64,000 nucleotides of DNA from positions 5,895 to 69,894 of the forward strand of contig JAYKHY010000064.1 of the NCBI GenBank assembly GCA_035285025.1. The letters are read 5' to 3'. Shown here in pieces: positions 1 through 64,000 of this stretch. The stretch's first letter is position 1. Every line of letters begins with the position of its first letter. The notes beneath the pieces were generated by a model, which saw only the letters and a list, made by a program, of their open reading frames with translations, made no database searches and was not told the DNA's origin. A program made the position numbers and the translations under genes. Origin of the DNA: Vampirovibrionales bacterium. Its GTDB lineage: Bacteria > Cyanobacteriota > Vampirovibrionia > Vampirovibrionales > JAJTHC01.

Positions 1-252
1 GTTGATCATTTACTCGATGTTAACGAAGCATTGCAGGCCAAGTTTGTTGAAGAAATTCGCCGCGTAACGCCTGATTTTAATCAAAGAGGCCCGTTACTAC
101 ATAGGCTATATAACTCCCCTTATAAACCTCAATTTTTTGCCGCTAAAGCACTGCCAAAAGTAATCCAGGCCATCAAAGACCCCGCCAAAAAAGCTGCCGC
201 ACAGCGCATTTGGCTCATTAACACCGATAACTCGTTAGGAAAAGTATTTTAA
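1..252 (+). CDS. 3' end of an unidentified protein-coding gene (open at the window start)
   Basis: Frame 1 is open from nt 1 to the TAA at 250-252. The listed ORF 31..252 is only the part after an internal TTG. I recognise no motif. The stop lies 1 nt before the tpiA ATG. Confidence 0.4.
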   Translation, partial: VDHLLDVNEALQAKFVEEIRRVTPDFNQRGPLLHRLYNSPYKPQFFAAKALPKVIQAIKDPAKKAAAQRIWLINTDNSLGKVF

Positions 253-253
253 T

Positions 254-1099
254 ATGCCCCGCAAACCCCTGATTGCCGCTAACTGGAAGTTGGCCAAAAC
301 CCTAACTGAAGCTAAATCGTATTTAGACGCGTTTAAACCCGAACTGAGCGCCCAGCAGATTGATCTGAGCCAGATTGAGGTGCTGCTCGCCCCTACGTCG
401 CTGGTTTTGGGCGCTTTGGTGGGCCAGGCCATGGCCTCTGGCGCCGAGGCCGATGGCTGCCCGTTTAAACGCATGCTCGCTGCGCAAAATCTGGCCGCCC
501 AACCCGAGGGCGCGTATACCGGCGAAGTGTCGGCCAAGATGGTGGCGGATTTAGGCCTGGGTTATGCCATTATTGGCCACAGCGAGCGCCGCAGCCTGTT
601 TGGTGATACTGACGACATTGTTGCCGAAAAGGTAAAACGTGCACTAGAGGCCGGCGTGGCGCCGATTTTATGCGTGGGCGAAACCCTTGAGCAGCGCGAA
701 GCGGGCCAGACGGACGCGGTAATTCGACAGCAACTCAAAATTGCGATCAATTCTTCTGTTGAAGCTATCAATGCTGGTAAAAACGCCTTAGTTATTGCTT
801 ACGAGCCGGTTTGGGCCATTGGGACTGGTCAAACCTGCGACGCCATTGAGGCCGACCGCGTGTGCGGGATGATTCGCGGTGAGCTGACGCAGCTTTTGGG
901 CGAGGCCACCGCCAACACGACGCGCATTCAGTACGGCGGCAGCGTGAAGCCCGAGAACGCGCTGGAGCTGATGCAGCAACCCGAAATTGATGGCGCGCTG
1001 GTGGGCGGCGCAAGTTTGGATCCGGTGTCGTTTGTTAAAATCGTGGCTGCGGCTCAACAGGCGTTGGCTCTAAAGGCACAATGTCCCGTGGCTGTCTAA
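254..1099 (+). CDS. tpiA: triosephosphate isomerase
   Basis: Motifs RKPLIAANWKL, IIGHSERR, AYEPVWAIGTG and YGGSVKPEN. It is somewhat long at 281 aa. Confidence 0.95.
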   Translation: MPRKPLIAANWKLAKTLTEAKSYLDAFKPELSAQQIDLSQIEVLLAPTSLVLGALVGQAMASGAEADGCPFKRMLAAQNLAAQPEGAYTGEVSAKMVADLGLGYAIIGHSERRSLFGDTDDIVAEKVKRALEAGVAPILCVGETLEQREAGQTDAVIRQQLKIAINSSVEAINAGKNALVIAYEPVWAIGTGQTCDAIEADRVCGMIRGELTQLLGEATANTTRIQYGGSVKPENALELMQQPEIDGALVGGASLDPVSFVKIVAAAQQALALKAQCPVAV

Positions 1100-1167
1100 A
1101 ATCCAGTAAAAATCGTTATGCCGGCGCATGCCGGAATCCAGTCCAGGTAACACTGAGAGCAACGCAG

Positions 1168-1653
1168 ATGCTTATGCCTACTTTGACTACTTCCGTCCTA
1201 ACCATCAACGTGCCCATTAAGCGCCTGCCACACGCGCCCGAGGGCCTGCCCGAGTACGCCACGCCGCTATCGGCGGGCATGGACTTGCGCGCCGCAATTG
1301 CGGAACCTATTAAGCTAGAGCCGATGCAACGGGCCCTGATTCCGACCGGCTTGATTTTGATGCTCCCTGAAGGCTACGAGGCGCAGGTGCGTCCGCGCAG
1401 TGGGCTCTCGATTAAGCACGGCATTACATTGATTAACGCCGTGGGCACGATCGACGCCGATTACCGGCACGAACTGATGGTGCCCTTGGTAAACCTGAGT
1501 ACCTCGGTTTACCTGATTACGCCCGCAGAGCGTATTGCCCAACTTTTGGTTGCCCCGGTCACGCGAGTCAATTGGGAATTGCTTTCGGATGAGGCTAGCG
1601 TAGCCATACTAGAGGGTCGCTCGGGCGGGTTTGGCTCTACAGGCTCGATTTAG
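1168..1653 (+). CDS. dut: dUTP diphosphatase
   Basis: Motifs SAGMDLRA, RPRSGL, GTIDADYRHEL and a C-terminal RSGGFGSTG. I placed the start at the ATG at 1168 (MLMPT...); the longer ORF from 1081 overlaps the tpiA end. Confidence 0.9.
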   Translation: MLMPTLTTSVLTINVPIKRLPHAPEGLPEYATPLSAGMDLRAAIAEPIKLEPMQRALIPTGLILMLPEGYEAQVRPRSGLSIKHGITLINAVGTIDADYRHELMVPLVNLSTSVYLITPAERIAQLLVAPVTRVNWELLSDEASVAILEGRSGGFGSTGSI

Positions 1654-1955
1654 CACGATTTGCGTTTTCTGGCCCTAATTAGCCCATCAATCCAGGTATT
1701 TTTGGGGTGATTTTTGCTGTTTTATCGCGTTTAGTAAGGGTCAGGCCATTTACTTGAGATGCGCTTACCTGAGTTTACCCGCGATAAGTATTAAGGCTTT
1801 CTAAGCGAATTTAAATAATTGCTTTTTGCGGGTTAAAGTATAAATAGGCTATCGCATTACCTTGTACTGTTTGGTGCAGCATTCATCGTTAGATTAAGCG
1901 TGTTTTATTAATTTGATTTATTGTTTTGGGTCTGCGTTTTTTGGAGTTTTGGCTT

Positions 1956-2723
1956 ATGACATTCAAGTTCGATTCGCAATCACGGTCTCAGGAGCAGTTA
2001 GGTGCACTGGATAATCTGATTCGTCTGGTGTTTGATACCGCGAATGAAGGCTGTAGCGCGGTGAGAACACCTTTGGAAAAACAAACCAGCGCAGATATTC
2101 TGTCATTTGAATCGGCCAGACAAAAACGCGAGCGTCGTGCGCAGCTGATGGAAGCGCTCGATTCCGAGCGGTTGTCTCAGGAATCCGCCGCGCTGCTAAT
2201 GCGCCAGAACCTTTTGATTGAGCGGCTGACGCAAACGCGTGCTGCGTCTTTATCCGAGGCGCAACTGCGCTGCCTGCAGCAGTTGCAAATGATTAACATG
2301 CAACTGTTTAACGGTGTCATTCAAACGCCCACCCTTAACCCGTGGGAAGTTGAGATGCTGTTGTTCCGTAAAAACATGTTGGCCATGCAGTTTGACCTGC
2401 CGCAGGAGTTTACCCGCGCCGATGGCACCTGCTGGACCCTGATGACGATTAACCGGATTCTTTACAATGCGGTGCTGAGTTGGTCTCATACCATGCAGGA
2501 TGGCTCGAACCCTTTAACGGGCTGGGGCAAAACCTACATGGAGCAGATTCTTACGCTAAAAGAGGGCCTTTCGGGTATTCTGGATGCTGAAGAAGCAGCC
2601 TTTGACGCGTTTTTGGCGTTGCCAGCGGTTTCGTCCTCTGATGTTGCCTCTGGTTTGCCTACTGCTAGCCGGGTTTCGCTCATCGAGCGCCTTAAGCTCG
2701 CTTTTAAAGCGCTTATTGGCTAA
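1956..2723 (+). CDS. hypothetical protein
   Basis: Long ORF with the first ATG at 1956 and a hairpin downstream. I recognise no family motif. Confidence 0.5.
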   Translation: MTFKFDSQSRSQEQLGALDNLIRLVFDTANEGCSAVRTPLEKQTSADILSFESARQKRERRAQLMEALDSERLSQESAALLMRQNLLIERLTQTRAASLSEAQLRCLQQLQMINMQLFNGVIQTPTLNPWEVEMLLFRKNMLAMQFDLPQEFTRADGTCWTLMTINRILYNAVLSWSHTMQDGSNPLTGWGKTYMEQILTLKEGLSGILDAEEAAFDAFLALPAVSSSDVASGLPTASRVSLIERLKLAFKALIG

Positions 2724-2766
2724 GCCGTGCTGTAATAATCTGCCATAAGCCTGTAAATTTATTTTT

Positions 2767-2801
2767 AGCCTTGCCTGGTTACCACTGGGCAAGGCTTTTA
2801 G
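2767..2801 (+). terminator. putative rho-independent terminator after ORF 1956..2723
   Basis: Stem AGCCTTGCC (2767-2775) pairs with GGCAAGGCT (2788-2796) around an 11-12 nt loop, followed by TTTTA. An ATTTTT run precedes it, so it may act in both directions. Confidence 0.5.
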
Positions 2802-2832
2802 GCGTATAAGGCCACAGCGCTTTTAATCGCAT

Positions 2833-2883
2833 CCATTGGCAAAGAGGAGCAATTGGCAAAGAAGAGCAATTGGTAAAGGGGAG
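2833..2883. repeat. 3 x 17-bp tandem repeat (CAATTGGCAAAGARGAG)
   Basis: The units read ccattggcaaagaggag, caattggcaaagaagag and caattggtaaaggggag. They sit in the spacer about 260 bp upstream of flgI. Confidence 0.6.
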
Positions 2884-3139
2884 GGATTAATTAACGGGTA
2901 TAGGGGGTGTAAACGCGATTATTTGCTGCCTTTAGGCGCTTGCGGCAAACATCATCCATGTGAACGAGGCGACAGGGGGGCGGTACGCATCACAATTAAA
3001 ATCAGGATAATGACCTGAAGTAATACGGTTTACGTTGTTTAAAGTCTGTTTTTACCCGGTGTTGCGTCAATGGCCTTCGTAGTCGCGTGATTCCCCTTTA
3101 GTTTGAGTTAACCAACACCTTCATCAGGATTCTTGCAGC

Positions 3140-4255
3140 ATGTTTCGTCGTTTATCGCTTGCAATTTTAAGCCTGGGCCTCTGTTTAACCCTGCTGCCTA
3201 CTTCGTCGCAGGCCGAGGCCGCGCAGTTACGCCTTAAAGATATTGCGCGCGTCAAAGACGTCCGCGATAACCAGGTGGTGGGCTACGGCCTGGTGGTCGG
3301 GCTAAATAAATCCGGCGACCGCAGTCGCTCGACCCAAAGCGCGCAACTCAACCTGATTACCAACATGGGCGGGCGACTCAGTAGCATTAACGATATTCGC
3401 GGGACCAACACGGCGGCTGTTATAGTGACGGCAACGATTCCGCCGTTTGCAAAACCCGGCGACCGGTTAGATGTCACGGTGTCTTCTTTGGCCGATGCGA
3501 ACAGCCTTGAGGGCGGCGTGTTGATTGCGACGCAATTGCAGGCCCCTAACGGCGAAATCGTTGCCGTGGCGCAAGGCCCGGTGTCAACCGGCGGAACTTC
3601 AGTAAGCGCAAACGGCTCCGAAAAACGCACGGCGATTACCACCACGGGCCGCGTGCCCAACGGTGCGATTATTGAGCGCGAGATTATGACCAGCATTGGC
3701 GATGCCAGCGGTCTGGATGTGATTATTGATCGGACGGATTTTACCCTTGCCAACCGCGTTGCAGAAGCCATTAGCAAGCTAACGCCCGCGGCTGCAATGG
3801 ATGGCAGCACCATTCGGGTGCAACTGACCAATGGATGGTCTGAGAACCGGGTGGCGTTTTTATCCAAAATGGAAAATCTGCTTGTTAATACCACGCAGGA
3901 AGTCGCCAAAGTGGTGGTGAACGAGCGCACTGGCACGGTGGTGATTGGCCAGCACGTGCGGCTTTTGCCGGCAGCCGTCGCGCACGGTGGCATTACGGTT
4001 ACGATTTCGACTGAAAACAGTGTCTCGCAAGCAAATCCGTTGGCGCCAGAGGGTGCCGAGACTGTGGGCGTGGGCAATAGCACTATTGATATTCAGGAAG
4101 AAAAAGGACATTTGGTGGCGTTAAAATCCAACTCGACCCTGCAAGACCTGGTGACCGCCCTGAATGCGCTAGAAATTACGCCCAGCGACCTAATTGCGGT
4201 GTTGCAGGCGCTTAAATCCGCCGGGAGCCTAGAGGCCGCGCTCGAGATTATTTAG
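3140..4255 (+). CDS. flgI: flagellar P-ring protein FlgI
   Basis: N-terminal signal peptide, then LRLKDIARVKDVRDNQVVGYGLVVGLNKSGD, which is typical of FlgI. Length is 371 aa. Confidence 0.95.
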   Translation: MFRRLSLAILSLGLCLTLLPTSSQAEAAQLRLKDIARVKDVRDNQVVGYGLVVGLNKSGDRSRSTQSAQLNLITNMGGRLSSINDIRGTNTAAVIVTATIPPFAKPGDRLDVTVSSLADANSLEGGVLIATQLQAPNGEIVAVAQGPVSTGGTSVSANGSEKRTAITTTGRVPNGAIIEREIMTSIGDASGLDVIIDRTDFTLANRVAEAISKLTPAAAMDGSTIRVQLTNGWSENRVAFLSKMENLLVNTTQEVAKVVVNERTGTVVIGQHVRLLPAAVAHGGITVTISTENSVSQANPLAPEGAETVGVGNSTIDIQEEKGHLVALKSNSTLQDLVTALNALEITPSDLIAVLQALKSAGSLEAALEII

Positions 4256-4408
4256 CCTTTCTGGTTAACATTCAGCCTGTCAAGTTTCTCAAAGTAAGCC
4301 GCAAGTTAGTTAGACCGGTTTCAGACGCCCAGTGAGGCCTTTCATGCGCTCGACCGCCATCGCGTTCCCAGGTATTGACGCCCAAAAGCAAATTGACCCA
4401 TTGGAAGA

Positions 4409-4855
4409 ATGTTTATGCAGACCAATTCGATTACGCCAGAACCCAGCCAGAACCTGAACCGGTTTATGCTGGCCCAGCCTGGCCAACAGGTGGGCAAGCT
4501 GGAGCGCGAGCTGAAGACTCGCGAAAACAAGGAAGACCTCAAGAAAACCGCCAAGCAATTCGAAGCGATTTTTGTGCATCAACTTTTAACCGAGATGGAT
4601 AAAGGGATTCAACGCGACGAAGACAGCATTTTTAGCGGTGGCGAGGCCGAGAAAACCTTCCGGGGTCTGATGTATCAAGAAATTGCAACCATGGTTGCCG
4701 ACAGGCCGTTTGAGCAGGGCTTTGGCATTGCAGAAGCCGTGTACCGCCAGGCAGAAAGTTGGCTGCCCGATGATGTTAAGCAGCGTGAGGGGGCTCAAAA
4801 GGCTCCATCCAAGCCAACTGAACACAGTTCGACCGATCAGTCGGCCGTGTTTTAG
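4409..4855 (+). CDS. flgJ: flagellar rod-binding protein (FlgJ N-terminal domain only, no muramidase domain)
   Basis: KKTAKQFEAIFVHQLLTEMDKG matches the FlgJ/rod-binding signature. The gene lies immediately after flgI. Confidence 0.8.
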   Translation: MFMQTNSITPEPSQNLNRFMLAQPGQQVGKLERELKTRENKEDLKKTAKQFEAIFVHQLLTEMDKGIQRDEDSIFSGGEAEKTFRGLMYQEIATMVADRPFEQGFGIAEAVYRQAESWLPDDVKQREGAQKAPSKPTEHSSTDQSAVF

Positions 4856-4931
4856 ATAATACACCACAGATAAAACGTCACAAATAAAAACGCCAGGCAG
4901 AAGCCAGTTTGCGCGGGAGTCGTACAACACG

Positions 4932-5276
4932 ATGCTAGGGAACACGATGATTTCTGGAATCGGGCAGGCAAATGCCGCGTACTGGGCCTCGAGCGCGTCT
5001 GCCGTGCGTCAGTCGGCCCGGGCCACAACAACAGCAGTTCAGCAGGCGCCAGCGTTTGAATTAGCGCCGCAGAGCAAATTCGATAATCCGCTCGATGTTG
5101 AGTTTGATGCCCAGTTTAACGAGCCTTTTGATGCCATGACTGCCGCCAGAGCGCCGCTTGCGCTTGAGGATATTCAGCAGGTTGCGGCGCGGGCGGGGTA
5201 TGTGGGCGTTAGTTCGCAAGATATTCAGCGCGCTTACACGCGCGGCGAAAGTTTGCTAGTGGATTACAGCGTTTAG
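4932..5276 (+). CDS. hypothetical small protein downstream of flgJ
   Basis: The ORF is same-strand as flgI-flgJ. I recognise no motif. Confidence 0.4.
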   Translation: MLGNTMISGIGQANAAYWASSASAVRQSARATTTAVQQAPAFELAPQSKFDNPLDVEFDAQFNEPFDAMTAARAPLALEDIQQVAARAGYVGVSSQDIQRAYTRGESLLVDYSV

Positions 5277-5362
5277 TTTGCGCTATCAGGGCGTCCGGTT
5301 TAGGCGGGCTTGTTTTGCTGCAAGGGCCGCCGGTGCTCCCAGGGGGCCTAAGGCGTTTCCTT

Positions 5363-5680
5363 AAGCTGTAGGTCTTTGCGATAGCGCGCTGCTTTCGCTA
5401 GAAATCTTCCTCAAAAAATTTTCTTTGAGCGCAAAGACCTGCTGATTTTGATGACAACAAGAAAACCTGCGTGTTATGTCTAGAAATCTTCTTCTAAAGA
5501 AAACACTTGTTAGGAAACGTTTTGGAGCGACAAGCTGTAGGTCTTTGCGGTTGCGCGCTGCTCTCGCTAAAAATCTTCCTCAAAAAAATTTTCTTTGAGC
5601 GCAAAGACCTGCTGATTTTGATGCCAACAAGAAAACCTGCGTGTTTTCTCTAGAAATCCTCTTCTAAAGAAAACACTTGT
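5363..5680. repeat. two tandem copies (period 169 bp, 149 bp homologous, about 94% identical) that duplicate the nrdB 3' end and its 3' flank
   Basis: Unit 5363-5511 aligns with unit 5532-5680. Each unit ends with ctagaaatcYtcttctaaagaaaacacttgt, which is the reverse complement of QVFSLEEDF-stop. Each unit also has an internal inverted repeat AGGTCTTTGCG/CGCAAAGACCT. Confidence 0.9.
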
Positions 5681-6936
5681 TTTTCTTTACCCGTCATTAC
5701 GCCGGCTTTTTGGTAGGCACCCACGCGGCACTCGAAAAAATTGGATTTGTTTTGCAGCGAAATGTGTTCCATGAACGGGAACGGATTTTGCGCAAAGTAA
5801 ATCTTCGGGTAGCCCAATTCTGCCACCAGGCGGTCGGCGACAAATTCGACGTATTGGCACATTAGTTTTGCGTTCATGCCAATTAATTCCACCGGAATCG
5901 CCTCGGTAACAAAATGTTTTTCGATATCGACCGCGCTGGTCACAATCTCGCGGATGCGGGCTTCATCGAGCTTTTTAGTGAGCATGCTGTAAAGCAGGCA
6001 GGCAAAATCGCAGTGCAGGCCTTCGTCTCGGCTAATCAGTTCGTTGGAGAAGGTTAAGCCGGGCATTTTGCCGCGTTTTTTAAGCCAGAAAATAGAACAG
6101 AAGCTGCTCGAGAAAAATACGCCCTCTACCAGTGCAAACGCCACCAGGCGCTCGGCGAACGAGTCCGTATCGTTAATCCAGCGCATCGCCCATTCCGCTT
6201 TTTGTTGCACGCAAGGCATGGTGTCTATGGCGTGGAACAGGCGGTGCTTTTCGTACGGGTCCTGAATGTAGGTATCAATCAAGAGGCTGTACATTTCGGA
6301 GTGAATGTTTTCAATCGCAATCTGGAAGCCGTAAAAACAACGTGCCTCGGGGATTTGCACCTCGGTGCTGAATCGGCTGGCCAGGTTCTCGTTTACAATG
6401 CCATCGCTGGCCGCAAAAAACGCCAGAATGTGCGAGATAAAATAACGCTCGTTATCGTTAAGCCCGCGCCAATGCTCTAAATCACTGCTCAGGTCAACTT
6501 CTTCGGCCGTCCAGAAGGAGGCGACGGCTTTTTTGTACATTTCCCAGATGGCGTTGTGCTTAATCGGGAACAGTACAAAGCGTTCCTGAGACGGGGCCAG
6601 CAGGGGCTCGTTCAAAATGCGCGATTTTTGCAGGGCAGCTTCAGCCGTTTCCGATACAAGCGACAATCCTGGTGCGGTTAAAGCACCTGGCGTCAAACTG
6701 GTAAGCGCATCGGCTGCGTGCATGGGCTCGGCATCCTTTCTGGACAACGTATCGAATGATTTTAAAAGCGAGGCGTTTAACTGAGGCAGATCTTCGAGCT
6801 GAAACGGCGGCAGTTCATCAACATCTGCGGCGCTGGCTGTCAGTCCCTCTCGAGTTACAATTGCACTAGGATCCGTCATGGTCAAATTATAGTCCTTAAA
6901 CTGTTCAACGTTTGCGTTATTTGCGTTAAACAACAC
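5650..6936 (-). CDS. nrdB: ribonucleotide reductase class Ia small subunit (R2, eukaryote/chlamydia-like), with an N-terminal extension of about 110 aa
   Basis: [97 protein letters not shown] and a C-terminal FSLEEDF tail. The true start may be an internal Met. Confidence 0.9.
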
Positions 6937-6968
6937 ACCTTTAACCGTGGATAATGTCTGTATTAAAT

Positions 6969-8282
6969 TCAGGGCATGCTTGCCGTGTTTTGCGCCCAGA
7001 TTTTAATTTCGTTCCCGCGTACGCACGCCATTTCGGGGTGCCATGCGCCCATTGCCTGATGATGTTGTCTGTCCTGGGTCATCAAGTGTCTGCGGTCGGG
7101 GCGGCGCGCCATTAAATCGCCAATGCGTAACTGGATGGCTTCGAGTTTGAGGACGCGAATGGTGGCTGCCCGGGTGGCTGCGTTCTCGTCTACTGGGGCG
7201 CCAGCGTGCGCGATGCCCCGAAGCTCGCCCCATACCAGAATATCGCCTGCGGCAATTACTTCGCTGCCTGCGTGCACATCGCCCATTACAATCAAGTGGC
7301 CGGGGCTTACAATGCGGCTTCCAGAACGCAGTGTATGGTCTACAACCTGCGTGGGCAAAGTCGGGGGCAACGGGGTTGCTTTAAGTGCTTCGTTTTTTGC
7401 TGCTGCCATCGTCGGCATTTCTGGCGCGTGTAACTCAGGTTCGTCGTTGGCCTCGGCTTTAGGCTCGGGCTGTGTTAACTCCTGCGCGAGCGCATCAAAC
7501 AACTGCAGATTGTTTTCAGCAGCAGGCGATTCATATTTAATTTCCTCAGGCAATACCTGATGCAGCGCTTCGTGCGAAGTTTCATTTAAATCAATGGATT
7601 GTGCGATGAATTCCGGCTCGGGTTGCGCTGGCACGGGCAGAAATGCCTGCATGGTTTTGCTATCGGGCAGGGCGTCTCGCACCGAAAACCCTTCGGCAAT
7701 TGCGGCAAGCTGGGTTTGCGGCACCAGAATCAATGCAAACGCTATGGGCACGCCTGCGGCTTCGATCATGGCTTTCATCCGCCGAATAACAGCCTGGGTG
7801 AGCATCAGCGTGCCCAAATCCAGAATACAGTAATGCTCGCCTTCCTGAATGCCAAGCGGAAGGGTGGCAAGTAAAAATTCCAGCCGGTTCAGGGCGTCTA
7901 TAGAGCTGCGCGCGTTGCTGAGATCCAGCACGGGCAAGCCTTGCGCGTGATCAAAGCCCGAGGCTTGCAGCGTTTGCGCGTAATTATCGGCTGTTTCGGG
8001 TTGCGAGGGCATCGCAGAAAAATGATAGTTCAGCGTTTTCATGGCAGGTAAAGACGAGGGCGTCGCATGTAAATCAGAAGCAGGCTGGGCTGGCGGCGTC
8101 TCTAGCCAGTAGGCGGGCGATTGTCTGTGGGCAGTCGCAGAGCGCTGCGCCGAAGCTTGCGCGGCATTTTGGCCAGAGAACGTGTTGGCTGTTGCGCCCT
8201 TGCGCGAAAGGGCATCGCTCAGGGCGTCCAGAGCAGCGTTAGGGTTTGATGGCGTGTAAGACATAAATTTTGTTTCTCTCAT
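6969..8282 (-). CDS. minC: septum site-determining protein MinC with a long low-complexity N-terminal region
   Basis: The C-terminal beta-helix domain [44 protein letters not shown] aligns with the E. coli MinC C-terminus. Length is 437 aa. Confidence 0.8.
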
Positions 8283-9267
8283 TATCTAGGCGATGCCGAC
8301 CCTGATAACTTGGCTCATTTAGTCGTGTTATTGCGTTGTGTTTTTAGTTGGAGACAGGAGGTTTGACTAAAAAACCAATATAAGAATACTGACAACTGTT
8401 TAAGGCAACTGCTTCGGTGTAATTATTTTCGTGACGTCCAGAAAAAACGTATCGCATCTGCGTGTTTCGCGTTTGTCGCTTAACGCTACGGTGCAAGTCA
8501 TCTTGTGCTTGCGTGCATTCCGGTTATCTTGAAAACGGCTATTTTAGTATGTGTTTTGAATACTACTCTGAAATAGTGTGTGCTTGCTAAATGGTAGTAA
8601 TTGCGTGTGTTGAGTAGGTGTATTATTACACTAGTTTAGGGGGTTGGCAAATGCGTAATAAGGCGCTTAAACTGTTTGCCCGCTTTAAATTAACGACTTT
8701 AAAAAGCTTTAAAAGTCATCGATACAGCGCTCACCGAGTTGCGTTGCGTAAGCGCTTGAATTTGTGTGCGTCTTAACCCTCTACGACCAAAAAAAGGAAT
8801 TTAGGCGATCAAGGCCTGTACTTTTTTATGCTTGAACTAGACCACTGAGGCTCATCGGGAACTAGAGATGCTACTTACTTGAGTGTTTTGTTTTTATTTA
8901 GGTGATGCACCCTGTTTTAGCTGAACGCTCAGACGTTTTGCAGGATAAATCAGTTGAATGATTAAAACCCGCGACGGCGAGTTTGATGCGTTGCGTTTTT
9001 TGGCTTAAAGAGCCCTTGATTAAGCGTTACGCGCGTAAAATATTAGCGCATTTGCGTGCTGAACGCTTTTTTAAACAGCTTAAACGTCAGGCCTCATCGT
9101 AACATTCTTGGGGTGGCGGGGAGGCAAAAAAGGATTCAAATATAACAAAATGACGCCCGTCATACGATGAAAGGCCGGTTGGTCAGATTGGCGTTTGCTT
9201 TTGCCGGCAAGGCTCTTGAGCGCTTGGCATAGCTATTGCGCGTGCCGTTCGTTATAGTAGTGATATT

Positions 9268-11130
9268 ATGACCTCGATTTCTTCAGACGCTTCTTTGACC
9301 TCGATTTCACCAGAGTCGCTCATCCAGCCCCGGCAGGCCGTGCTAGCCCTAAGCGCCTACAAACCTCCGCTAGAAGGGCGTACGGGTAAAATTCGGCTGG
9401 ATTTTAACGAAAACACGGCGGGCCTGGCCGAGCTGATGCCTGAGGCGCTACGCCCCCTGGGCGAAGCGTTTGGGATTTACCCCGAGTACGAGGCGCTTAC
9501 GCAGCAAATGGCTGCGCAGTACGCCCTGCCTGGCGCCGAATGGTTACTGCTGACGAACGGCAGCGATGAGGGCCTGAGCGTACTGGCCAGCACGTTTATT
9601 GAACCTAAACAGGACGTGGCGCTAATTTGCCAACCGACGTTTCCGATGATTCCGCACAGTTTAAAACTGGCCGAAGCCAAATTGCTCGAGATTCCCCTGA
9701 CGCCTGAGTTTCAGTTTGATTTGTCAGCCATAGAGCAGGCGCTTAGCTCGCAGCCCGTTAAGCTGGTGATGCTCGCCTCGCCCGACAACCCCACGGGTGC
9801 TGAACTTGCGCCTGAGACGCTCGTGCGCTGGTTAAAACAATTCCCGCAAACGCTATTTATTATGGACGAAGCTTATGCGGGATTTAGCAGGGAGAAAGAT
9901 TCTTACAGGGAGGGAGCCCGAGGGAGGGAACGGCCCACGGCAAACGAGCAAACACTGAGCCTACTAACACAGAGCCAAAACCTCATCATCTCCCGCTCAT
10001 TCTCCAAAGTCTGGGCGCTGGCTGGCCTCCGGCTGGGGATTTTAATGGGCCAACCCTACCTGATGAACTACCTGAGCCGCGTACGATCGCCGTATAGCGT
10101 GAACGTAGCGGCCGTGGCCGTGGCGCAAACCATGCTGACGCACACAAACGCGGTGTCGCAGTCTGCGCGGGGCATTATGGCCCGCAAACCCGCGTTTATC
10201 CAAGCAATTCAGGCCCGGGGCTGGCGCACAAGCAGCGGCGGCGGAAACTTTTTTTTACTGGCGGCCGGGCGGCAGTTGCCCCAACTTTTAGCCGCTTGCA
10301 AACAGGCGGGCGTGTTGATTCGAAGCCAGGATGAAAAGCCGATGCTCAAAGGTTGGGCGCGCGTGACCGTGGGTACGGATGCCGAGAATCAGGCGTTTTT
10401 GGCTGTACTGGATTCGCTCCGGCAACAGCAGGCCTTGATTTTGGACTTGGACGATACGCTGGTTGATTGCAGCGAAAGCTTTACGGCGGTTGTCCACGCG
10501 CTTTACGCGCATTACAGCGGCCAGCCGCTCGCGCTGGATACACTCCAAACATTACGCGCCGAAGGCGGGTATAACGATGACTGGGTGACGACTTTAGAGC
10601 TTTTAAAGCGGGCTGGCTTAAAAACGCCCACGCTGGGTGGCTCTTCGACGCTTGGCGCAGCCGAAAAACCTTTACCCTCTTTGACTGAAATTGCAAAAGA
10701 AGGCGTGCGTCGGTATCTGGACGTTGCACCCAAAACCGAGTGCTTGCTGGTGGCTGATGCGACTTTAAAAGCGCTCGCAAAACGCTTCAGGTTGATGATT
10801 TACACCGGACGGCACCGGCCTGAATATGACCCGGTTTGGCGCGAACGATTGCAAGCGCTAATAGAAGACGTGCTATGCGTGGACGAGTTACCCTCGGGCA
10901 TGCAGCCCAAGCCCGCGCCGGATGGCTTAAACGTGCTGATGCAGCGCCATGGCTTAACAGGCGGCTATTATGCAGGCAACAATATCGATGATATGCAGGC
11001 AGCCACAGGCGCTGCGCTGATTGCCATTGGCGTCACGACCACCCAGCCAGAAGCTGTGCTTGTGGGCGCCGGGGCGGCCTGGTGCGTGAGCACCCTTGAG
11101 CAGTTAAGGGATGACTTTTTGCTACCGTAA
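9268..11130 (+). CDS. hisC: histidinol-phosphate aminotransferase fused to a C-terminal HAD-superfamily phosphatase domain
   Basis: The aminotransferase part has LDFNENT, DEAY and SRSFSKVWALAGLRLG (PLP lysine). The C-terminal 230 aa have HAD motif I DLDDTLVD, motif II IYTGR, motif III KPAPDGL and motif IV GNNIDD. Confidence 0.85.
   Translation: MTSISSDASLTSISPESLIQPRQAVLALSAYKPPLEGRTGKIRLDFNENTAGLAELMPEALRPLGEAFGIYPEYEALTQQMAAQYALPGAEWLLLTNGSDEGLSVLASTFIEPKQDVALICQPTFPMIPHSLKLAEAKLLEIPLTPEFQFDLSAIEQALSSQPVKLVMLASPDNPTGAELAPETLVRWLKQFPQTLFIMDEAYAGFSREKDSYREGARGRERPTANEQTLSLLTQSQNLIISRSFSKVWALAGLRLGILMGQPYLMNYLSRVRSPYSVNVAAVAVAQTMLTHTNAVSQSARGIMARKPAFIQAIQARGWRTSSGGGNFFLLAAGRQLPQLLAACKQAGVLIRSQDEKPMLKGWARVTVGTDAENQAFLAVLDSLRQQQALILDLDDTLVDCSESFTAVVHALYAHYSGQPLALDTLQTLRAEGGYNDDWVTTLELLKRAGLKTPTLGGSSTLGAAEKPLPSLTEIAKEGVRRYLDVAPKTECLLVADATLKALAKRFRLMIYTGRHRPEYDPVWRERLQALIEDVLCVDELPSGMQPKPAPDGLNVLMQRHGLTGGYYAGNNIDDMQAATGAALIAIGVTTTQPEAVLVGAGAAWCVSTLEQLRDDFLLP
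9904..9940 (-). repeat. copy of the 37-38 nt GC-rich palindromic repeat, inside hisC and in frame
   Basis: tacagggagggagcccgagggagggaacggcccacgg is the reverse complement of the family consensus. It is translated as YREGARGRERPT. Confidence 0.75.
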
Positions 11131-11205
11131 TCGTTTTTAGGGGCACTAAAATCTTATCGCAGGGTTTAAAGCATTTGTAATGTTTTAAAAACAAAGTTTT
11201 CGGCG

Positions 11206-12072
11206 ATGGATTTTAATATGTCAGCTAACAATGTTTTGGATGGCAAGCCATTGCCTACTGTGAAAAGAGCGACCAGGCCAGGGCAAGTGCCTATTCCTGA
11301 GGCGAACACGGTTCCGGCTCCGGTGATTGGTTTGGCCGATGCGGTTAAGCCGATTTGTTACACTGCATCGGAAGTAAAGCCCGACGGTACAACCATAGAG
11401 AAGTATTTTTTAGGCAACGCGGTCTCGTTGGGAAACGGTTATTATTTAACAAACAAACACGTTGTTGACCCGCTACCCAGTTATCTAAGCCTTAAGCTCG
11501 ATTATCCGCGCTCTACGGATGATCCAGGTCGTTGTGAAGGGGGCTTGACCGCAACCGTACAAAAAGTTTCTAAAAAGCACGACCTGGCGATAATAAAAAC
11601 GTCCGAGGGTGCCTCGGCGCCTGAAGCACCGTTAAGGCGCTCCAAAAACAAGATGCCTAAGTTAAAAGCTACAAAAATAGCTTATCTCGTCGGGTCTCAT
11701 CCGGATACGCCCGGAAAATCAGTTATCCCGCTAACCAAATCTGCAGATTGGCAACCGCAATGGATTAATCGTATGGTATACGGCTTGAGTCATGGCTTAA
11801 AAGCTGTTGGCTTAAAAGGGTTTACGCCCGAATATCTGAAATATGACAATAAAGCGTTGAAGTCTTATGCAATTGACCCCAGAGGATTGTCTGGAAGTGC
11901 TATTGTAGACGCTGACGGCAAGTTAATAACGCTTACGACCCAGGCAGAAGTGCGCCTAGGTTCCGACACTTTTTATGGTTCGTTTTATGGCGTTCAACCC
12001 AAGGATATCAAAGACTTTATAGCGCCGTATTTTAAACCTGAAGAGACCCCTTCTAAATCAATATCACCTTAA
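11206..12072 (+). CDS. trypsin-like (S1 family) serine protease-like protein
   Basis: Candidate catalytic triad contexts YYLTNKHVV (His), KKHDLAIIK (Asp) and GLSGSAIVD (Ser). The gene is visibly more A/T-rich than its flanks. No obvious signal peptide. Confidence 0.6.
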   Translation: MDFNMSANNVLDGKPLPTVKRATRPGQVPIPEANTVPAPVIGLADAVKPICYTASEVKPDGTTIEKYFLGNAVSLGNGYYLTNKHVVDPLPSYLSLKLDYPRSTDDPGRCEGGLTATVQKVSKKHDLAIIKTSEGASAPEAPLRRSKNKMPKLKATKIAYLVGSHPDTPGKSVIPLTKSADWQPQWINRMVYGLSHGLKAVGLKGFTPEYLKYDNKALKSYAIDPRGLSGSAIVDADGKLITLTTQAEVRLGSDTFYGSFYGVQPKDIKDFIAPYFKPEETPSKSISP

Positions 12073-12104
12073 TAGTACAATCTTTAAGCAATGAGTGATT
12101 TTTT

Positions 12105-12737
12105 ATGTCGTCTATATCCGATTCTTCGTCCCGAATCAGTCAAATCACGCGCAATACGCGAGAAACCCAGATCCAGCTGACGCTGAATCTGGACGCAACG
12201 TTTGTATCTGCGGGCGAACCGGCCGAAATCAATACGCCGCTGCCGTTTTTAAACCACATGCTCAATACGCTGGCCACCCACGGGCGCTTTGGCCTCAAAG
12301 TCCAGGCGACGGGCGATATTGAAGTTGATCCGCACCATTTGGTAGAAGACATGGGCATTACATTGGGTCTGGCCTTGCGTGAGGCCTTGATGCAAGACGG
12401 CAAACCGTATGCGGGCATCGAGCGTGCCGGGTGCTTTAGCTTTGCGATGGATGCCACCCAGGCGCAGGTGGCGCTGGATTTGTGTGGCCGACCGAATTTA
12501 CTCTGGCAGGTGCCGCTGATTGGCCAGCCACTGGGCACGCTGGACCCCAGGCTGTTTAGAGAGTTTTACAAGGGTTTTGCCGATGCGGCGCAAATCACGC
12601 TGCACGTGGTTGTGCCTTATGCCGATAATGATCATCACGTGATTGAGGCAGGGTTTAAGGCGTTTGCGCGCGCGTTACGCCAGGCGACACGCGTTTTGGA
12701 TGCTGGCGGCGTGATGAGCACCAAAGGGTGTTTATAG
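12105..12737 (+). CDS. hisB: imidazoleglycerol-phosphate dehydratase (monofunctional)
   Basis: RNTRETQIQL.LNLD, FLNHML..LA.HG, GD..VD.HHLVED.GI and DHHVIEAGFKAFARALR. At 210 aa it has no phosphatase domain. Confidence 0.95.
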   Translation: MSSISDSSSRISQITRNTRETQIQLTLNLDATFVSAGEPAEINTPLPFLNHMLNTLATHGRFGLKVQATGDIEVDPHHLVEDMGITLGLALREALMQDGKPYAGIERAGCFSFAMDATQAQVALDLCGRPNLLWQVPLIGQPLGTLDPRLFREFYKGFADAAQITLHVVVPYADNDHHVIEAGFKAFARALRQATRVLDAGGVMSTKGCL

Positions 12738-12753
12738 GGTTTTAATAGAGCAT

Positions 12754-12987
12754 ATGTTATCTAGTTCTCGTCAACACCAATTTATGCGCCAAAAACATCC
12801 AGAGTTATTACGCCTTTATGCAGAGGCTTCTGGGCAATCACTTAGGCAGCTTGAACAAAATGCAAGAACCATCGACAAATTCCGTATGGTTTTAGCTCAT
12901 AGCGCGGATATAGAGAGCGCTTCAAAAACGCTAAAAGCAGCTAACGCCTATAGAACTAGGATTACTGTAGATGCAATGGACACATGA
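12754..12987 (+). CDS. hypothetical small protein (uncertain)
   Basis: 77-aa ORF in an A/T-rich spacer. No motif. Confidence 0.3.
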   Translation: MLSSSRQHQFMRQKHPELLRLYAEASGQSLRQLEQNARTIDKFRMVLAHSADIESASKTLKAANAYRTRITVDAMDT

Positions 12988-13067
12988 CTAAATCATGCAC
13001 CCTTAAAAACAAGAGTTTTGACCGCCTTTTTACTGGCAACAGGTCTCTGGCGCCAAGGCGATATGAT

Positions 13068-13694
13068 TTATAATTCCTTGCAAATCCAACGTCGCAACAA
13101 GACACCATAACGCGCTTTACGAAGCCCCAGGCGTCTTGGACGCCAAAACTGCTCGCAATAGTTTTGCCAGCCAGCCGTAATGGCCACCCCGTGAGGATCG
13201 TTCGCAAAAACAATGCAGCATTCTTGGTTCACAGCCAACCCCCGGTAGGGTTCGCATTCGTTTATACCTGGCTCGCCTGGCTCATCTGACCCCGACTCAT
13301 CTGATTTAGACTGCTTTATCCGATACAGTAAGTGCCAATGCCAGTTAAACGGGGCCTTATTATAGATTGCCTGCCACCCTGTATAGCGTGCTTGTTGCCG
13401 GTAAGCTCCCAGCACCAGGTAGAGTCCGTCTTTGGCCAGTGCTTGCGCAATTTGATCAAACGAAGGGTTTCGAACAATTTGCGCGTTCAAATTAAAACGT
13501 CGTGCTGCGCGGGCTAGCATACCTGGCAGCATGCCCAGCCAGGGCGGTCGCTTGAGCAATGCATCGACCTGCGCCTGCGTGATGGGGGTTTGGTACAGCG
13601 CGGCCAGCGCCATGGCCAAACACGTTGTGCCGCAGCCGTTATCGCGCTGCTGGAGCAGCGGCGGAGCGGGGCGGATAAAGCGCATAGGGTCCAT
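13068..13694 (-). CDS. papain-like cysteine peptidase (C39-like domain) protein
   Basis: QQRDNGCGTTCLAMALAALY resembles the Cys motif of C39-like peptidases. A downstream His (WHWHLLY) is present. Confidence 0.55.
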   Translation of the reverse strand: MDPMRFIRPAPPLLQQRDNGCGTTCLAMALAALYQTPITQAQVDALLKRPPWLGMLPGMLARAARRFNLNAQIVRNPSFDQIAQALAKDGLYLVLGAYRQQARYTGWQAIYNKAPFNWHWHLLYRIKQSKSDESGSDEPGEPGINECEPYRGLAVNQECCIVFANDPHGVAITAGWQNYCEQFWRPRRLGLRKARYGVLLRRWICKEL

Positions 13695-13808
13695 AACGAT
13701 GTTTATTTTACCCGAGGTTCCTACTTAAAGTTCAAGCTTAATGCCCTCAAAACGATAGTCAATTCATGCGTTTTCCTGGGTATAGGCAATTTTGCGCAGA
13801 GAGGCAGT

Positions 13809-13846
13809 GCGAGGGCCGTTCCCTCCCTCGCGCTTCCTTCCCGGGT
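13809..13846 (+). repeat. copy of the 37-38 nt GC-rich palindromic repeat (intergenic)
   Basis: The sequence is gcgagggccgttccctccctcgcgcttccttcccggg. Confidence 0.8.
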
Positions 13847-14226
13847 TAAACTGACCCAAGAGCTTTTTTTAGCCCAAACGGACTCAAAAGCCTAAATATG
13901 CTATGATTTTAGCAACTTGAGCCGTGCCAATTAAACCTGTTGCCCTAGGCCGTGGCCGAGCGGTTAAATATTTATGCCGGGTAAATATGTAAGCGCTGTA
14001 ACGCAATTAAGTTGTTAAAAAAGCCCCCGGTACGTTTGACGGGCTAAAATTGTAAGCGTTTACGTAAAATGCTTAAAAAATTCGCACAAAAAGTGCTTGA
14101 GCGGGTTTGACGCCATTACAGACTGATTTAATCTCGACTAAAAAAATATATTGCTAAAAAAAATGGGTTAGAACGCCCTGGGGGCAGCGCCTGACTTCAA
14201 TCAACGGGGAGCCGGTTTAATCACGC

Positions 14227-15141
14227 ATGAGTACGCCAAGTCCGACTGCTACGAGATATTTCGCGCCGGGTGTTTTACCTGCTGGACTTTCGCAAGCGCC
14301 GCCCGTGTTGCCGCCGCATTTGATGGCACCGCACTTTTACGCGCAATACGGTGCTTTAAAACAGCCCGCAACGCCTGTAATCGCCAATGCGCTGCCGGTG
14401 CCGGGTTTGGGGCCTGTGGCTGGGCCCTCGCCTGCGGCTGCGGCGATGCCGATGGAAGCCCTGGTGCGCGATTCGGTTGAGTTGGCGGGTAAAAAACTGG
14501 TTCAGCAAGCCGAACATCTGAACCCTACACAGATGCAATCTGCTATTAATAAGGCTGTAATGAGCACGGGTAAGGTTGCGGCGGGCCTAACTAAAGTGGG
14601 GATTCAGGCGATTCCTGAGTTTCATAATCCGCTCGAAAAAGGCTGGCTGCGCCTGGTGGGGTTTTTTAATGAATTTGCAGAATCCGCCAAGGGCGTGATT
14701 CCACCGCAGTTGTATCGTCTGTTTTATGGCGTCGAGATGGCGTATACCGCGCTGGATTGCCTGAATACGCGTAAGCACGCCCTGACGCATCAGGATAATT
14801 TGTTGGAGGCGCAGCAAAAGCGCAAAGTTGCCGTGGGCGAAATGCTTAACACGCTGGGCAAGCAAGGCCTGGCTACGTTTTTGATTCCTTATGTTGTGAT
14901 TGAGAACTTTAAAAAAGTCGTTGAGCACGCCCTGGAAAATCCAAAACTGATGCAAAAGTTACCGGCAAAACTTGCTCAAGCTGTTACCAGTAAGGCGGGT
15001 AAAAAATTCATTCCGGTGCTGGCGGGCTTGTCCACGATTCCGTTGTTAACCCGCTACGTCGATCCGTTGGTGTTTGGCGGCTGCGATAAATTCTTGCGGC
15101 CGCTCGTCGGTGCCGCGCCTTTAGAGCAAGAGCCTCGCTAA
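14227..15141 (+). CDS. hypothetical protein with a proline-rich N-terminus
   Basis: 304-aa ORF. I recognise no motif. Its 3' end is part of the tandem repeat at 15109-15303. Confidence 0.55.
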   Translation: MSTPSPTATRYFAPGVLPAGLSQAPPVLPPHLMAPHFYAQYGALKQPATPVIANALPVPGLGPVAGPSPAAAAMPMEALVRDSVELAGKKLVQQAEHLNPTQMQSAINKAVMSTGKVAAGLTKVGIQAIPEFHNPLEKGWLRLVGFFNEFAESAKGVIPPQLYRLFYGVEMAYTALDCLNTRKHALTHQDNLLEAQQKRKVAVGEMLNTLGKQGLATFLIPYVVIENFKKVVEHALENPKLMQKLPAKLAQAVTSKAGKKFIPVLAGLSTIPLLTRYVDPLVFGGCDKFLRPLVGAAPLEQEPR

Positions 15142-15303
15142 GCCAGATTTGACATCGCAAGGGTTAATGCGCGGGTTCACCGACGCGTGTTACAACGCCG
15201 GGTGCCGCGCCTTTAGAGCAAGACCCTAGTTAAGCCAGATTTGACATCGCAAGGGTTAATGCGCGGGTTCACCGACGCGTGTTACAACGCCGGGTGCCGC
15301 GCC
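15109..15303. repeat. 92-bp tandem repeat (2 full units plus an 11-bp third start) covering the stop region of ORF 14227..15141
   Basis: Units start at 15109, 15201 and 15293, each with GGTGCCGCGCC. Units 1 and 2 differ at 3 of 92 positions, all within the last three sense codons. Confidence 0.9.
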
Positions 15304-15442
15304 GCTGGAAGCACAACGCTAATAGGTGTTTACTGGCTTTTTAAAAGTAGTGTTTATAATTAGCGGCGTTTTAATTTTTATTAGGGGTTGTATGAGAGAC
15401 GCCTCAGGTTTCTGCAGCAAGCAGCGCTGAGTATTCCACAGG

Positions 15443-18400
15443 CTAAACCTCGAGCCAGCTGGGGCCCACGCTGACATCTACAATCAGCGGCACGCGCAGC
15501 GGCTTCTGAGCATCGTCGAGCTTCATCGCCCAAAGCACCTGCTTGGTTACGTCGTCAAGGGCGGCTTGCGGGGCCTCTAGCACCAATTCATCGTGTACCT
15601 GTAGCAGCAGTCGGGCCGGACTTTGCGTCTCGTGTAATTTTTCGTGCAGGCGGTTCATGGCCAGCTTGATTAAATCGGCCGCAGAACCTTGCAGGGGCGT
15701 GTTAAACGCGGCGCGCTCGGCAAACTCCCGAATGTGCCGCACGGGGCTCTCTAGCGCCTCTTTAAGCCAGCGACGGCGGCCATATAGCGTTTCAACGTAG
15801 CCCTGGCCGTGCGCCAGTGCCTTGGTTTCTTCAATAAAATCGCGCACGCGCGGGTAACGTTCAAAATATTTATCAATAAACGCCTGCGCCTCGAATCTTG
15901 GCACGCCCAGTTGCTGCGATAATCCGTGCGCGGTTTGACCGTAAATCACGCCAAAGTTTACGGTTTTAGCCTGGTAGCGCATGGTTTTGGTCACGTCTGC
16001 CAGCGGTACATCAAACACCAGGCTGGCGGTGCTGACGTGTACATCCTGCCCGTTTTGGAACGCCTCAATCAGGTGCGGATCTTCCGAAAAATGCGCCAGC
16101 AGGCGCAGCTCGATTTGGGAGTAATCGGCCGAGATTAAAAAATAGGGCTGATTAGCGTCTAAAAGTCCATCCTGATGTGGGGTGCGTTCCCTCCCTCGCA
16201 CTCCCTTTCCGGAGGGAATAAACGCGTGCCGGATTTTTTGCCCCACCTCGGTTTTAACCGGAATATTCTGCAGGTTGGGCTCGCTGCTAGAGAGCCTGCC
16301 CGTGGCGGCAATCGTCTGGTTCAAGCTGGTATGCACCCGGCCCGATTTGGGATGCACCAGCTGCGGCAACGCATCAATGTACGTGCTTTTAAGCTTGAAT
16401 AGCTGCCGGTATTCCAGCAGTTTACCTACCATCGGGTATTCTGGGGCCAGTTGCTCTAGTACTTGGGCGTCGGTGCTAAAGCCGGTTTTGCCCGCGGTTT
16501 TTTTGGTGGGTTTAATGCCCATGCGCTCAAATAAAATCTCGCCCACTTGTTTGGGCGAATTTAAATTAAACGGCAGGCCGGCCAGCGCGTGGACTTCGGC
16601 TTCTAGCTGGGTGAGCTGCTCGCCCAGTTGCTGCGAGAGTTCGGCCAGATAGCTCGTGTCAATCGTGATGCCAAGGCGTTCAATGGCCGATAACACCTCG
16701 ACCAAAGGCAATTCAAGCTCGTAGAGCAAAGCATTCAGGCCCGCGTTGGCTTGCTGGGCAAGCTCTGTTGCAAAACTTTCGGCCAGCGCAAGCGTCACGT
16801 AAACATCGCTTGCGGCATACGGAGCGCCTTGCGCAATAGGCACTTGGCTAAACAGAATCTGTTTTTTCCCGCTGCCAATCAGCGTGGTAATATCCTGCAG
16901 AATCAGTCCCAGCAGGTCGCTGCCCAGGGCTTTAAGGCCGTGGCGGCGCTCGGGATTCAGCACGTAACTGGCTAGCATGGTATCGAACCACAGGCCCTGG
17001 CATAGGTCTGGATTGATATTTTTTGGGCTTGGATTTTCTGGATTTATCGCTTCGGCCTGTTGCAGTCCCCATTCGTTGAGTACGCTGCGCTCGTATTTGG
17101 CGTTGTGCGCTATTTTAATAATGTACGGGTCTGCCAGCAGCGGTGCCAGTTTCTGGAGTACGGTTTTCGGCGTGAGTTGCGGCGTTTTTCCTGATGTTTC
17201 GTCATTGGTTTCGTCTGCCACATGCCCGACCGGCACATAAACGATTTCGAGGCGATCAGTCTCAGGTGTTGGGCTATCAGGTGTTGCGCTAAGCTCGGTT
17301 GCCTGTGGGTTTACATGCAGGGCAACGGGCTGGCAAGGCAAACACGCTAGCTGCAACGGATTTTTAGGCGTGTAGCCTGTTTTAGATAACGCCTTGCTCC
17401 AGCCAAGCGCGTAGCCCACGGGCTGAATCGTAAGCGGGTCCAGGCCGGTGGTTTCCAAGTCTATTGCCAGCACGCCTTGCGCTTTGGCGCGGGCTAAAAA
17501 CGCGTCAAGGTCGGGCTCGGTTGTAACAAGTTTAAACGGCGGGCTAAAGGGCGCTGTAGGCGCAGATGAAAAAGCCAAAAGCTGGTGCTGAAGCGTTGCC
17601 TCTGCACTGGCACTATTCTGTGCTTGTGTGCCGCTTGCAAGTAGCTCGGGCGAATTCGGGTTTGATGCGCTTTGCGCCGGCGCGTCTGCCGCCGTTGCAT
17701 TGGCGGCGTTCGGCGTCTGGGGCGAAATAGATTCTTGCGTAAACGGTTTAAGTAACTGCGGCGATTGCTGTAAAAACGTTCTGAACTCGCATTTCTTCAG
17801 AAAATCCACCCAGTGCTGCCACACCGGAATATGCAATTCAAGGGCCTCTAGCGTCGTGGTTGCCTCGGGTACATCGCACTTAATTTGCGCAAGCGTTTGG
17901 CTCAGGTAAGCTTGCGCTTTGTGGGTGATTAATTTTTCGCGCAGTTTGTCGGGTTTAATCTGGTCGATGGCGTTGTAAATGGCATCGAGCGTGGGGTACT
18001 CGGTGAGTAATTTGCACGCGGTTTTTTCGCCAATGCCTGGTACGCCCGGAATATTATCAGAGGTATCGCCGCGTAAGGCCTTGTAATCTACGACCTGCTC
18101 GGGTTTAACGCCCAGTTTCTCGAACACGGCAGCTTCGCCGTAGCGCTTGAGGCCTTCTCGCGGCGTGCGCGAGGGAATCAATACCTGAATCTGCCCGGCG
18201 TGAGTTGTGTTGTCGACATCGTGCACCAACTGGAAGGCGTCTTGATCGCCGGTAAGAATTAGTACTTCGGCCTGGTGCTGTTGCGCAAGCTGTTTGGCCA
18301 GCGTGCCGATGACATCGTCAGCCTCGACGCCGGACACCTGAAACAGCGGCATGCCCAAGGCGTTTACGCCCTCCAGAATCATGGCCATTTGCACTTTCAT

Positions 18401-18736
18401 GGCGTCTGGCATGGCTTCGCGGTGCGCTTTATACGCCTCGTAGAGATCGGTTCGAAACGATTCCCGCGAGACGTCAAACGCGACCGCAACGCCCGTAGGG
18501 GCAACCTCTTTGAGCATGGCAAACAGGGCGTTAAAAAAGCCGTACACTGCCCAGGTTGGTTCTTGCCGGCTGGTTTTCATGCCGGTGCGCTCGAGCGCAA
18601 AGTACATTCTGTAGGCCAACGCGTGGCCATCAATTAATACGATTTTAGGCGTACCCGTTTTGCTCGATTCAAGTATTTGCGATTGAGGTAATTGCGCCGG
18701 CGGGGTCAATAACTCGCGCTGCGTTTCGGTGTTCAT
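15443..18736 (-). CDS. polA: DNA polymerase I (1097 aa, with low-complexity linkers)
   Basis: 5'-nuclease motif GDTSDNIPGVPGIGEKTA, motif A ADYSQIELR, motif B RYQAKTVNFGVIYG and motif C LQVHDELV. Confidence 0.97.
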   Translation of the reverse strand: MNTETQRELLTPPAQLPQSQILESSKTGTPKIVLIDGHALAYRMYFALERTGMKTSRQEPTWAVYGFFNALFAMLKEVAPTGVAVAFDVSRESFRTDLYEAYKAHREAMPDAMKVQMAMILEGVNALGMPLFQVSGVEADDVIGTLAKQLAQQHQAEVLILTGDQDAFQLVHDVDNTTHAGQIQVLIPSRTPREGLKRYGEAAVFEKLGVKPEQVVDYKALRGDTSDNIPGVPGIGEKTACKLLTEYPTLDAIYNAIDQIKPDKLREKLITHKAQAYLSQTLAQIKCDVPEATTTLEALELHIPVWQHWVDFLKKCEFRTFLQQSPQLLKPFTQESISPQTPNAANATAADAPAQSASNPNSPELLASGTQAQNSASAEATLQHQLLAFSSAPTAPFSPPFKLVTTEPDLDAFLARAKAQGVLAIDLETTGLDPLTIQPVGYALGWSKALSKTGYTPKNPLQLACLPCQPVALHVNPQATELSATPDSPTPETDRLEIVYVPVGHVADETNDETSGKTPQLTPKTVLQKLAPLLADPYIIKIAHNAKYERSVLNEWGLQQAEAINPENPSPKNINPDLCQGLWFDTMLASYVLNPERRHGLKALGSDLLGLILQDITTLIGSGKKQILFSQVPIAQGAPYAASDVYVTLALAESFATELAQQANAGLNALLYELELPLVEVLSAIERLGITIDTSYLAELSQQLGEQLTQLEAEVHALAGLPFNLNSPKQVGEILFERMGIKPTKKTAGKTGFSTDAQVLEQLAPEYPMVGKLLEYRQLFKLKSTYIDALPQLVHPKSGRVHTSLNQTIAATGRLSSSEPNLQNIPVKTEVGQKIRHAFIPSGKGVRGRERTPHQDGLLDANQPYFLISADYSQIELRLLAHFSEDPHLIEAFQNGQDVHVSTASLVFDVPLADVTKTMRYQAKTVNFGVIYGQTAHGLSQQLGVPRFEAQAFIDKYFERYPRVRDFIEETKALAHGQGYVETLYGRRRWLKEALESPVRHIREFAERAAFNTPLQGSAADLIKLAMNRLHEKLHETQSPARLLLQVHDELVLEAPQAALDDVTKQVLWAMKLDDAQKPLRVPLIVDVSVGPSWLEV
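16177..16214 (+). repeat. copy of the 37-38 nt GC-rich palindromic repeat, inside polA and in frame
   Basis: gtggggtgcgttccctccctcgcactccctttccggag. It is read on the polA strand as SGKGVRGRERTPH. Confidence 0.7.
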
Positions 18737-18769
18737 GGGTGTTCCTGAGGGGGCTCTTTCAAAAAACTA

Positions 18770-18860
18770 GGCGATTATCCCGTAACGAGTAGTATGGCAA
18801 ATTTTCGTTAGGCAGCGCAAACCTTTTAGCGTCCATACTGTTCGTCGTGGCATAATCGCT
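18770..18860 (+). mobile_element. 91-bp hairpin element (MITE-like), copy 1, flanked by a perfect 8-bp direct repeat
   Basis: GGCGATTATCC...GGCATAATCGCT with long internal stem pairing. AAAAACTA occurs at 18762-18769 and again at 18861-18868. The element lies 34 nt upstream of the polA start codon. Confidence 0.75.
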
Positions 18861-19116
18861 AAAAACTATTAGGCGCACCAACATGCTTTAAATGTGCTTG
18901 AAACGCGTTTAAATCTGTTTGAATGTGGCGATTAACGTGCGCCAGTTGATGATGCTGCCTGCTTTATAAAATAGCACGTTTTTTGCCACCACTAGGCTGC
19001 TGCCTAACTGGCACTGTTAAACTCTTGCGCTATTTGTCGCATGATTAACAGGGCATTACGCACAGGCGCATAATTTATGCGAGCCAGACATAACATAAAT
19101 CCGATTAACCCTGACT

Positions 19117-19626
19117 TTAGGCAGGCCAAATGAGCATCGCAAGGGCCATCAGGCCCATGGTCAGGTTTTCTGAAAGTGTAACGCTTGAAAGCGGCACGTT
19201 GAGCACGGTGCCCATGCAGGCACAACTTACCGATAGCCCAGCTTTAAGCGCTCGCATCACCCCAATCACGCCCAGCAACATTAACAGCACGGTCAGCCAC
19301 AAAACGCCTTGCGGCGCAACGCCGCTTAAGTAAGCTAAGCCAAGTGCCAGCTCGATAAATGGGTAGGCCAACGCATAAACTGTGCTGCGCTGGGCCAGTA
19401 AATCGTAGCGGGCAAAGCCTTCGGCAAATTGCGCAGGATTAAATAGTTTTAACATGGCAAAGCTGCAAAAGGTTAAACCCATCCAAAGCCGCATTGCTGT
19501 ATGCGCCGAAGCCCCGGTGCCCCAGACAAGCGACAGGGTCATTGCGATTGTGATAAGTACAAGCGCAATTAATGGCCAGTACTTTCGCCATGTATTTTCA
19601 GAGGCTTTTACGGGGTGCTGTATCAC
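19117..19626 (-). CDS. MauE/DoxX-family integral membrane protein
   Basis: Four predicted TM segments. FAMLKLFNPAQFAEGFARYDLL resembles the MauE domain. Confidence 0.65.
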   Translation of the reverse strand: MIQHPVKASENTWRKYWPLIALVLITIAMTLSLVWGTGASAHTAMRLWMGLTFCSFAMLKLFNPAQFAEGFARYDLLAQRSTVYALAYPFIELALGLAYLSGVAPQGVLWLTVLLMLLGVIGVMRALKAGLSVSCACMGTVLNVPLSSVTLSENLTMGLMALAMLIWPA

Positions 19627-19678
19627 GAATCAAGACTCCTGTCGTGTTTGCTGATGACGTTTTTAGCCCATAACCCTA

Positions 19679-19769
19679 AGCGATTATGCAACGACAGCAA
19701 GCATGGACGCTGAACTGTTCACGCTGCATGACAAAACGATGTCATACAGTCAATAACGAGATAATCGAC
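19679..19769 (-). mobile_element. 91-bp hairpin element, copy 2 (inverted relative to copy 1)
   Basis: agcgattatgcaacgacagcaagcatggacgctg...cgagataatcgac aligns along its whole length with the reverse complement of copy 1. Confidence 0.75.
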
Positions 19770-19988
19770 GGACTGTATTGATGCAGCAAACTTATGAGCC
19801 TAAGAATACCGTACGCTGAATTTGGCTAAAGTGTCTGGCTCATAATTAAAAGTTAACCCCTCGGACAGGGTTAGCCGCAATTCTGAGCGCGTGAATTTAA
19901 ACCGGGCAAACCGGGTTAACCGGGTTAACTGGGCTGCTTGAAAAACAAGGCAGCGTTTGCACGGTAACATAGCACTAGACTGACTAAA

Positions 19989-20066
19989 TTGGGGCGAGTG
20001 ATGGGAATCGAACCCACGTATACCGGTACCACAAACCGGGGCCTTGACCTCTTGGCGACACTCGCC
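19989..20066 (-). tRNA. tRNA-His (anticodon GTG) with encoded G-1 and encoded CCA
   Basis: Hand-folded from the reverse complement:
- G-1 plus acceptor stem GCGAGTG, pairing with CACTCGC, then discriminator C and CCA.
- D-arm GCCAAGAGGTCAAGGC, which is plastid/cyanobacterial-like.
- Anticodon stem CCGGT/ACCGG with loop TTGTGGT.
- T-arm GTGGG TTCGATT CCCAT.
There is one extra C at the junction between the D-arm and the anticodon stem, so this needs tRNAscan-SE confirmation. Confidence 0.85.
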
Positions 20067-20093
20067 ACCGTGCTTAGCAGTTGTATGAACTTA

Positions 20094-20123
20094 ATTATAA
20101 ATAAGAAAACGCTGCGGCTGCAA
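20094..20123 (-). promoter_or_regulatory. putative sigma70-type promoter for tRNA-His
   Basis: On the minus strand: TTGCAG (20123-20118), an 18-nt spacer, then a perfect TATAAT (20099-20094). This lies about 30 nt upstream of the tRNA 5' end. Confidence 0.45.
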
Positions 20124-20151
20124 TCACCAGATTTATATAATGCAGACCCGG

Positions 20152-20177
20152 CCAGATTTAATGCCCAGATTTAATGC
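20152..20177. repeat. perfect 2 x 13-bp tandem repeat CCAGATTTAATGC
   Basis: Copies at 20152-20164 and 20165-20177. A variant, ccagatttatataatgc, lies at 20127-20143. The repeats sit between the M55 peptidase stop and the tRNA-His promoter. Confidence 0.7.
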
Positions 20178-20226
20178 GTTGTTAAATGGCAACTAATCGC
20201 AAATTTTTCTGATTAAACCACTTACG

Positions 20227-21201
20227 TTAAAACACCTGCGCAATGTTTTGCGTGGCACCCAGGCAGGCATAAGCGCCCTGTAATGCCTGATACGTGGTTA
20301 AATAACTGCCCTGGCGCGTCTCAACCGTCAGGCCATTCACGCGTTGCCAGTGGGGTTGCTGGCAAATCAAATCGGCTGCTACGGGGTGGCTTAGGCTCAG
20401 GCGCAGAATATAAGGCGCCTCGGGGAGCCAGCTTGGCGGCGCCTGCGGCACGCCGGAGTGTAATTCGTCGAGTGCCATGGCGGCCTGCGCGGCAAGCTCC
20501 TGCTGCACATCGGCGGGGTTCTGATGTATTGCTGCGGCCCAGCCTTGACCGGTTTTGGTTGAGACGGTTAAAACTTCAGGCAGTAATTCGCGCAATTCAT
20601 CGCAAAAAGCCTGATCGCCGCTGCCCAGTAATACCGGCACGCCCAATGCGTGCGCGTACAGCGCGTTAAGCCAGGCTTCGCCCACAGAGCGCCCGTTGAG
20701 CGTAATATCGGTTAACCAATCCACAAAACTGTGGGCCAGCACGCCGCACTGTGTACCGGCTTTGCTGTGGTAGCCCACAAACATGGCGGCGCTATAGTCT
20801 TCGTTCAGGCCCGCCATCATGGCGCACAGTTTAGGCTTGCCGCTCAGGAGCTGCACGCTGGGCCAGTGAGCCTCAAAGGCGTCATCGCCTTCTGGGGCAC
20901 TGGGCAGCAGTTGCTGCGGATGCAAATTGACCATCGGGCCGTGCGCGTCATTAATCAACACGTCTAGCGGTTCGGCGTGGGGGGTGTGCTGTGTTGCTTC
21001 CAGAGTTGCCTCCAGGTTGGCCTCTGGGCTACCGCCCGAGGCTAAGCCGCGAAGCACGGCCCGTAATTCTGCCGCAAGCGCCTGGGTGGCCAGTGTATAT
21101 GCGGGCAGAATGTTGCCCGCGCCCGCCAGTTGCGGGTAGCATTGCGCTTTGCTGCTGACGCCACAGACGCCTTCGAGATCGGCCGAGATGTAAAGTTTCA
21201 T
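20227..21201 (-). CDS. M55-family D-aminopeptidase (DppA-like)
   Basis: MKLYISADLEGVCGV at the N-terminus, plus INDAHG, VGYHSKAG, GEAWLNA and VPVLLGSGD, which align with B. subtilis DppA. I chose the start at the MKLY Met; the upstream part of the ORF is probably not translated. Confidence 0.8.
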   Translation of the reverse strand: MKLYISADLEGVCGVSSKAQCYPQLAGAGNILPAYTLATQALAAELRAVLRGLASGGSPEANLEATLEATQHTPHAEPLDVLINDAHGPMVNLHPQQLLPSAPEGDDAFEAHWPSVQLLSGKPKLCAMMAGLNEDYSAAMFVGYHSKAGTQCGVLAHSFVDWLTDITLNGRSVGEAWLNALYAHALGVPVLLGSGDQAFCDELRELLPEVLTVSTKTGQGWAAAIHQNPADVQQELAAQAAMALDELHSGVPQAPPSWLPEAPYILRLSLSHPVAADLICQQPHWQRVNGLTVETRQGSYLTTYQALQGAYACLGATQNIAQVF

Positions 21202-21416
21202 ACTGTTTGCAAATCCTGTGCCACGCGTAAGAAGACTGTAGGTTTTATATTTGGATAACTTCGTGTATTGTATGCGCATTAGTATCTTAATTTAAAAACA
21301 GGTTACTCCAGATTTTTTAAAGCCTGATTTCGTCTGGGTCCTTGTTTAAAGGCGGACTCGCCGCAAGCAAGGGCATCTGTTTTAAAGGGCTCAACTTTAT
21401 AGAGGCAGTAAGATAT

Positions 21417-22640
21417 ATGGCATCCAATGGCGCAATGAATGGTGCTAAAAAGCGCGTAATGGTAATGACGGGCGGCGGTGACTGCCCCGGGCTCAATGCG
21501 GTGATTCGGGCTATTGTGCGCAAGGCCAGAACGCTGGGCGACTGGGAGGTGCTCGGTAGCATTGAGGCGTTTAACGGCATTTTGCGCGACCCGATGGAAA
21601 TCGTGATGCTGGATACGCATAGCGTGGCCGGGATTCATATTCGGGGTGGCACCATTTTAAAAACCACCAACAAGGGTGGCCCGTTTGAATGGCCAGTGCG
21701 GCAGGCCGATGGCTCCTGGACCACCGAAGACCGTTCGGATGAGCTGATTGCCCGACTGGATAAACTGGGCGTCGAAGCGATTATCAGCATCGGCGGCGAT
21801 GGCTCGATGCGCATTGCGCAAGACCTGATGGATAAAGGTCTGAACGTGGTGGGCGTGCCAAAAACGATTGATAACGATTTGAGTTCGACCGATGTCACGT
21901 TTGGCTTCCAGACGGCGGTTGAGATTGCGACCGATGCCGTGGATAAACTGGTGACGACGGCGGCCAGCCATAACCGCCTGATGATTCTGGAAGTGATGGG
22001 GCGCGACGCAGGCTGGATTGGCTTGAGTGCTGCCATTGCAGGGGGCGCGGATGTCGCGTTGATTCCGGAAATCCCGTACGATCTCGATGTCGTCTCGGAT
22101 AAAATTATGCACCGCATGGAAAACAACCGGGGCTTTGCGATTGTGGTGATTTGCGAGGGGGCCAAGCCGGTGGGCGGCGAGGTTACGGCCTCTAAGAGCG
22201 ATCAAGTGGGTTACGCCAATAAATTGCTGGGCGGCGTGGGCCACCGGTTGTTGGCCGAATTAAAAGCCCGCCCCGGTTTTAGCGAAATCGATGCGCGCGT
22301 TATGATTCTGGGGCATTTACAACGCGGCGGCACGCCTTGCGCTTACGACCGGATTCTGGCGACGCAATTTGGCGTTAAAGCCATGGAGCTGGTGAACGAA
22401 GGCCGCTACGGCGAGATGGTTGCGTACCGCAAACCCAAAATCACCTCGGTGACGATTAAAGAGGCGATTGCCGAATATAATTATGTCTCGCTGGATAGCG
22501 ACCTGGTCAAAACGGCGCGCGGCGCTGCGATTTGCCTGGGCGATGCCATTTCGGGCGAGCAGCAAATGTTCTTCAGGCAGCATCCTGCCGCGATGCCGCT
22601 CACGCTGGGCGGCGGTTTGCCTGAACTTCAAATTAGCTAG
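21417..22640 (+). CDS. pfkA: 6-phosphofructokinase
   Basis: Motifs GGGDCPGLNAVIRAIV, IGGDGS, VGVPKTIDNDL and MGRDAGWI. I placed the start at the ATG at 21417. Confidence 0.9.
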   Translation: MASNGAMNGAKKRVMVMTGGGDCPGLNAVIRAIVRKARTLGDWEVLGSIEAFNGILRDPMEIVMLDTHSVAGIHIRGGTILKTTNKGGPFEWPVRQADGSWTTEDRSDELIARLDKLGVEAIISIGGDGSMRIAQDLMDKGLNVVGVPKTIDNDLSSTDVTFGFQTAVEIATDAVDKLVTTAASHNRLMILEVMGRDAGWIGLSAAIAGGADVALIPEIPYDLDVVSDKIMHRMENNRGFAIVVICEGAKPVGGEVTASKSDQVGYANKLLGGVGHRLLAELKARPGFSEIDARVMILGHLQRGGTPCAYDRILATQFGVKAMELVNEGRYGEMVAYRKPKITSVTIKEAIAEYNYVSLDSDLVKTARGAAICLGDAISGEQQMFFRQHPAAMPLTLGGGLPELQIS

Positions 22641-23102
22641 CCAGGGCCCTTACGGCTAAAGCACGCGAAAGGGTTATGCTGCAGCGGGCGCTTTTCAGGG
22701 CTCGTTTCAGCCCTGCAAGTTTAAACTTGGAATCGCCTGCTGTGATTATTGTGACCTGTCGCGCCCGCTATAATAGCGTTAGAGTAACCCCATTCCCTTG
22801 CCTGACGCCTTCGCGCTAAAGACAGGCGTTGCCCCGTCAATCAAGGCATCATTGCGTCATAAGCTTTATTTTGCTCGTGGGTGGCCTAATCGCTATTATG
22901 GGGGCTCGCTAAAGCGCGCGATGGGCGTGGTTAAGTTTTTCGTTCAAAGTTGCCTTAGGGCTTGCTTTTGCGGTAGGGATTGCGTTTAATGCAGCTTGAG
23001 CCAGACTTAAGCTCGGGCTCAGAATGTTTGTGTTAGTTCTTGTATCCCTCAGTTGTTACTCATTTATGAGCGTCGAGCTCATTCAAGAAAGGTTCGAATA
23101 GG

Positions 23103-23702
23103 GTGAAGATGATGATGAAGCAAACCACACGTTTTGCCGCCTTGGCTGCCACTGCCGCTGTAATGCTCAGCAGCACCGCCGCGATGGCCGAAACCCTCCA
23201 AATTAACGTCAGCAAAGACATGCCGACCAACATCGTGATGCCGGTTGCAACGGCTGACCTGACGGGTTCGCTGGATATCCAGGTGATGAATCCCTCGTAT
23301 GAAACCGTTACGTTTTTAATCCCCGGCAAAGCCGAAGTCGTTGTGCCGTTTGGCGAAGATCGCACCGTTTCGCTGGCCGCCGATGAAATCGATGCCGCCA
23401 ACGGAATCAACTACGCGATTTTGGACAACCACCCCGAAGGCAACAACTATGTGCTGGTGATGGGCAAAATCACCGAGCCGATGATGCCGGATCCGGCCAT
23501 TGCCGAGCGCGATGCCCGTTTCGCCCAGTTCTCGTCCAATTCTCAGCAAAGCCTGGCCCAACTGATTGCGCGTAACAACTACGTTGCGCCGCCGGTGTAC
23601 AGCCAAGCCGAATCCGAAGCCGCCATGGCCGCCAAAAAACCCATGATGGCTCCCGCCTACCAACCTCGCACCGCCAGCAAAACGGTTCGTGGCTATTGGT
23701 AA
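23103..23702 (+). CDS. secreted hypothetical protein
   Basis: Clear signal peptide (KQTTRFAALAATAAVMLSSTAAMA-ETL). No motif recognised. Confidence 0.55.
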   Translation: MKMMMKQTTRFAALAATAAVMLSSTAAMAETLQINVSKDMPTNIVMPVATADLTGSLDIQVMNPSYETVTFLIPGKAEVVVPFGEDRTVSLAADEIDAANGINYAILDNHPEGNNYVLVMGKITEPMMPDPAIAERDARFAQFSSNSQQSLAQLIARNNYVAPPVYSQAESEAAMAAKKPMMAPAYQPRTASKTVRGYW

Positions 23703-23793
23703 GCTTTGGATAAAAGAACTTTGCACATGAACGAGCAATTGGTTTTTACAATTTAATTTGGCAATTTATAGGATTAAGTTGTTTTTTAGCAGT

Positions 23794-24867
23794 ATGTCTC
23801 GTTTAATGCCACCCTTTAATCTTAAAAAAATATCGGCTGTAGCCGCGCTTTTGCTGCTGCAGCCGATTTTTATGCCCAGTTTACAAGCAGGCATTACGTT
23901 TGCTGCAGAGCCCGCAAACTTAAATGCTTCCAGCGCGCGCGGCCTAACCCGAGAAACCGCGTTGATTCAGGTTTTTCCTGCCGAATCTGTCATTGCAGGC
24001 CCTTCATCAAAGGCTTCCGTGAATCCTGCCGCGGGTGCTGTTAAAGGCCAAAACCCTGCGGCTAAAGATACGCCTGCGCTTCGACGCACCTCGCTTGTGC
24101 CGGCCATGGCGTCGCCAGCCTTCGAGCCCAGTGCCGCAGAGCCCGCGTCGAACCCGCCTCAGGAGGTGGGTAAAAATATTGCTCTTTTGCCCTCGCCATT
24201 ACCAGCCCAAACACCCGAAGAGGCAGCGAAAACGCTAAAACAGGTGACGCGCAGCCTTGATGAAGGCCTTAAAATTGTTATTTACCCGGTGGCACGTAAG
24301 CTGCAATTGCAGCACAAAGGTGTTGCGATTAAGACGTTCCCGGTAGGGGTGGGCCGCGCCGCGTTTTTAACGCCTGCGGGGCAGTACAAAATTATTCGTA
24401 AGCTCGAAGATCCCGCGTGGGAAAACCCCTATTTGGGCCAAGGCCAACAGCGTATTGCCGCAGGCGCAGAAAATCCGCTGGGCACACGCTGGATGGGGTT
24501 TAAGCAAACCAAATCGGGCGAATACGGGATTCACGGTACCGATAATCCGGCGTCTGTGGGCAAGTTTAGTTCTCACGGATGCGTTCGTATGCGTTCTGCC
24601 GATGCTGAATTGCTGTACGATCAAGTTACCGAGGGCACGCCCGTCGAAGTGTCTTATAGCTCAATCTGGCTTGAGCCTTGGGGCGAGCGCCTGATGCTGA
24701 CGGTGTTTCCTAAGTTGCTGCCAGGGCAGTATAACCCGGAACCTAACGCGGTGCGCGCGGCAATATTAAAAAAATACCCGTTGGCCAAACTGAATGAGCC
24801 GCAGCTAGCGCGCGTGATTGCAGGCCGGTTAGGCAAACCCGAGGCGGTGGGCGTCCTGCCGAACTGA
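23794..24867 (+). CDS. L,D-transpeptidase (YkuD domain) protein
   Basis: The active-site signature YGIHGTDNPASVGKFSSHGCVRMRSAD is present. The N-terminus is hydrophobic. I placed the start at the ATG at 23794. Confidence 0.85.
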   Translation: MSRLMPPFNLKKISAVAALLLLQPIFMPSLQAGITFAAEPANLNASSARGLTRETALIQVFPAESVIAGPSSKASVNPAAGAVKGQNPAAKDTPALRRTSLVPAMASPAFEPSAAEPASNPPQEVGKNIALLPSPLPAQTPEEAAKTLKQVTRSLDEGLKIVIYPVARKLQLQHKGVAIKTFPVGVGRAAFLTPAGQYKIIRKLEDPAWENPYLGQGQQRIAAGAENPLGTRWMGFKQTKSGEYGIHGTDNPASVGKFSSHGCVRMRSADAELLYDQVTEGTPVEVSYSSIWLEPWGERLMLTVFPKLLPGQYNPEPNAVRAAILKKYPLAKLNEPQLARVIAGRLGKPEAVGVLPN

Positions 24868-25047
24868 TTCGTGTAAACAATTGTAAATAGTGTTGCACGA
24901 ATCCAGATTGCGGCTTGCACCCAAGTTTTAATGCGATACAGTTACTACTGCGAATCGGAGTACGGATGCCAAGCGCCCGAGACCCGTTGAATGCACAGCT
25001 TTTATTATACAGATTTTTCCCCTCACTCCCAACCTACAGAAATCTAC

Positions 25048-25078
25048 GACCTCTGCAAACTGAGAGGTCTTTTTTTTT
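25048..25078 (+). terminator. strong rho-independent terminator with no annotated gene directly upstream
   Basis: GACCTCT (25048-54), loop gcaaactg, AGAGGTC (25063-69), then T9 (25070-78). It lies 180 nt after the L,D-transpeptidase stop. Confidence 0.7.
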
Positions 25079-25261
25079 GCAATTTAGCGTTTCAGTTAGG
25101 ATTAACGCCATCATTTATCCGGAATAAAACATCGGCTCTTGATGCCCTATGCCAAGAAATACCCTGATGCGTGGATGCGATTACGTTATCTTTAAGTGGC
25201 ATTTTTATGCAAAAGGTGGCGTTTTTTGCGAATAAAACGGGTATAGAATGATAACAATAAA

Positions 25262-25351
25262 GGCGATTATCCTGTATCTGACAGTAGGGTAAATTTTCGT
25301 CACGCAGCGTAAGCCTTTAAAGTCCATACCGTCAGTCGTGGCATAATCGCT
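25262..25351 (+). mobile_element. 91-bp hairpin element, copy 3
   Basis: ggcgattatcctgtatctgacagtagggtaaattttcgtcacgcagcgtaagcctttaaagtccataccgtcagtcgtggcataatcgct. It lies 53 nt upstream of yggS. Confidence 0.75.
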
Positions 25352-25403
25352 AAAATAGTCGCAATGCCTCTTTGATTTTTTTTGAGTCGAGTCTTAACGT
25401 GTA

Positions 25404-26171
25404 ATGTCATTTGCTACAGACGCTGAATTGTTTGACCCTGACGCAACCGGCCCGTATGCGTTGTGCGAGCAACATGCACAATGGCTTAGCACCCGCCTTG
25501 CACAGATCCAGGCCGTGATTCAATCCGAGGCTGTAGCGGCGCAAGCGGTAACAGTGGTGGTGGCCAGTAAATCGGCTTCGCTTGCCTGGATGCGCTGTTT
25601 GTTTATGGCTAGCCTTAAGCATTTTGGCGAAAATCAGGTACAAGCCTTTACGCATAAGCATGCGACCCTTGCTTCATGCCTGCCAGGGGCCGAGTGGCAT
25701 TTTATTGGTACGCTGCAACGTAATAAGGTTTCTAAGCTGTTGGCGACTGCGCCATCGTTGATTCATAGCGTGGATACGCTGCCGCTTGCGCATGCGTTAA
25801 GTCGGCATCAAGTGGCGTCGTCTGCGAATGCGCTGCTGCCGGTGACGCTACAAGTGAACATTGCTCAGGAGCCTCAAAAACACGGCTTTTATGCCGACCA
25901 ACTTGAGCACGCCGCGTTAACTCTTACGCGTGAATGCCCTGGCCTGTTGCCGGTGGGCTTGATGACAATGCTACCACTTGGCCTTGCGCCTGCGCAGCGG
26001 CTAACGTTGTTTAAGCAGGTGGCGCAGCTCAAGCATCAGCTAGAGCAAACTTTGGGCCGCGCGCTTCCGGTGCTCTCGATGGGGATGAGCGAGGATTACC
26101 CGGAAGCCTTAGCGGCGGGCGCAACGCACCTAAGATTAGGCCGGGTGCTAATGCCCCCTGCGGATGCGTAA
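25404..26171 (+). CDS. yggS: YggS-family pyridoxal-phosphate homeostasis protein
   Basis: Motifs VASKSAS, HFGENQVQ, WHFIGTLQRNKV, GLMTM and SMGMSEDYPEALAAGATHLRLG. Confidence 0.85.
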   Translation: MSFATDAELFDPDATGPYALCEQHAQWLSTRLAQIQAVIQSEAVAAQAVTVVVASKSASLAWMRCLFMASLKHFGENQVQAFTHKHATLASCLPGAEWHFIGTLQRNKVSKLLATAPSLIHSVDTLPLAHALSRHQVASSANALLPVTLQVNIAQEPQKHGFYADQLEHAALTLTRECPGLLPVGLMTMLPLGLAPAQRLTLFKQVAQLKHQLEQTLGRALPVLSMGMSEDYPEALAAGATHLRLGRVLMPPADA

Positions 26172-26250
26172 GCCTGAATAAAGGTTTACTGAGGCAAGAC
26201 AACGAGGCGCCTTGAACCCAATTGCTTAACGAGAGGCTTGCCAGGGGTGA

Positions 26251-26775
26251 CTAGCGCACGCTAGCCAGGTTGACCTGATTAAGCTGTTGCACAAAACCTT
26301 TGAGCGCGACGGCTTGCGTCTCGGTTTGCGTGTTCATTAGCTGGGCACGGGCTTCCGCAACGGCGGCCTTGATATGCTCGGATTTTACACGCTCGAGCGC
26401 GGCTTTTTCTTCGAGCACGACGCGCTGCTTGGCGGCTTCAATCAGGCGCTCAGCTTCTTGCTGGGCGTTAGCAATCAGTTTGGCTTGCAGCGTGTTTGCA
26501 GCCGTGCGCGCTTGCTCCAGAATACCCTCGGCTTCGGTATCTATTGCGCTTATACGGCTTTGTAATTGTAAAAGTTGTTGCTCGGCCTGCGTGCGTTTTT
26601 CTTCTGCTTGCGCCAGTTGTTGCGCAATGGTGGCCTGCTGACGACCGACGCTGCTAAAAAGCTTGAACTTGTTGATGACAAACGCCAAAAAGGCAAGCAC
26701 CATTAAAACGTTAAACACGTTACTATGGAGAAGCCATTCAATTGTGGTTTGGGATGCGGCGTGTTCTGCAGACAT
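26251..26775 (-). CDS. atpF: ATP synthase F0 subunit b
   Basis: A single N-terminal TM segment followed by a long Ala/Glu/Gln-rich helix. It is the last gene of a c-b'-b arrangement. Confidence 0.75.
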   Translation of the reverse strand: MSAEHAASQTTIEWLLHSNVFNVLMVLAFLAFVINKFKLFSSVGRQQATIAQQLAQAEEKRTQAEQQLLQLQSRISAIDTEAEGILEQARTAANTLQAKLIANAQQEAERLIEAAKQRVVLEEKAALERVKSEHIKAAVAEARAQLMNTQTETQAVALKGFVQQLNQVNLASVR

Positions 26776-26874
26776 AGCGTTGTAGGAAGTTCCTAAACTT
26801 AGGAAGAAAGATGAAAAAACGTGTGGGGCGAAACTATCGCGTTGAGCACTGCGCGTTGGCGCAAACGCCCTGTT

Positions 26875-27312
26875 TTAAGATACGCTTGCGGTTTGCTGCG
26901 CGTGAAGCTGCTGAATCAGGTGGGTTGCCAGGCGCGATTGCTCGGCTTTGAGCGCCTGCTGCGTTGATGCTTGCCAGTTGCTGAGCTCGGCCATTTTTAC
27001 CTGAAGCGCATCCTGGGCTTGTTTTCTGGCTTCGTCAAGGCGTTTTTGCGCTTCGGCTTGCGCTTTGGCACGGCTTTCGGCAATAAGTTGCTGACTGCGC
27101 TGGTGGGCTTGCGTAAGTTTTGCCTGGCATTCAGCAGCCAGTGTTTCGCTGCGGGCAAGTGCCGCAGCTTCGGCCTCGGCTGCTTGAAGCAAAGTATCAG
27201 CGCGATGCTGCTTAATCCGTTGAATGGGGTCAAACAGCATCGCCTTCAACGCCATCATAAACAGCACAAAGCTGACCATGATGATTAGAAACGTCGCGTC
27301 AAATGAGAGCAT
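26875..27312 (-). CDS. ATP synthase F0 subunit b'
   Basis: The N-terminus SFDATFLIIMVSFVLFMMALKAMLFDPI matches the cyanobacterial/plastid b' signature (FDATL...LF.P.), followed by a charged helix. Confidence 0.75.
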   Translation of the reverse strand: MLSFDATFLIIMVSFVLFMMALKAMLFDPIQRIKQHRADTLLQAAEAEAAALARSETLAAECQAKLTQAHQRSQQLIAESRAKAQAEAQKRLDEARKQAQDALQVKMAELSNWQASTQQALKAEQSRLATHLIQQLHAQQTASVS

Positions 27313-27367
27313 TGTTCAAATTTTTCAATAAAAAAAGTGTTAAGGGCGTGTTCGCTGATGCTGCGCC

Positions 27368-27604
27368 TTAGCCAAAGAAGCCGCTGTAAATCAGGTAGAA
27401 CGAAACGAAACCGAATAAACCGAGTAACTCGACAACCCCAAGGGTAATAAAGTAGTACGGGGTCAGGTTGGCTTGAATTTCGGGTTGGCGAGCCGAACTG
27501 TTAAAATAGGCACTGGTCATTAAGCAAATACCAATGGCGGGGCCAATGCTGGCAATACCTACGGCAAACGGTGCGGCGAGTTTTGCTGCGGCTAAAGCGT
27601 CCAT
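27368..27604 (-). CDS. atpE: ATP synthase F0 subunit c
   Basis: Two-helix hairpin with GIASIGPAIG, the loop ARQPE, and the conserved carboxylate in GVVELLGLFGF. Confidence 0.8.
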   Translation of the reverse strand: MDALAAAKLAAPFAVGIASIGPAIGICLMTSAYFNSSARQPEIQANLTPYYFITLGVVELLGLFGFVSFYLIYSGFFG

Positions 27605-27743
27605 AATTCGGGCAAAGTCCTAAAAAATCAAAACAAAACAGAAAAAAGGTTTAAACTAGCCTTATCAAACCCAAAAGACGCCGCGGATGCAAGTCGAGCC
27701 ATTGGCGGGTCGTGGGTCAATTTGGTGGGTTCAATATCCTAAA

Positions 27744-27780
27744 GCGAGGGTCGTTCCCTCCCTCGCGCTCCCTCCCTGAG
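27744..27780 (+). repeat. copy of the 37-38 nt GC-rich palindromic repeat (intergenic)
   Basis: The sequence is gcgagggtcgttccctccctcgcgctccctccctgag. Confidence 0.8.
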
Positions 27781-28084
27781 CCAAACTGTTCCTCAAACCA
27801 TTATTGAGTTGTGAGCGTTCGTCTGGCGTGTGTCGCCTCTCGCCGCTTGGCGCTTTGCGCTCCGTTTGGGGGCTGCGCGCTGTTGCATGCGCCTACATTT
27901 TTGCGTGCAAAATTGTCGCCTTGCAGTTTGATAAAGGGTTGATAGACATTTTTTGCTTGCATGAGTTGCTTATGGGGTTTGGTGCCCTGGGCTTGTTGGT
28001 AACTAGCTTCAATAAACATCAAAAGTGCGATGCGCCCTAATGACAAGGGCTAACGCGGGGTGATTGAGGGTGCGTGTTTATGAA

Positions 28085-28113
28085 GGGTCGAGGGAGGGTT
28101 GTCGAGGGTGGGT
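28085..28113 (-). repeat. degenerate relative of the GC-rich palindromic repeat
   Basis: gggtcgagggagggttgtcgagggtgggt. A further fragment, gggagggagcgggagggg, lies at 28361-28379. Confidence 0.4.
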
Positions 28114-28413
28114 TTTAATCCTATCAAGATAACGATTTTGAGCGGAACCGCTGCTCTGGTTATAAAAATGCTGCTCAAAACGACTCATTCAAGCGTTAAT
28201 TTGCGCTATAGTGCGTCGCTATTACCCATAATCAAGTCGCGGGTTTATCCGGGTTTAAAAATTTCCTGCGGCTGGCGGATTGGGTGTGTTTGAACGATCT
28301 TCTGAGTTATTCGGCCTGAGCTGTTCGGCTTCAGGTGTATTTGAGGGGTGTGGGTTTGATGGGAGGGAGCGGGAGGGGTAAGTTTGTTTTAAAAACAATA
28401 ATTTCAGAAACGA

Positions 28414-28436
28414 CAAAAAAGCCTCTTAAAAGGCTT
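28414..28436 (-). terminator. rho-independent terminator for ORF 28471..28821
   Basis: On the minus strand: AAGCCT, loop TTTAAG, AGGCTT, then TTTTTTG. Confidence 0.6.
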
Positions 28437-28470
28437 CAGGTATGGCTTTAACGCTAGCGTTACCTAGCGT

Positions 28471-28821
28471 TTAGCCGTCTTTCATCAAGCCGAAGGACAT
28501 TTCGATATTTTTATCGACGACCTTTTTGACAGATTCGTATTCTGTCTGAACGGCTTTATGTTGAATATCGATACGTTGTGCCATTAACTCTAGCATTTTG
28601 TCGAGTTGCTGGAACTGCTGCAGGCGCGCTTCGAACATCTGAACGTTGGCATTGCCGGGTTCGGCGCCGCCGCCTTGGAGCATTTGGAATTGGTTCATGA
28701 CTTGGGTCATGATGTTGGCTAACATCATGCGCCGCTGGTTGATCATCTGGAGCTGGAACTCCAGATCGCTCTTGCGAGCGACCAGCATATATAGTCTAGC
28801 TGAACTAGCGGCTAACCCCAT
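28471..28821 (-). CDS. hypothetical coiled-coil protein (Gln/Met-rich)
   Basis: 116-aa ORF with its own terminator. Heptad-like, Q/M/L-rich sequence. No family recognised. Confidence 0.55.
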   Translation of the reverse strand: MGLAASSARLYMLVARKSDLEFQLQMINQRRMMLANIMTQVMNQFQMLQGGGAEPGNANVQMFEARLQQFQQLDKMLELMAQRIDIQHKAVQTEYESVKKVVDKNIEMSFGLMKDG

Positions 28822-29340
28822 TGCTTTCCCCTAAGTCAATTTTAAAAAAAAGTAAAACATTGCAAACGCTAGCCATTGGCCTTGCGATGTGCTAACCCCG
28901 TAAAGAACCCCTAATATTTCCCTGTATGAGCATAAAACCCATGGCGCGTGATTTTTGTGATAGAAATGCGGCGTTATGCTACGTAATGTAAACGACTTTT
29001 AATATCTTAAAGCTTTGTTAAACTTGGCTGCTGCCCATAACCCTTTCTGTGGCTGCGTTTTGCTCGTAGCAAACTAGTTTTAAGTCTATACCGCATGCAG
29101 TGCATATAAGGTACCTTTGCGTTTGCGATCGTTTATTGGTGGGGCGTTGGTGAACGAATGAATGCCTTGTTTAACGATGCGCAACTATGTGGGAATAACG
29201 ATGCAGGGCGAGTGTTTATGATTTATGCTTAAGTGGTGTAGGCTATACAGGCAAGCGCTAGAAGTATGTAAGCGTTGCGTGAAAGTTGGGTAAATTTGCC
29301 CAATTTAATTGGCTTGTAACTAAAAGGACACCATTATTGT

Positions 29341-29769
29341 ATGGCTACGGGTGCATGGATATGGGCGACGCATATCGCCGCGGTGGCGTTTTTACTGGGT
29401 TCGCAATTGTTTATTGCGCTGGGCACCAACCCGATTCAATCTAAAGAGACGCAGTTTAAAACCCTGGGCGTTGCGTTTGGTCGGGTGATGCCGTTTACTG
29501 TGCTGGCCCTGGTTGGGTTGTTGAGTAGCGGCGTTTGGCAAATCATCCAGTTCGGCGGCATGAAGGGTCTGCCTGTGATGTTCCATATTAAGCTGACGTT
29601 TGCGCTGGTGTTTGTGGTTTTGGGGCTTGTGCAAGCCCTGATGATTTACCCTAAGTGGCAGCAACAGCCTTCGGCTGCTGCGGGGAATGCGGGGGCCATG
29701 TTCTGGTATTTAAGCATTGCGCAATCGCTGGCGGGCTTAGGGGCACTGGTGTGCCTGGCTTTGGTTTAA
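29341..29769 (+). CDS. integral membrane protein (4 predicted TM segments)
   Basis: The hydrophobicity pattern supports four TM segments. No motif recognised with confidence. Confidence 0.5.
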   Translation: MATGAWIWATHIAAVAFLLGSQLFIALGTNPIQSKETQFKTLGVAFGRVMPFTVLALVGLLSSGVWQIIQFGGMKGLPVMFHIKLTFALVFVVLGLVQALMIYPKWQQQPSAAAGNAGAMFWYLSIAQSLAGLGALVCLALV

Positions 29770-30062
29770 ATCAGGCGATTATATACTTCAGGTACTCTTT
29801 TGTCGCTTCTGTCAGCGCAAGGCGAGTTTAATCATGGACGCCGTAATGGGCCCCGCCGCTTTAGGGGAGGGTTGGAGGCGCGACAAAAGAATGGTCAAGC
29901 CGCAGCGAATCAGAAGCGACGCCGCAAGGTGCAAAGAATCGCAGGAGGCGCCAGAAGCGTTTTGCGGATGTGGTTAGAGCGCACTTAAGGCGCTTTTGGT
30001 TAAATAAAAAACTACTCCCACTCAGCCACCCCCCCCTAACTGTTTGGCCTTTAAAGCGTTAT

Positions 30063-31379
30063 TTAAAGATGTTTTAAAATATGCGCGATTTGCGTGCAGA
30101 TTGCGGCCCCGTTTTGCTCTGGGCTGTCTTGCAACTCAGCGCAGGCGCATGCAATTTCCCAAGGCGGGGTCGCGTTGGTTTTAAAGGTTATATGGCCCAT
30201 TTTTCGGCCTGGGCGTGCTTCGGGTTTACCGTAATGGTGCCAACTGGCCGCAGGCGTGCTTAAAACCGCGTGCTGCCACTGTTCAGGCCCAGCTAGGGCG
30301 GGGTTGGCTGGGGGTAAATAGGCTTCGCCCAGCAGGTTGAGCATGGCGTGCGGGCCCAATGGCAGCGGCGAAACGAGCGGCAAATTTGCAGCGGCCCTGG
30401 CCTGCAGCTCAAACTGGCTTTGCGTGCATCCCTCAATGGTCCAGTGGGCCGAATTGTGCGGCCTTGGGGCGAGCTCGTTGACCAGTAACTGCCCCCCTGC
30501 GGTCACAAAAAACTCGACACATAACACGCCTTGCAGGTCAAATGCTTTGAGCAGGGTGCCCACAATATCTTGCGCTTGCGGCGCCAATGCGGCAATGTCT
30601 GGGGCGGCAGGCCAGCAGGCCATCGCAAGAATCTGATTTGCGTGCCAGGTTTGCGTGAGCGGTAAAAACGCAACGTCTCCGGCGGCATTGCGTGCGCCCA
30701 CCATGGCGCATTCTGCTTTAAGGGGCTGCCATTGCTCTAAAATCAGTGCCGAATTGCTTGCTAGTGTTGGGCTGAGCGTATGCCAGGCGGCCTCTAGCGT
30801 TTGCACATCGTTTATTCGGGCTTGTCCTTTGCCGTCGTAGCCCATGCGCGTGGTTTTCAGGATGCTTTTGCGTTGCTGGCTAAAGCCCTGATGCAGCGCT
30901 TCAAGGGTTTCGATGGGCTCAAACGGCGTCGTGGCAATCTTCAGGTTATTCAAAAAGCGCTTTTCTTTTAAGCGGTCCTGCGTAATCTCCAAAACATGTG
31001 GCGCAGGCGTAACCGGTTTAACCGGTGTGGTTTGGCTTAAAAACGTCAGCGTCTCAACCGGAATGTTTTCAAACTCCAGCGTTACGGCGTTAACGCATTG
31101 CGCAAACCGTGTAAGCGCCTCAAAATCAAGGTAATCACCTTGAATCCATTGGCTGCATAAGCCCTCTGCCGGCTGATCCGGCTCTGGCCAAAAGCCAACC
31201 ACCGCGTATCCCAGGCGGGTTGCGGCCTGGGCAAACAGTTTACCCAATTGTCCGCCGCCCAGAAGGCCCAGTTTTGGGCGGCTCGCGCCACCCGCTGGGC
31301 AGGGCAGCTCGGCATTAACTTGCCAGGGCGCATTGCGTTGCTGCGAAGCTGATTTGCTGTGAGCCTGCGAAAAAGCCAT
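30063..31379 (-). CDS. purK: N5-carboxyaminoimidazole ribonucleotide synthase
   Basis: LGLLGGGQLGKLFAQAATRLGY, an ATP-grasp core, and a C-terminal GRKMGHITF. I chose the start at 31379 because AAGGA lies 5 nt upstream; the ORF extends to 31409. Confidence 0.9.
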   Translation of the reverse strand: MAFSQAHSKSASQQRNAPWQVNAELPCPAGGASRPKLGLLGGGQLGKLFAQAATRLGYAVVGFWPEPDQPAEGLCSQWIQGDYLDFEALTRFAQCVNAVTLEFENIPVETLTFLSQTTPVKPVTPAPHVLEITQDRLKEKRFLNNLKIATTPFEPIETLEALHQGFSQQRKSILKTTRMGYDGKGQARINDVQTLEAAWHTLSPTLASNSALILEQWQPLKAECAMVGARNAAGDVAFLPLTQTWHANQILAMACWPAAPDIAALAPQAQDIVGTLLKAFDLQGVLCVEFFVTAGGQLLVNELAPRPHNSAHWTIEGCTQSQFELQARAAANLPLVSPLPLGPHAMLNLLGEAYLPPANPALAGPEQWQHAVLSTPAASWHHYGKPEARPGRKMGHITFKTNATPPWEIACACAELQDSPEQNGAAICTQIAHILKHL

Positions 31380-31642
31380 TTGAATCCTTATAAATTTTAA
31401 AGCATGCAAGTCGCAGTGTTTTGTGATGTCTGCTGTTTGCGACAGTGTATGCGACAGTTTAAATCAATCGTGGCTTGGGTCGCTTGAGCCGCTGGCGTGA
31501 TTTGTTGCGCGAGCTTGCTGGGAGAACCCAAATATTTGGGCGGATTGACTGATTAGCGTTGTTTTAGGCATGCCGTCCTGTTTTTGCCTGATTTTAGCGT
31601 ATTGATGGCTGACATTTTGTAAAATCAGCGTACGCTAAAACC

Positions 31643-32443
31643 ATGCACCTTACAAAGTACACCCTAAAACTTGGCTTTTTGACTTTGGCATTAGGCCTTG
31701 AAGTATTGCTGAGCCAGTGTATTTCGCCCGCCATGGCTGCAGAGGCCCAAGCTTACGCGCAAATGCCTACGCAAACGGTGTTTACTCAGGCGGTCGAGGC
31801 GTATCGCGCCAAGCGATACGAGGCCGCGCTCGAAAAATTAGGCGTGTTTGAGTCGCTGGAGCCAGATAATCCCTATTTGCACTACTACCGAGCGCTTTCG
31901 CTCGATCAGTTGGGCCGTTTGCCCGAAGCGCAGGCGGCATACGAGCACGTGGTTGCTGCAACGCCTTCTGGCGCGCAAGTTTCGGAGTATGCCAAGGCGC
32001 GCGTCAAAGCGCTTCAGGCGCAAGCCGCGCTCGATAAACCGCCAGGACTTTTATCAGAGGCTACGGCCTCTTACCCTGTATCTTCTGCGCCGGCCGCGCC
32101 ATCTCAGACTGCAAGCACTGCGCCTGGGCAAGCTGGCGGGCAACAAATGGCTAATGCTACTATGCAGCCCGCGGCGCAGGCTGCGGCAACGCCCGCGATT
32201 GACCCGCAAATGCTTTTAATGATGAGCCTGATGGGCTCTGGCCAGGGCGGTATGGGTGGCATGGGCGGCGGTATGGGGTTTAATCCCGCGTTGATGGGCC
32301 TGATGGCGGGCCAAGGCGCAGGACAGCTAGGTCAGTCGGGGCAAAATTCGGGCGCAAACGCTGCGCTGATTAACTCCATGTTGATGGATCAGATGATGCA
32401 GCAGATGGATTTTGGCAGCGGTGCCTCGTCCGAAGATCGGTAG
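31643..32443 (+). CDS. secreted TPR-repeat protein with a Met/Gly/Gln-rich C-terminal tail
   Basis: Signal peptide, then TPR-like AVEAYRAKRYEAALEKL...YYRALSLDQLGRLPEAQAAYEHVV, then the tail MGSGQGGMGGMGGGMGFNPALMGLMAGQGAGQ. Confidence 0.65.
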   Translation: MHLTKYTLKLGFLTLALGLEVLLSQCISPAMAAEAQAYAQMPTQTVFTQAVEAYRAKRYEAALEKLGVFESLEPDNPYLHYYRALSLDQLGRLPEAQAAYEHVVAATPSGAQVSEYAKARVKALQAQAALDKPPGLLSEATASYPVSSAPAAPSQTASTAPGQAGGQQMANATMQPAAQAAATPAIDPQMLLMMSLMGSGQGGMGGMGGGMGFNPALMGLMAGQGAGQLGQSGQNSGANAALINSMLMDQMMQQMDFGSGASSEDR

Positions 32444-32490
32444 TTTGAGCTTACAGCAAGCCGCAGCTATAAGGTTAGTAGCACTTGAGC

Positions 32491-33150
32491 TTAAACGGCC
32501 GTTGATTTGCGCGCCTGTTGCACCAGCGCGATAAAATTGCCAAGCATCTGGTTGCCCTCGGGCGTGCCGATGCTCTCTGGATGAAACTGAACGCCAAACA
32601 TGGGTTTGGTCCGGTGTTGCATTGCCATAATAATTGCGGTTTCATCGTGCGCCGCATGCGTGGTTGCGGTAATTTCAAAATCATCGTGCGGAAACGCCGC
32701 GTTGTTGGCCACAATCAAAGAATGATACCGCATGGCCTCAAACGGGTTTGGGCAATCGTTAAACAGCGCCGATTCGGCGTCGATATGAACCGGGCTGGCT
32801 TTACCGTGGATAATTTCCGGGGCCTGCGTGACTTCTGCGCCAAAGGCGAGTCCCATGCCCTGATGCCCCAGACATACGCCCAGCAATGGACTTAATTGTT
32901 TGGACTGTTCGGGCGATGCAGCCTTATAATGCTCTAAAATAGCCGCGCACACGCCAAAATCTTCGGCAATGGCAGGGTGCCCCGGCCCCGGCGAAAGCAC
33001 AATGCCCGCCGGCTTAAGCGCTAGTACCTGTTCTAGCGTCAGCGCATCGTTGCGGTAAACCGTCACGGGCAGGTCGGTTTGCGCCTGTAGCATTTGCACC
33101 AGGTTGTACGTAAATGAGTCGTAGTTATCAATCAGTAAAATCATGTTCAA
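32491..33150 (-). CDS. trpG: anthranilate/aminodeoxychorismate synthase glutamine amidotransferase component
   Basis: MILLIDNYDSFTYNLVQ, GVCLGHQ and FGVQFHPES. A TrpG versus PabA assignment is not resolvable here. Confidence 0.9.
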   Translation of the reverse strand: MNMILLIDNYDSFTYNLVQMLQAQTDLPVTVYRNDALTLEQVLALKPAGIVLSPGPGHPAIAEDFGVCAAILEHYKAASPEQSKQLSPLLGVCLGHQGMGLAFGAEVTQAPEIIHGKASPVHIDAESALFNDCPNPFEAMRYHSLIVANNAAFPHDDFEITATTHAAHDETAIIMAMQHRTKPMFGVQFHPESIGTPEGNQMLGNFIALVQQARKSTAV

Positions 33151-33210
33151 TTCAAATCCAGAAAAGAAAAACCCGAATCAGGCGTTTTACGCAACAGGGT
33201 GTCAAGTGAA

Positions 33211-34926
33211 TTAAGCTGGCTGCATCGCCAGATTTTCGGGCGACTCCGCCAGGGCCATGGCGATTTGAACCGCTGCCAACGTGCTTTTTGCCTTGTTGCG
33301 CGTTTCGAGATATTCCTGCTCGGCAATCGAATCAAACACAATGCCTGCGCCTGCGTGCACGTGCGCCCAACCCGGCTGGAGCAGCACGGAACGAATCGCA
33401 ATGGCGCCATCCATATTGCCATCGGCACCAAAGTAGCCTACTACGCCCGAGTAAAACCCGCGGCATTCGGGTTCAAGCTGGTTAATCAGTTGCATCGCCC
33501 TGATTTTGGGCGCGCCGCTAACGGTTCCGCGCGGCAGGCACGCGCTAAATAAATCCAGTGGCGTTTTGTCGTCAGCCAATTCGCCGCTAATGTCGGTGGT
33601 CAGGTGCATCACGTGGGTGTAACGCGTTAAGGCGGCGATTTGCCCCACCTGAATGCTGCCCGGCTTGCAGCAGCGGCCTAAATCGTTGCGATCCAAATCG
33701 ACCAGCATGCGATGCTCGGCAAGCTCTTTTACGTTTGCGCAAAGTTCGTAGGCCAGCCGCGCGTCATCGGCCTGCGTTTTGCCGCGATAGCGCGTGCCGG
33801 CCAGCGCGCGTAACTTGACTTGTTGCTGTTGGCAGCTCACAAAGGTTTCGGGCGAGGCCCCTATGTAATGGTAATGATTAAACTTGAGCCAGTAGCCGTA
33901 AGGCGTAGGGCTAATGGCTTGCAGCACGCGGTAGGTTTGCAACGCTTGCGCGTCTAGCAGGGTTATTTCTGCTTGAGAGGGTTGATGGGCGGGGCTGGTT
34001 TTTAGTTCGCATTCAGCACCAGCATTATCAGCATCGCTTAGCCTAAGGCTATAGCGCTGCGCCAGCGTTTTTTGATTATTTTCCGTACTGTCAGCATCGC
34101 TAAGCCTGAGGCTATAGCGCTGCGCCAGTACGAGTTGAAACACCTGCCCTTCGGTGATCCACTGGCGGGTCTGTTCAACGGCCTCGCAAAAGGCCGCTTT
34201 ATCCATCGAAGCCTCTACCCGGTTAAAAATCCAGTCAGCATCCGAGGTTTTTTCGGCAAAGGCATCCAGCGCCAGCACTGGCAGTTGTGCCGGTTGGGCC
34301 AACGCGGCCATTAAATCGCGCCAGCGCGTATCGGCTTCGGCGTCAGGCAAATCGCAGAGCCAAAACGTGCGCCTGAGCCGGTGGTCTACAATCAAAACCT
34401 CGTGGTACTCGCCGTAAATCAGGTCGGGCACTTGCAAGGGATCGCAGGGTTTCGGCGCAATCGCGTCGGTGTACTGCGTTGCGCCGAAACCTGTTATGCC
34501 CACCCAACCACCGGTAAAGGGCAGTGTGCCCTCCCAGGGCAACGGCATGCTTTGCGCCAATAAGGCTTGCCTTGCAGCAATTTCAGCGTCTGTGAGTTTT
34601 TGCTGCGCTGCCAGCCACGCAAACGGATCGTCGCAGTTAAAATACTGCTCGTTGCCGCTTGACGTTGTGATTAGCCGGGCTTTACCGTTTTTAACTTCAA
34701 AAATTCGGCTCGGGCGTATCCCGATAAACGAGAACCGGGCCAGTCGGCTGTCGCCCTCGTTGCTATCCAGTAAAAAGGCGTGCGATTCGTTCGCGCTGAG
34801 ACGCGCAAACAACGAAACCGGGGTTTCAACGTCCGATGTCCACGAACGAACCCTCAAATGCTTTTCAGCAGGAAGCTTTTCTGGCGATGGTGTTTGACCC
34901 TTATCCATTGCATAAGCATAAGGCAA
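33211..34926 (-). CDS. trpE: anthranilate synthase component I family enzyme (TrpE/PabB)
   Basis: FLLDSNEGDSRLARFSFIG, GQVFQLVLAQRY, AGTRYRG, GSIQVG, PRGTVSGAPKIRAMQLI and YSGVVGYF. It contains an internal duplication. Confidence 0.9.
   Translation of the reverse strand: MPYAYAMDKGQTPSPEKLPAEKHLRVRSWTSDVETPVSLFARLSANESHAFLLDSNEGDSRLARFSFIGIRPSRIFEVKNGKARLITTSSGNEQYFNCDDPFAWLAAQQKLTDAEIAARQALLAQSMPLPWEGTLPFTGGWVGITGFGATQYTDAIAPKPCDPLQVPDLIYGEYHEVLIVDHRLRRTFWLCDLPDAEADTRWRDLMAALAQPAQLPVLALDAFAEKTSDADWIFNRVEASMDKAAFCEAVEQTRQWITEGQVFQLVLAQRYSLRLSDADSTENNQKTLAQRYSLRLSDADNAGAECELKTSPAHQPSQAEITLLDAQALQTYRVLQAISPTPYGYWLKFNHYHYIGASPETFVSCQQQQVKLRALAGTRYRGKTQADDARLAYELCANVKELAEHRMLVDLDRNDLGRCCKPGSIQVGQIAALTRYTHVMHLTTDISGELADDKTPLDLFSACLPRGTVSGAPKIRAMQLINQLEPECRGFYSGVVGYFGADGNMDGAIAIRSVLLQPGWAHVHAGAGIVFDSIAEQEYLETRNKAKSTLAAVQIAMALAESPENLAMQPA
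34028..34128. repeat. in-frame 63-bp (21-codon) tandem duplication inside trpE
   Basis: tcagcatcgcttagcctaaggctatagcgctgcgccag (34028-34065) is repeated as tcagcatcgctaagcctgaggctatagcgctgcgccag (34091-34128). The protein reads LAQRYSLRLSDAD...LAQRYSLRLSDAD. Confidence 0.85.
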
Positions 34927-34972
34927 AGGCAGTGCCAGAATCCAGACGCGTTACGACTACTTTAACAGCCTT

Positions 34973-35395
34973 TTAACACGCTGCTAATTCTTGCTGAACA
35001 AAGCGCACCGCATGCGTTTGCGGTAATTTGCTCAGAGCAGGTAACACGTTGCGTCCCATCCGGATAAGCACCATTGCGCTCATGCCGGCGGTTTGCATGT
35101 CGTCGCTGGTAAGCGCCTCGGCTAAAAGTGGCACGGCTGTTGGGCCAACTTTGAGCAACGCCGCCTCGGCTAATTGCAGCGTATTTTTATCCGAGCTGGG
35201 TGTCTGACGAATCAGTTGAATCAGGCTCGTGGCTAAATCGAGCAATAACGCTTGCTGAGACGCATTGGCCGGGCTTGCCGGCAGGTGGGCCGGAGCTAAC
35301 AACATGGCTTGGGCCGCGGCTTTAAGCGGTCTGGCCGCTTGGGCTAGGGCGGGCGTTAATGCAGGCGTTAATGCAGGGTTAAGCAAAGCAGTCAT
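34973..35395 (-). CDS. hypothetical protein, possibly HEAT-like repeats
   Basis: 140-aa ORF with an N-terminal PALTPALTPAL encoded by a 12-bp tandem repeat. Weak HEAT-like pattern (VPLLAEALTSDD...VLPALSKL). Confidence 0.45.
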   Translation of the reverse strand: MTALLNPALTPALTPALAQAARPLKAAAQAMLLAPAHLPASPANASQQALLLDLATSLIQLIRQTPSSDKNTLQLAEAALLKVGPTAVPLLAEALTSDDMQTAGMSAMVLIRMGRNVLPALSKLPQTHAVRFVQQELAAC

Positions 35396-35733
35396 TGGGA
35401 TAAAAACTTTAAAATTATTGCAACACTTTAACTATATCAAGCCGTTTTCGGCTTGACTAAGCCCCCGAGGTCGTTTTTTTAGCGCGTGCTTACCTGGGAT
35501 TTTTTTGCTAAAGATGTAGTTTTTTGATTTTCGGGAGTACTTAGCCGGGGATGAACGGCCAGACGTGTGTTTTGGACACAAAGCTTTTACCAGATGCTTA
35601 ATATCCACCACGGCCGGTGAGATACGAGGGCATAAAAAGCTTAACCTGTTCTGAATATGTTCTTTACATTGGTTCCGGTTTTTCATCATCAATTCAGAGG
35701 ATGCCCGGGCGGGACTAAAAGCTCATACTTTTA

Positions 35734-36582
35734 ATGGAGATTGAGTCTATGAGTAGCGTCACCGCGCCCGTTGCAGACATTCTGACCTGGTTTAACATCA
35801 GTAGCGTGCTCTCGTTTGCGCTGGTGCTGTTTCGCGTGAGTGGCCTCACGCTGGCCGGGCCGGTGTTTGGAGAATCCGGTATTCCAGCGCAGGTAAAAGT
35901 CACCATGACGCTTGGGCTAGCGGTGTTGTTTTATGCGGTTTATGCGTTTTCGCCGGCGGGGCAGTTACCCAGGGTGCCCGTCATTACGGATTTATGGGAG
36001 TTTAGCTTTGTTGCGGGGCTAGAACTTTTGGTGGGGTTGTTTGCGGGGTACATGATTAACCTGGTGTTTTACGCCGTGCGCGGCGCGGGCGAGATGATGG
36101 CGTTGCAAATGGGCCTGAACGCCAGTGCCTTGATTGACCCGCTGACGCGCCAACAGCAAACCGCGGTTACGCAGCTTTTGTTTTTAACCACGCTGATGAT
36201 TTTTCTGTCGGTCGATGGGCATCATCAGCTGCTAGGCTTGCTTGATAGCACGTTTAATACCTTGCCAATTGGGTTTGCGGTGCTTAAATCGGTTAATCCT
36301 ATCAACATAACAATGCTGAGTAAGCTTGCGATTGACTTAACCCAGGACATGCTGATTTTAGCTATTAGTCTGGCGATGCCTGCTTTTGGTGCGGTGCTGG
36401 TGGCCGAGGTAGGCATGGCGTTTGTGGCGAAGTTAATGCCGCAAATGAACGTGTTTATTGTTGGGATTCCCGTCAAACTGGTGATTGGGTTCTCGATTCT
36501 GTATTTTTCCGGGCCGTCTATCGCCGAGGCCGTGCTGCAGGGCTTTGGCCAGATGCTGCTTAATTTAGGGCGCGTGATTTGA
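35734..36582 (+). CDS. fliR: flagellar biosynthesis protein FliR
   Basis: Polytopic membrane protein with FALVLFRVSGLTLAGPVFG near the N-terminus. It lies immediately upstream of flhB. Confidence 0.85.
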   Translation: MEIESMSSVTAPVADILTWFNISSVLSFALVLFRVSGLTLAGPVFGESGIPAQVKVTMTLGLAVLFYAVYAFSPAGQLPRVPVITDLWEFSFVAGLELLVGLFAGYMINLVFYAVRGAGEMMALQMGLNASALIDPLTRQQQTAVTQLLFLTTLMIFLSVDGHHQLLGLLDSTFNTLPIGFAVLKSVNPINITMLSKLAIDLTQDMLILAISLAMPAFGAVLVAEVGMAFVAKLMPQMNVFIVGIPVKLVIGFSILYFSGPSIAEAVLQGFGQMLLNLGRVI

Positions 36583-36870
36583 AGGTTTTGGTTATGGCAA
36601 GCTCGCTTAACGTTATTCAGCGAATAATTAGTCCACACGGTATATGCGAATATCGCAAGTTATGAATAAAGCGCAGATATAAAACAAACCCCGGCAAAGT
36701 TATTGTCATTTTACCAAGGCATTAAGCCCGCCTTTGCGGGACTCACGAATTTGATACCTATCCGCATAATAGCCAAACTGAAGCGCCTAAAACTTTAATT
36801 CCAAATCGATAATTTTACGAATCACGGTTTCAACAAGTTAATTATTTAACAAATCACGAGGAGCGCGGCG

Positions 36871-37950
36871 TTGAGCGGCGAGAAAACAGAACAGCCTACA
36901 GGTAAAAAACTAAGCCAGGCCCGAAGCCAGGGCCAGGTTGCGCGCAGCCAGGATTTAAACCGCGCGGTGGTGCTGGTGGCGGCGGCTCTGGTGTTTTGGT
37001 TTGGCGGCAAGTATTTTGCCGCAAGCATGCTCGGGTTAATCTCGGGGGATTTGCACCGCCTGGTCGATAGCGGGTTTGACCGCCCGTTGACGCGCTCTGG
37101 GTTTACGGCGTTGCTGCAGCACACCATCGAGGCTTCGATATTAATGCTGCTGCCCTTTGGGTTAACCATTGCGGCACTGGGCACGGCAATCAACTTTGCC
37201 CAGGTTGGGTTTCATCTTAGTTTTAAACCGTTGCAACCCAACCTGAGCAAAATCAACCCGATTCCGGGCACCAAACGCTTTTTTTCGATGACGACGACCG
37301 TCGAAACGCTGAAATCCCTGCTAAAAATGACGCTGATTGGCAGCATGGTGGCTTCGATTATCTGGGGTAATCATAAAACGCTACTTAGTACCGCCAGCAT
37401 GGATATTCAATCGGCAGTCATGGCCGTTTCCGGCATTTTATCGCAACTGGTGGGCTGGGCGATTTTCTGGTTCTTGATTTTGGGCGGCGGCGACTGGTTT
37501 TACCAGCGTTACGCGTTTTTAAAGCAGCTGCGCATGAGCAAACAGGATATTAAAGACGAGCACAAGGATGCTGATGGCGACCCGAACATTAAAGCGCGGA
37601 TCCGTGCAGCCGGCCGGCAGATTGTTAGCAAGCGCCAACTGGCTGCAGTACCCATGGCCGATGTGGTGATTACCAACCCGACGCACTTTGCGATTGCGCT
37701 GCAATACGACCCGGATATTGCGCCCGCACCGCGCGTGATTGCCAAAGGCGTGGATCATTTTGCGCAAAAGATTAAAGAAGTTGCCAAGGAGAACGGCGTG
37801 CCGATGGTGGAGAACCGTCCGCTGGCGCGCACCCTGTACGATCAGGTAGATTTGGACCGTATGATCACCCCAGAGCTGTTTGTGGCTGTCGCCGAGGTGT
37901 TGGCTTTGGTCTACGCACAGCAAGGTGGCCGGCGTAAGTCTAAATCTTAA
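36871..37950 (+). CDS. flhB: flagellar biosynthesis protein FlhB
   Basis: SGEKTEQPTGKKLSQARSQGQVARSQDL and the autocleavage site NPTHFAIAL. The start codon is TTG. Confidence 0.95.
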   Translation: MSGEKTEQPTGKKLSQARSQGQVARSQDLNRAVVLVAAALVFWFGGKYFAASMLGLISGDLHRLVDSGFDRPLTRSGFTALLQHTIEASILMLLPFGLTIAALGTAINFAQVGFHLSFKPLQPNLSKINPIPGTKRFFSMTTTVETLKSLLKMTLIGSMVASIIWGNHKTLLSTASMDIQSAVMAVSGILSQLVGWAIFWFLILGGGDWFYQRYAFLKQLRMSKQDIKDEHKDADGDPNIKARIRAAGRQIVSKRQLAAVPMADVVITNPTHFAIALQYDPDIAPAPRVIAKGVDHFAQKIKEVAKENGVPMVENRPLARTLYDQVDLDRMITPELFVAVAEVLALVYAQQGGRRKSKS

Positions 37951-37972
37951 CACCCGCCGCTATTTAAGAATA

Positions 37973-38071
37973 AACATCAAGCTACTCGGGTAAAAACGCT
38001 GGCGCTATTCATTTAAAAGCTGGCGCTATTTAGGTAATACCATCATCGCTACTCGGGTAAAAACGCGGGCG
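37973..38071. repeat. duplicated queD 3' end (period 67 bp) plus an internal 2 x 12-bp repeat
   Basis: gctactcgggtaaaaacgc occurs at 37981-37999 and 38048-38066. GCTGGCGCTATT occurs at 37998-38009 and 38019-38030. Confidence 0.8.
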
Positions 38072-38495
38072 CGCCAGCGGCCTGCGTAATTTCTGCGCTA
38101 TTGTTGCGGGATTCTTGCAGGCGAACGCGGCTTAGCGAGATGCCGGAGGGCAAATGAGGCTCAAGCTGTTGCCAAAACGCCTGCGCCAATACCTCGGTGG
38201 TGGGGATTTTTCCGGTTAAAAATGGTACGTCCATGTTCAGGTGCTTATGATCGACCCAGTTTAAAATCCAGGTCTCTACGAGTTCATCCAGCGCACCAAT
38301 GTCCATCAACATGCCCGTGTCTGGGTGTGGTGTGCCTGTAATACTTACCCACAGGGCGTAATTATGGCCATGGCCGTTAATATGGCTGCACGGGCCAAAC
38401 ACGTTTTTATTGGCCTCGTCACTCCATTGCGGGTTATACAGGCGGTGGCTGGCCGGAAAATCATAGCGGCGCGTTAATAGTAATTGAGGCATCAT
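38049..38495 (-). CDS. queD: 6-carboxy-5,6,7,8-tetrahydropterin synthase
   Basis: FPASHRLYNP..........FGPCSHINGHGHNYALWVSITG and WVDHKHLN. Confidence 0.9.
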   Translation of the reverse strand: MMPQLLLTRRYDFPASHRLYNPQWSDEANKNVFGPCSHINGHGHNYALWVSITGTPHPDTGMLMDIGALDELVETWILNWVDHKHLNMDVPFLTGKIPTTEVLAQAFWQQLEPHLPSGISLSRVRLQESRNNSAEITQAAGAPAFLPE

Positions 38496-39059
38496 TGTAG
38501 GGGGGTATTTTCTTTCATCTGATATTTGCGTTAAGCCGCTTGCGTCTTCAAGTTTAGCAGACTTTAGGCGAACACGCTAAATACGCGCTTTTTTGGGGCG
38601 TGGGTTAGCTTGGTTCGGGGAGGGAGTGCAAGGGAGACTTTACAGAACAAGGCCTCGCTTCAGGATGTTGACCCACTAAAATACCCCACTAGGCTTTTTG
38701 CAAGCGTTTGCCGGTTTAAATAGCATCCCCCCCCTTTTTTTGGGGAGGCTAAATTGCAAGCTTGTGGGTTCCCGTTTGGATGCTTTTAGGGTATAATTCT
38801 CGCCCGATACCAAATTCTTCTATTCGCCATTTTTCTGCTCGCTCTTCTAAACTGATTTAATCGCTTTTTATTCTGTAGTTAAGTTTAACCGTAAACAATA
38901 TTTTAAAAATTGCCTTAGTGCCTGGCTGCATGTAACGGCTAACCCGTATTTTTTTAAATACGTTAGGCCTCATCTTTGGGTGATAGGGTAATTTAGCGCT
39001 GTTCTAGCTAGCTTGATTCTCTCGTTTGGTGCTTCGCGTGACCCCGGCTTGGAGGCAAC

Positions 39060-39473
39060 ATGCAATCAGGTATTCCTATACAAGTACAAGGCTCAACTCA
39101 GCATTACTTAGCCAATTCAACTAATTCAATCCCGCCCGAAATTCAAGCGCATCAGCTTGCTGCGGCGTATCGTCAGCTAAGTATGCCGTCTAATCATGCT
39201 GGTCAGGCTTCAAGTTACTTGCATACGCAGGCAAGAGCCGTGGCAGAGCAACACGCTGATTATTACAAAAAACAGGCCAAACAACCCGAAGCCTCTCAAA
39301 TAGCGCAAAAATCCAGACTCCAGTTGCTTAAGCATAATGCATTGGCCTTTTTAAAAGACTTTAAAGAGGCCGCAAAAGGCAAGCTTGGCCATGTGCTGGA
39401 TTTATTAAAGTCTCTGGCCGAGGCTGCGCAAGAAAAAGCACATCAGGTTTCAAATCGGGCGCGTAAGCAATAA
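39060..39473 (+). CDS. hypothetical protein
   Basis: 137-aa ORF in an A/T-richer region flanked by long spacers. No motif. Confidence 0.4.
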   Translation: MQSGIPIQVQGSTQHYLANSTNSIPPEIQAHQLAAAYRQLSMPSNHAGQASSYLHTQARAVAEQHADYYKKQAKQPEASQIAQKSRLQLLKHNALAFLKDFKEAAKGKLGHVLDLLKSLAEAAQEKAHQVSNRARKQ

Positions 39474-39773
39474 GTTTAAGTGCTTGGCCTGTAAGTCTAA
39501 GCGTGTAAAAACCAACGAAAGATCTTCGTGCAGCCAAGTAGCGGAATTCAGGCAACAGATTCTACATAGCTTTTCTTTCCGCGGATGGGTATGGGCCTGT
39601 TTGGAACATTCACAATTTGACCCATTACCTTGTTTTTAAACAGCTTTGCGTCTTATTTGCCCTTAATTTTTGAATACATCACAAGCTAAAGCGCGCAGCA
39701 TTGTATTTGCCCTAAGGCATCAAGCTGCGCGCAAATTTTTAAGATAAAAAAGTTGACTTGTGCCTTGAAAACG

Positions 39774-40583
39774 CTATTGAATCAGGCGTAAGGCTTCTTC
39801 CAGCAAGGATTTGTTGGTGCTGATAATTTTATTGGTTACATCCAGTTGTAATTTAGCTTGTCGCACCATGCCCACCTGTTCATCCAGGTCAATATTGCTT
39901 TGCTCCAGCAAGCCACTGCGGATTTCGCCGGTGCCTTGTGCCGCCTCGCCCGATTGCGCGGTGGCAACGTAATGCTGGTCTTCCACTTCGGATAATCCCG
40001 ATGGGTTCGTAAAGTTGGCCAGCGCAATTTTATACAACGGCTCGGTCGTGTTGCCTTTGTCCGCTATCCCAAGCACCGTACCGTCCGAACGGATTTTATA
40101 TTCATCGTACTTGCCTAAAAACTTGCCGTTACTGGGGTCAACCCACATGGTAATTTCGCTGGTGGGCACCTGATTTGCGGGCAAGGGCGCACCGTTACTT
40201 TGTGTTGGGCTCACCACTTGGCCTTTATCATCAAGCAAATAGCCCTGCACTTTATCGCCCTTGTGATTCACTAATGTGCCATCGTTGTTAAACGTAAAAT
40301 CGCCCAGTCGCGTGTAGCGCAAGCTGCCATCATCTTTACGCACAATAAAATGGCCACGCCCTTCTATAAACAGGCTGGTTGGGCCACGGCCCGGAATCGA
40401 CTTGCCCTGATCGTCCTTGCGCGCAATGTCATCGCCGTGGACGCCGCTTAGAAAATCCGAAAACGTCATTTGGGTCTGGCGATACCCGGGCGTGTACATA
40501 TTGCCCAGGTTTTGGGTTAAGGCCCCAAACCAGTCATACACCGTTTTTTGTGTGTTGAGTGAGGTTATAAACGGATCGTACAC
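39774..40583 (-). CDS. flagellar basal-body rod protein (FlgF/FlgG family)
   Basis: N-terminal LTQNLGNMYTPGYRQ and C-terminal LLEQSNIDLDEQVGMVRQAKLQLDVTNKIISTNKSLLEEAL. I chose the GTG at 40583 because GGAGG lies 7 nt upstream; the ORF extends to the TTG at 40589. Confidence 0.85.
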   Translation of the reverse strand: MYDPFITSLNTQKTVYDWFGALTQNLGNMYTPGYRQTQMTFSDFLSGVHGDDIARKDDQGKSIPGRGPTSLFIEGRGHFIVRKDDGSLRYTRLGDFTFNNDGTLVNHKGDKVQGYLLDDKGQVVSPTQSNGAPLPANQVPTSEITMWVDPSNGKFLGKYDEYKIRSDGTVLGIADKGNTTEPLYKIALANFTNPSGLSEVEDQHYVATAQSGEAAQGTGEIRSGLLEQSNIDLDEQVGMVRQAKLQLDVTNKIISTNKSLLEEALRLIQ

Positions 40584-40916
40584 GTGCAAGCCTCCGTAGT
40601 GCTACGCTCTAGGAATCGTCTAAATCATCTTTAAACGTAGGCTTTTGGCCTAAAAGTCACCCTTTACCCGCTAGGGCATTTAAAACTGCTTTTACAGGCC
40701 GTTTTCCTGCGTTTACGGCTAAGCCAACGGCGTTTTGAATGCGATTAAAGTCAAATTGACCTCTTTATGAAGAGGGCTGTTTGCTTAAAGCGTACTCAGG
40801 TTTGCGCGCATGGCAACATGGGCGTTAGCCCAGCCAACTTATTTAAAAGCGTCAATCTTCCACTCCTAAAGCCGATTTACACTCAGCAATGCGTTAAACC
40901 CCTCTCAAGCTTTGTA

Positions 40917-41390
40917 TTACGAGACTTGCATGGCGTTAATTGCACGGGTGCTGGAGCGCCCCGTGAGCATGGGCACGTAAACAGCTTGTATACCAAGTGT
41001 TTTAAGTGTTTCGCTCTCGGGTAAAACTTTACCAGATTCGTATTCGCCGCCTTTAACGTAAATCCCGGGCTTTACAGCCTTTAAAAAGGCGTCTGCGGTG
41101 GTGTCTTCAAAACTACATACCAAATCCACGCACGCCAGCGCCGCAAGCACGGCCATGCGATCGTCTGTGGTGTTGATAGGGCGTGTTGGCCCTTTAAGCT
41201 GCCGGACAGAGGCATCGCTGTTGACGCCCACGATTAGCAAATCGCCTTGTCGACGTGCGGCCTGCAAATAATGCACGTGGCCCGCGTGTAAAATATCAAA
41301 GCAGCCATTGGTGGCCACCAGGGTTAAACCGGCACTGCGCGCTTGCTGCAATGCCGGTTTAATGGTTTCGAGTGTTAAAATTAACCCCAT
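40917..41390 (-). CDS. hldC: D-glycero-beta-D-manno-heptose 1-phosphate adenylyltransferase (RfaE domain II type)
   Basis: The cytidylyltransferase motif NGCFDILHAGHVHYLQAARRQGDLLIVGVNSDASVRQLKGPTRPI is present. Length is 157 aa. Confidence 0.85.
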   Translation of the reverse strand: MGLILTLETIKPALQQARSAGLTLVATNGCFDILHAGHVHYLQAARRQGDLLIVGVNSDASVRQLKGPTRPINTTDDRMAVLAALACVDLVCSFEDTTADAFLKAVKPGIYVKGGEYESGKVLPESETLKTLGIQAVYVPMLTGRSSTRAINAMQVS

Positions 41391-41407
41391 GGCTTGATTA
41401 TGATCCG

Positions 41408-42589
41408 TTAGCCCGCTTTTTTGGCTTCGGGGGCTGCCGGCGCTTGGTTTGGTGCGCCAGGAACCGCGTTATCTTGCGCTTTGGGTTGGTAAGCCGGCTC
41501 AATGACGACTTTGGTGTTATCCATTTTCTGTTTTAGCCATGTTTCCAGAACCGCCTGTTTTTTCTGCTCGGATAAGCGGCTTTGGATGTCGGCCTTGGCT
41601 TTTTCAAACGAGACGGTTTCAGCCTTTTTCTTCTCATCAACCCGGATTATATGGAAGCCAAACGGGCTTTCGACCACGCCCGGGTAGAGTTTTCCAGGTG
41701 GTGTCTGTACCATGGCGGCCCAGAAGGTGGGTTCGGTCGTCTGTTCGACTAAAAAGCCCAAATCGCCATCTTTTTCGGCCGAGAGTAAGTCATCGGAATT
41801 GTTTTTGGCCAGTTTCTCAATTGCAGCCGGATTCTTTTTGACTTCTTCAAACAGTTTTGCGGCTTTGGCCTTTTGGGCGGATTTTTTTTCAATCAAAGCT
41901 TTTTCCAGCTGGGCTTCGTCCCATTTTGGGTGCTCGGCGCGGAGCGCTTTTTTCATTTCGGCGTCAATGGCCTTCAGTAAAATATGGTGCGCCCGAATCG
42001 AAGGCGGCATTTTAAAGATGTCCGGGTTTTTGGCGTAAAACGCCTTGGCTTCGGCTTCGGTTGCTTTTAGGCTAGCGTTGCCGCTTTTTTGAGCCAACGC
42101 ATCAACCAGTTTATTGTTCAGCACTTGTTCTTTCAGCGCTTCTTCAAAGCTGGCATCGCTAAACTGATTTTTAGCCAACATGTCCTCAAGCGCTTTTTCG
42201 CCGCCAGCTTTGAGTGCATGGTCTTTGCGCAGTGCTTTAACGTCTTCATCCGAGGCGACCAGGCCTAGTGCTTTAGCCTCTTGGGCAATGAGATTCTTGA
42301 GTACCAGCTTGTTGAGCGCCATTTGCTTCAGCGTTTCCTGAATCACCGGGTTTTTCGAGAGTTCCGGGTTTTCGGCCACTTTAAGCAGTTTGGCGTATTG
42401 GGCAAATACTTCGTCGTATTGCAGTTTATTAACCACCTGGCCGTCAATCGTTAATACCGTCTCCTTGCTGCGCGGATCCAGTTGTTGGCTAAGCCCGGGT
42501 ACCATTTGGCAGCCTGCAAATGCAAGCGCGCTAAGGCTTAGCAGAAAACTGAGCGATAACGGCAACACGCGTGAACGAATGAAGGACAT
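41408..42589 (-). CDS. parvulin-type peptidyl-prolyl isomerase (SurA/PrsA-like), probable lipoprotein
   Basis: PpiC domain IRAHHILLK ... DLGF ... SPFGFHIIRV. The lipobox-like LSALAFAGC motivates a start at the Met at 42589. Confidence 0.8.
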   Translation of the reverse strand: MSFIRSRVLPLSLSFLLSLSALAFAGCQMVPGLSQQLDPRSKETVLTIDGQVVNKLQYDEVFAQYAKLLKVAENPELSKNPVIQETLKQMALNKLVLKNLIAQEAKALGLVASDEDVKALRKDHALKAGGEKALEDMLAKNQFSDASFEEALKEQVLNNKLVDALAQKSGNASLKATEAEAKAFYAKNPDIFKMPPSIRAHHILLKAIDAEMKKALRAEHPKWDEAQLEKALIEKKSAQKAKAAKLFEEVKKNPAAIEKLAKNNSDDLLSAEKDGDLGFLVEQTTEPTFWAAMVQTPPGKLYPGVVESPFGFHIIRVDEKKKAETVSFEKAKADIQSRLSEQKKQAVLETWLKQKMDNTKVVIEPAYQPKAQDNAVPGAPNQAPAAPEAKKAG

Positions 42590-43104
42590 AAAAATAAACC
42601 CTGACCATAATCCAGAAAACAGGCTCGAAAATAGCTTGTTTGCATCGCTATCTTCGAAAAAAAGCTGAAACAAATTCCTAATATACGCTTAAGTATACGC
42701 CTAAAACATTCAGGTTTATATTGCGTCTATTTTTTAAGCCTCTAAAAGGCATCCAATATGAATGCTTTCTCTTATAAGTATCTTTTGAAGTCATGCAAAC
42801 GCGCTTAGCGTTGATTGCTTAGACGTTTAAAACGTCAGAGGTTCCACGAAGTGTAAGCCCTAAAAGGCTTTTTTAGCGGGATGCCAGGATACTCGGCGCA
42901 ATGACCAATAATTATTTGGCAAGTGTTTGGAAAGGGATGATTTGCGGTGCCCCTGACTCTTGAATATAAGCCCTAGTTCATCCCATTTGCGCGCTTAATT
43001 GCGCAATATCGGTGCGTGACTGCGATGAAAATCGCTGTAAGCATGACGCATCTGGCTATTGGGGTTTTTCGAAAAAAATAATTTTGATACGCGAAAAAAA
43101 ATGT

Positions 43105-43133
43105 TTGCAATTTGTTACAACACCCGGTATACT
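43105..43133 (+). promoter_or_regulatory. near-consensus sigma70-type promoter
   Basis: TTGCAA (43105-10), a 17-nt spacer, then TATACT (43128-33). It lies about 195 nt upstream of the sepF ATG. Confidence 0.5.
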
Positions 43134-43332
43134 CATCTTAATTATTTCTTATGGATGTCTAACGCATATCCGCGAGCCTGATGTTCATAAGTATTTTGCT
43201 CAATTCAGCACTTTTTCTAAGTAGAAGCATCTCGAAAAAAAAACGATAAGTCTGGCAAGTTGGCTTGTTTAAGGTTGTTGTTACCACATTTAAATTCGTG
43301 TCAGTTAAGGCGGAGGTTGTTAAAACTGCCCT

Positions 43333-43890
43333 ATGAGTATTGGATTGGTTCATAAATTAAAGCACTGGGTGTCCGGTGATCCTTACGAGGAAGACCTTTA
43401 CGGTGCCGAAGAGGACACATACAGCTATAACAATAATAGTCATCACGAAGAGACAGAGGCCATGTCAGATTACGAAACCTCCGAGCGTAGCGCAGAACAG
43501 AATCGTTTTTCGGCCCGTAATGCTGCCCCGGCGCGCGGCGTAAACAGTCGCTTTGGCAAAAGCAATCTTCGGGTGCTCGAGACGCCTGCTGCCATCCAGG
43601 CCAGCCAAGTGGTTGTGGTTGAACCCAAAAGCTTTGAAGATACCCTGATTATGGTCGAGCATCTGCGGTGCCGCCGGACTGTCGTCCTGAACCTGCACCT
43701 GCTCGATATGACTCAATCTCAACGCGTAGTTGATTTTCTGTCGGGTGCGACGCACGCGATTGACGGGCATCAGCAACGTGTGGGCGATGGTGTGTTCGTG
43801 TTTACCCCTAGCAACATTGGCATCAGTACCGAGCTTGAAAAAGCGGCTGCAATGGCAGACCCGTACTGGAACACGCAGGGATTTAACTAG
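43333..43890 (+). CDS. sepF: cell division protein SepF
   Basis: The DUF552 core VVVVEPKSFEDTLIMVEHLRCRRTVVLNLHLLDMTQSQRVVDFLSGATHAIDGHQQRVGDGVFVFTP is present. Confidence 0.9.
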   Translation: MSIGLVHKLKHWVSGDPYEEDLYGAEEDTYSYNNNSHHEETEAMSDYETSERSAEQNRFSARNAAPARGVNSRFGKSNLRVLETPAAIQASQVVVVEPKSFEDTLIMVEHLRCRRTVVLNLHLLDMTQSQRVVDFLSGATHAIDGHQQRVGDGVFVFTPSNIGISTELEKAAAMADPYWNTQGFN

Positions 43891-43947
43891 ATTTTGTTAA
43901 AAAGGCCGTAAAAAGCCTAATTGTGTGTTGCTCCTTATCCCCTCATT

Positions 43948-43978
43948 GCCCTGGCACATTGTGTCAGGGCTGTTTTTT
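43948..43978 (+). terminator. rho-independent terminator after sepF
   Basis: A 10-bp stem GCCCTGGCAC/GTGTCAGGGC with loop ATT, followed by TGTTTTTT. Confidence 0.8.
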
Positions 43979-44086
43979 GGTGTCGTATCGTTAACTACAA
44001 GCAGTTTTTTACTCTGCTTTAAACGTTCTGCCGAGCGCGGGGGTGTGCTTTAGGTGAGCAATCTAGCGTGAGCTTTTAAAGAGTTT

Positions 44087-44154
44087 AGTGATTAGGACAT
44101 AACTGGCCGTTTGGACCTTGAAAGCTTGACACAGTTTGTTACGAGATAATCGCC
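44087..44154 (-). mobile_element. shorter (about 68 bp) relative of the 91-bp hairpin element, copy 4
   Basis: The reverse complement reads ggcgattatctcgtaacaaactg...gtcctaatcact. The first 17-18 nt and the terminal motif match copies 1 to 3. Confidence 0.5.
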
Positions 44155-44233
44155 AAAGCTTGTATTCTGCCACGTGCGCCAGGTACAGCACGCCCCAAGC
44201 CAAAAGGTTCTGTTTTAAGACCTTATTTTGGCG

Positions 44234-45814
44234 CTATTCCTTGAGTGTTTCGGCAAGTGTGTCGGCGATGGCCTGGACGTCTGCCAGATTTAAACCGGTT
44301 GCCTTCGCCAGGCGTGAGCCGTAATCAGCATCTGCTTTGTAACAGAACGCCGTAATACGGTTTTTAACGGCTGTGTTGGTGACCTGTTTTAAATCGCCCG
44401 AAAAATTCGAGACCAGGTTGGTTTTTTCTTGCGCCGTAAACGAGCGGTATAGTTCGCCCGCTTGTTTAAAGTTGAGCGTTTTGGTTATGCCGCGCTGTTG
44501 CGTTGTGCCGTTCAGCGGGGTTTCGGTTAGTTTAAAGTTGGCGTCATCGGTAAACCCGTCTTCGCTAATGCTGGGTTGGTAGTTAATGTCGCTGGTTTGT
44601 TTTTTCAGGAACCCCTCGCCCGCTTGATTATGGTTATTTACCTTGGCAAGCGGCATGTTAATGGGGAGTTGCTGGCCATTTACGCCAAGCCGGTAGCGCT
44701 GGGTATCGGTGTATGAGAACAAACGTCCCTGTAGTAATCGATCTTCCGAAGGTTCAATCCCCGGAATCAGGTTTGCGGGCGAGGGGGCAAACCGTTCAGT
44801 TTCGTTAAAATAGTTTTGGGGCATTTTGTTGAGCGTTAATTTACCCACGCGCACTTCGGGGACTAAATCGGTCGGCCAGATTTTCGTGGCATCCAACGGG
44901 TTAAACTCAAATGCGTTTAACTTGTCTGCCTCTAAAACCTGAACCATTAAGTCCCAGCTGGGGTAATTCCCGGCCGCAATCGCTTTACGAAGATCGTTGG
45001 TGTGCAGGTTAAAATCCTGGCCGCCCGCCTCGGTTGCTTGCTGCGCTGTAAAGGTTTTTAGGCCCTGGTTGCTTTTCCAGTGGAATTTGGCGTAATGAAC
45101 CTTGCCTTCGGCGTTGATCAGTTTGTAGGCATGCACGCCAAATCCGTCCATGGTTCTCAGGCTGGCAGGGGTGCCTTGGTCTGAGTATAAAAACGTCAGC
45201 ATGTGCGTGCTTTCGGGTTGATGCGAGAAAAAGTCAAACCAGCGGTTGGGGTCTTGCACATTGCTCACGGGCGAGGGTTTAAGCGAATGCACCATGTCGG
45301 CAAACTTAATGGCATCGCGGATAAAAAACACGGGCAGGTTATTGCCGACTAAATCCCAGTTGCCCGATTCTGTATAAAAGCGCGTGGCAAATCCGCGCGG
45401 ATCGCGTAGCGTCTCTGGCGAGCCGCTGGCGTTAATTACCGTCGAAAAGCGAACAAACACCGGGGTTTTAAGGCCAGGCTTTTGCAGGGGCGCCAACCGG
45501 GTCAGCGCTGATAAATCGGTATAACTCTCAAATTCGCCGTGGGCGCCTACACCGCGCGCGTGTACCACGCGCTCCGGGATGCGTTCGCGATCAAACGCGG
45601 CCAGTTTTTCGATCAAATGAACATCTTGCAGTAGCGTCGGGCCGGTTGGGCCTGCGGTTTGGCTGTTCTGGTTGTCGCCAACGGGCGCGCCATTGTTACG
45701 CGTTAGGGTGGGCGCTTCGGCAAGGGCGATTAAACTTAACGCGTTGATTACACTTGAAACCCCAAGGGTAAGCGCTAGGGCAACCGGAGTCACGCGATTG
45801 GTGCGGCGATTCAT
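44234..45814 (-). CDS. monofunctional heme catalase with an N-terminal signal peptide
   Basis: FDRERIPERVVHARGVGAHGEF, RFSTV, and the signal-like N-terminus RVTPVALALTLGVSSVINALSLIALAEA. Confidence 0.95.
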   Translation of the reverse strand: MNRRTNRVTPVALALTLGVSSVINALSLIALAEAPTLTRNNGAPVGDNQNSQTAGPTGPTLLQDVHLIEKLAAFDRERIPERVVHARGVGAHGEFESYTDLSALTRLAPLQKPGLKTPVFVRFSTVINASGSPETLRDPRGFATRFYTESGNWDLVGNNLPVFFIRDAIKFADMVHSLKPSPVSNVQDPNRWFDFFSHQPESTHMLTFLYSDQGTPASLRTMDGFGVHAYKLINAEGKVHYAKFHWKSNQGLKTFTAQQATEAGGQDFNLHTNDLRKAIAAGNYPSWDLMVQVLEADKLNAFEFNPLDATKIWPTDLVPEVRVGKLTLNKMPQNYFNETERFAPSPANLIPGIEPSEDRLLQGRLFSYTDTQRYRLGVNGQQLPINMPLAKVNNHNQAGEGFLKKQTSDINYQPSISEDGFTDDANFKLTETPLNGTTQQRGITKTLNFKQAGELYRSFTAQEKTNLVSNFSGDLKQVTNTAVKNRITAFCYKADADYGSRLAKATGLNLADVQAIADTLAETLKE

Positions 45815-46572
45815 TTGATAGAAGCCTTTCTGGAATCCGATTACAATCTTTAGACTTGACTGCGGTAACTTGCTGAATTACCCCAAAAAATCCATAAAAA
45901 ACGCGTTATTTTAGGCGTTTTTAATGCGTTTTTTGCGCTTTTTTTGCCCAAAATTTTGGTGGCGATTCTGTAAAGTTTGAAAAAATCAGACGCTTGAGAA
46001 GATTGACTTGAATTTTAATTGGTTTGAATTTTTAAAAATAAAACCTATCAGGTCAGCGCGGGCTATTTTTAAAACAAGCTCTCATTTGTAACCCGTTTAC
46101 AACCTGGCTGAAAGCACGGCTCAAATCTATGGCAAACTATGCCAAAAATTGCGCCAGCTCGCCCTAAACGTGAAGCGTAATAGGCGTAATTCGTTACATT
46201 TTGCGGTGGGCCGGGGCTGCGTTTTGTCCTGCGCCAAGCGCGTCACGCGCGTGCTTGTTCATATAAATGCATCGCAAGAAATAACTTAAAAAAATGCTTA
46301 AAGCGCGTGAGGTTTTTTACGAATGTTTGTTATTGTTAGCGCTTAATTTACGCAGGGTAATTTATGTTGCGTTAACGCTGGCGCTAATTAATAGGTAAAT
46401 CCGTTGCAGTGTGTTGTAAAAGCGTGTGTGTGCTACTTTTTAAAGCAAGCTTTTTTGTTTTTTAGCACATTTACGCTTTGTTTTGCGTTTAATTTTTAGG
46501 TGACCCTAACCTAAACCCGGATTTTATTGCCGAAAGCCCGTTTGCGATTACCCCCGAGAGTATTTTAATCCC

Positions 46573-48243
46573 ATGATTCAGCTAGAAGCCGTTGCGAAAA
46601 CCTTTGGTAGCCACACTTTATTTGAAGATATTACGTTCCAGGCCAATCCCAGTAGCCGCATTGGTTTAGTTGGTAAAAACGGCGCCGGAAAATCAACTTT
46701 GTTCAAGTTGATTATGGGCGAGCTGGAGCCGGATGCGGGCAAAATCCACCGCGATCCGGGCACGATGATTCAGTGCCTGACGCAGGAGCCAAAAATCACG
46801 CACGGCAATACGCTCTGGGAAGAAGTCCAATCCGCGTTCCCGTCGTTGCAAGCCTTGCAAGATGAAGAAGATGCCCTGCTTGCCCAGTGGGATACCTTTG
46901 ACACCGATGCGCAAATGGCAGCCTGCGACCGGTTGGCGGCGATTAACCAGTCTCGCGAAAACTTGGGGCACCTGGATGCCGATGCCAGCCGGATGCTAAC
47001 TGGACTGGGATTTGCGCTCGATGAGTTTGATCGCAAGGTGGAACATTTTAGCGGTGGCTGGCAAATGCGGATAAACCTGGCCAAAGTATTGCTGCAAGGT
47101 GCGCATTTTATTTTGATGGACGAACCGACGAACCATTTGGATCTTGAAGCGCGCGAGTGGTTGGAAGGATTTTTAAAGTCGTATCCGGGCGGGTTGTTTG
47201 TGGTCTCTCACGATCGCTCGTTTCTGGATCAGGTGGTGACCGAAATCGCCGAAATTGAACTGGGGCGTTTAACTATTTGGCCCGGTAATTACACGCAAGC
47301 CAAACAGCTCAAGGCCGAGGCGCACGAGCGTTTGCAGGCTGCGGCGGATCGCCAACAAAAAGATATGGCTAAACAAATGGCCTTTGTGGAGCGCTTTAGA
47401 GCCAGCGCGACCAAAAGCACGCAGGCCAAAAGTCGCGAGAAGCAGCTGGCTAAAATCGAGCGCATTGAAGCCCCTAAAACCGACAACCAGAAAATGAGCA
47501 TTCGGTTTCCGGCGCCGCCTGCCAGCGCGCGACAAATGCTGATGTTTAAATCGGTGGGTAAACGGTTTTATGATAACGTGTTGTTTACCGGTATGACGGC
47601 CGACATTGAACGCGGCCACAAGGTGTTTTTGCTTGGTGCGAACGGCTGCGGTAAAACCACGCTGCTCAGAACCATTTTAGGGCTGGAGTCGATGAGCGAA
47701 GGCGATATTGAGCAAGGCCAGAACGTAAAACTGGGCTATTTTTCGCAGCATCAGCTCGAAACGCTGGACCCTAAGCTGAACGTATTTGAAACTCTGGAGC
47801 GTGAAGCTGACGGGCGAATGGACAACACCGAAATCCGTGGCGTGCTGGGGCGGTTTTTATTCTCGGGCGAGCGGGTTTACAAGCCGGTTTCGGTTTTAAG
47901 CGGCGGCGAAAAATCTCGGCTTGCGCTGGCAAAATTGATTTTAGGCGATGCCAACCTGCTTTTGCTGGATGAGCCGACCAACCACATGGATATTCAGGCG
48001 CAGAGTGCGATTGAGCAGGCCTTTAAGCAGTACGAAGGCGCGCTGTTGTGCATCTCGCACGATCGTTATTTTATTCAGCAGGTGGCCACGCATATCTGGG
48101 AGTTTTATAAGGGTCATTTGCTCAAGTACGATGGCGGCTACGACCATTACCTAAGCAAGCGCGATTCACGTCGGGCGGAGCTGGATGCTCGTTTGGAAAA
48201 GCAGGCGCGCAAACTGGCTGCTGCTTCTGCCAAGCAAAAGTAG
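46573..48243 (+). CDS. ABC-F family ATPase (two ABC domains, no TM domain)
   Basis: GKNGAGKST, LSGGWQMR, GANGCGKTT and LSGGEKSR, plus a charged C-terminal tail. Confidence 0.9.
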   Translation: MIQLEAVAKTFGSHTLFEDITFQANPSSRIGLVGKNGAGKSTLFKLIMGELEPDAGKIHRDPGTMIQCLTQEPKITHGNTLWEEVQSAFPSLQALQDEEDALLAQWDTFDTDAQMAACDRLAAINQSRENLGHLDADASRMLTGLGFALDEFDRKVEHFSGGWQMRINLAKVLLQGAHFILMDEPTNHLDLEAREWLEGFLKSYPGGLFVVSHDRSFLDQVVTEIAEIELGRLTIWPGNYTQAKQLKAEAHERLQAAADRQQKDMAKQMAFVERFRASATKSTQAKSREKQLAKIERIEAPKTDNQKMSIRFPAPPASARQMLMFKSVGKRFYDNVLFTGMTADIERGHKVFLLGANGCGKTTLLRTILGLESMSEGDIEQGQNVKLGYFSQHQLETLDPKLNVFETLEREADGRMDNTEIRGVLGRFLFSGERVYKPVSVLSGGEKSRLALAKLILGDANLLLLDEPTNHMDIQAQSAIEQAFKQYEGALLCISHDRYFIQQVATHIWEFYKGHLLKYDGGYDHYLSKRDSRRAELDARLEKQARKLAAASAKQK

Positions 48244-48373
48244 CGTTGCTATTTTGAGATGGGCGTTCTAATTACATAAGCTTTGCTATGCGAGGGCCGT
48301 TCCCTCCCTCGCGCTTCCTCCCTGAGCTTGGGCCGAGCAAAAGTAGCGTTGCTATTTTCAGATAGCGCGTTCT
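48229..48373. repeat. about 41-bp direct repeats duplicating the ABC-F stop region and flanking a palindromic-repeat copy
   Basis: gccaagcaaaagtagcgttgctattttgagatgggcgttct (48229-48269) is repeated as gccgagcaaaagtagcgttgctattttcagatagcgcgttct (48332-48373). Confidence 0.8.
48290..48326 (+). repeat. copy of the 37-38 nt GC-rich palindromic repeat (intergenic)
   Basis: The sequence is gcgagggccgttccctccctcgcgcttcctccctgag. Confidence 0.85.
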
Positions 48374-48455
48374 TGCTGGTGAAAATTCTAGGGCGAGGGC
48401 CTTTAGCGGCCTTATCTGATTTTTTGCGCCCGTTATTTGGGGCAAATTATCGCAA

Positions 48456-49472
48456 TCAACGCGTTACGAGTGCTTGCTGCGCGTGCGCCCAGTGACAAGC
48501 CGCCCAGTGTTCGCTTGTGCTGCGCTTGATGCCAATCGCCTCTGGCGTGGTGCCTTCGCATTGCGGTAGGGCATGCGGGCAGCGCGGCGTAAACGCGCAC
48601 CCACTTGCGGGGATTTTATCCAGCGTCGGCGGCATGCCGGTAATCGGGTTTAACTGATGCACCCCCGGCCTGGGGATTGATTGCAACAAGGCTTGCGTAT
48701 ACGGATGACTCGGTTGATGAAACAGCGATTCGACTGCCGCGTATTCTACAATTTTGCCGGCATACATTACGGCAACGCTATCGCACAGTTCGGCAACCAC
48801 GCCTAAATCGTGCGTAATCATTAAAATGGCCAGGTTGTATTCTGCGCGCAAGGTTCTAAAGAGATCCAGAATTTGCGCCTGAACCGTGACATCTAGCGCC
48901 GTGGTGGGTTCGTCTGCAATTAACAGTTTAGGCGAGCAGGCCAGCGCCATTGCAATCAGGACGCGTTGCCGCATGCCGCCCGAAAATTGATGCGGGTAAT
49001 CGTTAAGGCGATCTTTTGCCTGCGGAATTCGAACCTGATCAAGCAGTGTGATGGCTTTTGCACGGGCCTGTTGCGCGCTTAGGTGCAAATGATGCTGAAG
49101 AATCTCGATCAGTTGATTGCCAATCGTCAGCACCGGATTCAGCGAGGTCATCGGATCCTGCGGAATATAGGCAACTTGTTTGCCACGGATGCCACGTAGC
49201 TGGCGCTCGTTAAGCTGGGTTAGCTCGGTGCCGCCTAGTAAAATACGGCCTTGCGTAAGCGTAGCGGTTTGGGGTAACAACCCCAGTACGCTTAAACTGG
49301 TCAGGCTTTTGCCGCAACCGGATTCGCCGACCAGCCCCAGAATTTCGCCCTCGTGCAGGGTAAGCGATAATTCTCGCACAGCTTGCAGCGGACGGGTTTT
49401 AGTCTCAAACGCAATGCTTAATTGTTTAATTTCTAGCAGTGGAGCGGGGGAATGCGGTGCCATTTGATACAA
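48456..49472 (-). CDS. oligopeptide/dipeptide-type ABC transporter ATP-binding protein (OppD/DppD-like), with no adjacent permease
   Basis: [26 protein letters not shown], and the C-terminal oligopeptide-transporter extension [12 protein letters not shown]...C..C. Confidence 0.85.
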
Positions 49473-49904
49473 AGCTTAAATGCGCAAATAATACGTTGCC
49501 AACGATGCCAGCATTAATCCTACACCAAAACGCATCTTGCTAGACGCAAGCTTTTGGCGCTTGTCGCTTAGGTGCAAGGTTTTAGCCAGTATCGCAACAT
49601 GAGTTAAGGCGAGTATGCGTTTTATTTAAGCTGCTTTTTGTAAGCGACATGTTGGATTATCGTTTTATCTGGCGAAACGCTTGATTTGCGGCATTGACCT
49701 GACTAGCCTACGGGTTTTTGGGCAATGGTTGCGCGCGGCTTGTAAAATTCATGACGTAATTTAAGCGCGACATGCATCAACCGTTTGCATCCATCAATGC
49801 CTTGGATATACTGATGGTAATCTTCTTGAAGCAAATTTTTTAATCGACTTTTCTTGCATTTTTTTGAGCCAAACCGGTTTTTTAATTTTGGCCGAAAGGA
49901 ATAT

Positions 49905-51302
49905 ATGAACGGGGTTCTAGCCGAAATTTTTAGCGATAAGCCATACAGCGCGAGTCGTAATTTTTTAGTGACCGCCATTTTCTGGCTTTTGTTCGGGGTG
50001 CTGGCAGGGCTGCTTGCAGGCGCCCTGATGGTTTGGCCCGATTTGACCAAGGGCGTAGCGCAACTGAATTTTGGTAAGGTTCGGCCGTTGCACATTAACG
50101 GTATTCTGGTTGGCTGGCTCTCGATGGCGTATGTGGGGTGCATGTTTTACCTCTCGACGCTGCTCTCGAAGCGTGACCGTTTATGGAGCGAGATGCTGGG
50201 TAACGTGACCTGTGTGGTCTGGAACCTGCTGATGGTGTTTGGCTTGCTTGCCATTGCCAACGGCTACACCGAGGCGCGCGAATATGCCGAGATGAACGGT
50301 ATTTTTGACTGGATGGTCATGGCAGGCCTGTTGCTGACAGGCGTTAACGTATACGCCACGATTTTGACCGGTCCCGAGAAAAAATGGTACGTCAGCACCT
50401 GGTACTTTTTAGGGGCGCTGTTCTGGTTCCCGATTGTTTACCTGATTGGTAACCGCGCGTTCGTCTCGTTTAACGGGTTAAACGATGCGATTGCAGGATG
50501 GTTTTATGGCCACAACATTTTGGGGATGTGGTTTACCGTGGGCGGCGTTGGGATTTTGTATTACCTGTTGCCCCGGTATTCCGGGAATCCGCTGTACAGT
50601 CACACGCTGTCGATGATTGGCTTCTGGACCATTGGGATGTTCTACGCGCCTACGGGTACGCACCATTTGTTGCAAGCCCCGGTGCCTGAGTGGCTGAAAG
50701 CCATTGCGGTTATCTCGAGCGTGTTTTTGCTGGTGCCCGTGTTTACCGTGTTGATTAACTTTTTTATGACGCTCAAGGGTAAATGGGGATTAGCCGCAGA
50801 ACATGTGCCGATGCGCTTTGCCATTGCGGCCGGATTTGGCTACTTGCTCACGTGTATTCAAGGGCCGTTCCAGGCTACCCGGAGTATTAACTGGTACATT
50901 CACTTTAGCCATTGGGTGGTGGGTCACGCGCACCTGGCGTTGCTGGCCACGTTCTCGATGATCTCGTTCTCGGCGATTTACTTTATTATTCCGCGCATTG
51001 TGCAGCGCAAAGTCTATAGTCGCGGTCTGGCCATCTGGCACTTTTGGCTCACGTTGATTGGCTGGATTGTGATGGTGGTGGATTTAACCATCGCGGGTTT
51101 GATTCAGGCGGCGGGCTGGCACTTTAACATTGTTGTTGACCAGTGGGCCATTGAGATGGAACCGTACATGTTTGTTCGCTTCCTGTCGGGTGTGATGATC
51201 GTCGCGGGTCAAGTGCTATTTATGATCAATATTTACAAAACCGTGTTTGATAAAAACGGCGAAGCGTTGCCCAAGTCGCCCAGTGGTCAGTTGTACGTGT
51301 AA
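49905..51302 (+). CDS. ccoN: cbb3-type cytochrome c oxidase subunit I
   Basis: 12-TM heme-copper oxidase with PTGTHHLLQ and HFSHWVVGHAHLALL, typical of C-family subunit I. I chose the start at the ATG at 49905 because AAGGA lies upstream. Confidence 0.9.
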   Translation: MNGVLAEIFSDKPYSASRNFLVTAIFWLLFGVLAGLLAGALMVWPDLTKGVAQLNFGKVRPLHINGILVGWLSMAYVGCMFYLSTLLSKRDRLWSEMLGNVTCVVWNLLMVFGLLAIANGYTEAREYAEMNGIFDWMVMAGLLLTGVNVYATILTGPEKKWYVSTWYFLGALFWFPIVYLIGNRAFVSFNGLNDAIAGWFYGHNILGMWFTVGGVGILYYLLPRYSGNPLYSHTLSMIGFWTIGMFYAPTGTHHLLQAPVPEWLKAIAVISSVFLLVPVFTVLINFFMTLKGKWGLAAEHVPMRFAIAAGFGYLLTCIQGPFQATRSINWYIHFSHWVVGHAHLALLATFSMISFSAIYFIIPRIVQRKVYSRGLAIWHFWLTLIGWIVMVVDLTIAGLIQAAGWHFNIVVDQWAIEMEPYMFVRFLSGVMIVAGQVLFMINIYKTVFDKNGEALPKSPSGQLYV

Positions 51303-51313
51303 AGGTTAATGCC

Positions 51314-51625
51314 ATGCAAGTGATTTCGGCAAGTAAAACCCCTATTGGTATTAAACACGCGAAGTTTGGACAAAAAAAATGCACGCCCAAAGAAAATGCC
51401 GAGATTGCCTCATTCTTTAGACTTATGGCTACAGGGCAACTTCATATTGCCAGGCAAATCAATAATGAACAAAAGAAAAATCCTCATGTGGATTTGCAAA
51501 GAAATTTAATTCATCTTTTTGAGCTTGCATCGGAAAATTTTCGAGCAGCAGCTCAAATCCAAAAAGAAGGTATCGAGGCGGTTTTAGATAAAAACGCCGC
51601 AAAAAAAAGCAAAAATAAAATTTAG
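51314..51625 (+). CDS. hypothetical Lys-rich soluble protein, markedly A/T-rich gene
   Basis: 103-aa ORF sustained in a clearly low-GC segment. It is located between ccoN and ccoO. No TM segment and no motif. Confidence 0.5.
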   Translation: MQVISASKTPIGIKHAKFGQKKCTPKENAEIASFFRLMATGQLHIARQINNEQKKNPHVDLQRNLIHLFELASENFRAAAQIQKEGIEAVLDKNAAKKSKNKI

Positions 51626-51660
51626 TCTATTTATTATCTGCTTACAAAGCAAAGTGCGCT

Positions 51661-52635
51661 ATGAACGATAAACTGACCTATATTATTGGTGGCTGTTTCG
51701 TCGCCCTGATCTTTCTGACGATCATCTTCATCACCACCATTCTGCCCTCGGCCACCTTCCAGCCCAAATCCTCCGAAGGCGTCCAGCCTTACACCGCGCA
51801 AGAATGGCGGGGCCGTAACATCTACCGCCAAGAGGGCTGTTTTTACTGCCACTCGCAGTTTAACCGCTACCAGGATTGGGAAGGCGGCGAGCTAAGCCAG
51901 GCGGGCGATTACACGTTTGATACGCCGCATACGCTAGGCACCGAGCGCACCGGCCCGGACTTGTCTAACATTGGTGGCAAATACGCCGATGCCTGGCACG
52001 TGGCCCACCATCGCGACCCGCGCAAGGTCAAGCCGGGCTCAATTATGCCTTCGTTTAATCACCTGAGTGATGAAGACATGACGGATTTGGTGGCTTACTT
52101 GCAAACGCTGGGTCGTAACCGTAAATTGCCACGCTGGATTGCGCCGCCGCAAGAAATCCGCGACCATTACGCGCTGATTGCCGAAAAAGTTGATGTCAAC
52201 TCGAGCGCGGCGGCTAACGCCGGCCGGGGTATTTTTATGCAGAACTGCGCACAATGCCACGGCGTAAACGCGCAAGGCAACGGCCCGGTAAGCGCGACGA
52301 TGCAAAGCAAGCCTGCTAACCTGACGCGTAACTACTTTAAAGCTTACAGCGATGACATGCTTTACTACCGCATTGCGCACGGCGTGCCCGGTAGCCGGAT
52401 GCCGCGCTGGGCGAAATCGCTGAGTGACGAGAGCTTGCTGTACTTAACGGCGTACGTAAAAACGCTGCCCAAGGCGGCTGATGCGCCGAACCCCGAGGTT
52501 ACCGAGCTGAATGCGCTCGATAAGCCTGAGGCCCTGAGTGCCAACTTTAACCAGATTCAATCGCTGAATCCGAATCATCACGATGAGGATGCGCGGTACT
52601 TATACGGTTATGGTCGCCCTAGCGGTGGACATTAA
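51661..52635 (+). CDS. ccoO: cbb3 oxidase subunit II (CcoO) fused to an additional C-terminal monoheme cytochrome c domain
   Basis: N-terminal TM anchor, CFYCHSQ, GTERTGPDLSNIGGKY and GSIMPSF (CcoO). A second CxxCH follows (NCAQCHGVNAQGNG...RMPRW). Confidence 0.85.
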   Translation: MNDKLTYIIGGCFVALIFLTIIFITTILPSATFQPKSSEGVQPYTAQEWRGRNIYRQEGCFYCHSQFNRYQDWEGGELSQAGDYTFDTPHTLGTERTGPDLSNIGGKYADAWHVAHHRDPRKVKPGSIMPSFNHLSDEDMTDLVAYLQTLGRNRKLPRWIAPPQEIRDHYALIAEKVDVNSSAAANAGRGIFMQNCAQCHGVNAQGNGPVSATMQSKPANLTRNYFKAYSDDMLYYRIAHGVPGSRMPRWAKSLSDESLLYLTAYVKTLPKAADAPNPEVTELNALDKPEALSANFNQIQSLNPNHHDEDARYLYGYGRPSGGH

Positions 52636-52671
52636 TCGAACCTGTTGATGTATATAAGAGGCTAAAAGTTT

Positions 52672-52842
52672 ATGTGCCCTTCATGTTTATCTGGTGGCCT
52701 TGGCGTTGGGTATTACGCGGCGTTTGCGATTTGCGGCCTGTTTTTCGTCGTCGCGGCGGGTGCGCTGTTTTGGGCGGCTAAAGCCGGTAAGCTGGACAAT
52801 ATGGAGCAATCCAAGTTTTCTATTTTAGAAGATGCCGAATAA
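52672..52842 (+). CDS. ccoS: CcoS/FixS-like small membrane protein (below the ORF-track cutoff)
   Basis: 56 aa, translated by hand as MCPSCLSGGLGVGYYAAFAICGLFFVVAAGALFWAAKAGKLDNMEQSKFSILEDAE. One TM segment followed by FW..K.G..D..E....IL.D, as in CcoS. Confidence 0.6.
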   Translation: MCPSCLSGGLGVGYYAAFAICGLFFVVAAGALFWAAKAGKLDNMEQSKFSILEDAE

Positions 52843-52894
52843 ATCGACGCTACGTGCCTTGTGACGCAATGACCTTAATTAACTGACGCCAGTT

Positions 52895-53089
52895 ATGGCA
52901 GGAATCAACATTATGACCGATCACCCGCAACCCGCTACCGAAATGCCCTCGCCGACGCCCGTCGAGGCTTCTCACGATTACGCCGAATTTGAAATTGGTC
53001 ACCACCCGGTGCCCTGGTTTTTATGGCTGTTTTTTGGCGGTATTATTGCTTGGGCCTCCATCTCCTGGATTAAGTTTTTTGGCTACTAA
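52895..53089 (+). CDS. stand-alone FixP/CcoP N-terminal-like membrane anchor
   Basis: HDYAEFEIGHHPVPWFLWLFFGGIIAWASISW resembles the FixP_N motif (DGI.E.DN.LP.WW..F). At 64 aa it has no heme motif. Confidence 0.55.
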   Translation: MAGINIMTDHPQPATEMPSPTPVEASHDYAEFEIGHHPVPWFLWLFFGGIIAWASISWIKFFGY

Positions 53090-53119
53090 TTTTTAATTTT
53101 ACTTTAGGATCTTTTGTTC

Positions 53120-54043
53120 ATGACTCGCCTTTTTTTGAATGCCCTGGCGCTGGTCTTCACTCTTTCTTCGGTGATTGCCCTGAGTGGTTGCACTGTTGAA
53201 AATGAGACTGATACTCGTTCGTTGTCTGCGCGCGAAGTGGTTCCTGTTAAAGATGAACGCCTTGTGCGCGAAGATTTTGCGTTCCCATCGGCACCGCCCT
53301 CGTTTAGCGCGGGTAAACAGGTATTTGCCCAAAATTGTGCCAGTTGCCATGCGGGTAATTTCTGGCAGCAGCGTTCGGTGCAGACCAAATTGGCTTACAG
53401 CACGCCCATCGATACCTATTTGATGCTGACGACGGGCGAGGCGCCAGAGGTGCAGAACCCTAGTGCGCAGCGCGTCCAGAAAGCTTTACCTGCCAAACAC
53501 CCTGCGTTTTCGGATAAATTGACGCGTGATGAGCGCTGGGCCGTCTTGTTTTATGTTCGTCATTTAGCAGGTTCGAGCGATTTTGAGTACACGAACCGTG
53601 CGGGCAAACCCGTGAGCGTGGCCAGTGTTTACGGGGCAAACTGTGCTGTGTGCCACGGTAAAGAAGGCTATGGTAACGGTCCGCTACATACGGGCCACCC
53701 CAGCAGCCACGAACTTGCTGCGGGTAAGGTACACAGCGGCTTGTTCATTCCGCCGCCAGCGAACTTCCACGATTACCGACGCCTATACAACCGTACGGAC
53801 GCGCAATTGGTGAAGTATATCCGCGAAGGTATTTATCCTTCGGGGATGCCCGCTTGGCTGGGCGCAGTGGACAAAGATAATGATTTTGTTTTTGACGACA
53901 AGATGATTTTAAAGCTGGTGCAGCATGTACGCACATTTGGGTTTAAAAACGACTTACCTGAAGATCAGGTGCCACCTGCTGGTTTAACTCAAGTCCCTGC
54001 GTTGTCTGAGCCGGGCGTTCAGGGTAATAACATTAAGCGTTAA
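53120..54043 (+). CDS. diheme c-type cytochrome, probable lipoprotein
   Basis: Lipobox VIALSGC and two CxxCH motifs (NCASCHAG and NCAVCHGKEGYGNG). I chose the start at the ATG at 53120 because AGGA lies upstream. Confidence 0.8.
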   Translation: MTRLFLNALALVFTLSSVIALSGCTVENETDTRSLSAREVVPVKDERLVREDFAFPSAPPSFSAGKQVFAQNCASCHAGNFWQQRSVQTKLAYSTPIDTYLMLTTGEAPEVQNPSAQRVQKALPAKHPAFSDKLTRDERWAVLFYVRHLAGSSDFEYTNRAGKPVSVASVYGANCAVCHGKEGYGNGPLHTGHPSSHELAAGKVHSGLFIPPPANFHDYRRLYNRTDAQLVKYIREGIYPSGMPAWLGAVDKDNDFVFDDKMILKLVQHVRTFGFKNDLPEDQVPPAGLTQVPALSEPGVQGNNIKR

Positions 54044-54132
54044 GCCAAATCTGCTGCCCGGCAGGCGCACAATACGTTTAGCATATGCTCTTTTATTGAA
54101 TTCATTCGTGATTAAACCGAGGTTAATTCGTC

Positions 54133-54789
54133 GTGGATCGCCGATCATTTTTAAAACTGTTGCTTAGCCTCCCCATGCTGGGCGTGGCGGGCGCGTTTAT
54201 GTCGCCATCGTTGCGCTATTTGCGGCCAACGCTGGGTCCATTAACGGCCTCTAAAATCGATACCAAGAACAAGCCCTTTACTGAATGGGTGGGCGAAGGT
54301 GGCCTGATTGCCAAGCCCGATAAACCGGAGAAGGAGCGTGACGTGCGCTTTAAGGTTTCGGATTTTGCCAAGCCCTGGGATGTCCAGACGTTTACGTTTG
54401 GCCAGCGCAGTACCGAGTACACTGCAAATGGGTTCCAGGCGACGCGCATTCCTGCGTTTGCGATTCGGTTACCCGAAGATAAAGATGGCAAGCCTGATTT
54501 TTACGTCATCAGTCGGATTTGTCCGCACATGGGCTGCGTGTTTAATTACCTGCAAGACCCTGTAGAAGCGGCCAACTATAACTATCCGCAGGCCAAGGAC
54601 CCATTATTTGCGTGTCCTTGCCACTTGAGCGTGTTTGACCCGCTGCAAACGCAGGATGACGGTAAAGGCAAGCTGATTCCGGGTAAAGTGGTGAGTGGCC
54701 CTGCGCCGCGCCCGCCCAGGCAGTTTACCTGGGCCATAGAGGGTGATGATTTAGTGATTCAGGAAGCTGAATCTGGAGGGATTTCTTAA
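54133..54789 (+). CDS. Rieske [2Fe-2S] subunit with a twin-arginine signal
   Basis: MDRRSFLK (Tat motif), CPHMGC and CPCHLSVFD. The start codon is GTG. Confidence 0.9.
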   Translation: MDRRSFLKLLLSLPMLGVAGAFMSPSLRYLRPTLGPLTASKIDTKNKPFTEWVGEGGLIAKPDKPEKERDVRFKVSDFAKPWDVQTFTFGQRSTEYTANGFQATRIPAFAIRLPEDKDGKPDFYVISRICPHMGCVFNYLQDPVEAANYNYPQAKDPLFACPCHLSVFDPLQTQDDGKGKLIPGKVVSGPAPRPPRQFTWAIEGDDLVIQEAESGGIS

Positions 54790-54790
54790 C

Positions 54791-56302
54791 ATGACTGCTC
54801 CGCAACACATACAGCAGGAGAAGCGCTGCCCCATGTCTACGATGGGCGCTTGCCTGATGAACGGCTTGATGACGGGTTACAAATGGGTTACCGAGCGCAT
54901 CGCCAAAATTGATTTGTTTGATGAGACCAAATCGGCAGAGCGTAAAACCTCGCCGTGGTACATGCTGGGTGCTATTTATTATTTGGCTTGGGTTTTGGTG
55001 ATGACCAGCGGCTTGATTCTGGTCGCGTTTTATATTCCCACAACCTCGCAGGCCTTTGATTCGATTAACGCCATCATGGCCAATGTCCCGTTCGGAAGCA
55101 TTATTCGTGGTTTCCATAAATACGGCGCAGATTGTATGATTATTGCGGCCACATTGCGGATTTATCGCATGTGGTTTGCGGGTGAGTATAAAAACAAAGG
55201 CGAGCTTACGTTTATTCTGGCACTGGTGTTGCTGCTGGTGGCCATGTATTCGGGCTTGACGGGGTACCTTTTAATCTGGAACCAGCGCGCGTTCTGGGCG
55301 ACCAAGGTGTTTGCCACGTTCCCGACCTACCTGGATATTACGCCAGGCCGATGGCATTGGCCTTGGGAAACCGTTTCGGGTCGCGATTTAACCTGGTTTA
55401 TCCCGAATGCGATTGGTGCCAGCACCAAGATTATTGGTAACTTAACGCACCAAGGGGTCACGACGTCGCAAATTCTGATGGGCGGTGCCTCGATTGGCCA
55501 AGCCACGATGACGCGGTTTTTCTCGTTGCACTTTGGGATTTCGTTGATTTTACTCGTGGTTAGCGAGCTGTATTTTTACCAGAACCGGCTTAAGCGCATT
55601 AACTTAACGCGTTGGTCGGTGCTGACTGTGGTGCTGATGCTGCTGATTACCAGCATTATTTTTCCGACGGAGTCCGGGTCTCGTGCGAACCCTGAAGTTA
55701 CGCCATTGCCGATTCTGTCGGACTGGTATTTCCTAGCGCTGTATCAAATGCTGAAGTATATGGATCCTTACTGGGCCACCATCTGGACGGTGGGAATCCC
55801 TGTGATTACGGTTGGTTTAACATTTGTGGATTTTGGCAAAGAGACCAATATCTGGAAGCGCCCCATGTTTTTCTGCCTGGCGATTATGGGCTTCATTCAG
55901 TTCGTGATTTTCTCGCTGCTCATTATTGCCAACCAGGCTAATATTGATCGCGATCCGCCTTACTGGTACGGCAGCATGGTGTTCTTTATCACGATTGGTC
56001 AGTTCTGGCACTTTGCCCTGTACCGCCAGCTGTTACCGATGATGGTCTGGGTGGGCTTTAACTTAGTGACCAGTGTGTTTTATTTGCTGCACTGGCATGT
56101 AATTTCTGCCGACTGGCTGATGTTGTGGTTCCAGGCGCAAGGCAACGTAGCGTGGAACGCAAGCAACTTGTACTGGAACCTGCTTTGGGTGATTTACAGT
56201 GTTGTCCAAGCGGCTGTGGCGGGCGCGCTGTTTTTGCCCAAGCTACCGCAGTACTTGACTCAACCCAAGCTTATCGTCACCGAGTTGACGGATGGACGGT
56301 AA
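54791..56302 (+). CDS. cytochrome b (fused b6 plus subunit-IV-like, with extra C-terminal helices), atypical heme ligation
   Basis: RGFHKYGADCM, GELTFILALV.......GLTGYLLIWNQRAFWATKV, TRFFSLH and SDWYFLALYQ (a PEWY-like motif). Only one His is present in each of helices B and D. Confidence 0.9.
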   Translation: MTAPQHIQQEKRCPMSTMGACLMNGLMTGYKWVTERIAKIDLFDETKSAERKTSPWYMLGAIYYLAWVLVMTSGLILVAFYIPTTSQAFDSINAIMANVPFGSIIRGFHKYGADCMIIAATLRIYRMWFAGEYKNKGELTFILALVLLLVAMYSGLTGYLLIWNQRAFWATKVFATFPTYLDITPGRWHWPWETVSGRDLTWFIPNAIGASTKIIGNLTHQGVTTSQILMGGASIGQATMTRFFSLHFGISLILLVVSELYFYQNRLKRINLTRWSVLTVVLMLLITSIIFPTESGSRANPEVTPLPILSDWYFLALYQMLKYMDPYWATIWTVGIPVITVGLTFVDFGKETNIWKRPMFFCLAIMGFIQFVIFSLLIIANQANIDRDPPYWYGSMVFFITIGQFWHFALYRQLLPMMVWVGFNLVTSVFYLLHWHVISADWLMLWFQAQGNVAWNASNLYWNLLWVIYSVVQAAVAGALFLPKLPQYLTQPKLIVTELTDGR

Positions 56303-56669
56303 CATCACGAAGCCTTCAACGCCTCAAGGGGCTGCCGGCGCCCATGCTACGCATTGCGAACCTGGCAGCCCACCGCAAATGCCAATTGAGACCGAGCTAT
56401 TGACCGGCCCGATTCGGGGGCTCAACACGATTGCCTGGTGGGCCGTGTTTTTACTCTGCGCGGTAGGACTTTCGTGGGTGTTTGAGACGTTTAAGCAGTT
56501 TACGCTGGTGCCTAATCTAACCAATGGGTTGTTGCTGGCAGGGGCGTTTTTCATTTTACTTGGCGCGTTTGTATTGCTGTTGTACGATAGTTACGCAAAA
56601 GAAAAGCAAAAAGATAAAATCACGCGTCCGTTTGCGTTGTTTGAAGCCTGGTATCATCGCAAACGTTGA
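56292..56669 (+). CDS. small membrane protein, start overlapping the cytochrome b stop
   Basis: Its ATG overlaps the cytochrome b stop by 11 nt, which suggests translational coupling. Two predicted TM segments. No motif. Confidence 0.5.
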   Translation: MDGNITKPSTPQGAAGAHATHCEPGSPPQMPIETELLTGPIRGLNTIAWWAVFLLCAVGLSWVFETFKQFTLVPNLTNGLLLAGAFFILLGAFVLLLYDSYAKEKQKDKITRPFALFEAWYHRKR

Positions 56670-56926
56670 GCCCGCCCGCACTCACACAAATCCTGAAAGG
56701 CGACATGTGCGTTTAATCTTATCGCCCCGTTTTGGAGCAAAGTTGCCCGAAAATAAAACGCTAATCCGAATACTGGTGAGGATTCAAGACAAAAAAGAGT
56801 CCCTGTTAGAACATATGAGCTTGGTAAGCGGATTACTGAGCAACAAGATGAGTTTAGAGTGTTGATGGAAGGCCCAGATCGTCAAGGCGGTCTAGAATTT
56901 TAAAATTATTGCTTGGAGTTCAGGAT

Positions 56927-57184
56927 ATGTCTTATAAAGCAAAACAGCAGCCCGGTTTTTTGGCGATTTTGATTACTTTTTTGGCCATTGGCGTTACGTT
57001 GGCGGTGTTACCAATGGTGCTCAAGGGCGATGCGCTGGTTGATATGCTTGATCAACCGGCGGTCATGCTCGAAGGTCTCAAGCTGTTTTACGCGGGCGTT
57101 GGTGGCGCGCTATTAGCCTTGGGCGTTGCGTATGTGATTGTTGATAAGCAAGACCCGGTAAAGACCCAGCCCGGCGAAGAATAA
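56927..57184 (+). CDS. small membrane protein
   Basis: GGAG lies 9 nt upstream of the ATG at 56927. Two predicted TM segments. It is followed by a strong terminator. Confidence 0.5.
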   Translation: MSYKAKQQPGFLAILITFLAIGVTLAVLPMVLKGDALVDMLDQPAVMLEGLKLFYAGVGGALLALGVAYVIVDKQDPVKTQPGEE

Positions 57185-57206
57185 TCACTTCTATCGCTAT
57201 GAGATT

Positions 57207-57242
57207 TAAAAAGGTTCATGCGTTACCATGAACCTTTTTTTG
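57207..57242. terminator. bidirectional rho-independent terminator between the respiratory cluster and pepA
   Basis: AAAAAGGTTCATG, loop cgttac, CATGAACCTTTTTTT. A 13-bp stem with an A-run and a T-run on either side. Confidence 0.75.
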
Positions 57243-57281
57243 TTCGCTTTAATGCCGTGCTTGAACCGTTTCAAGTGAAAC

Positions 57282-58865
57282 TCAAGCCAAATTCAGCAGG
57301 TAATACAGCAGCGTGCGGACGCCGTAGCCGGTGGCACCCTTGGGCACCTCGGGCCAATCTTTGCCGGTATAAGCCGGGCCTGCAATATCCAGGTGCGCCC
57401 ACGCGCGGGATTTATCCACAAAGGCCTGCAAAAATACGCCGCCTTTGCTGCTGCCCGCTTCGCCTTTAGCGCCCGAGTTAATCAAATCGGCGACCGGGCT
57501 TTTGAGGCAATCTTTATACTCGTCGTAAATGGGTAAGGGCCAAAGGTATTCGCCTGCGCGTTCTGCCGAGGCCAGCAACGCGTCAATCAAAGGCTGGCTG
57601 ACCTTGGGGGTACCCATAATCGCGGCGGCTTCTTTACCTAGCGCGATGACGCACGCGCCTGTCAGGGTGGCCAGGTCAATGAGCTCATCCGGGTTGCATT
57701 GCTTTTGCGCATAGGTTAGCGCATCCGCCAGAATCAACCGGCCTTCAGCGTCGGTGTTGTTAATTTCGATGGTCTTACCGTTCATAGCGGTAATCACATC
57801 GCCCGGGCGGCCGGCGTGGCCGCTGGGCATGTTTTCGCACGCAGGAATAAACGCCTCAACGCGGTGTTTTACCGCTTGGGGCGTACCCGCTAAGCGGGCA
57901 ATGGCGCCCATGGTGCTGATGGCTGCGGCTGCGCCGGCCATGTCCATTTTCATCAATTCCATGGCGCCTGCTGGCTTGAGCGACAAGCCGCCGCTATCGA
58001 ACGTGACGCCTTTGCCAACAATCGCAATGGTTTTGATGGGCTCCGAGTTGCCGGACGCTGCTTTTTCTGAGGGTTTATAACTTAAATGAATCAGTTTAGG
58101 CGGCTCGATGCTGCCTTTGGCGACTTGCCAAAACGCGCCCATACCCAGTTGCTGGATTTCATCCGGCCCCAGCACGGTGCATTGTAAGCCTTCGATCTGT
58201 AGTGCTTGCTCGGCCAAATACGTGGGCGTCACGTTATTAGCGCTGTCAAACACCCAATCGCGGGCGGTGCAGGTGGCCTGAGCAATAATCTCGCCCAGCT
58301 GAATACCCGGTTGCAACGTTGCGTGTTGCGCTTCTGGGGCGATTATATGCAGAGTTTTAAGCCCACCGTAGGCGTTAGGCCCCGTTTTTGCGGCGTTGCC
58401 TTTTAGGGTATCAAACTGGTACGCGCCTAAAATTGCGCCTTCGGCCAGTAGGCGGGCCGACGATGCGTCATCAAGCTCGGGGCTGTTAGCGGATTCAAAG
58501 GCAAGTGCAACCGAGGCTAGCTTAAGTCGCATTGCTGCTCGGATGCCTGCCGCCACTGAGCGCCGCAAGGCTTTGGCGTTTAAATCTTCTTTTTTGCCCA
58601 AGCCCACTGCAATAATGTAGGGCGCTTGCAGTTTGCCGTAGGTCGGTATCGCGCTGGCATCGCCCAGTTTGCCTTTAAAGGGTTTGTGCAGTTTTAAATG
58701 CTCAATAAGCGCGTTGCCCAGCAGGGCATCCAGCTTGCTTAGCAGTGGCGAGGATGCGCCTTGCGATGCGTCGGAGGTGGCAAAGCCCTCGTGGAGCGGA
58801 AGTAGCAGCGCCTCTGCGGCGATGGATTCAGCGGGTTGGCTGCTGAGCTGGATGGCAAGCGTCAT
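57282..58865 (-). CDS. pepA: leucyl aminopeptidase (M17)
   Basis: Motifs VGKGVTFDSGG, NTDAEGRL and DIAG. Confidence 0.95.
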   Translation of the reverse strand: MTLAIQLSSQPAESIAAEALLLPLHEGFATSDASQGASSPLLSKLDALLGNALIEHLKLHKPFKGKLGDASAIPTYGKLQAPYIIAVGLGKKEDLNAKALRRSVAAGIRAAMRLKLASVALAFESANSPELDDASSARLLAEGAILGAYQFDTLKGNAAKTGPNAYGGLKTLHIIAPEAQHATLQPGIQLGEIIAQATCTARDWVFDSANNVTPTYLAEQALQIEGLQCTVLGPDEIQQLGMGAFWQVAKGSIEPPKLIHLSYKPSEKAASGNSEPIKTIAIVGKGVTFDSGGLSLKPAGAMELMKMDMAGAAAAISTMGAIARLAGTPQAVKHRVEAFIPACENMPSGHAGRPGDVITAMNGKTIEINNTDAEGRLILADALTYAQKQCNPDELIDLATLTGACVIALGKEAAAIMGTPKVSQPLIDALLASAERAGEYLWPLPIYDEYKDCLKSPVADLINSGAKGEAGSSKGGVFLQAFVDKSRAWAHLDIAGPAYTGKDWPEVPKGATGYGVRTLLYYLLNLA

Positions 58866-59003
58866 AGCGGGGGAGTGTCCTAACCTGATTGAGGGGCAAT
58901 TGATAAATGAAACGCGTTTTTAGGGCAAAAACGCCCTGACGTGTTTGAAATTTTATTAGTTTAAAGATGTTTCTGCTTGAAGATTTTTAGTTTTAAATTT
59001 TTT

Positions 59004-59033
59004 AATTTGAAGATTTTTAATTTGAAGATTTTT
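59004..59033. repeat. 2 x 15-bp tandem repeat AATTTGAAGATTTTT straddling the surE stop codon
   Basis: Units at 59004-59018 and 59019-59033. A degenerate third unit (cttgaagattttt) lies at 58976-58988. The reverse complement of one unit encodes KSSN-stop. Confidence 0.8.
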
Positions 59034-59805
59034 CTAGCAGGGGCTTTAAGGTTTTCACGGCTTCAAAGTGGGTTAAATCAAACTGTACCGGGCTAATGGT
59101 TACGGCTTTGGTACGAATGGCGTAAATATCGGTTTCGGTGTCGTCGCAGGGCTCCGGGCGTTCGCCTGCCAGCCAATAATAGGCGCCGCCGCGCGGGTCA
59201 AGCCGTTTGTCAAAGGCGTCCTTGTACATGTGCGTGCCCAGTTTGGTCACGCGCACGCCGTTAAAGTCTTGCCGCGCGACGGGGGGAATATTAATGTTGA
59301 AGATAGACTTGGGCGGCAGGTGCGCGTGGGTCAGGGTTTCAAGAAAATCTGCAATGAACGTCGCGCCGTGCGTAAAATCGGCTTGCGGCTCGTGCCCTTC
59401 GAGTAACGAGATGGCAATACTGGGGAGCTGGTACATGGCGCCTTCAATCGCGGCGCTTACCGTGCCGGAATACAATACATCTGCGCCCAGGTTTGCCCCG
59501 TGGTTAATGCCCGAGACGACGACATCGATTTTGCCCTTAAAAAGCTGCGAGAGCGCTATTTTGACGCAATCGCTGGGAGTGCCGGTGACGCTGTAGGCGT
59601 CTTTAACGCCCAGGTGAGACAGGTCAAAGGGTTCGACGCGCAGGGGCTTGTGCAGGGTTAACGCGTGGCCGGTGGCGCTGCGCTCGCGGTCAGGCGCGCT
59701 CACAAACACCTCGAACTGATTCGGACGTTCGGCCAGTGTTTTGGCAAGCGTCTGGAGTCCGCGCGCATAAATCCCGTCATCGTTGGCAAGTAAAACCCTG
59801 AGCAT
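59017..59805 (-). CDS. surE: 5'/3'-nucleotidase SurE
   Basis: MLRVLLANDDGIYARGL, SGINHGANLG and YSGTVSAA. Confidence 0.95.
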   Translation of the reverse strand: MLRVLLANDDGIYARGLQTLAKTLAERPNQFEVFVSAPDRERSATGHALTLHKPLRVEPFDLSHLGVKDAYSVTGTPSDCVKIALSQLFKGKIDVVVSGINHGANLGADVLYSGTVSAAIEGAMYQLPSIAISLLEGHEPQADFTHGATFIADFLETLTHAHLPPKSIFNINIPPVARQDFNGVRVTKLGTHMYKDAFDKRLDPRGGAYYWLAGERPEPCDDTETDIYAIRTKAVTISPVQFDLTHFEAVKTLKPLLEKSSN

Positions 59806-60285
59806 GGGTATGACGGTATCATAAAAACGGGGCCGCTCGCAGCGTGGGGCATGCGGGGCGTCTCTGCAGATGAAGTACCCTTAAGCAAAAAAACAAAAAG
59901 CCTGAAGCCGAGGGTCAGTCAAGGCAGTAAATCGACGACATCAGAATTTTTTTTTCGCTTTCGCGCTTAAGTGTGCTATTTAAAGCAAGCTTAATGACGG
60001 GCAAAACTTGATTCTTTTGGTTTAAAAGTCGTCTGTCTGGTGGACGAATAGGACGGTCGCACTTGCTATGATAGGGTGTGTAGTCGTACAAATATAGCAA
60101 ATTTTAAGCTCGAATCAGAGCGTTCCTGCACGAATGTGTAGGCGTCTGTTTATATCGCGTGTGGAAAAATATAGACTTTAAAAGTATATCAACCACAGTG
60201 TTTTAGACTTAAGTTGATTTACTTTAAGGGACGTTAATTTTAAGGATTCAATGCGCCTTAGGCGCTGATTACGGAGTTGAGCGTG

Positions 60286-60801
60286 ATGGCCGAGACACTC
60301 AAATTACAGACCAGCCGGTTTGGCGAATTATCCGTGGACCCGACCACGCTGATTCGGATGGCGCTGCCGATGCTGGGCTTTGAGTCGCAAACCCGCTTTG
60401 TTTTAATTCAGCACAAGCCCGATTCGCCGTTTTTGTGGCTACAAAGCGCCGATGACCCGGATTTGGCGTTTATCCTGACTCAGCCGCAATGGTTTAGCAT
60501 GGCGTACTCGATTACGATTCCGGATGCAGCAGTGGATGCTCTGGAGATTACCTGCGCCGAAGATGTTGAGATTTACACCCTGGTGACGATTCCGGATGAC
60601 ACCCCAGAGCGGATGACAACCAATCTTTTGGGGCCAGTGGTTATTAACAAGCACAACCGTAAGGCGGCGCAAATCGTTTTAAGTGATTCGGCGTTTGGCA
60701 CCAAAACCCCCCTGTTGCAGCCCGCTAAAATCGGCAGCGAACCGGCGACCGGCACGTTGCAGTGGCTCAGCCAGTCTGCGGAACCTGCTGCAGCGGTTTA
60801 A
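60286..60801 (+). CDS. fliW: flagellar assembly factor FliW (with a C-terminal extension)
   Basis: LPMLGFESQTRFVLIQHKPDSPFLWLQSADDPDLAFILTQP. It lies immediately upstream of csrA. GGAG lies 9 nt upstream of the ATG at 60286. Confidence 0.9.
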   Translation: MAETLKLQTSRFGELSVDPTTLIRMALPMLGFESQTRFVLIQHKPDSPFLWLQSADDPDLAFILTQPQWFSMAYSITIPDAAVDALEITCAEDVEIYTLVTIPDDTPERMTTNLLGPVVINKHNRKAAQIVLSDSAFGTKTPLLQPAKIGSEPATGTLQWLSQSAEPAAAV

Positions 60802-60843
60802 ACGTAACTGTTTTAAGCTTTTAAGTGTAAGGATACACCGCCC

Positions 60844-61080
60844 ATGCTGGTGCTTAGCCGAAAACGCGGGCAGAAAATCCTGATTGGCGATAACATCTCG
60901 CTGGTGGTGCTCGAGGTTTACCCTGACGGGGTCAAGCTGGGCATCGATGCGCCCAAGTCGGTGCCGGTGTACCGCGAGGAGCTGCTGGCCGAGATGATAC
61001 AAAGTAACCGGCAAGCCGCCAGCCCCAGGAAGCTGCCTGAATTAACCCAAAAACCCTTGCAGCAACCTGTTGTAACTTAG
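60844..61080 (+). CDS. csrA: carbon storage regulator CsrA
   Basis: MLVLSRKRGQKILIGDNISLVVLEV..DGVKLGIDAPKSVPVYREE. Confidence 0.95.
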   Translation: MLVLSRKRGQKILIGDNISLVVLEVYPDGVKLGIDAPKSVPVYREELLAEMIQSNRQAASPRKLPELTQKPLQQPVVT

Positions 61081-61135
61081 TAAGGCTTTGGTTTGGCGCT
61101 TGAGTCCTTGTCTGGCTCCGATTATGCTATAGCGC

Positions 61136-62326
61136 ATGACTTACTTTGAGCAATCAGAGCAAACGCATCCGCTTGCCCTTAATTTATTTGACGCGCCCGA
61201 TGAGCCGCCCGTTGCGGCCCAACAGTCTGCCCAGGCTTCGGGAGATAACGCACGAGCAGGCGCGTCGCCAAGTCAGCGCCAAGAAATGCAAGCCCAAGCG
61301 CCGTTAAGCGCCGAAGCGATTCTTGGGTTGGCACAAAGCGCGCGTGAGGCTTTGGCGCAAATCCAGACGCTTGAGGCGCTGGAAGCCTTTCGTCTGAACT
61401 ATTTAGGCCGTAAAGGCCAGTTAACCCTGCTAAAGCGTGGGCTAAAAGATGTTGCCGACGAAGCGCGCGGCCCCTTAGGCCAGCAGTTAAACGCCCTGAG
61501 CGACGATCTAACCGAGCAAGCCGTCGCGCGCCAGCAGCAGTTGCAAGCCGATGCAATGGCGCAAACGCTCGCCAGTGAACAAATCGACGTAACAATGCCG
61601 GCTGTGGGCATGTTGCAGGGTAAAGCGCACCCGTTGACGCAAATTACCCTGCAAATTAGCCAGATTTTTACAGCAATGGGCTATCAGGTGCTGGATGATA
61701 ACCAGTGCCCGGAAGTCGAGACGGATTATTATAACTTTGAGGCTCTGAACTTTGCGGCGGATCATCCTGCGCGCGACATGCAGGATACGTTTTATACCGA
61801 TGTTGCGCCGCAAGTGCTTTTGCGGAGCCAGACGAGCAATGCGCAAATCCGGTATATGGAGCAGCAGGTGCAGGAGGGCAAGCAACCGCCGTTTAAAATC
61901 CTGGCGCCGGGCCGGGTGTACCGTAACGAGGCGGTGAATAGCCGTAAGAACGTTCTGTTTCATCAGATTGAAGGGTTGGTTGTTGCGCCCAACATTCGCT
62001 TTAGCGATTTAAAAGGCACGCTTGCGCAGTTTATTCAGGCTTTTTTTGGCGAAGCCAAGCCCACGCGCTTTAGGGCCAGTTATTTTCCGTTTACCGAGCC
62101 CAGCGCCGAAGTTGATGTGTTTTGGGACCGCTACGGGTGGCTTGAGATTTTAGGGTGCGGCATGGTGCATCCCAACGTGCTAAAAGCCGTAGGCTTAAAT
62201 CCCGAGCAATACAGCGGGTTTGCGTTTGGGCTTGGTGTCGAACGTTTAGCGATGCTTAAGCTGGGCACGCCGGATATCCGGCTGTTTTACCAAAACGATA
62301 TTCGCCTTTTAGACGCCTGTCCTTAG
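61136..62326 (+). CDS. pheS: phenylalanine--tRNA ligase alpha subunit (with a low-complexity N-terminal extension of about 55 aa)
   Basis: HPARDMQDTFY, FPFTEPSAEVDV, GCGMVHPNVL and GFAFGLGVERLAML. Confidence 0.95.
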   Translation: MTYFEQSEQTHPLALNLFDAPDEPPVAAQQSAQASGDNARAGASPSQRQEMQAQAPLSAEAILGLAQSAREALAQIQTLEALEAFRLNYLGRKGQLTLLKRGLKDVADEARGPLGQQLNALSDDLTEQAVARQQQLQADAMAQTLASEQIDVTMPAVGMLQGKAHPLTQITLQISQIFTAMGYQVLDDNQCPEVETDYYNFEALNFAADHPARDMQDTFYTDVAPQVLLRSQTSNAQIRYMEQQVQEGKQPPFKILAPGRVYRNEAVNSRKNVLFHQIEGLVVAPNIRFSDLKGTLAQFIQAFFGEAKPTRFRASYFPFTEPSAEVDVFWDRYGWLEILGCGMVHPNVLKAVGLNPEQYSGFAFGLGVERLAMLKLGTPDIRLFYQNDIRLLDACP

Positions 62327-62481
62327 AGACTCTCTGAAAAGTACTTTACAAAGGCATATGCGATGTTACTCAGTGCTCGCTTCGGTTATTTATTCGGTAT
62401 AAACGCCCTCGCTGCGCGCCTCGTGCCTTGCCGCTGCACCCCAGAAAGATTTTTTGGGCAAAACACTTCTCAGACAGTCTC
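62326..62481. mobile_element. 156-bp MITE-like element with 17-bp terminal inverted repeats and a TTA flanking duplication
   Basis: The left end is GAGACTCTCTGAAAAGT (62326-42). The reverse complement of the right end is GAGACTGTCTGAGAAGT (62465-81), 15 of 17 identical. TTA occurs at 62323-25 and at 62482-84. Confidence 0.5.
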
Positions 62482-62808
62482 TTAGGCGTATGCGCTAGGC
62501 GCAGGATTTTTTACCGGCATCGGGTAAAAAGTAATGTTGCCATCTGGTCCTTTGACCATAGTAAATTGCACCGGTTTTTTTGTACATGTGCCGACCGGGC
62601 AAGCCCCCAGGGCGCTTTTTTGGTACCCCTTATTAAAAGCCGCCTCTAACTGATTGGTAGACGCTCGAATCATTGATTCTGGCGTGGGCTTGAGGCTCGG
62701 TGCAGCCGGGTTTGAGGCGTTCTGGGCGTTGCTGGTTTGCGGTAGTACAGGTTGGCCAGAGACAACGGTATAAGCTGGTGGCATCAATATATTAATCGTC
62801 GTTCCCAT
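62482..62808 (-). CDS. hypothetical small protein
   Basis: 108-aa ORF convergent with pheS. Pro/Ala-rich N-terminus with two Cys pairs. No motif. Confidence 0.4.
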   Translation of the reverse strand: MGTTINILMPPAYTVVSGQPVLPQTSNAQNASNPAAPSLKPTPESMIRASTNQLEAAFNKGYQKSALGACPVGTCTKKPVQFTMVKGPDGNITFYPMPVKNPAPSAYA

Positions 62809-63462
62809 TGGTGTGTATCCCCCACTTCATCTGTCATTGCGTCAGGATTTTGCTTGCGTGCCTGCATAATGCATCGTTAGCAATTGTTGTTGCCATTCGC
62901 TAGCAAGCTTCGTGCTTATCAATACCGCGATTACCACGATTCAGGCATGGTGCGCACGGTTAAAGGTCAGAGTCGAGAGTATAAAATCCGTAAAAAAACG
63001 CTATTCCTGTTGCTGGTTTTAATACTGGCTGCCTATCAGCATTAAAAATTTTAAAAACAATCTTTGGATAGCGTTTTTAGGGGATCGTTTAAAATTGTAA
63101 TGATTCTTTACTTTATAAGAGACAAACCCCTTAAAACGCATTGACAAAATTACGAAACAGGCGTTAACTAGTATTCCCTTAATTCAACCTCATGTGCTGA
63201 TGCGCCCTGCAGCTAACCCTTTTGGGTTTGTAGACGTCACAATGAGTGCTTTAGTAAATGAGTGATTAGTAAAGGTAATTAAGGCTTTTTGTAGATGTGG
63301 GCGTGATACGGAATTTATATTGCAAAGCATTTCTCGATGCTTTACCGTCGTTTTTTAGGTTTTAAAAAATAACCCGAGCAAATCAGTCCTTTTTAACCGC
63401 CGCTTCATCGTTAAATTATTAAAACAGATGACCCGGCGGTTTTTTTTGGCCAAAATGCAGCC

Positions 63463-64000
63463 ATGACTTTTCAAGATGCCCCGCCCGTGTCAGCCGATAA
63501 ATCGCATTGGCGCTTGTGGGCGCGGCGGCAGGTGCGCAATACAACTGTCGCGCAATGGCAAGCTGTTGCCCAAAAAATCTGTTCTCACCTAGCGCAGACG
63601 CCTGCTTTTAAAGCTGCCGAGCGGGTTTTGCTGTATTGGCCCATTGCAAACAAAGAACCTGATTTAACCGGGCTGCTTGCGCGCTTTCCTGAAAAAACCT
63701 GGGCGTTGCCCTATGCCGAGACCCCTTCGGGGTTTTTTGCGGCTCGCTACGCATATAACGATCCAATTGAGTGGCACCCGACGTGGGGTGTGTATCAGCC
63801 TGCGGGGCTGCCAGGCGTGACGAAGATTGTGCCAGATCTGGTGATTGCCCCCGCGCTTTTGACCGATGCGCAGGGCGTTCGGCTTGGTCATGGGCAAGGG
63901 CTTTACGATCGGTATTTAGCAACGCTTTTAAAGCAAAATGCGGCTGCAAAGGTACTTTGGGCGGTCAGCCAGGCGCAGCTTGTGCCGAAATTGCCCAGCA
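63463..64000 (+). CDS. 5-formyltetrahydrofolate cyclo-ligase (5' part, runs off the window end)
   Basis: Hand translation from the ATG at 63463 is open to nt 64000. It contains DLVIAPALLTDAQGVRLGHGQGLYDRYL, the MTHFS signature. It is absent from the ORF track because there is no stop in the window. Confidence 0.8.
   Translation, partial: MTFQDAPPVSADKSHWRLWARRQVRNTTVAQWQAVAQKICSHLAQTPAFKAAERVLLYWPIANKEPDLTGLLARFPEKTWALPYAETPSGFFAARYAYNDPIEWHPTWGVYQPAGLPGVTKIVPDLVIAPALLTDAQGVRLGHGQGLYDRYLATLLKQNAAAKVLWAVSQAQLVPKLPS

Follow-up and report, generated by a model that had tools for sequence, protein, structure and literature searches.

A cytochrome b without haem bH ligands in the cbb3 oxidase operon of Vampirovibrionia, and a four-histidine cytochrome b as its candidate partner

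The cytochrome b described here, referred to as b-I, has kept both histidine ligands of the P-side haem bL (bp) and has histidine at neither ligand position of the N-side haem bH (bn). The missing ligands are a clade-wide trait and no quirk of one genome, and b-I belongs to a cbb3-oxidase operon of fixed make-up. Beside the bH-less b-I, nearly all relatives encode a four-histidine cytochrome b with two [4Fe-4S] motifs (b-II) and an FlpD/MvhD-like protein, an arrangement newly observed here. With moderate confidence, we favour the reading that b-I is a functional, single-haem (bL) protein that has lost bH and the Qi site, has kept the Qo site and acts as the quinol oxidiser of its module. The electron on bL probably exits through b-II, as suggested by synteny and by the complementary features of the two proteins. 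The features discussed are listed in Table 1 by their positions in the window, that is, the whole 64-kb stretch of DNA that was analysed.

Table 1. Positions of the b-I gene, its diagnostic codons and the surrounding module in the window.
Feature	Position	Strand	Remark
CcoN-like catalytic subunit, C-family (cbb3-type) haem-copper oxidase	49854..51302	+	Pfam COX1 1.1e-78; first gene of the module
CcoO (FixO) with second c-type cytochrome domain	51661..52635	+	FixO 2.4e-37, Cytochrom_C/Cytochrome_CBB3; two CxxCH
56-aa membrane ORF, FixS/CcoS-like position	52672..52842	+	putative, from its position
Conserved 64-aa single-helix membrane protein	52895..53089	+	tblastn; no Pfam match
Dihaem c-type cytochrome	53114..54043	+	Pfam Cytochrom_C 1.4e-13, two stretches; two CxxCH
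Rieske [2Fe-2S] protein	54133..54789	+	Pfam Rieske 1.1e-4, 22.5 bits (cut-off 20.3)
b-I, fused cytochrome b	54791..56302	+	503-aa ORF; subject of this report
H109 (CAT), helix-B ligand of P-side haem bL/bp, retained	55115..55117	+	b6 His86 column; invariant in homologues
R123 (CGG), at helix-B ligand position of N-side haem bH/bn	55157..55159	+	b6 His100 column
A144 (GCA), helix-C N-side position	55220..55222	+	b6 Gly121 column; Gly in canonical cytochromes b
H247 (CAC), helix-D ligand of P-side haem, retained	55529..55531	+	b6 His187 column; invariant
E259 (GAG), buried Glu, family-specific	55565..55567	+	precedes the lost helix-D ligand by two residues
Y261-F262-Y263 (TAT-TTT-TAC), in place of helix-D bH/bn ligand	55571..55579	+	b6 His202 column
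SDWY (TCG-GAC-TGG-TAT), Qo motif, PEWY/PDWY equivalent	55718..55729	+	inside invariant stretch PLPILSDWYFLA
Small membrane protein, start overlapping b-I stop	56292..56669	+	tblastn matches at same position in Vampirovibrionales loci
Second small membrane ORF	56909..57184	+	last gene of the module in the window; conserved in L001 and L002

Membership of b-I in the cytochrome b superfamily was established through its N-terminal as well as its C-terminal domain, with Pfam matches to Cytochrome_B (PF00033; 90.4 bits, E = 1.8e-25, cut-off 27.2), Cytochrom_B_N_2 (PF13631; 57.1 bits, above the cut-off) and Cytochrom_B_C (PF00032; 30.6 bits, E = 4e-7, cut-off 20.7). The closest sequences in a phmmer search of PDB chains were cytochrome b6 and cytochrome b (E values down to 1e-27), and the best matches in a fold search with an AF2 model (pLDDT 78.7) were the cytochrome b subunits of bc1 complexes. 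Identity to the nearest canonical clusters was about 30-38%. Gene callers begin the protein at M15 (position 54833), the likely start, giving 489 residues; at 489-503 residues, b-I joins the equivalents of b6 and subunit IV in a single polypeptide, and the split layout of b6f is absent. The predicted topology comprised helices A-H, a further two helices at the C-terminus and, after helix C, approximately 30 inserted residues on the P side. The b6 Cys35 column is occupied by Met in the phmmer alignment (WYMLGA), so the CxGG motif of the b6f type is missing, and a haem cn-type site was ruled out on the basis of this Met. Some sources label b-I as 'cytochrome b6', despite its fused form and the lack of Cys35.

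The ligand positions were read from the phmmer alignment to PDB chains, which in helix B set IRGFH(109)KYGADCMIIAATLR(123)IYR of b-I against IRSIH(86)RWSASMMVLMMILH(100)VFR of b6. In helix D, TRFFSLH(247) fell on TRYYSAH(187), and H202 of b6 on Y261/F262. In b6f, haem bp is bound by His86/His187 and haem bn by His100/His202 (PMC7908018), and it is from this alignment together with these ligand roles that bL was assigned as kept and bH as lost. Read directly, helices B and D of b-I contain no histidine besides H109 and H247, and the result is thus independent of gap placement; of the four histidines of a canonical Q-cycle cytochrome b, a helix-B pair spaced by 14 and a helix-D pair spaced by 14-15, b-I has only these two. 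A first-pass annotation, made from the DNA letters, had already claimed that the first histidine of each helix is present, that Arg and Tyr-Phe-Tyr occupy the places of the second, that neither helix holds another histidine, that the retained pair corresponds to bL and the missing pair to bH, and that PEWY reads SDWY. The codons and the b6 alignment agreed with this description throughout. Both comparisons that it had proposed as checks also came out in its favour: PF00033 and PF13631 were matched while the alignment to PDB chains put no histidine in the bH columns, and the substitutions recurred among orthologues, as follows.

A b-I relative is encoded in 283 species genomes, and the approximately 250 homologues analysed came from Vampirovibrionia, Acidobacteriota and Armatimonadota. 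The helix-B bH position was Arg or Lys in the 120 best homologues (120/120), at all 80 genome loci and across the approximately 250 sequences, and was never His. At the level of clusters, histidine occupied this site in 0/28 of the b-I family but in 111/111 of the canonical neighbours, which also had the helix-D histidine in 105/111. At the helix-D site, the family has Tyr, Arg, Leu, Phe, Trp or, in a minority, His: Tyr is nearly invariant in Vampirovibrionia, Arg is found in Acidobacteria, Leu or Phe in clusters that include Armatimonadota-labelled proteins, Trp in one sequence, and His is kept in approximately 18 sequences. H109 and H247 are the sole invariant histidines of the entire family. 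A substitute histidine pair elsewhere in b-I, for example in the extra C-terminal helices, was considered and rejected, as there is no other conserved histidine, and a fused or hidden c-type haem as an electron exit was rejected with CxxCH found in 0/81 proteins.

The surroundings of the lost haem have changed as well. The helix-C N-side Gly (b6 G121) was present in 111/111 canonical clusters, whereas the b-I family clusters had Ala in 19, Ser in three and Gly in two; across the approximately 250 sequences the position was Ala, Ser or Gly. E259 is invariant in the core SDWY family, and the same column is Ala, Gly, Val or Leu in canonical cytochromes b. The b6 Gln47 column has become Val or Thr, and the Arg114 and Trp118 columns (b6) are relaxed; these three N-side residues are conserved in canonical sequences and speak only indirectly to the state of the Qi/Qn site. 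Retained were the P-side Gly residues (b6 G51 and G135), the helix-A N-side Gly (b6 G37) and the Arg three residues past the lost helix-B ligand (b6 Arg103), as were the bL ligands and the cd and ef elements of the Qo site. SDWY was invariant in 81/81 locus proteins and in alignment A1, with D, W and Y as in PDWY and Ser in place of Pro; clusters lying outside this core included a helix-D His-retaining type (H-R-H-E-H) and a PDWY type. More than 100 columns were invariant among 60 b-I sequences of 46-86% identity. Altogether, these residues suggest that the haem pocket of bH is remodelled across the family, and the best reading of the sequences is that bH has truly been lost in b-I and that the subunit runs no canonical Q cycle.

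Wherever the flanking sequence sufficed, the genes stood in the order ccoN - ccoO-c - small - dihaem c - Rieske - cytochrome b. A COX1 gene followed by FixO fused to a Cytochrome_CBB3 domain identifies a cbb3-type oxidase operon, and the FixS/CcoS-like position is occupied in relatives by a 55-56 aa PF03597 FixS gene. By tblastn, most Vampirovibrionales and Obscuribacterales loci have the 64-aa protein in this same place. The dihaem c-type cytochrome, which carries a lipoprotein-like signal (...LSGC) and is conserved in position in relatives, is a probable equivalent of cytochrome c1/f. Between it and b-I lies a Rieske protein with cluster ligands, disulfide cysteines and a twin-arginine (Tat) signal, RRSFLK, completing a Rieske/cytochrome b gene cluster. 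Its boxes, CPHMGC and CPCHLSVFD, are separated by an unusually long spacer of 25 residues; they were conserved in 83/84 sequences including the window, with spacers of 24-30 residues. Of the two small membrane proteins downstream of b-I, the first also weakly matched the equivalent ORF of the distant locus L081 (3e-6).

In relatives, b-II follows the second small membrane ORF, with the FlpD/MvhD-like gene next. The two genes were located 0.7-2.5 kb downstream of b-I in 76/83 loci. L001 was the sole exception among the loci whose sequence reached far enough in this direction, and the window likewise is without the pair. This co-location spans three phyla, and two b-II proteins chosen independently lay in the same genomic place. 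The ligand pattern H-13-H...H-13-H was complete in 120/120 b-II sequences, and 119/120 had two C-terminal CxxCxxCxxxC motifs of the [4Fe-4S] type, on a domain that the six hydrophobic helices would place on the cytoplasmic side. The PEWY equivalent of b-II is degenerate (for example, FDLLY).

In neither the window nor L001 do b-I and b-II form a paired module, and tblastn up to E=10 found no b-II or FlpD homologues or remnants in the 64-kb window. The metagenome-assembled genome (MAG) inferred to be that of L001, a sister MAG, appears to carry the pair on another contig: it encodes b-II and FlpD, and the protein accessions concerned, MEB3206810 and MEB3206597, are 213 apart. In the sub-lineage of the window, the pair apparently moved to another place in the genome, and for the genome of the window itself its presence is putative. 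The genes pepA and surE, downstream in the window, were not syntenic in relatives, so that a clean deletion scar could not be delimited.

In the mechanism we propose, b-I would be held under purifying selection, bind one b haem, the P-side bL/bp, and keep a Rieske-dependent quinol-oxidising Qo site, the Qi site having gone along with bH/bn. In Vampirovibrionia, as well as in certain Acidobacteriota and Armatimonadota, the cbb3-type oxidase, dihaem c, Rieske protein and b-I may form a quinol oxidase supercomplex. Of the two electrons of a quinol oxidised at Qo, one would pass through the Rieske protein, dihaem c and cbb3 to O2 and the other to haem bL. Since b-I has no bH, the subunit could not by itself run a canonical Q cycle, and b-II could serve as the transmembrane carrier, from bL' through bH' to the FeS domain and on to a cytoplasmic or N-side acceptor. 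The b-haem chain would then be split across two polypeptides, possibly in a b-I:b-II heterodimer using the bL-bL contact. The first-pass annotation had argued that a standard Q cycle could not run and that either a different electron path or a non-histidine ligation must exist. The argument was reasonable and is supported overall, but its two options fared differently: non-histidine ligation is unlikely, the sites varying among relatives, and the other path has gained a candidate in b-II with the FlpD/MvhD-like protein.

The strictest form of this proposal, which we regard as possible though doubtful, is a natural heterodimeric cytochrome b in which quinol is oxidised at the Qo site of b-I only and the electron follows an obligate route from bL to bL', bH' and the [4Fe-4S]/MvhD-like acceptor. 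If true, this would be Rieske-based electron bifurcation of quinol powered by a cbb3 oxidase, with the second electron delivered to a cytoplasmic acceptor, or to quinone via FeS, without a Qi site. Engineered asymmetric bc1 dimers have been used to demonstrate inter-monomer bL-bL transfer, and the b-I:b-II pair would be their natural counterpart.

The alternative that survives best, although we consider it rather unlikely, is that bL is a dead end. A b-I homodimer would be a non-bifurcating quinol:cytochrome c oxidoreductase, and b-II/FlpD would be an enzyme in its own right, linked to it by no more than co-regulation. Haem bL, or the bL-bL pair, would hold the semiquinone electron briefly and return it to the Qo semiquinone; through this built-in 'short-circuit', or through semiquinone dismutation, both electrons would enter the Rieske/c/cbb3 chain, and energy would be conserved solely by scalar proton release (1 H+/e-) and by the oxidase. 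The operons of the window and L001, which end without b-II, are consistent with this, and b6f with a disabled Qn site sustains photosynthetic electron flow via short-circuits (PMC7908018, its ref 616). Additionally, b-II-like 'PDWF-FeS' proteins of other bacteria, in Magnetospirillum and Turneriella, have no Rieske gene in their cluster (PMC4122944), which indicates that b-II can work independently of b-I. Against a dead end, b-II and FlpD are strictly co-located with b-I over three phyla, and both appear to be still present in the MAG of L001 after relocation. The two proteins are also complementary: b-I has a Qo site without bH, and b-II has bH and FeS but no Rieske protein, and its Qo motif is degenerate. 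In canonical enzymes, moreover, short-circuits are two to three orders of magnitude slower than productive turnover (PMC7908018).

It is improbable that a second haem occupies the N-side pocket of b-I through non-histidine ligation, with electron transfer across the membrane persisting inside the subunit. Such a site could be a five-coordinate haem ligated by Tyr261, with Arg123 as a distal or hydrogen-bonding partner, and the minority forms with a helix-D histidine could bind a single-histidine high-spin haem. The near-invariance of the Tyr within Vampirovibrionia, the helix-D histidine of the approximately 18 sequences, the retention of the N-side Gly in helix A and of the Arg that follows the helix-B site, and the helix-C Gly found in some members would fit this idea, and an odd, lineage-specific haem site keeps a slight probability. 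However, the helix-D residue is Arg, Leu/Phe or Trp elsewhere while the remaining protein and the operon are conserved, and the helix-B residue is Arg in most members, which is no usual haem ligand. Neither position is conserved as a ligand, and it is for this reason that we consider non-histidine ligation unlikely. In most members, Ala or Ser stands in place of the haem-packing Gly of helix C, and an invariant buried Glu adjoins the site. The potential of a Tyr-ligated haem would also be too low for it to be a suitable acceptor of electrons from bL.

A sequencing or assembly error, or a decaying, non-functional pseudogene, is refuted by the clade-wide conservation of the substitutions and has next to no probability: hundreds of independent assemblies share them, including the isolate-derived genome of Vampirovibrio chlorellavorus NCIMB 11383, the 503-codon frame is intact, more than 100 columns are invariant and the operon context is conserved.

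The protein is not marginal: the cbb3-linked 'complex III/IV' genes of aerobic Vampirovibrionia (Melainabacteria), V. chlorellavorus among them, have it as their cytochrome b. The respiratory chain of Melainabacteria has been drawn on in arguments about how aerobic respiration and the cyanobacterial b6f originated (PMC6349859). If b-I indeed runs no Q cycle, the proton yields assumed for Vampirovibrionia are too high and the b6f annotation of the gene is misleading. If the electron leaves through b-II, the module would perform quinol-based electron bifurcation with a new architecture and offer a natural test system for inter-subunit bL-bL transfer and for the gating of short-circuits at Qo. 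One large cytochrome b survey explicitly discarded sequences without four histidines (PMC4122944), a requirement that would have removed a clade like that of b-I.

Compared with the cytochrome b of canonical bc1 and b6f complexes, b-I shares the Pfam domains, the bL/bp ligands, the P-side Gly residues, the cd-loop and an xDWY Qo motif, and its locus similarly has a Rieske gene directly upstream and a c-type cytochrome alongside. It differs in lacking both bH/bn histidines and the Cys for haem cn, in the loss, for the most part, of the helix-C Gly, in reading SDWY where they have PEWY/PDWY, and in its P-side insertion and additional helices at the C-terminus. The four histidines of cytochrome b have been treated as invariable in the literature, and SDWY is absent from the text of Kao & Hunte 2014 (PMC4122944).

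A natural clade in which a bH ligand is systematically missing was described by the same authors in Pyrobaculum, whose cytochrome b homologues are without the fourth histidine, which was read as loss of that haem (Kao & Hunte 2014, PMC4122944). Those proteins are archaeal, are confined to one genus and are reported to miss only the helix-D ligand, whereas b-I misses both and occurs in three or more bacterial phyla; unlike b-I, they have no described tie to a cbb3 operon or a b-II partner (PMC4122944). The cyanobacterial 'subfamily K' resembles b-I in that the helix-2 (B) histidine is replaced and the Gly accommodating haem bn is absent, and its number of haems has been described as obscure (Dibrova et al. 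2017, PMC5600118). Its members are short, b6-like extra copies in oxygenic cyanobacteria with Glu or Gln at the site (PMC5600118). In contrast, b-I is long and fused, has Arg or Lys at this position, lies next to a Rieske gene, and belongs to the cbb3-linked complex III genes of the organism.

For b-II, the likeness is with the 'PDWF-FeS' clade of Kao & Hunte 2014, four-histidine cytochromes b with a 2x[4Fe-4S] domain at the C-terminus and with an FlpD/MvhD-like neighbour. This clade was described from clusters that contain no Rieske protein, and was assigned no function (PMC4122944), whereas b-II is located in a Rieske/cbb3 operon; the likeness is one of features.

The fused 'complex III/IV' operon of Melainabacteria has already been noted, with a petB annotation (PMC6349859). 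Regarding the module as a whole, obligate III-IV supercomplexes, represented by the actinobacterial bcc-aa3 and by the bc1-cbb3 of Rhodobacter and Pseudomonas, also have a dihaem c where c1 would be and couple the genes or proteins of complexes III and IV. Unlike b-I, both bcc-aa3 and bc1-cbb3 have a normal two-haem cytochrome b with a Q cycle, and we know of no b-II/FlpD partner for them. The Rieske/cytochrome b systems of Methanoperedens and Nitrospina were also considered and set aside, as those described differ from the b-I system. In full-text literature searches, neither the missing ligands in Melainabacteria/Vampirovibrionia nor the b-I/b-II pairing was found, and an earlier mention is possible.

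A Chlamydomonas petB mutant in a bH ligand is said to show 'photosynthetic growth despite a broken Q-cycle'. As an analogue of b-I, b6f whose Qn site has been disabled still achieves useful rates of quinol oxidation via bypass reactions (PMC7908018). That enzyme is engineered and destabilised, whereas the loss in b-I would be natural, ancient and stably selected, with a compensating Arg/Glu pair and a Gly-to-Ala replacement.

Pfam assigned the open reading frame to cytochrome b above the curated cut-offs through its N-terminal (PF00033, 1.8e-25, with PF13631) and C-terminal (PF00032, 4e-7) domains, and its top phmmer match among all PDB chains was cytochrome b6 (1e-27). Public gene calls start at Met15 (54833) and yield 489 aa (P0001); residues are numbered here on the 503-residue frame, from which 14 is subtracted for the shorter numbering. 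In the b6f complex, the P-side haem bp (bL) is ligated by His86 and His187 and the N-side haem bn (bH) by His100 and His202 (PMC7908018). The first-pass annotation had stated that the former pair is kept and that both positions of the latter are no longer His, and the phmmer alignment agreed, with H109 and H247 aligned to the bp ligands, R123 in the His100 column, Y261/F262 in the His202 column and no His placed in the bH columns. As it also stated, helices B and D of the window protein contain no further His, so the loss does not depend on gap placement, and the codons at the PEWY position do read SDWY. The best PDB fold matches of an AF2 model (pLDDT 78.7) were cytochromes b of bc1 complexes. 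Relative to b6, the protein has a ~30-residue P-side insertion after helix C (window 55290-55450, residues ~180-233) containing a conserved W-x-W-P-W stretch; the dihaem cytochrome c or some other subunit could dock on this insertion.

Features of the cytochrome b gene, its operon and the partner genes (window positions unless a related genome locus, L-number, is named)
Feature	Coordinates	Strand	Remarks
Cytochrome b ORF	54791..56302	+	503 codons
H109	55115-17	+	CAT, read from sequence; b6 His86 (phmmer)
R123	55157-59	+	CGG, read from sequence; b6 His100 (phmmer)
Ala144	55220-22	+	GCA; helix-C N-side Gly position (b6 Gly121)
H247	55529-31	+	CAC, read from sequence; b6 His187 (phmmer)
Y261-F262-Y263	55571-79	+	codons read from sequence; b6 His202 on Y261/F262 (phmmer)
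SDWY	55718-29	+	codons read from sequence
CcoN-like oxidase subunit	49854-51302		upstream of cytochrome b
FixO/CcoO fused to c-type domain	51661-52635		upstream
FixS-like small ORF	52672-52842		upstream
Conserved small membrane protein	52895-53089		upstream
Lipoprotein-like dihaem cytochrome c	53114-54043		upstream
Tat-signal Rieske protein	54133-54789		upstream; CPHMGC…CPCHLSVFD
Two small membrane ORFs	56292-56669 and 56909-57184		downstream; module end in window
b-II and FlpD/MvhD-like genes	L002:10099-11708; L081:10476-12049; L082:9735-11368		downstream of bH-less cytochrome b

Among 911 relatives from a protein search, the best 120 ranged from 100% to 49% identity and, where source names were available, came from Vampirovibrionales, Melainabacteria or Cyanobacteria MAGs. 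In these 120 and the window, the helix-B site was R (100) or K (21), the helix-D site Y (120) or W (1), and Glu259 was invariant. With one genome scanned per species, a relative was encoded in 283 genomes; the best 80 of these include Vampirovibrio chlorellavorus NCIMB 11383, Obscuribacterales, Caenarcaniphilales and Acidobacteria (Holophagaceae, Solibacteraceae), and all 80 carry H-(R/K)-H-E-(Y or R) with SDWY, the helix-D R being that of the Acidobacteria-labelled loci. Searched exhaustively with HMMER, 1.84 billion representatives yielded only 26 clusters below 1e-30, beyond which lay ordinary cytochromes b at ~30-38% identity. In the alignment, His occupied the helix-B site in 0/28 family clusters and 111/111 canonical neighbours, 105 of which also had it at the helix-D site. 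Armatimonadota-labelled sequences were added by a second search, seeded with a divergent member. In ~250 sequences the helix-B residue was R/K without exception, and that of helix D was one of Y, L, F, R and W or, in ~18 of them, H. H109 and H247 are the only invariant His of the family, and none of the 81 proteins checked for CxxCH carries it. Across 60 sequences with 46-86% identity, more than 100 columns did not vary, and the gene is therefore under purifying selection. This comparison with orthologues, proposed in the first-pass annotation, bears out the substitutions, as read from the sequences, as a family trait and no error. The ~18 H-R-H-E-H members (P0128, P0129, P0130, P0133, P0135 and ~13 more, e.g., L081:8001-9764), with Arg in helix B and His kept in helix D, appear to be evolutionary intermediates or could bind a haem through a single His.

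The 111 canonical clusters all have Gly at the N-side position of helix C (b6 Gly121), where most members of the family have Ala/Ser. In the family, b6 Gln47 has become Val/Thr and Pro192 Ser, conservation at b6 Arg114 and Trp118 is lost, and Glu259, two positions N-terminal to the lost ligand of helix D, is a family-invariant newcomer. The P-side Gly residues (b6 Gly51, Gly135) and bL ligands are kept, as are the cd-loop LIWNQRAFWATK and the invariant ef-loop PLPILSDWYFLA. Judged by these residues, the N-side haem pocket is selectively lost and the P-side haem and Qo (quinol-oxidising) site are preserved; bH is very probably absent from this protein, hereafter b-I, and the Arg/Glu pair may stand in for it in tying helix B to helix D. 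The trait defines a widespread, previously uncharacterised variant of the Rieske/cytochrome b complex and matters for the bioenergetics of non-photosynthetic lineages sister to the Cyanobacteria.

The order ccoN, ccoO-c, small ORF, dihaem c, Rieske, cytochrome b was identical in all three phyla, at every related locus with enough flank. The Rieske stop (54787-89) lies 1 base from the ATG at 54791 and the first small membrane ORF (start 56292) overlaps the cytochrome b stop (56300-02), which suggests that translation is coupled along the operon and that cytochrome b may in fact start at the upstream ATG. In bc1/b6f, the spacer between the Rieske boxes is ~13-14 residues. Here the boxes are conserved in 83/84 sequences with an unusually long spacer of 24-30 residues (25 in the window), the window protein barely exceeds the Pfam cut-off (22.5 vs 20.3 bits), and Phe occupies the Tyr position of CPCHGSxY. 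The operon was previously noted as a 'fused complex III/IV' in aerobic Melainabacteria (PMC6349859) and is scored simply as 'Complex III' in genome papers (PMC4451040, PMC4040986); no mention of missing haem ligands was found in the searchable literature.

The module was also observed in MAGs labelled Coleofasciculaceae/Oculatellaceae cyanobacteria (L016, L020, L064) and Gammaproteobacteria (L039), which looks like mis-binning or mislabelling. It is consistent in many Acidobacteria MAGs (within L033-L078, Holophagaceae/Solibacteraceae), with their own helix-D Arg variant, and this looks like genuine inter-phylum transfer. Within the window, a 103-aa ORF between ccoN and ccoO (51314-51625) had no match in Pfam or, by tblastn, at any of the related loci, and may be a non-gene or species-specific. 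A catalase gene (44234-45814, minus strand; Pfam Catalase, 6e-171) lies ~4 kb upstream of the operon, with two ABC-type ATPase genes between; leucyl aminopeptidase and then SurE, on the opposite strand, follow the small membrane ORFs. A 304-aa ORF (14227-15141, plus strand) matched Pfam MTP18 (mitochondrial 18 kDa fission protein family) just above cut-off (2.5e-7), a family unexpected in a bacterium. Dispersed flagellar genes (3140-4255, 36871-37950, 39774-40589, 60277-60801; FlgI, FlhB, FlgE/F/G-like rod/hook protein, FliW) fit a motile Vampirovibrio-like organism.

In the divergent members L081 (helix-D His kept) and L082/L083 (Armatimonadota), the downstream genes encode a ~380-aa protein with a cytochrome b N-domain and Fer4 domains (b-II), then FlpD (PF02662, MvhD-like). 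By tblastn, this pair follows the bH-less cytochrome b at a distance of 0.7-2.5 kb in 76/83 loci. Among the related loci with enough sequence downstream, only L001 lacks it, the closest relative of the window (86% identity), where glycosyltransferases follow the module. Two further b-II proteins, picked only because their contigs differed in length from those of earlier hits, both fell inside the same operon. b-II has the canonical H-13-H…H-13-H (120/120 sequences), two CxxCxxCxxxC motifs (119/120), a degenerate PEWY equivalent (e.g., FDLLY) and six hydrophobic helices, so that its FeS domain lies in the cytoplasm. The bH ligands are thus never present in one cytochrome b of these genomes and always present in the other, which serves well as an internal control.

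No b-II or FlpD homologue was found by tblastn anywhere in the 64-kb window, 56300-64000 included. A Vampirovibrionales b-II, P0391 (MEB3206810.1), is on a 14-kb NCBI contig and, in a Logan assembly, together with FlpD in an unrelated neighbourhood. Its accession is 213 from that of the L001 cytochrome b (MEB3206597.1), which indicates a single MAG; for the control locus L002, the corresponding accessions are 2 apart. In the L001 MAG the two genes appear to lie on a separate contig (L084), and in the window/L001 sub-lineage the pair seems relocated, not lost, as we infer for the window's own genome.

The Qo site, bL ligands, Rieske protein, dihaem c and cbb3 oxidase are present and conserved and the bH ligands absent. 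By the mechanism established for bc1/b6f, the two electrons of quinol are divided at Qo, one passing to the Rieske cluster and one to bL. With neither bH nor an N-side (Qi) site, b-I could therefore run no canonical Q cycle within the subunit, which upholds the first-pass view that a standard Q cycle is ruled out. We tentatively suggest, at somewhat short of even chances, that the bL electron is handed on to b-II and so crosses the membrane, via bL', bH', the 2x[4Fe-4S] and FlpD. The two proteins are complementary, b-I having Qo, a Rieske partner and bL only, and b-II having bL, bH and FeS, a degenerate Qo and no Rieske protein of its own, and they are co-inherited across phyla. A b-I:b-II heterodimer formed through the bL-bL contact known from cytochrome b dimers would be the most economical geometry, and the family may offer a natural example of a b-haem chain that is split or heterodimeric. 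A rough estimate, taking menaquinol at about -75 mV and a Rieske cluster of low potential, is that the electron, after work against the membrane potential, could reach acceptors at ~-150 mV or higher (quinone, disulfide), not NAD+ or ferredoxin. The explanation as a whole, including an exit through b-II that we infer, in the window's genome as in the family, seems moderately probable.

In the main alternative, b-I would act alone, bL only buffering the semiquinone electron as a built-in short-circuit; both electrons would go to the oxidase, and the complex III step would release 1 H+/e-. Flux can be sustained in this way by a b6f complex whose Qn site is disabled (PMC7908018), and Dibrova et al. 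already suspected that several bc subfamilies run no Q cycle (PMC5600118); we consider this alternative unlikely. A residual haem with Tyr or single-His ligation is quite improbable. The former ligand positions vary (R/K; Y/R/L/F/W/H), which argues against conserved non-His ligation; of the two outcomes named in the first-pass annotation, another electron path, with b-II as its putative carrier, is favoured over non-His ligation. An artefact is next to inconceivable given the same substitutions family-wide and the invariant columns.

b-I belongs to the cytochrome b superfamily and lies in a Rieske/cytochrome b gene cluster, lacks the four His that define Q-cycle cytochromes b and, despite some 'cytochrome b6/petB' annotations, has neither the split gene nor the CxGG of b6f. 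The Pyrobaculum cytochrome b likewise shows a natural bH-ligand loss, but only its fourth His is missing (PMC4122944), and the short cytochromes b of cyanobacterial 'subfamily K' have Glu/Gln at the helix-2 His (PMC5600118), where b-I has R/K; both are different clades, linked neither to a cbb3 operon nor to a b-II partner. Kao & Hunte kept only sequences with all four His for their analysis (PMC4122944), which may be why the b-I clade went unnoticed in it. Their 'PDWF-FeS' clade, from Magnetospirillum and Turneriella, with function unassigned and a cluster without a Rieske gene, has the architecture of b-II, namely cytochrome b, a 4Fe-4S domain and MvhD (PMC4122944).
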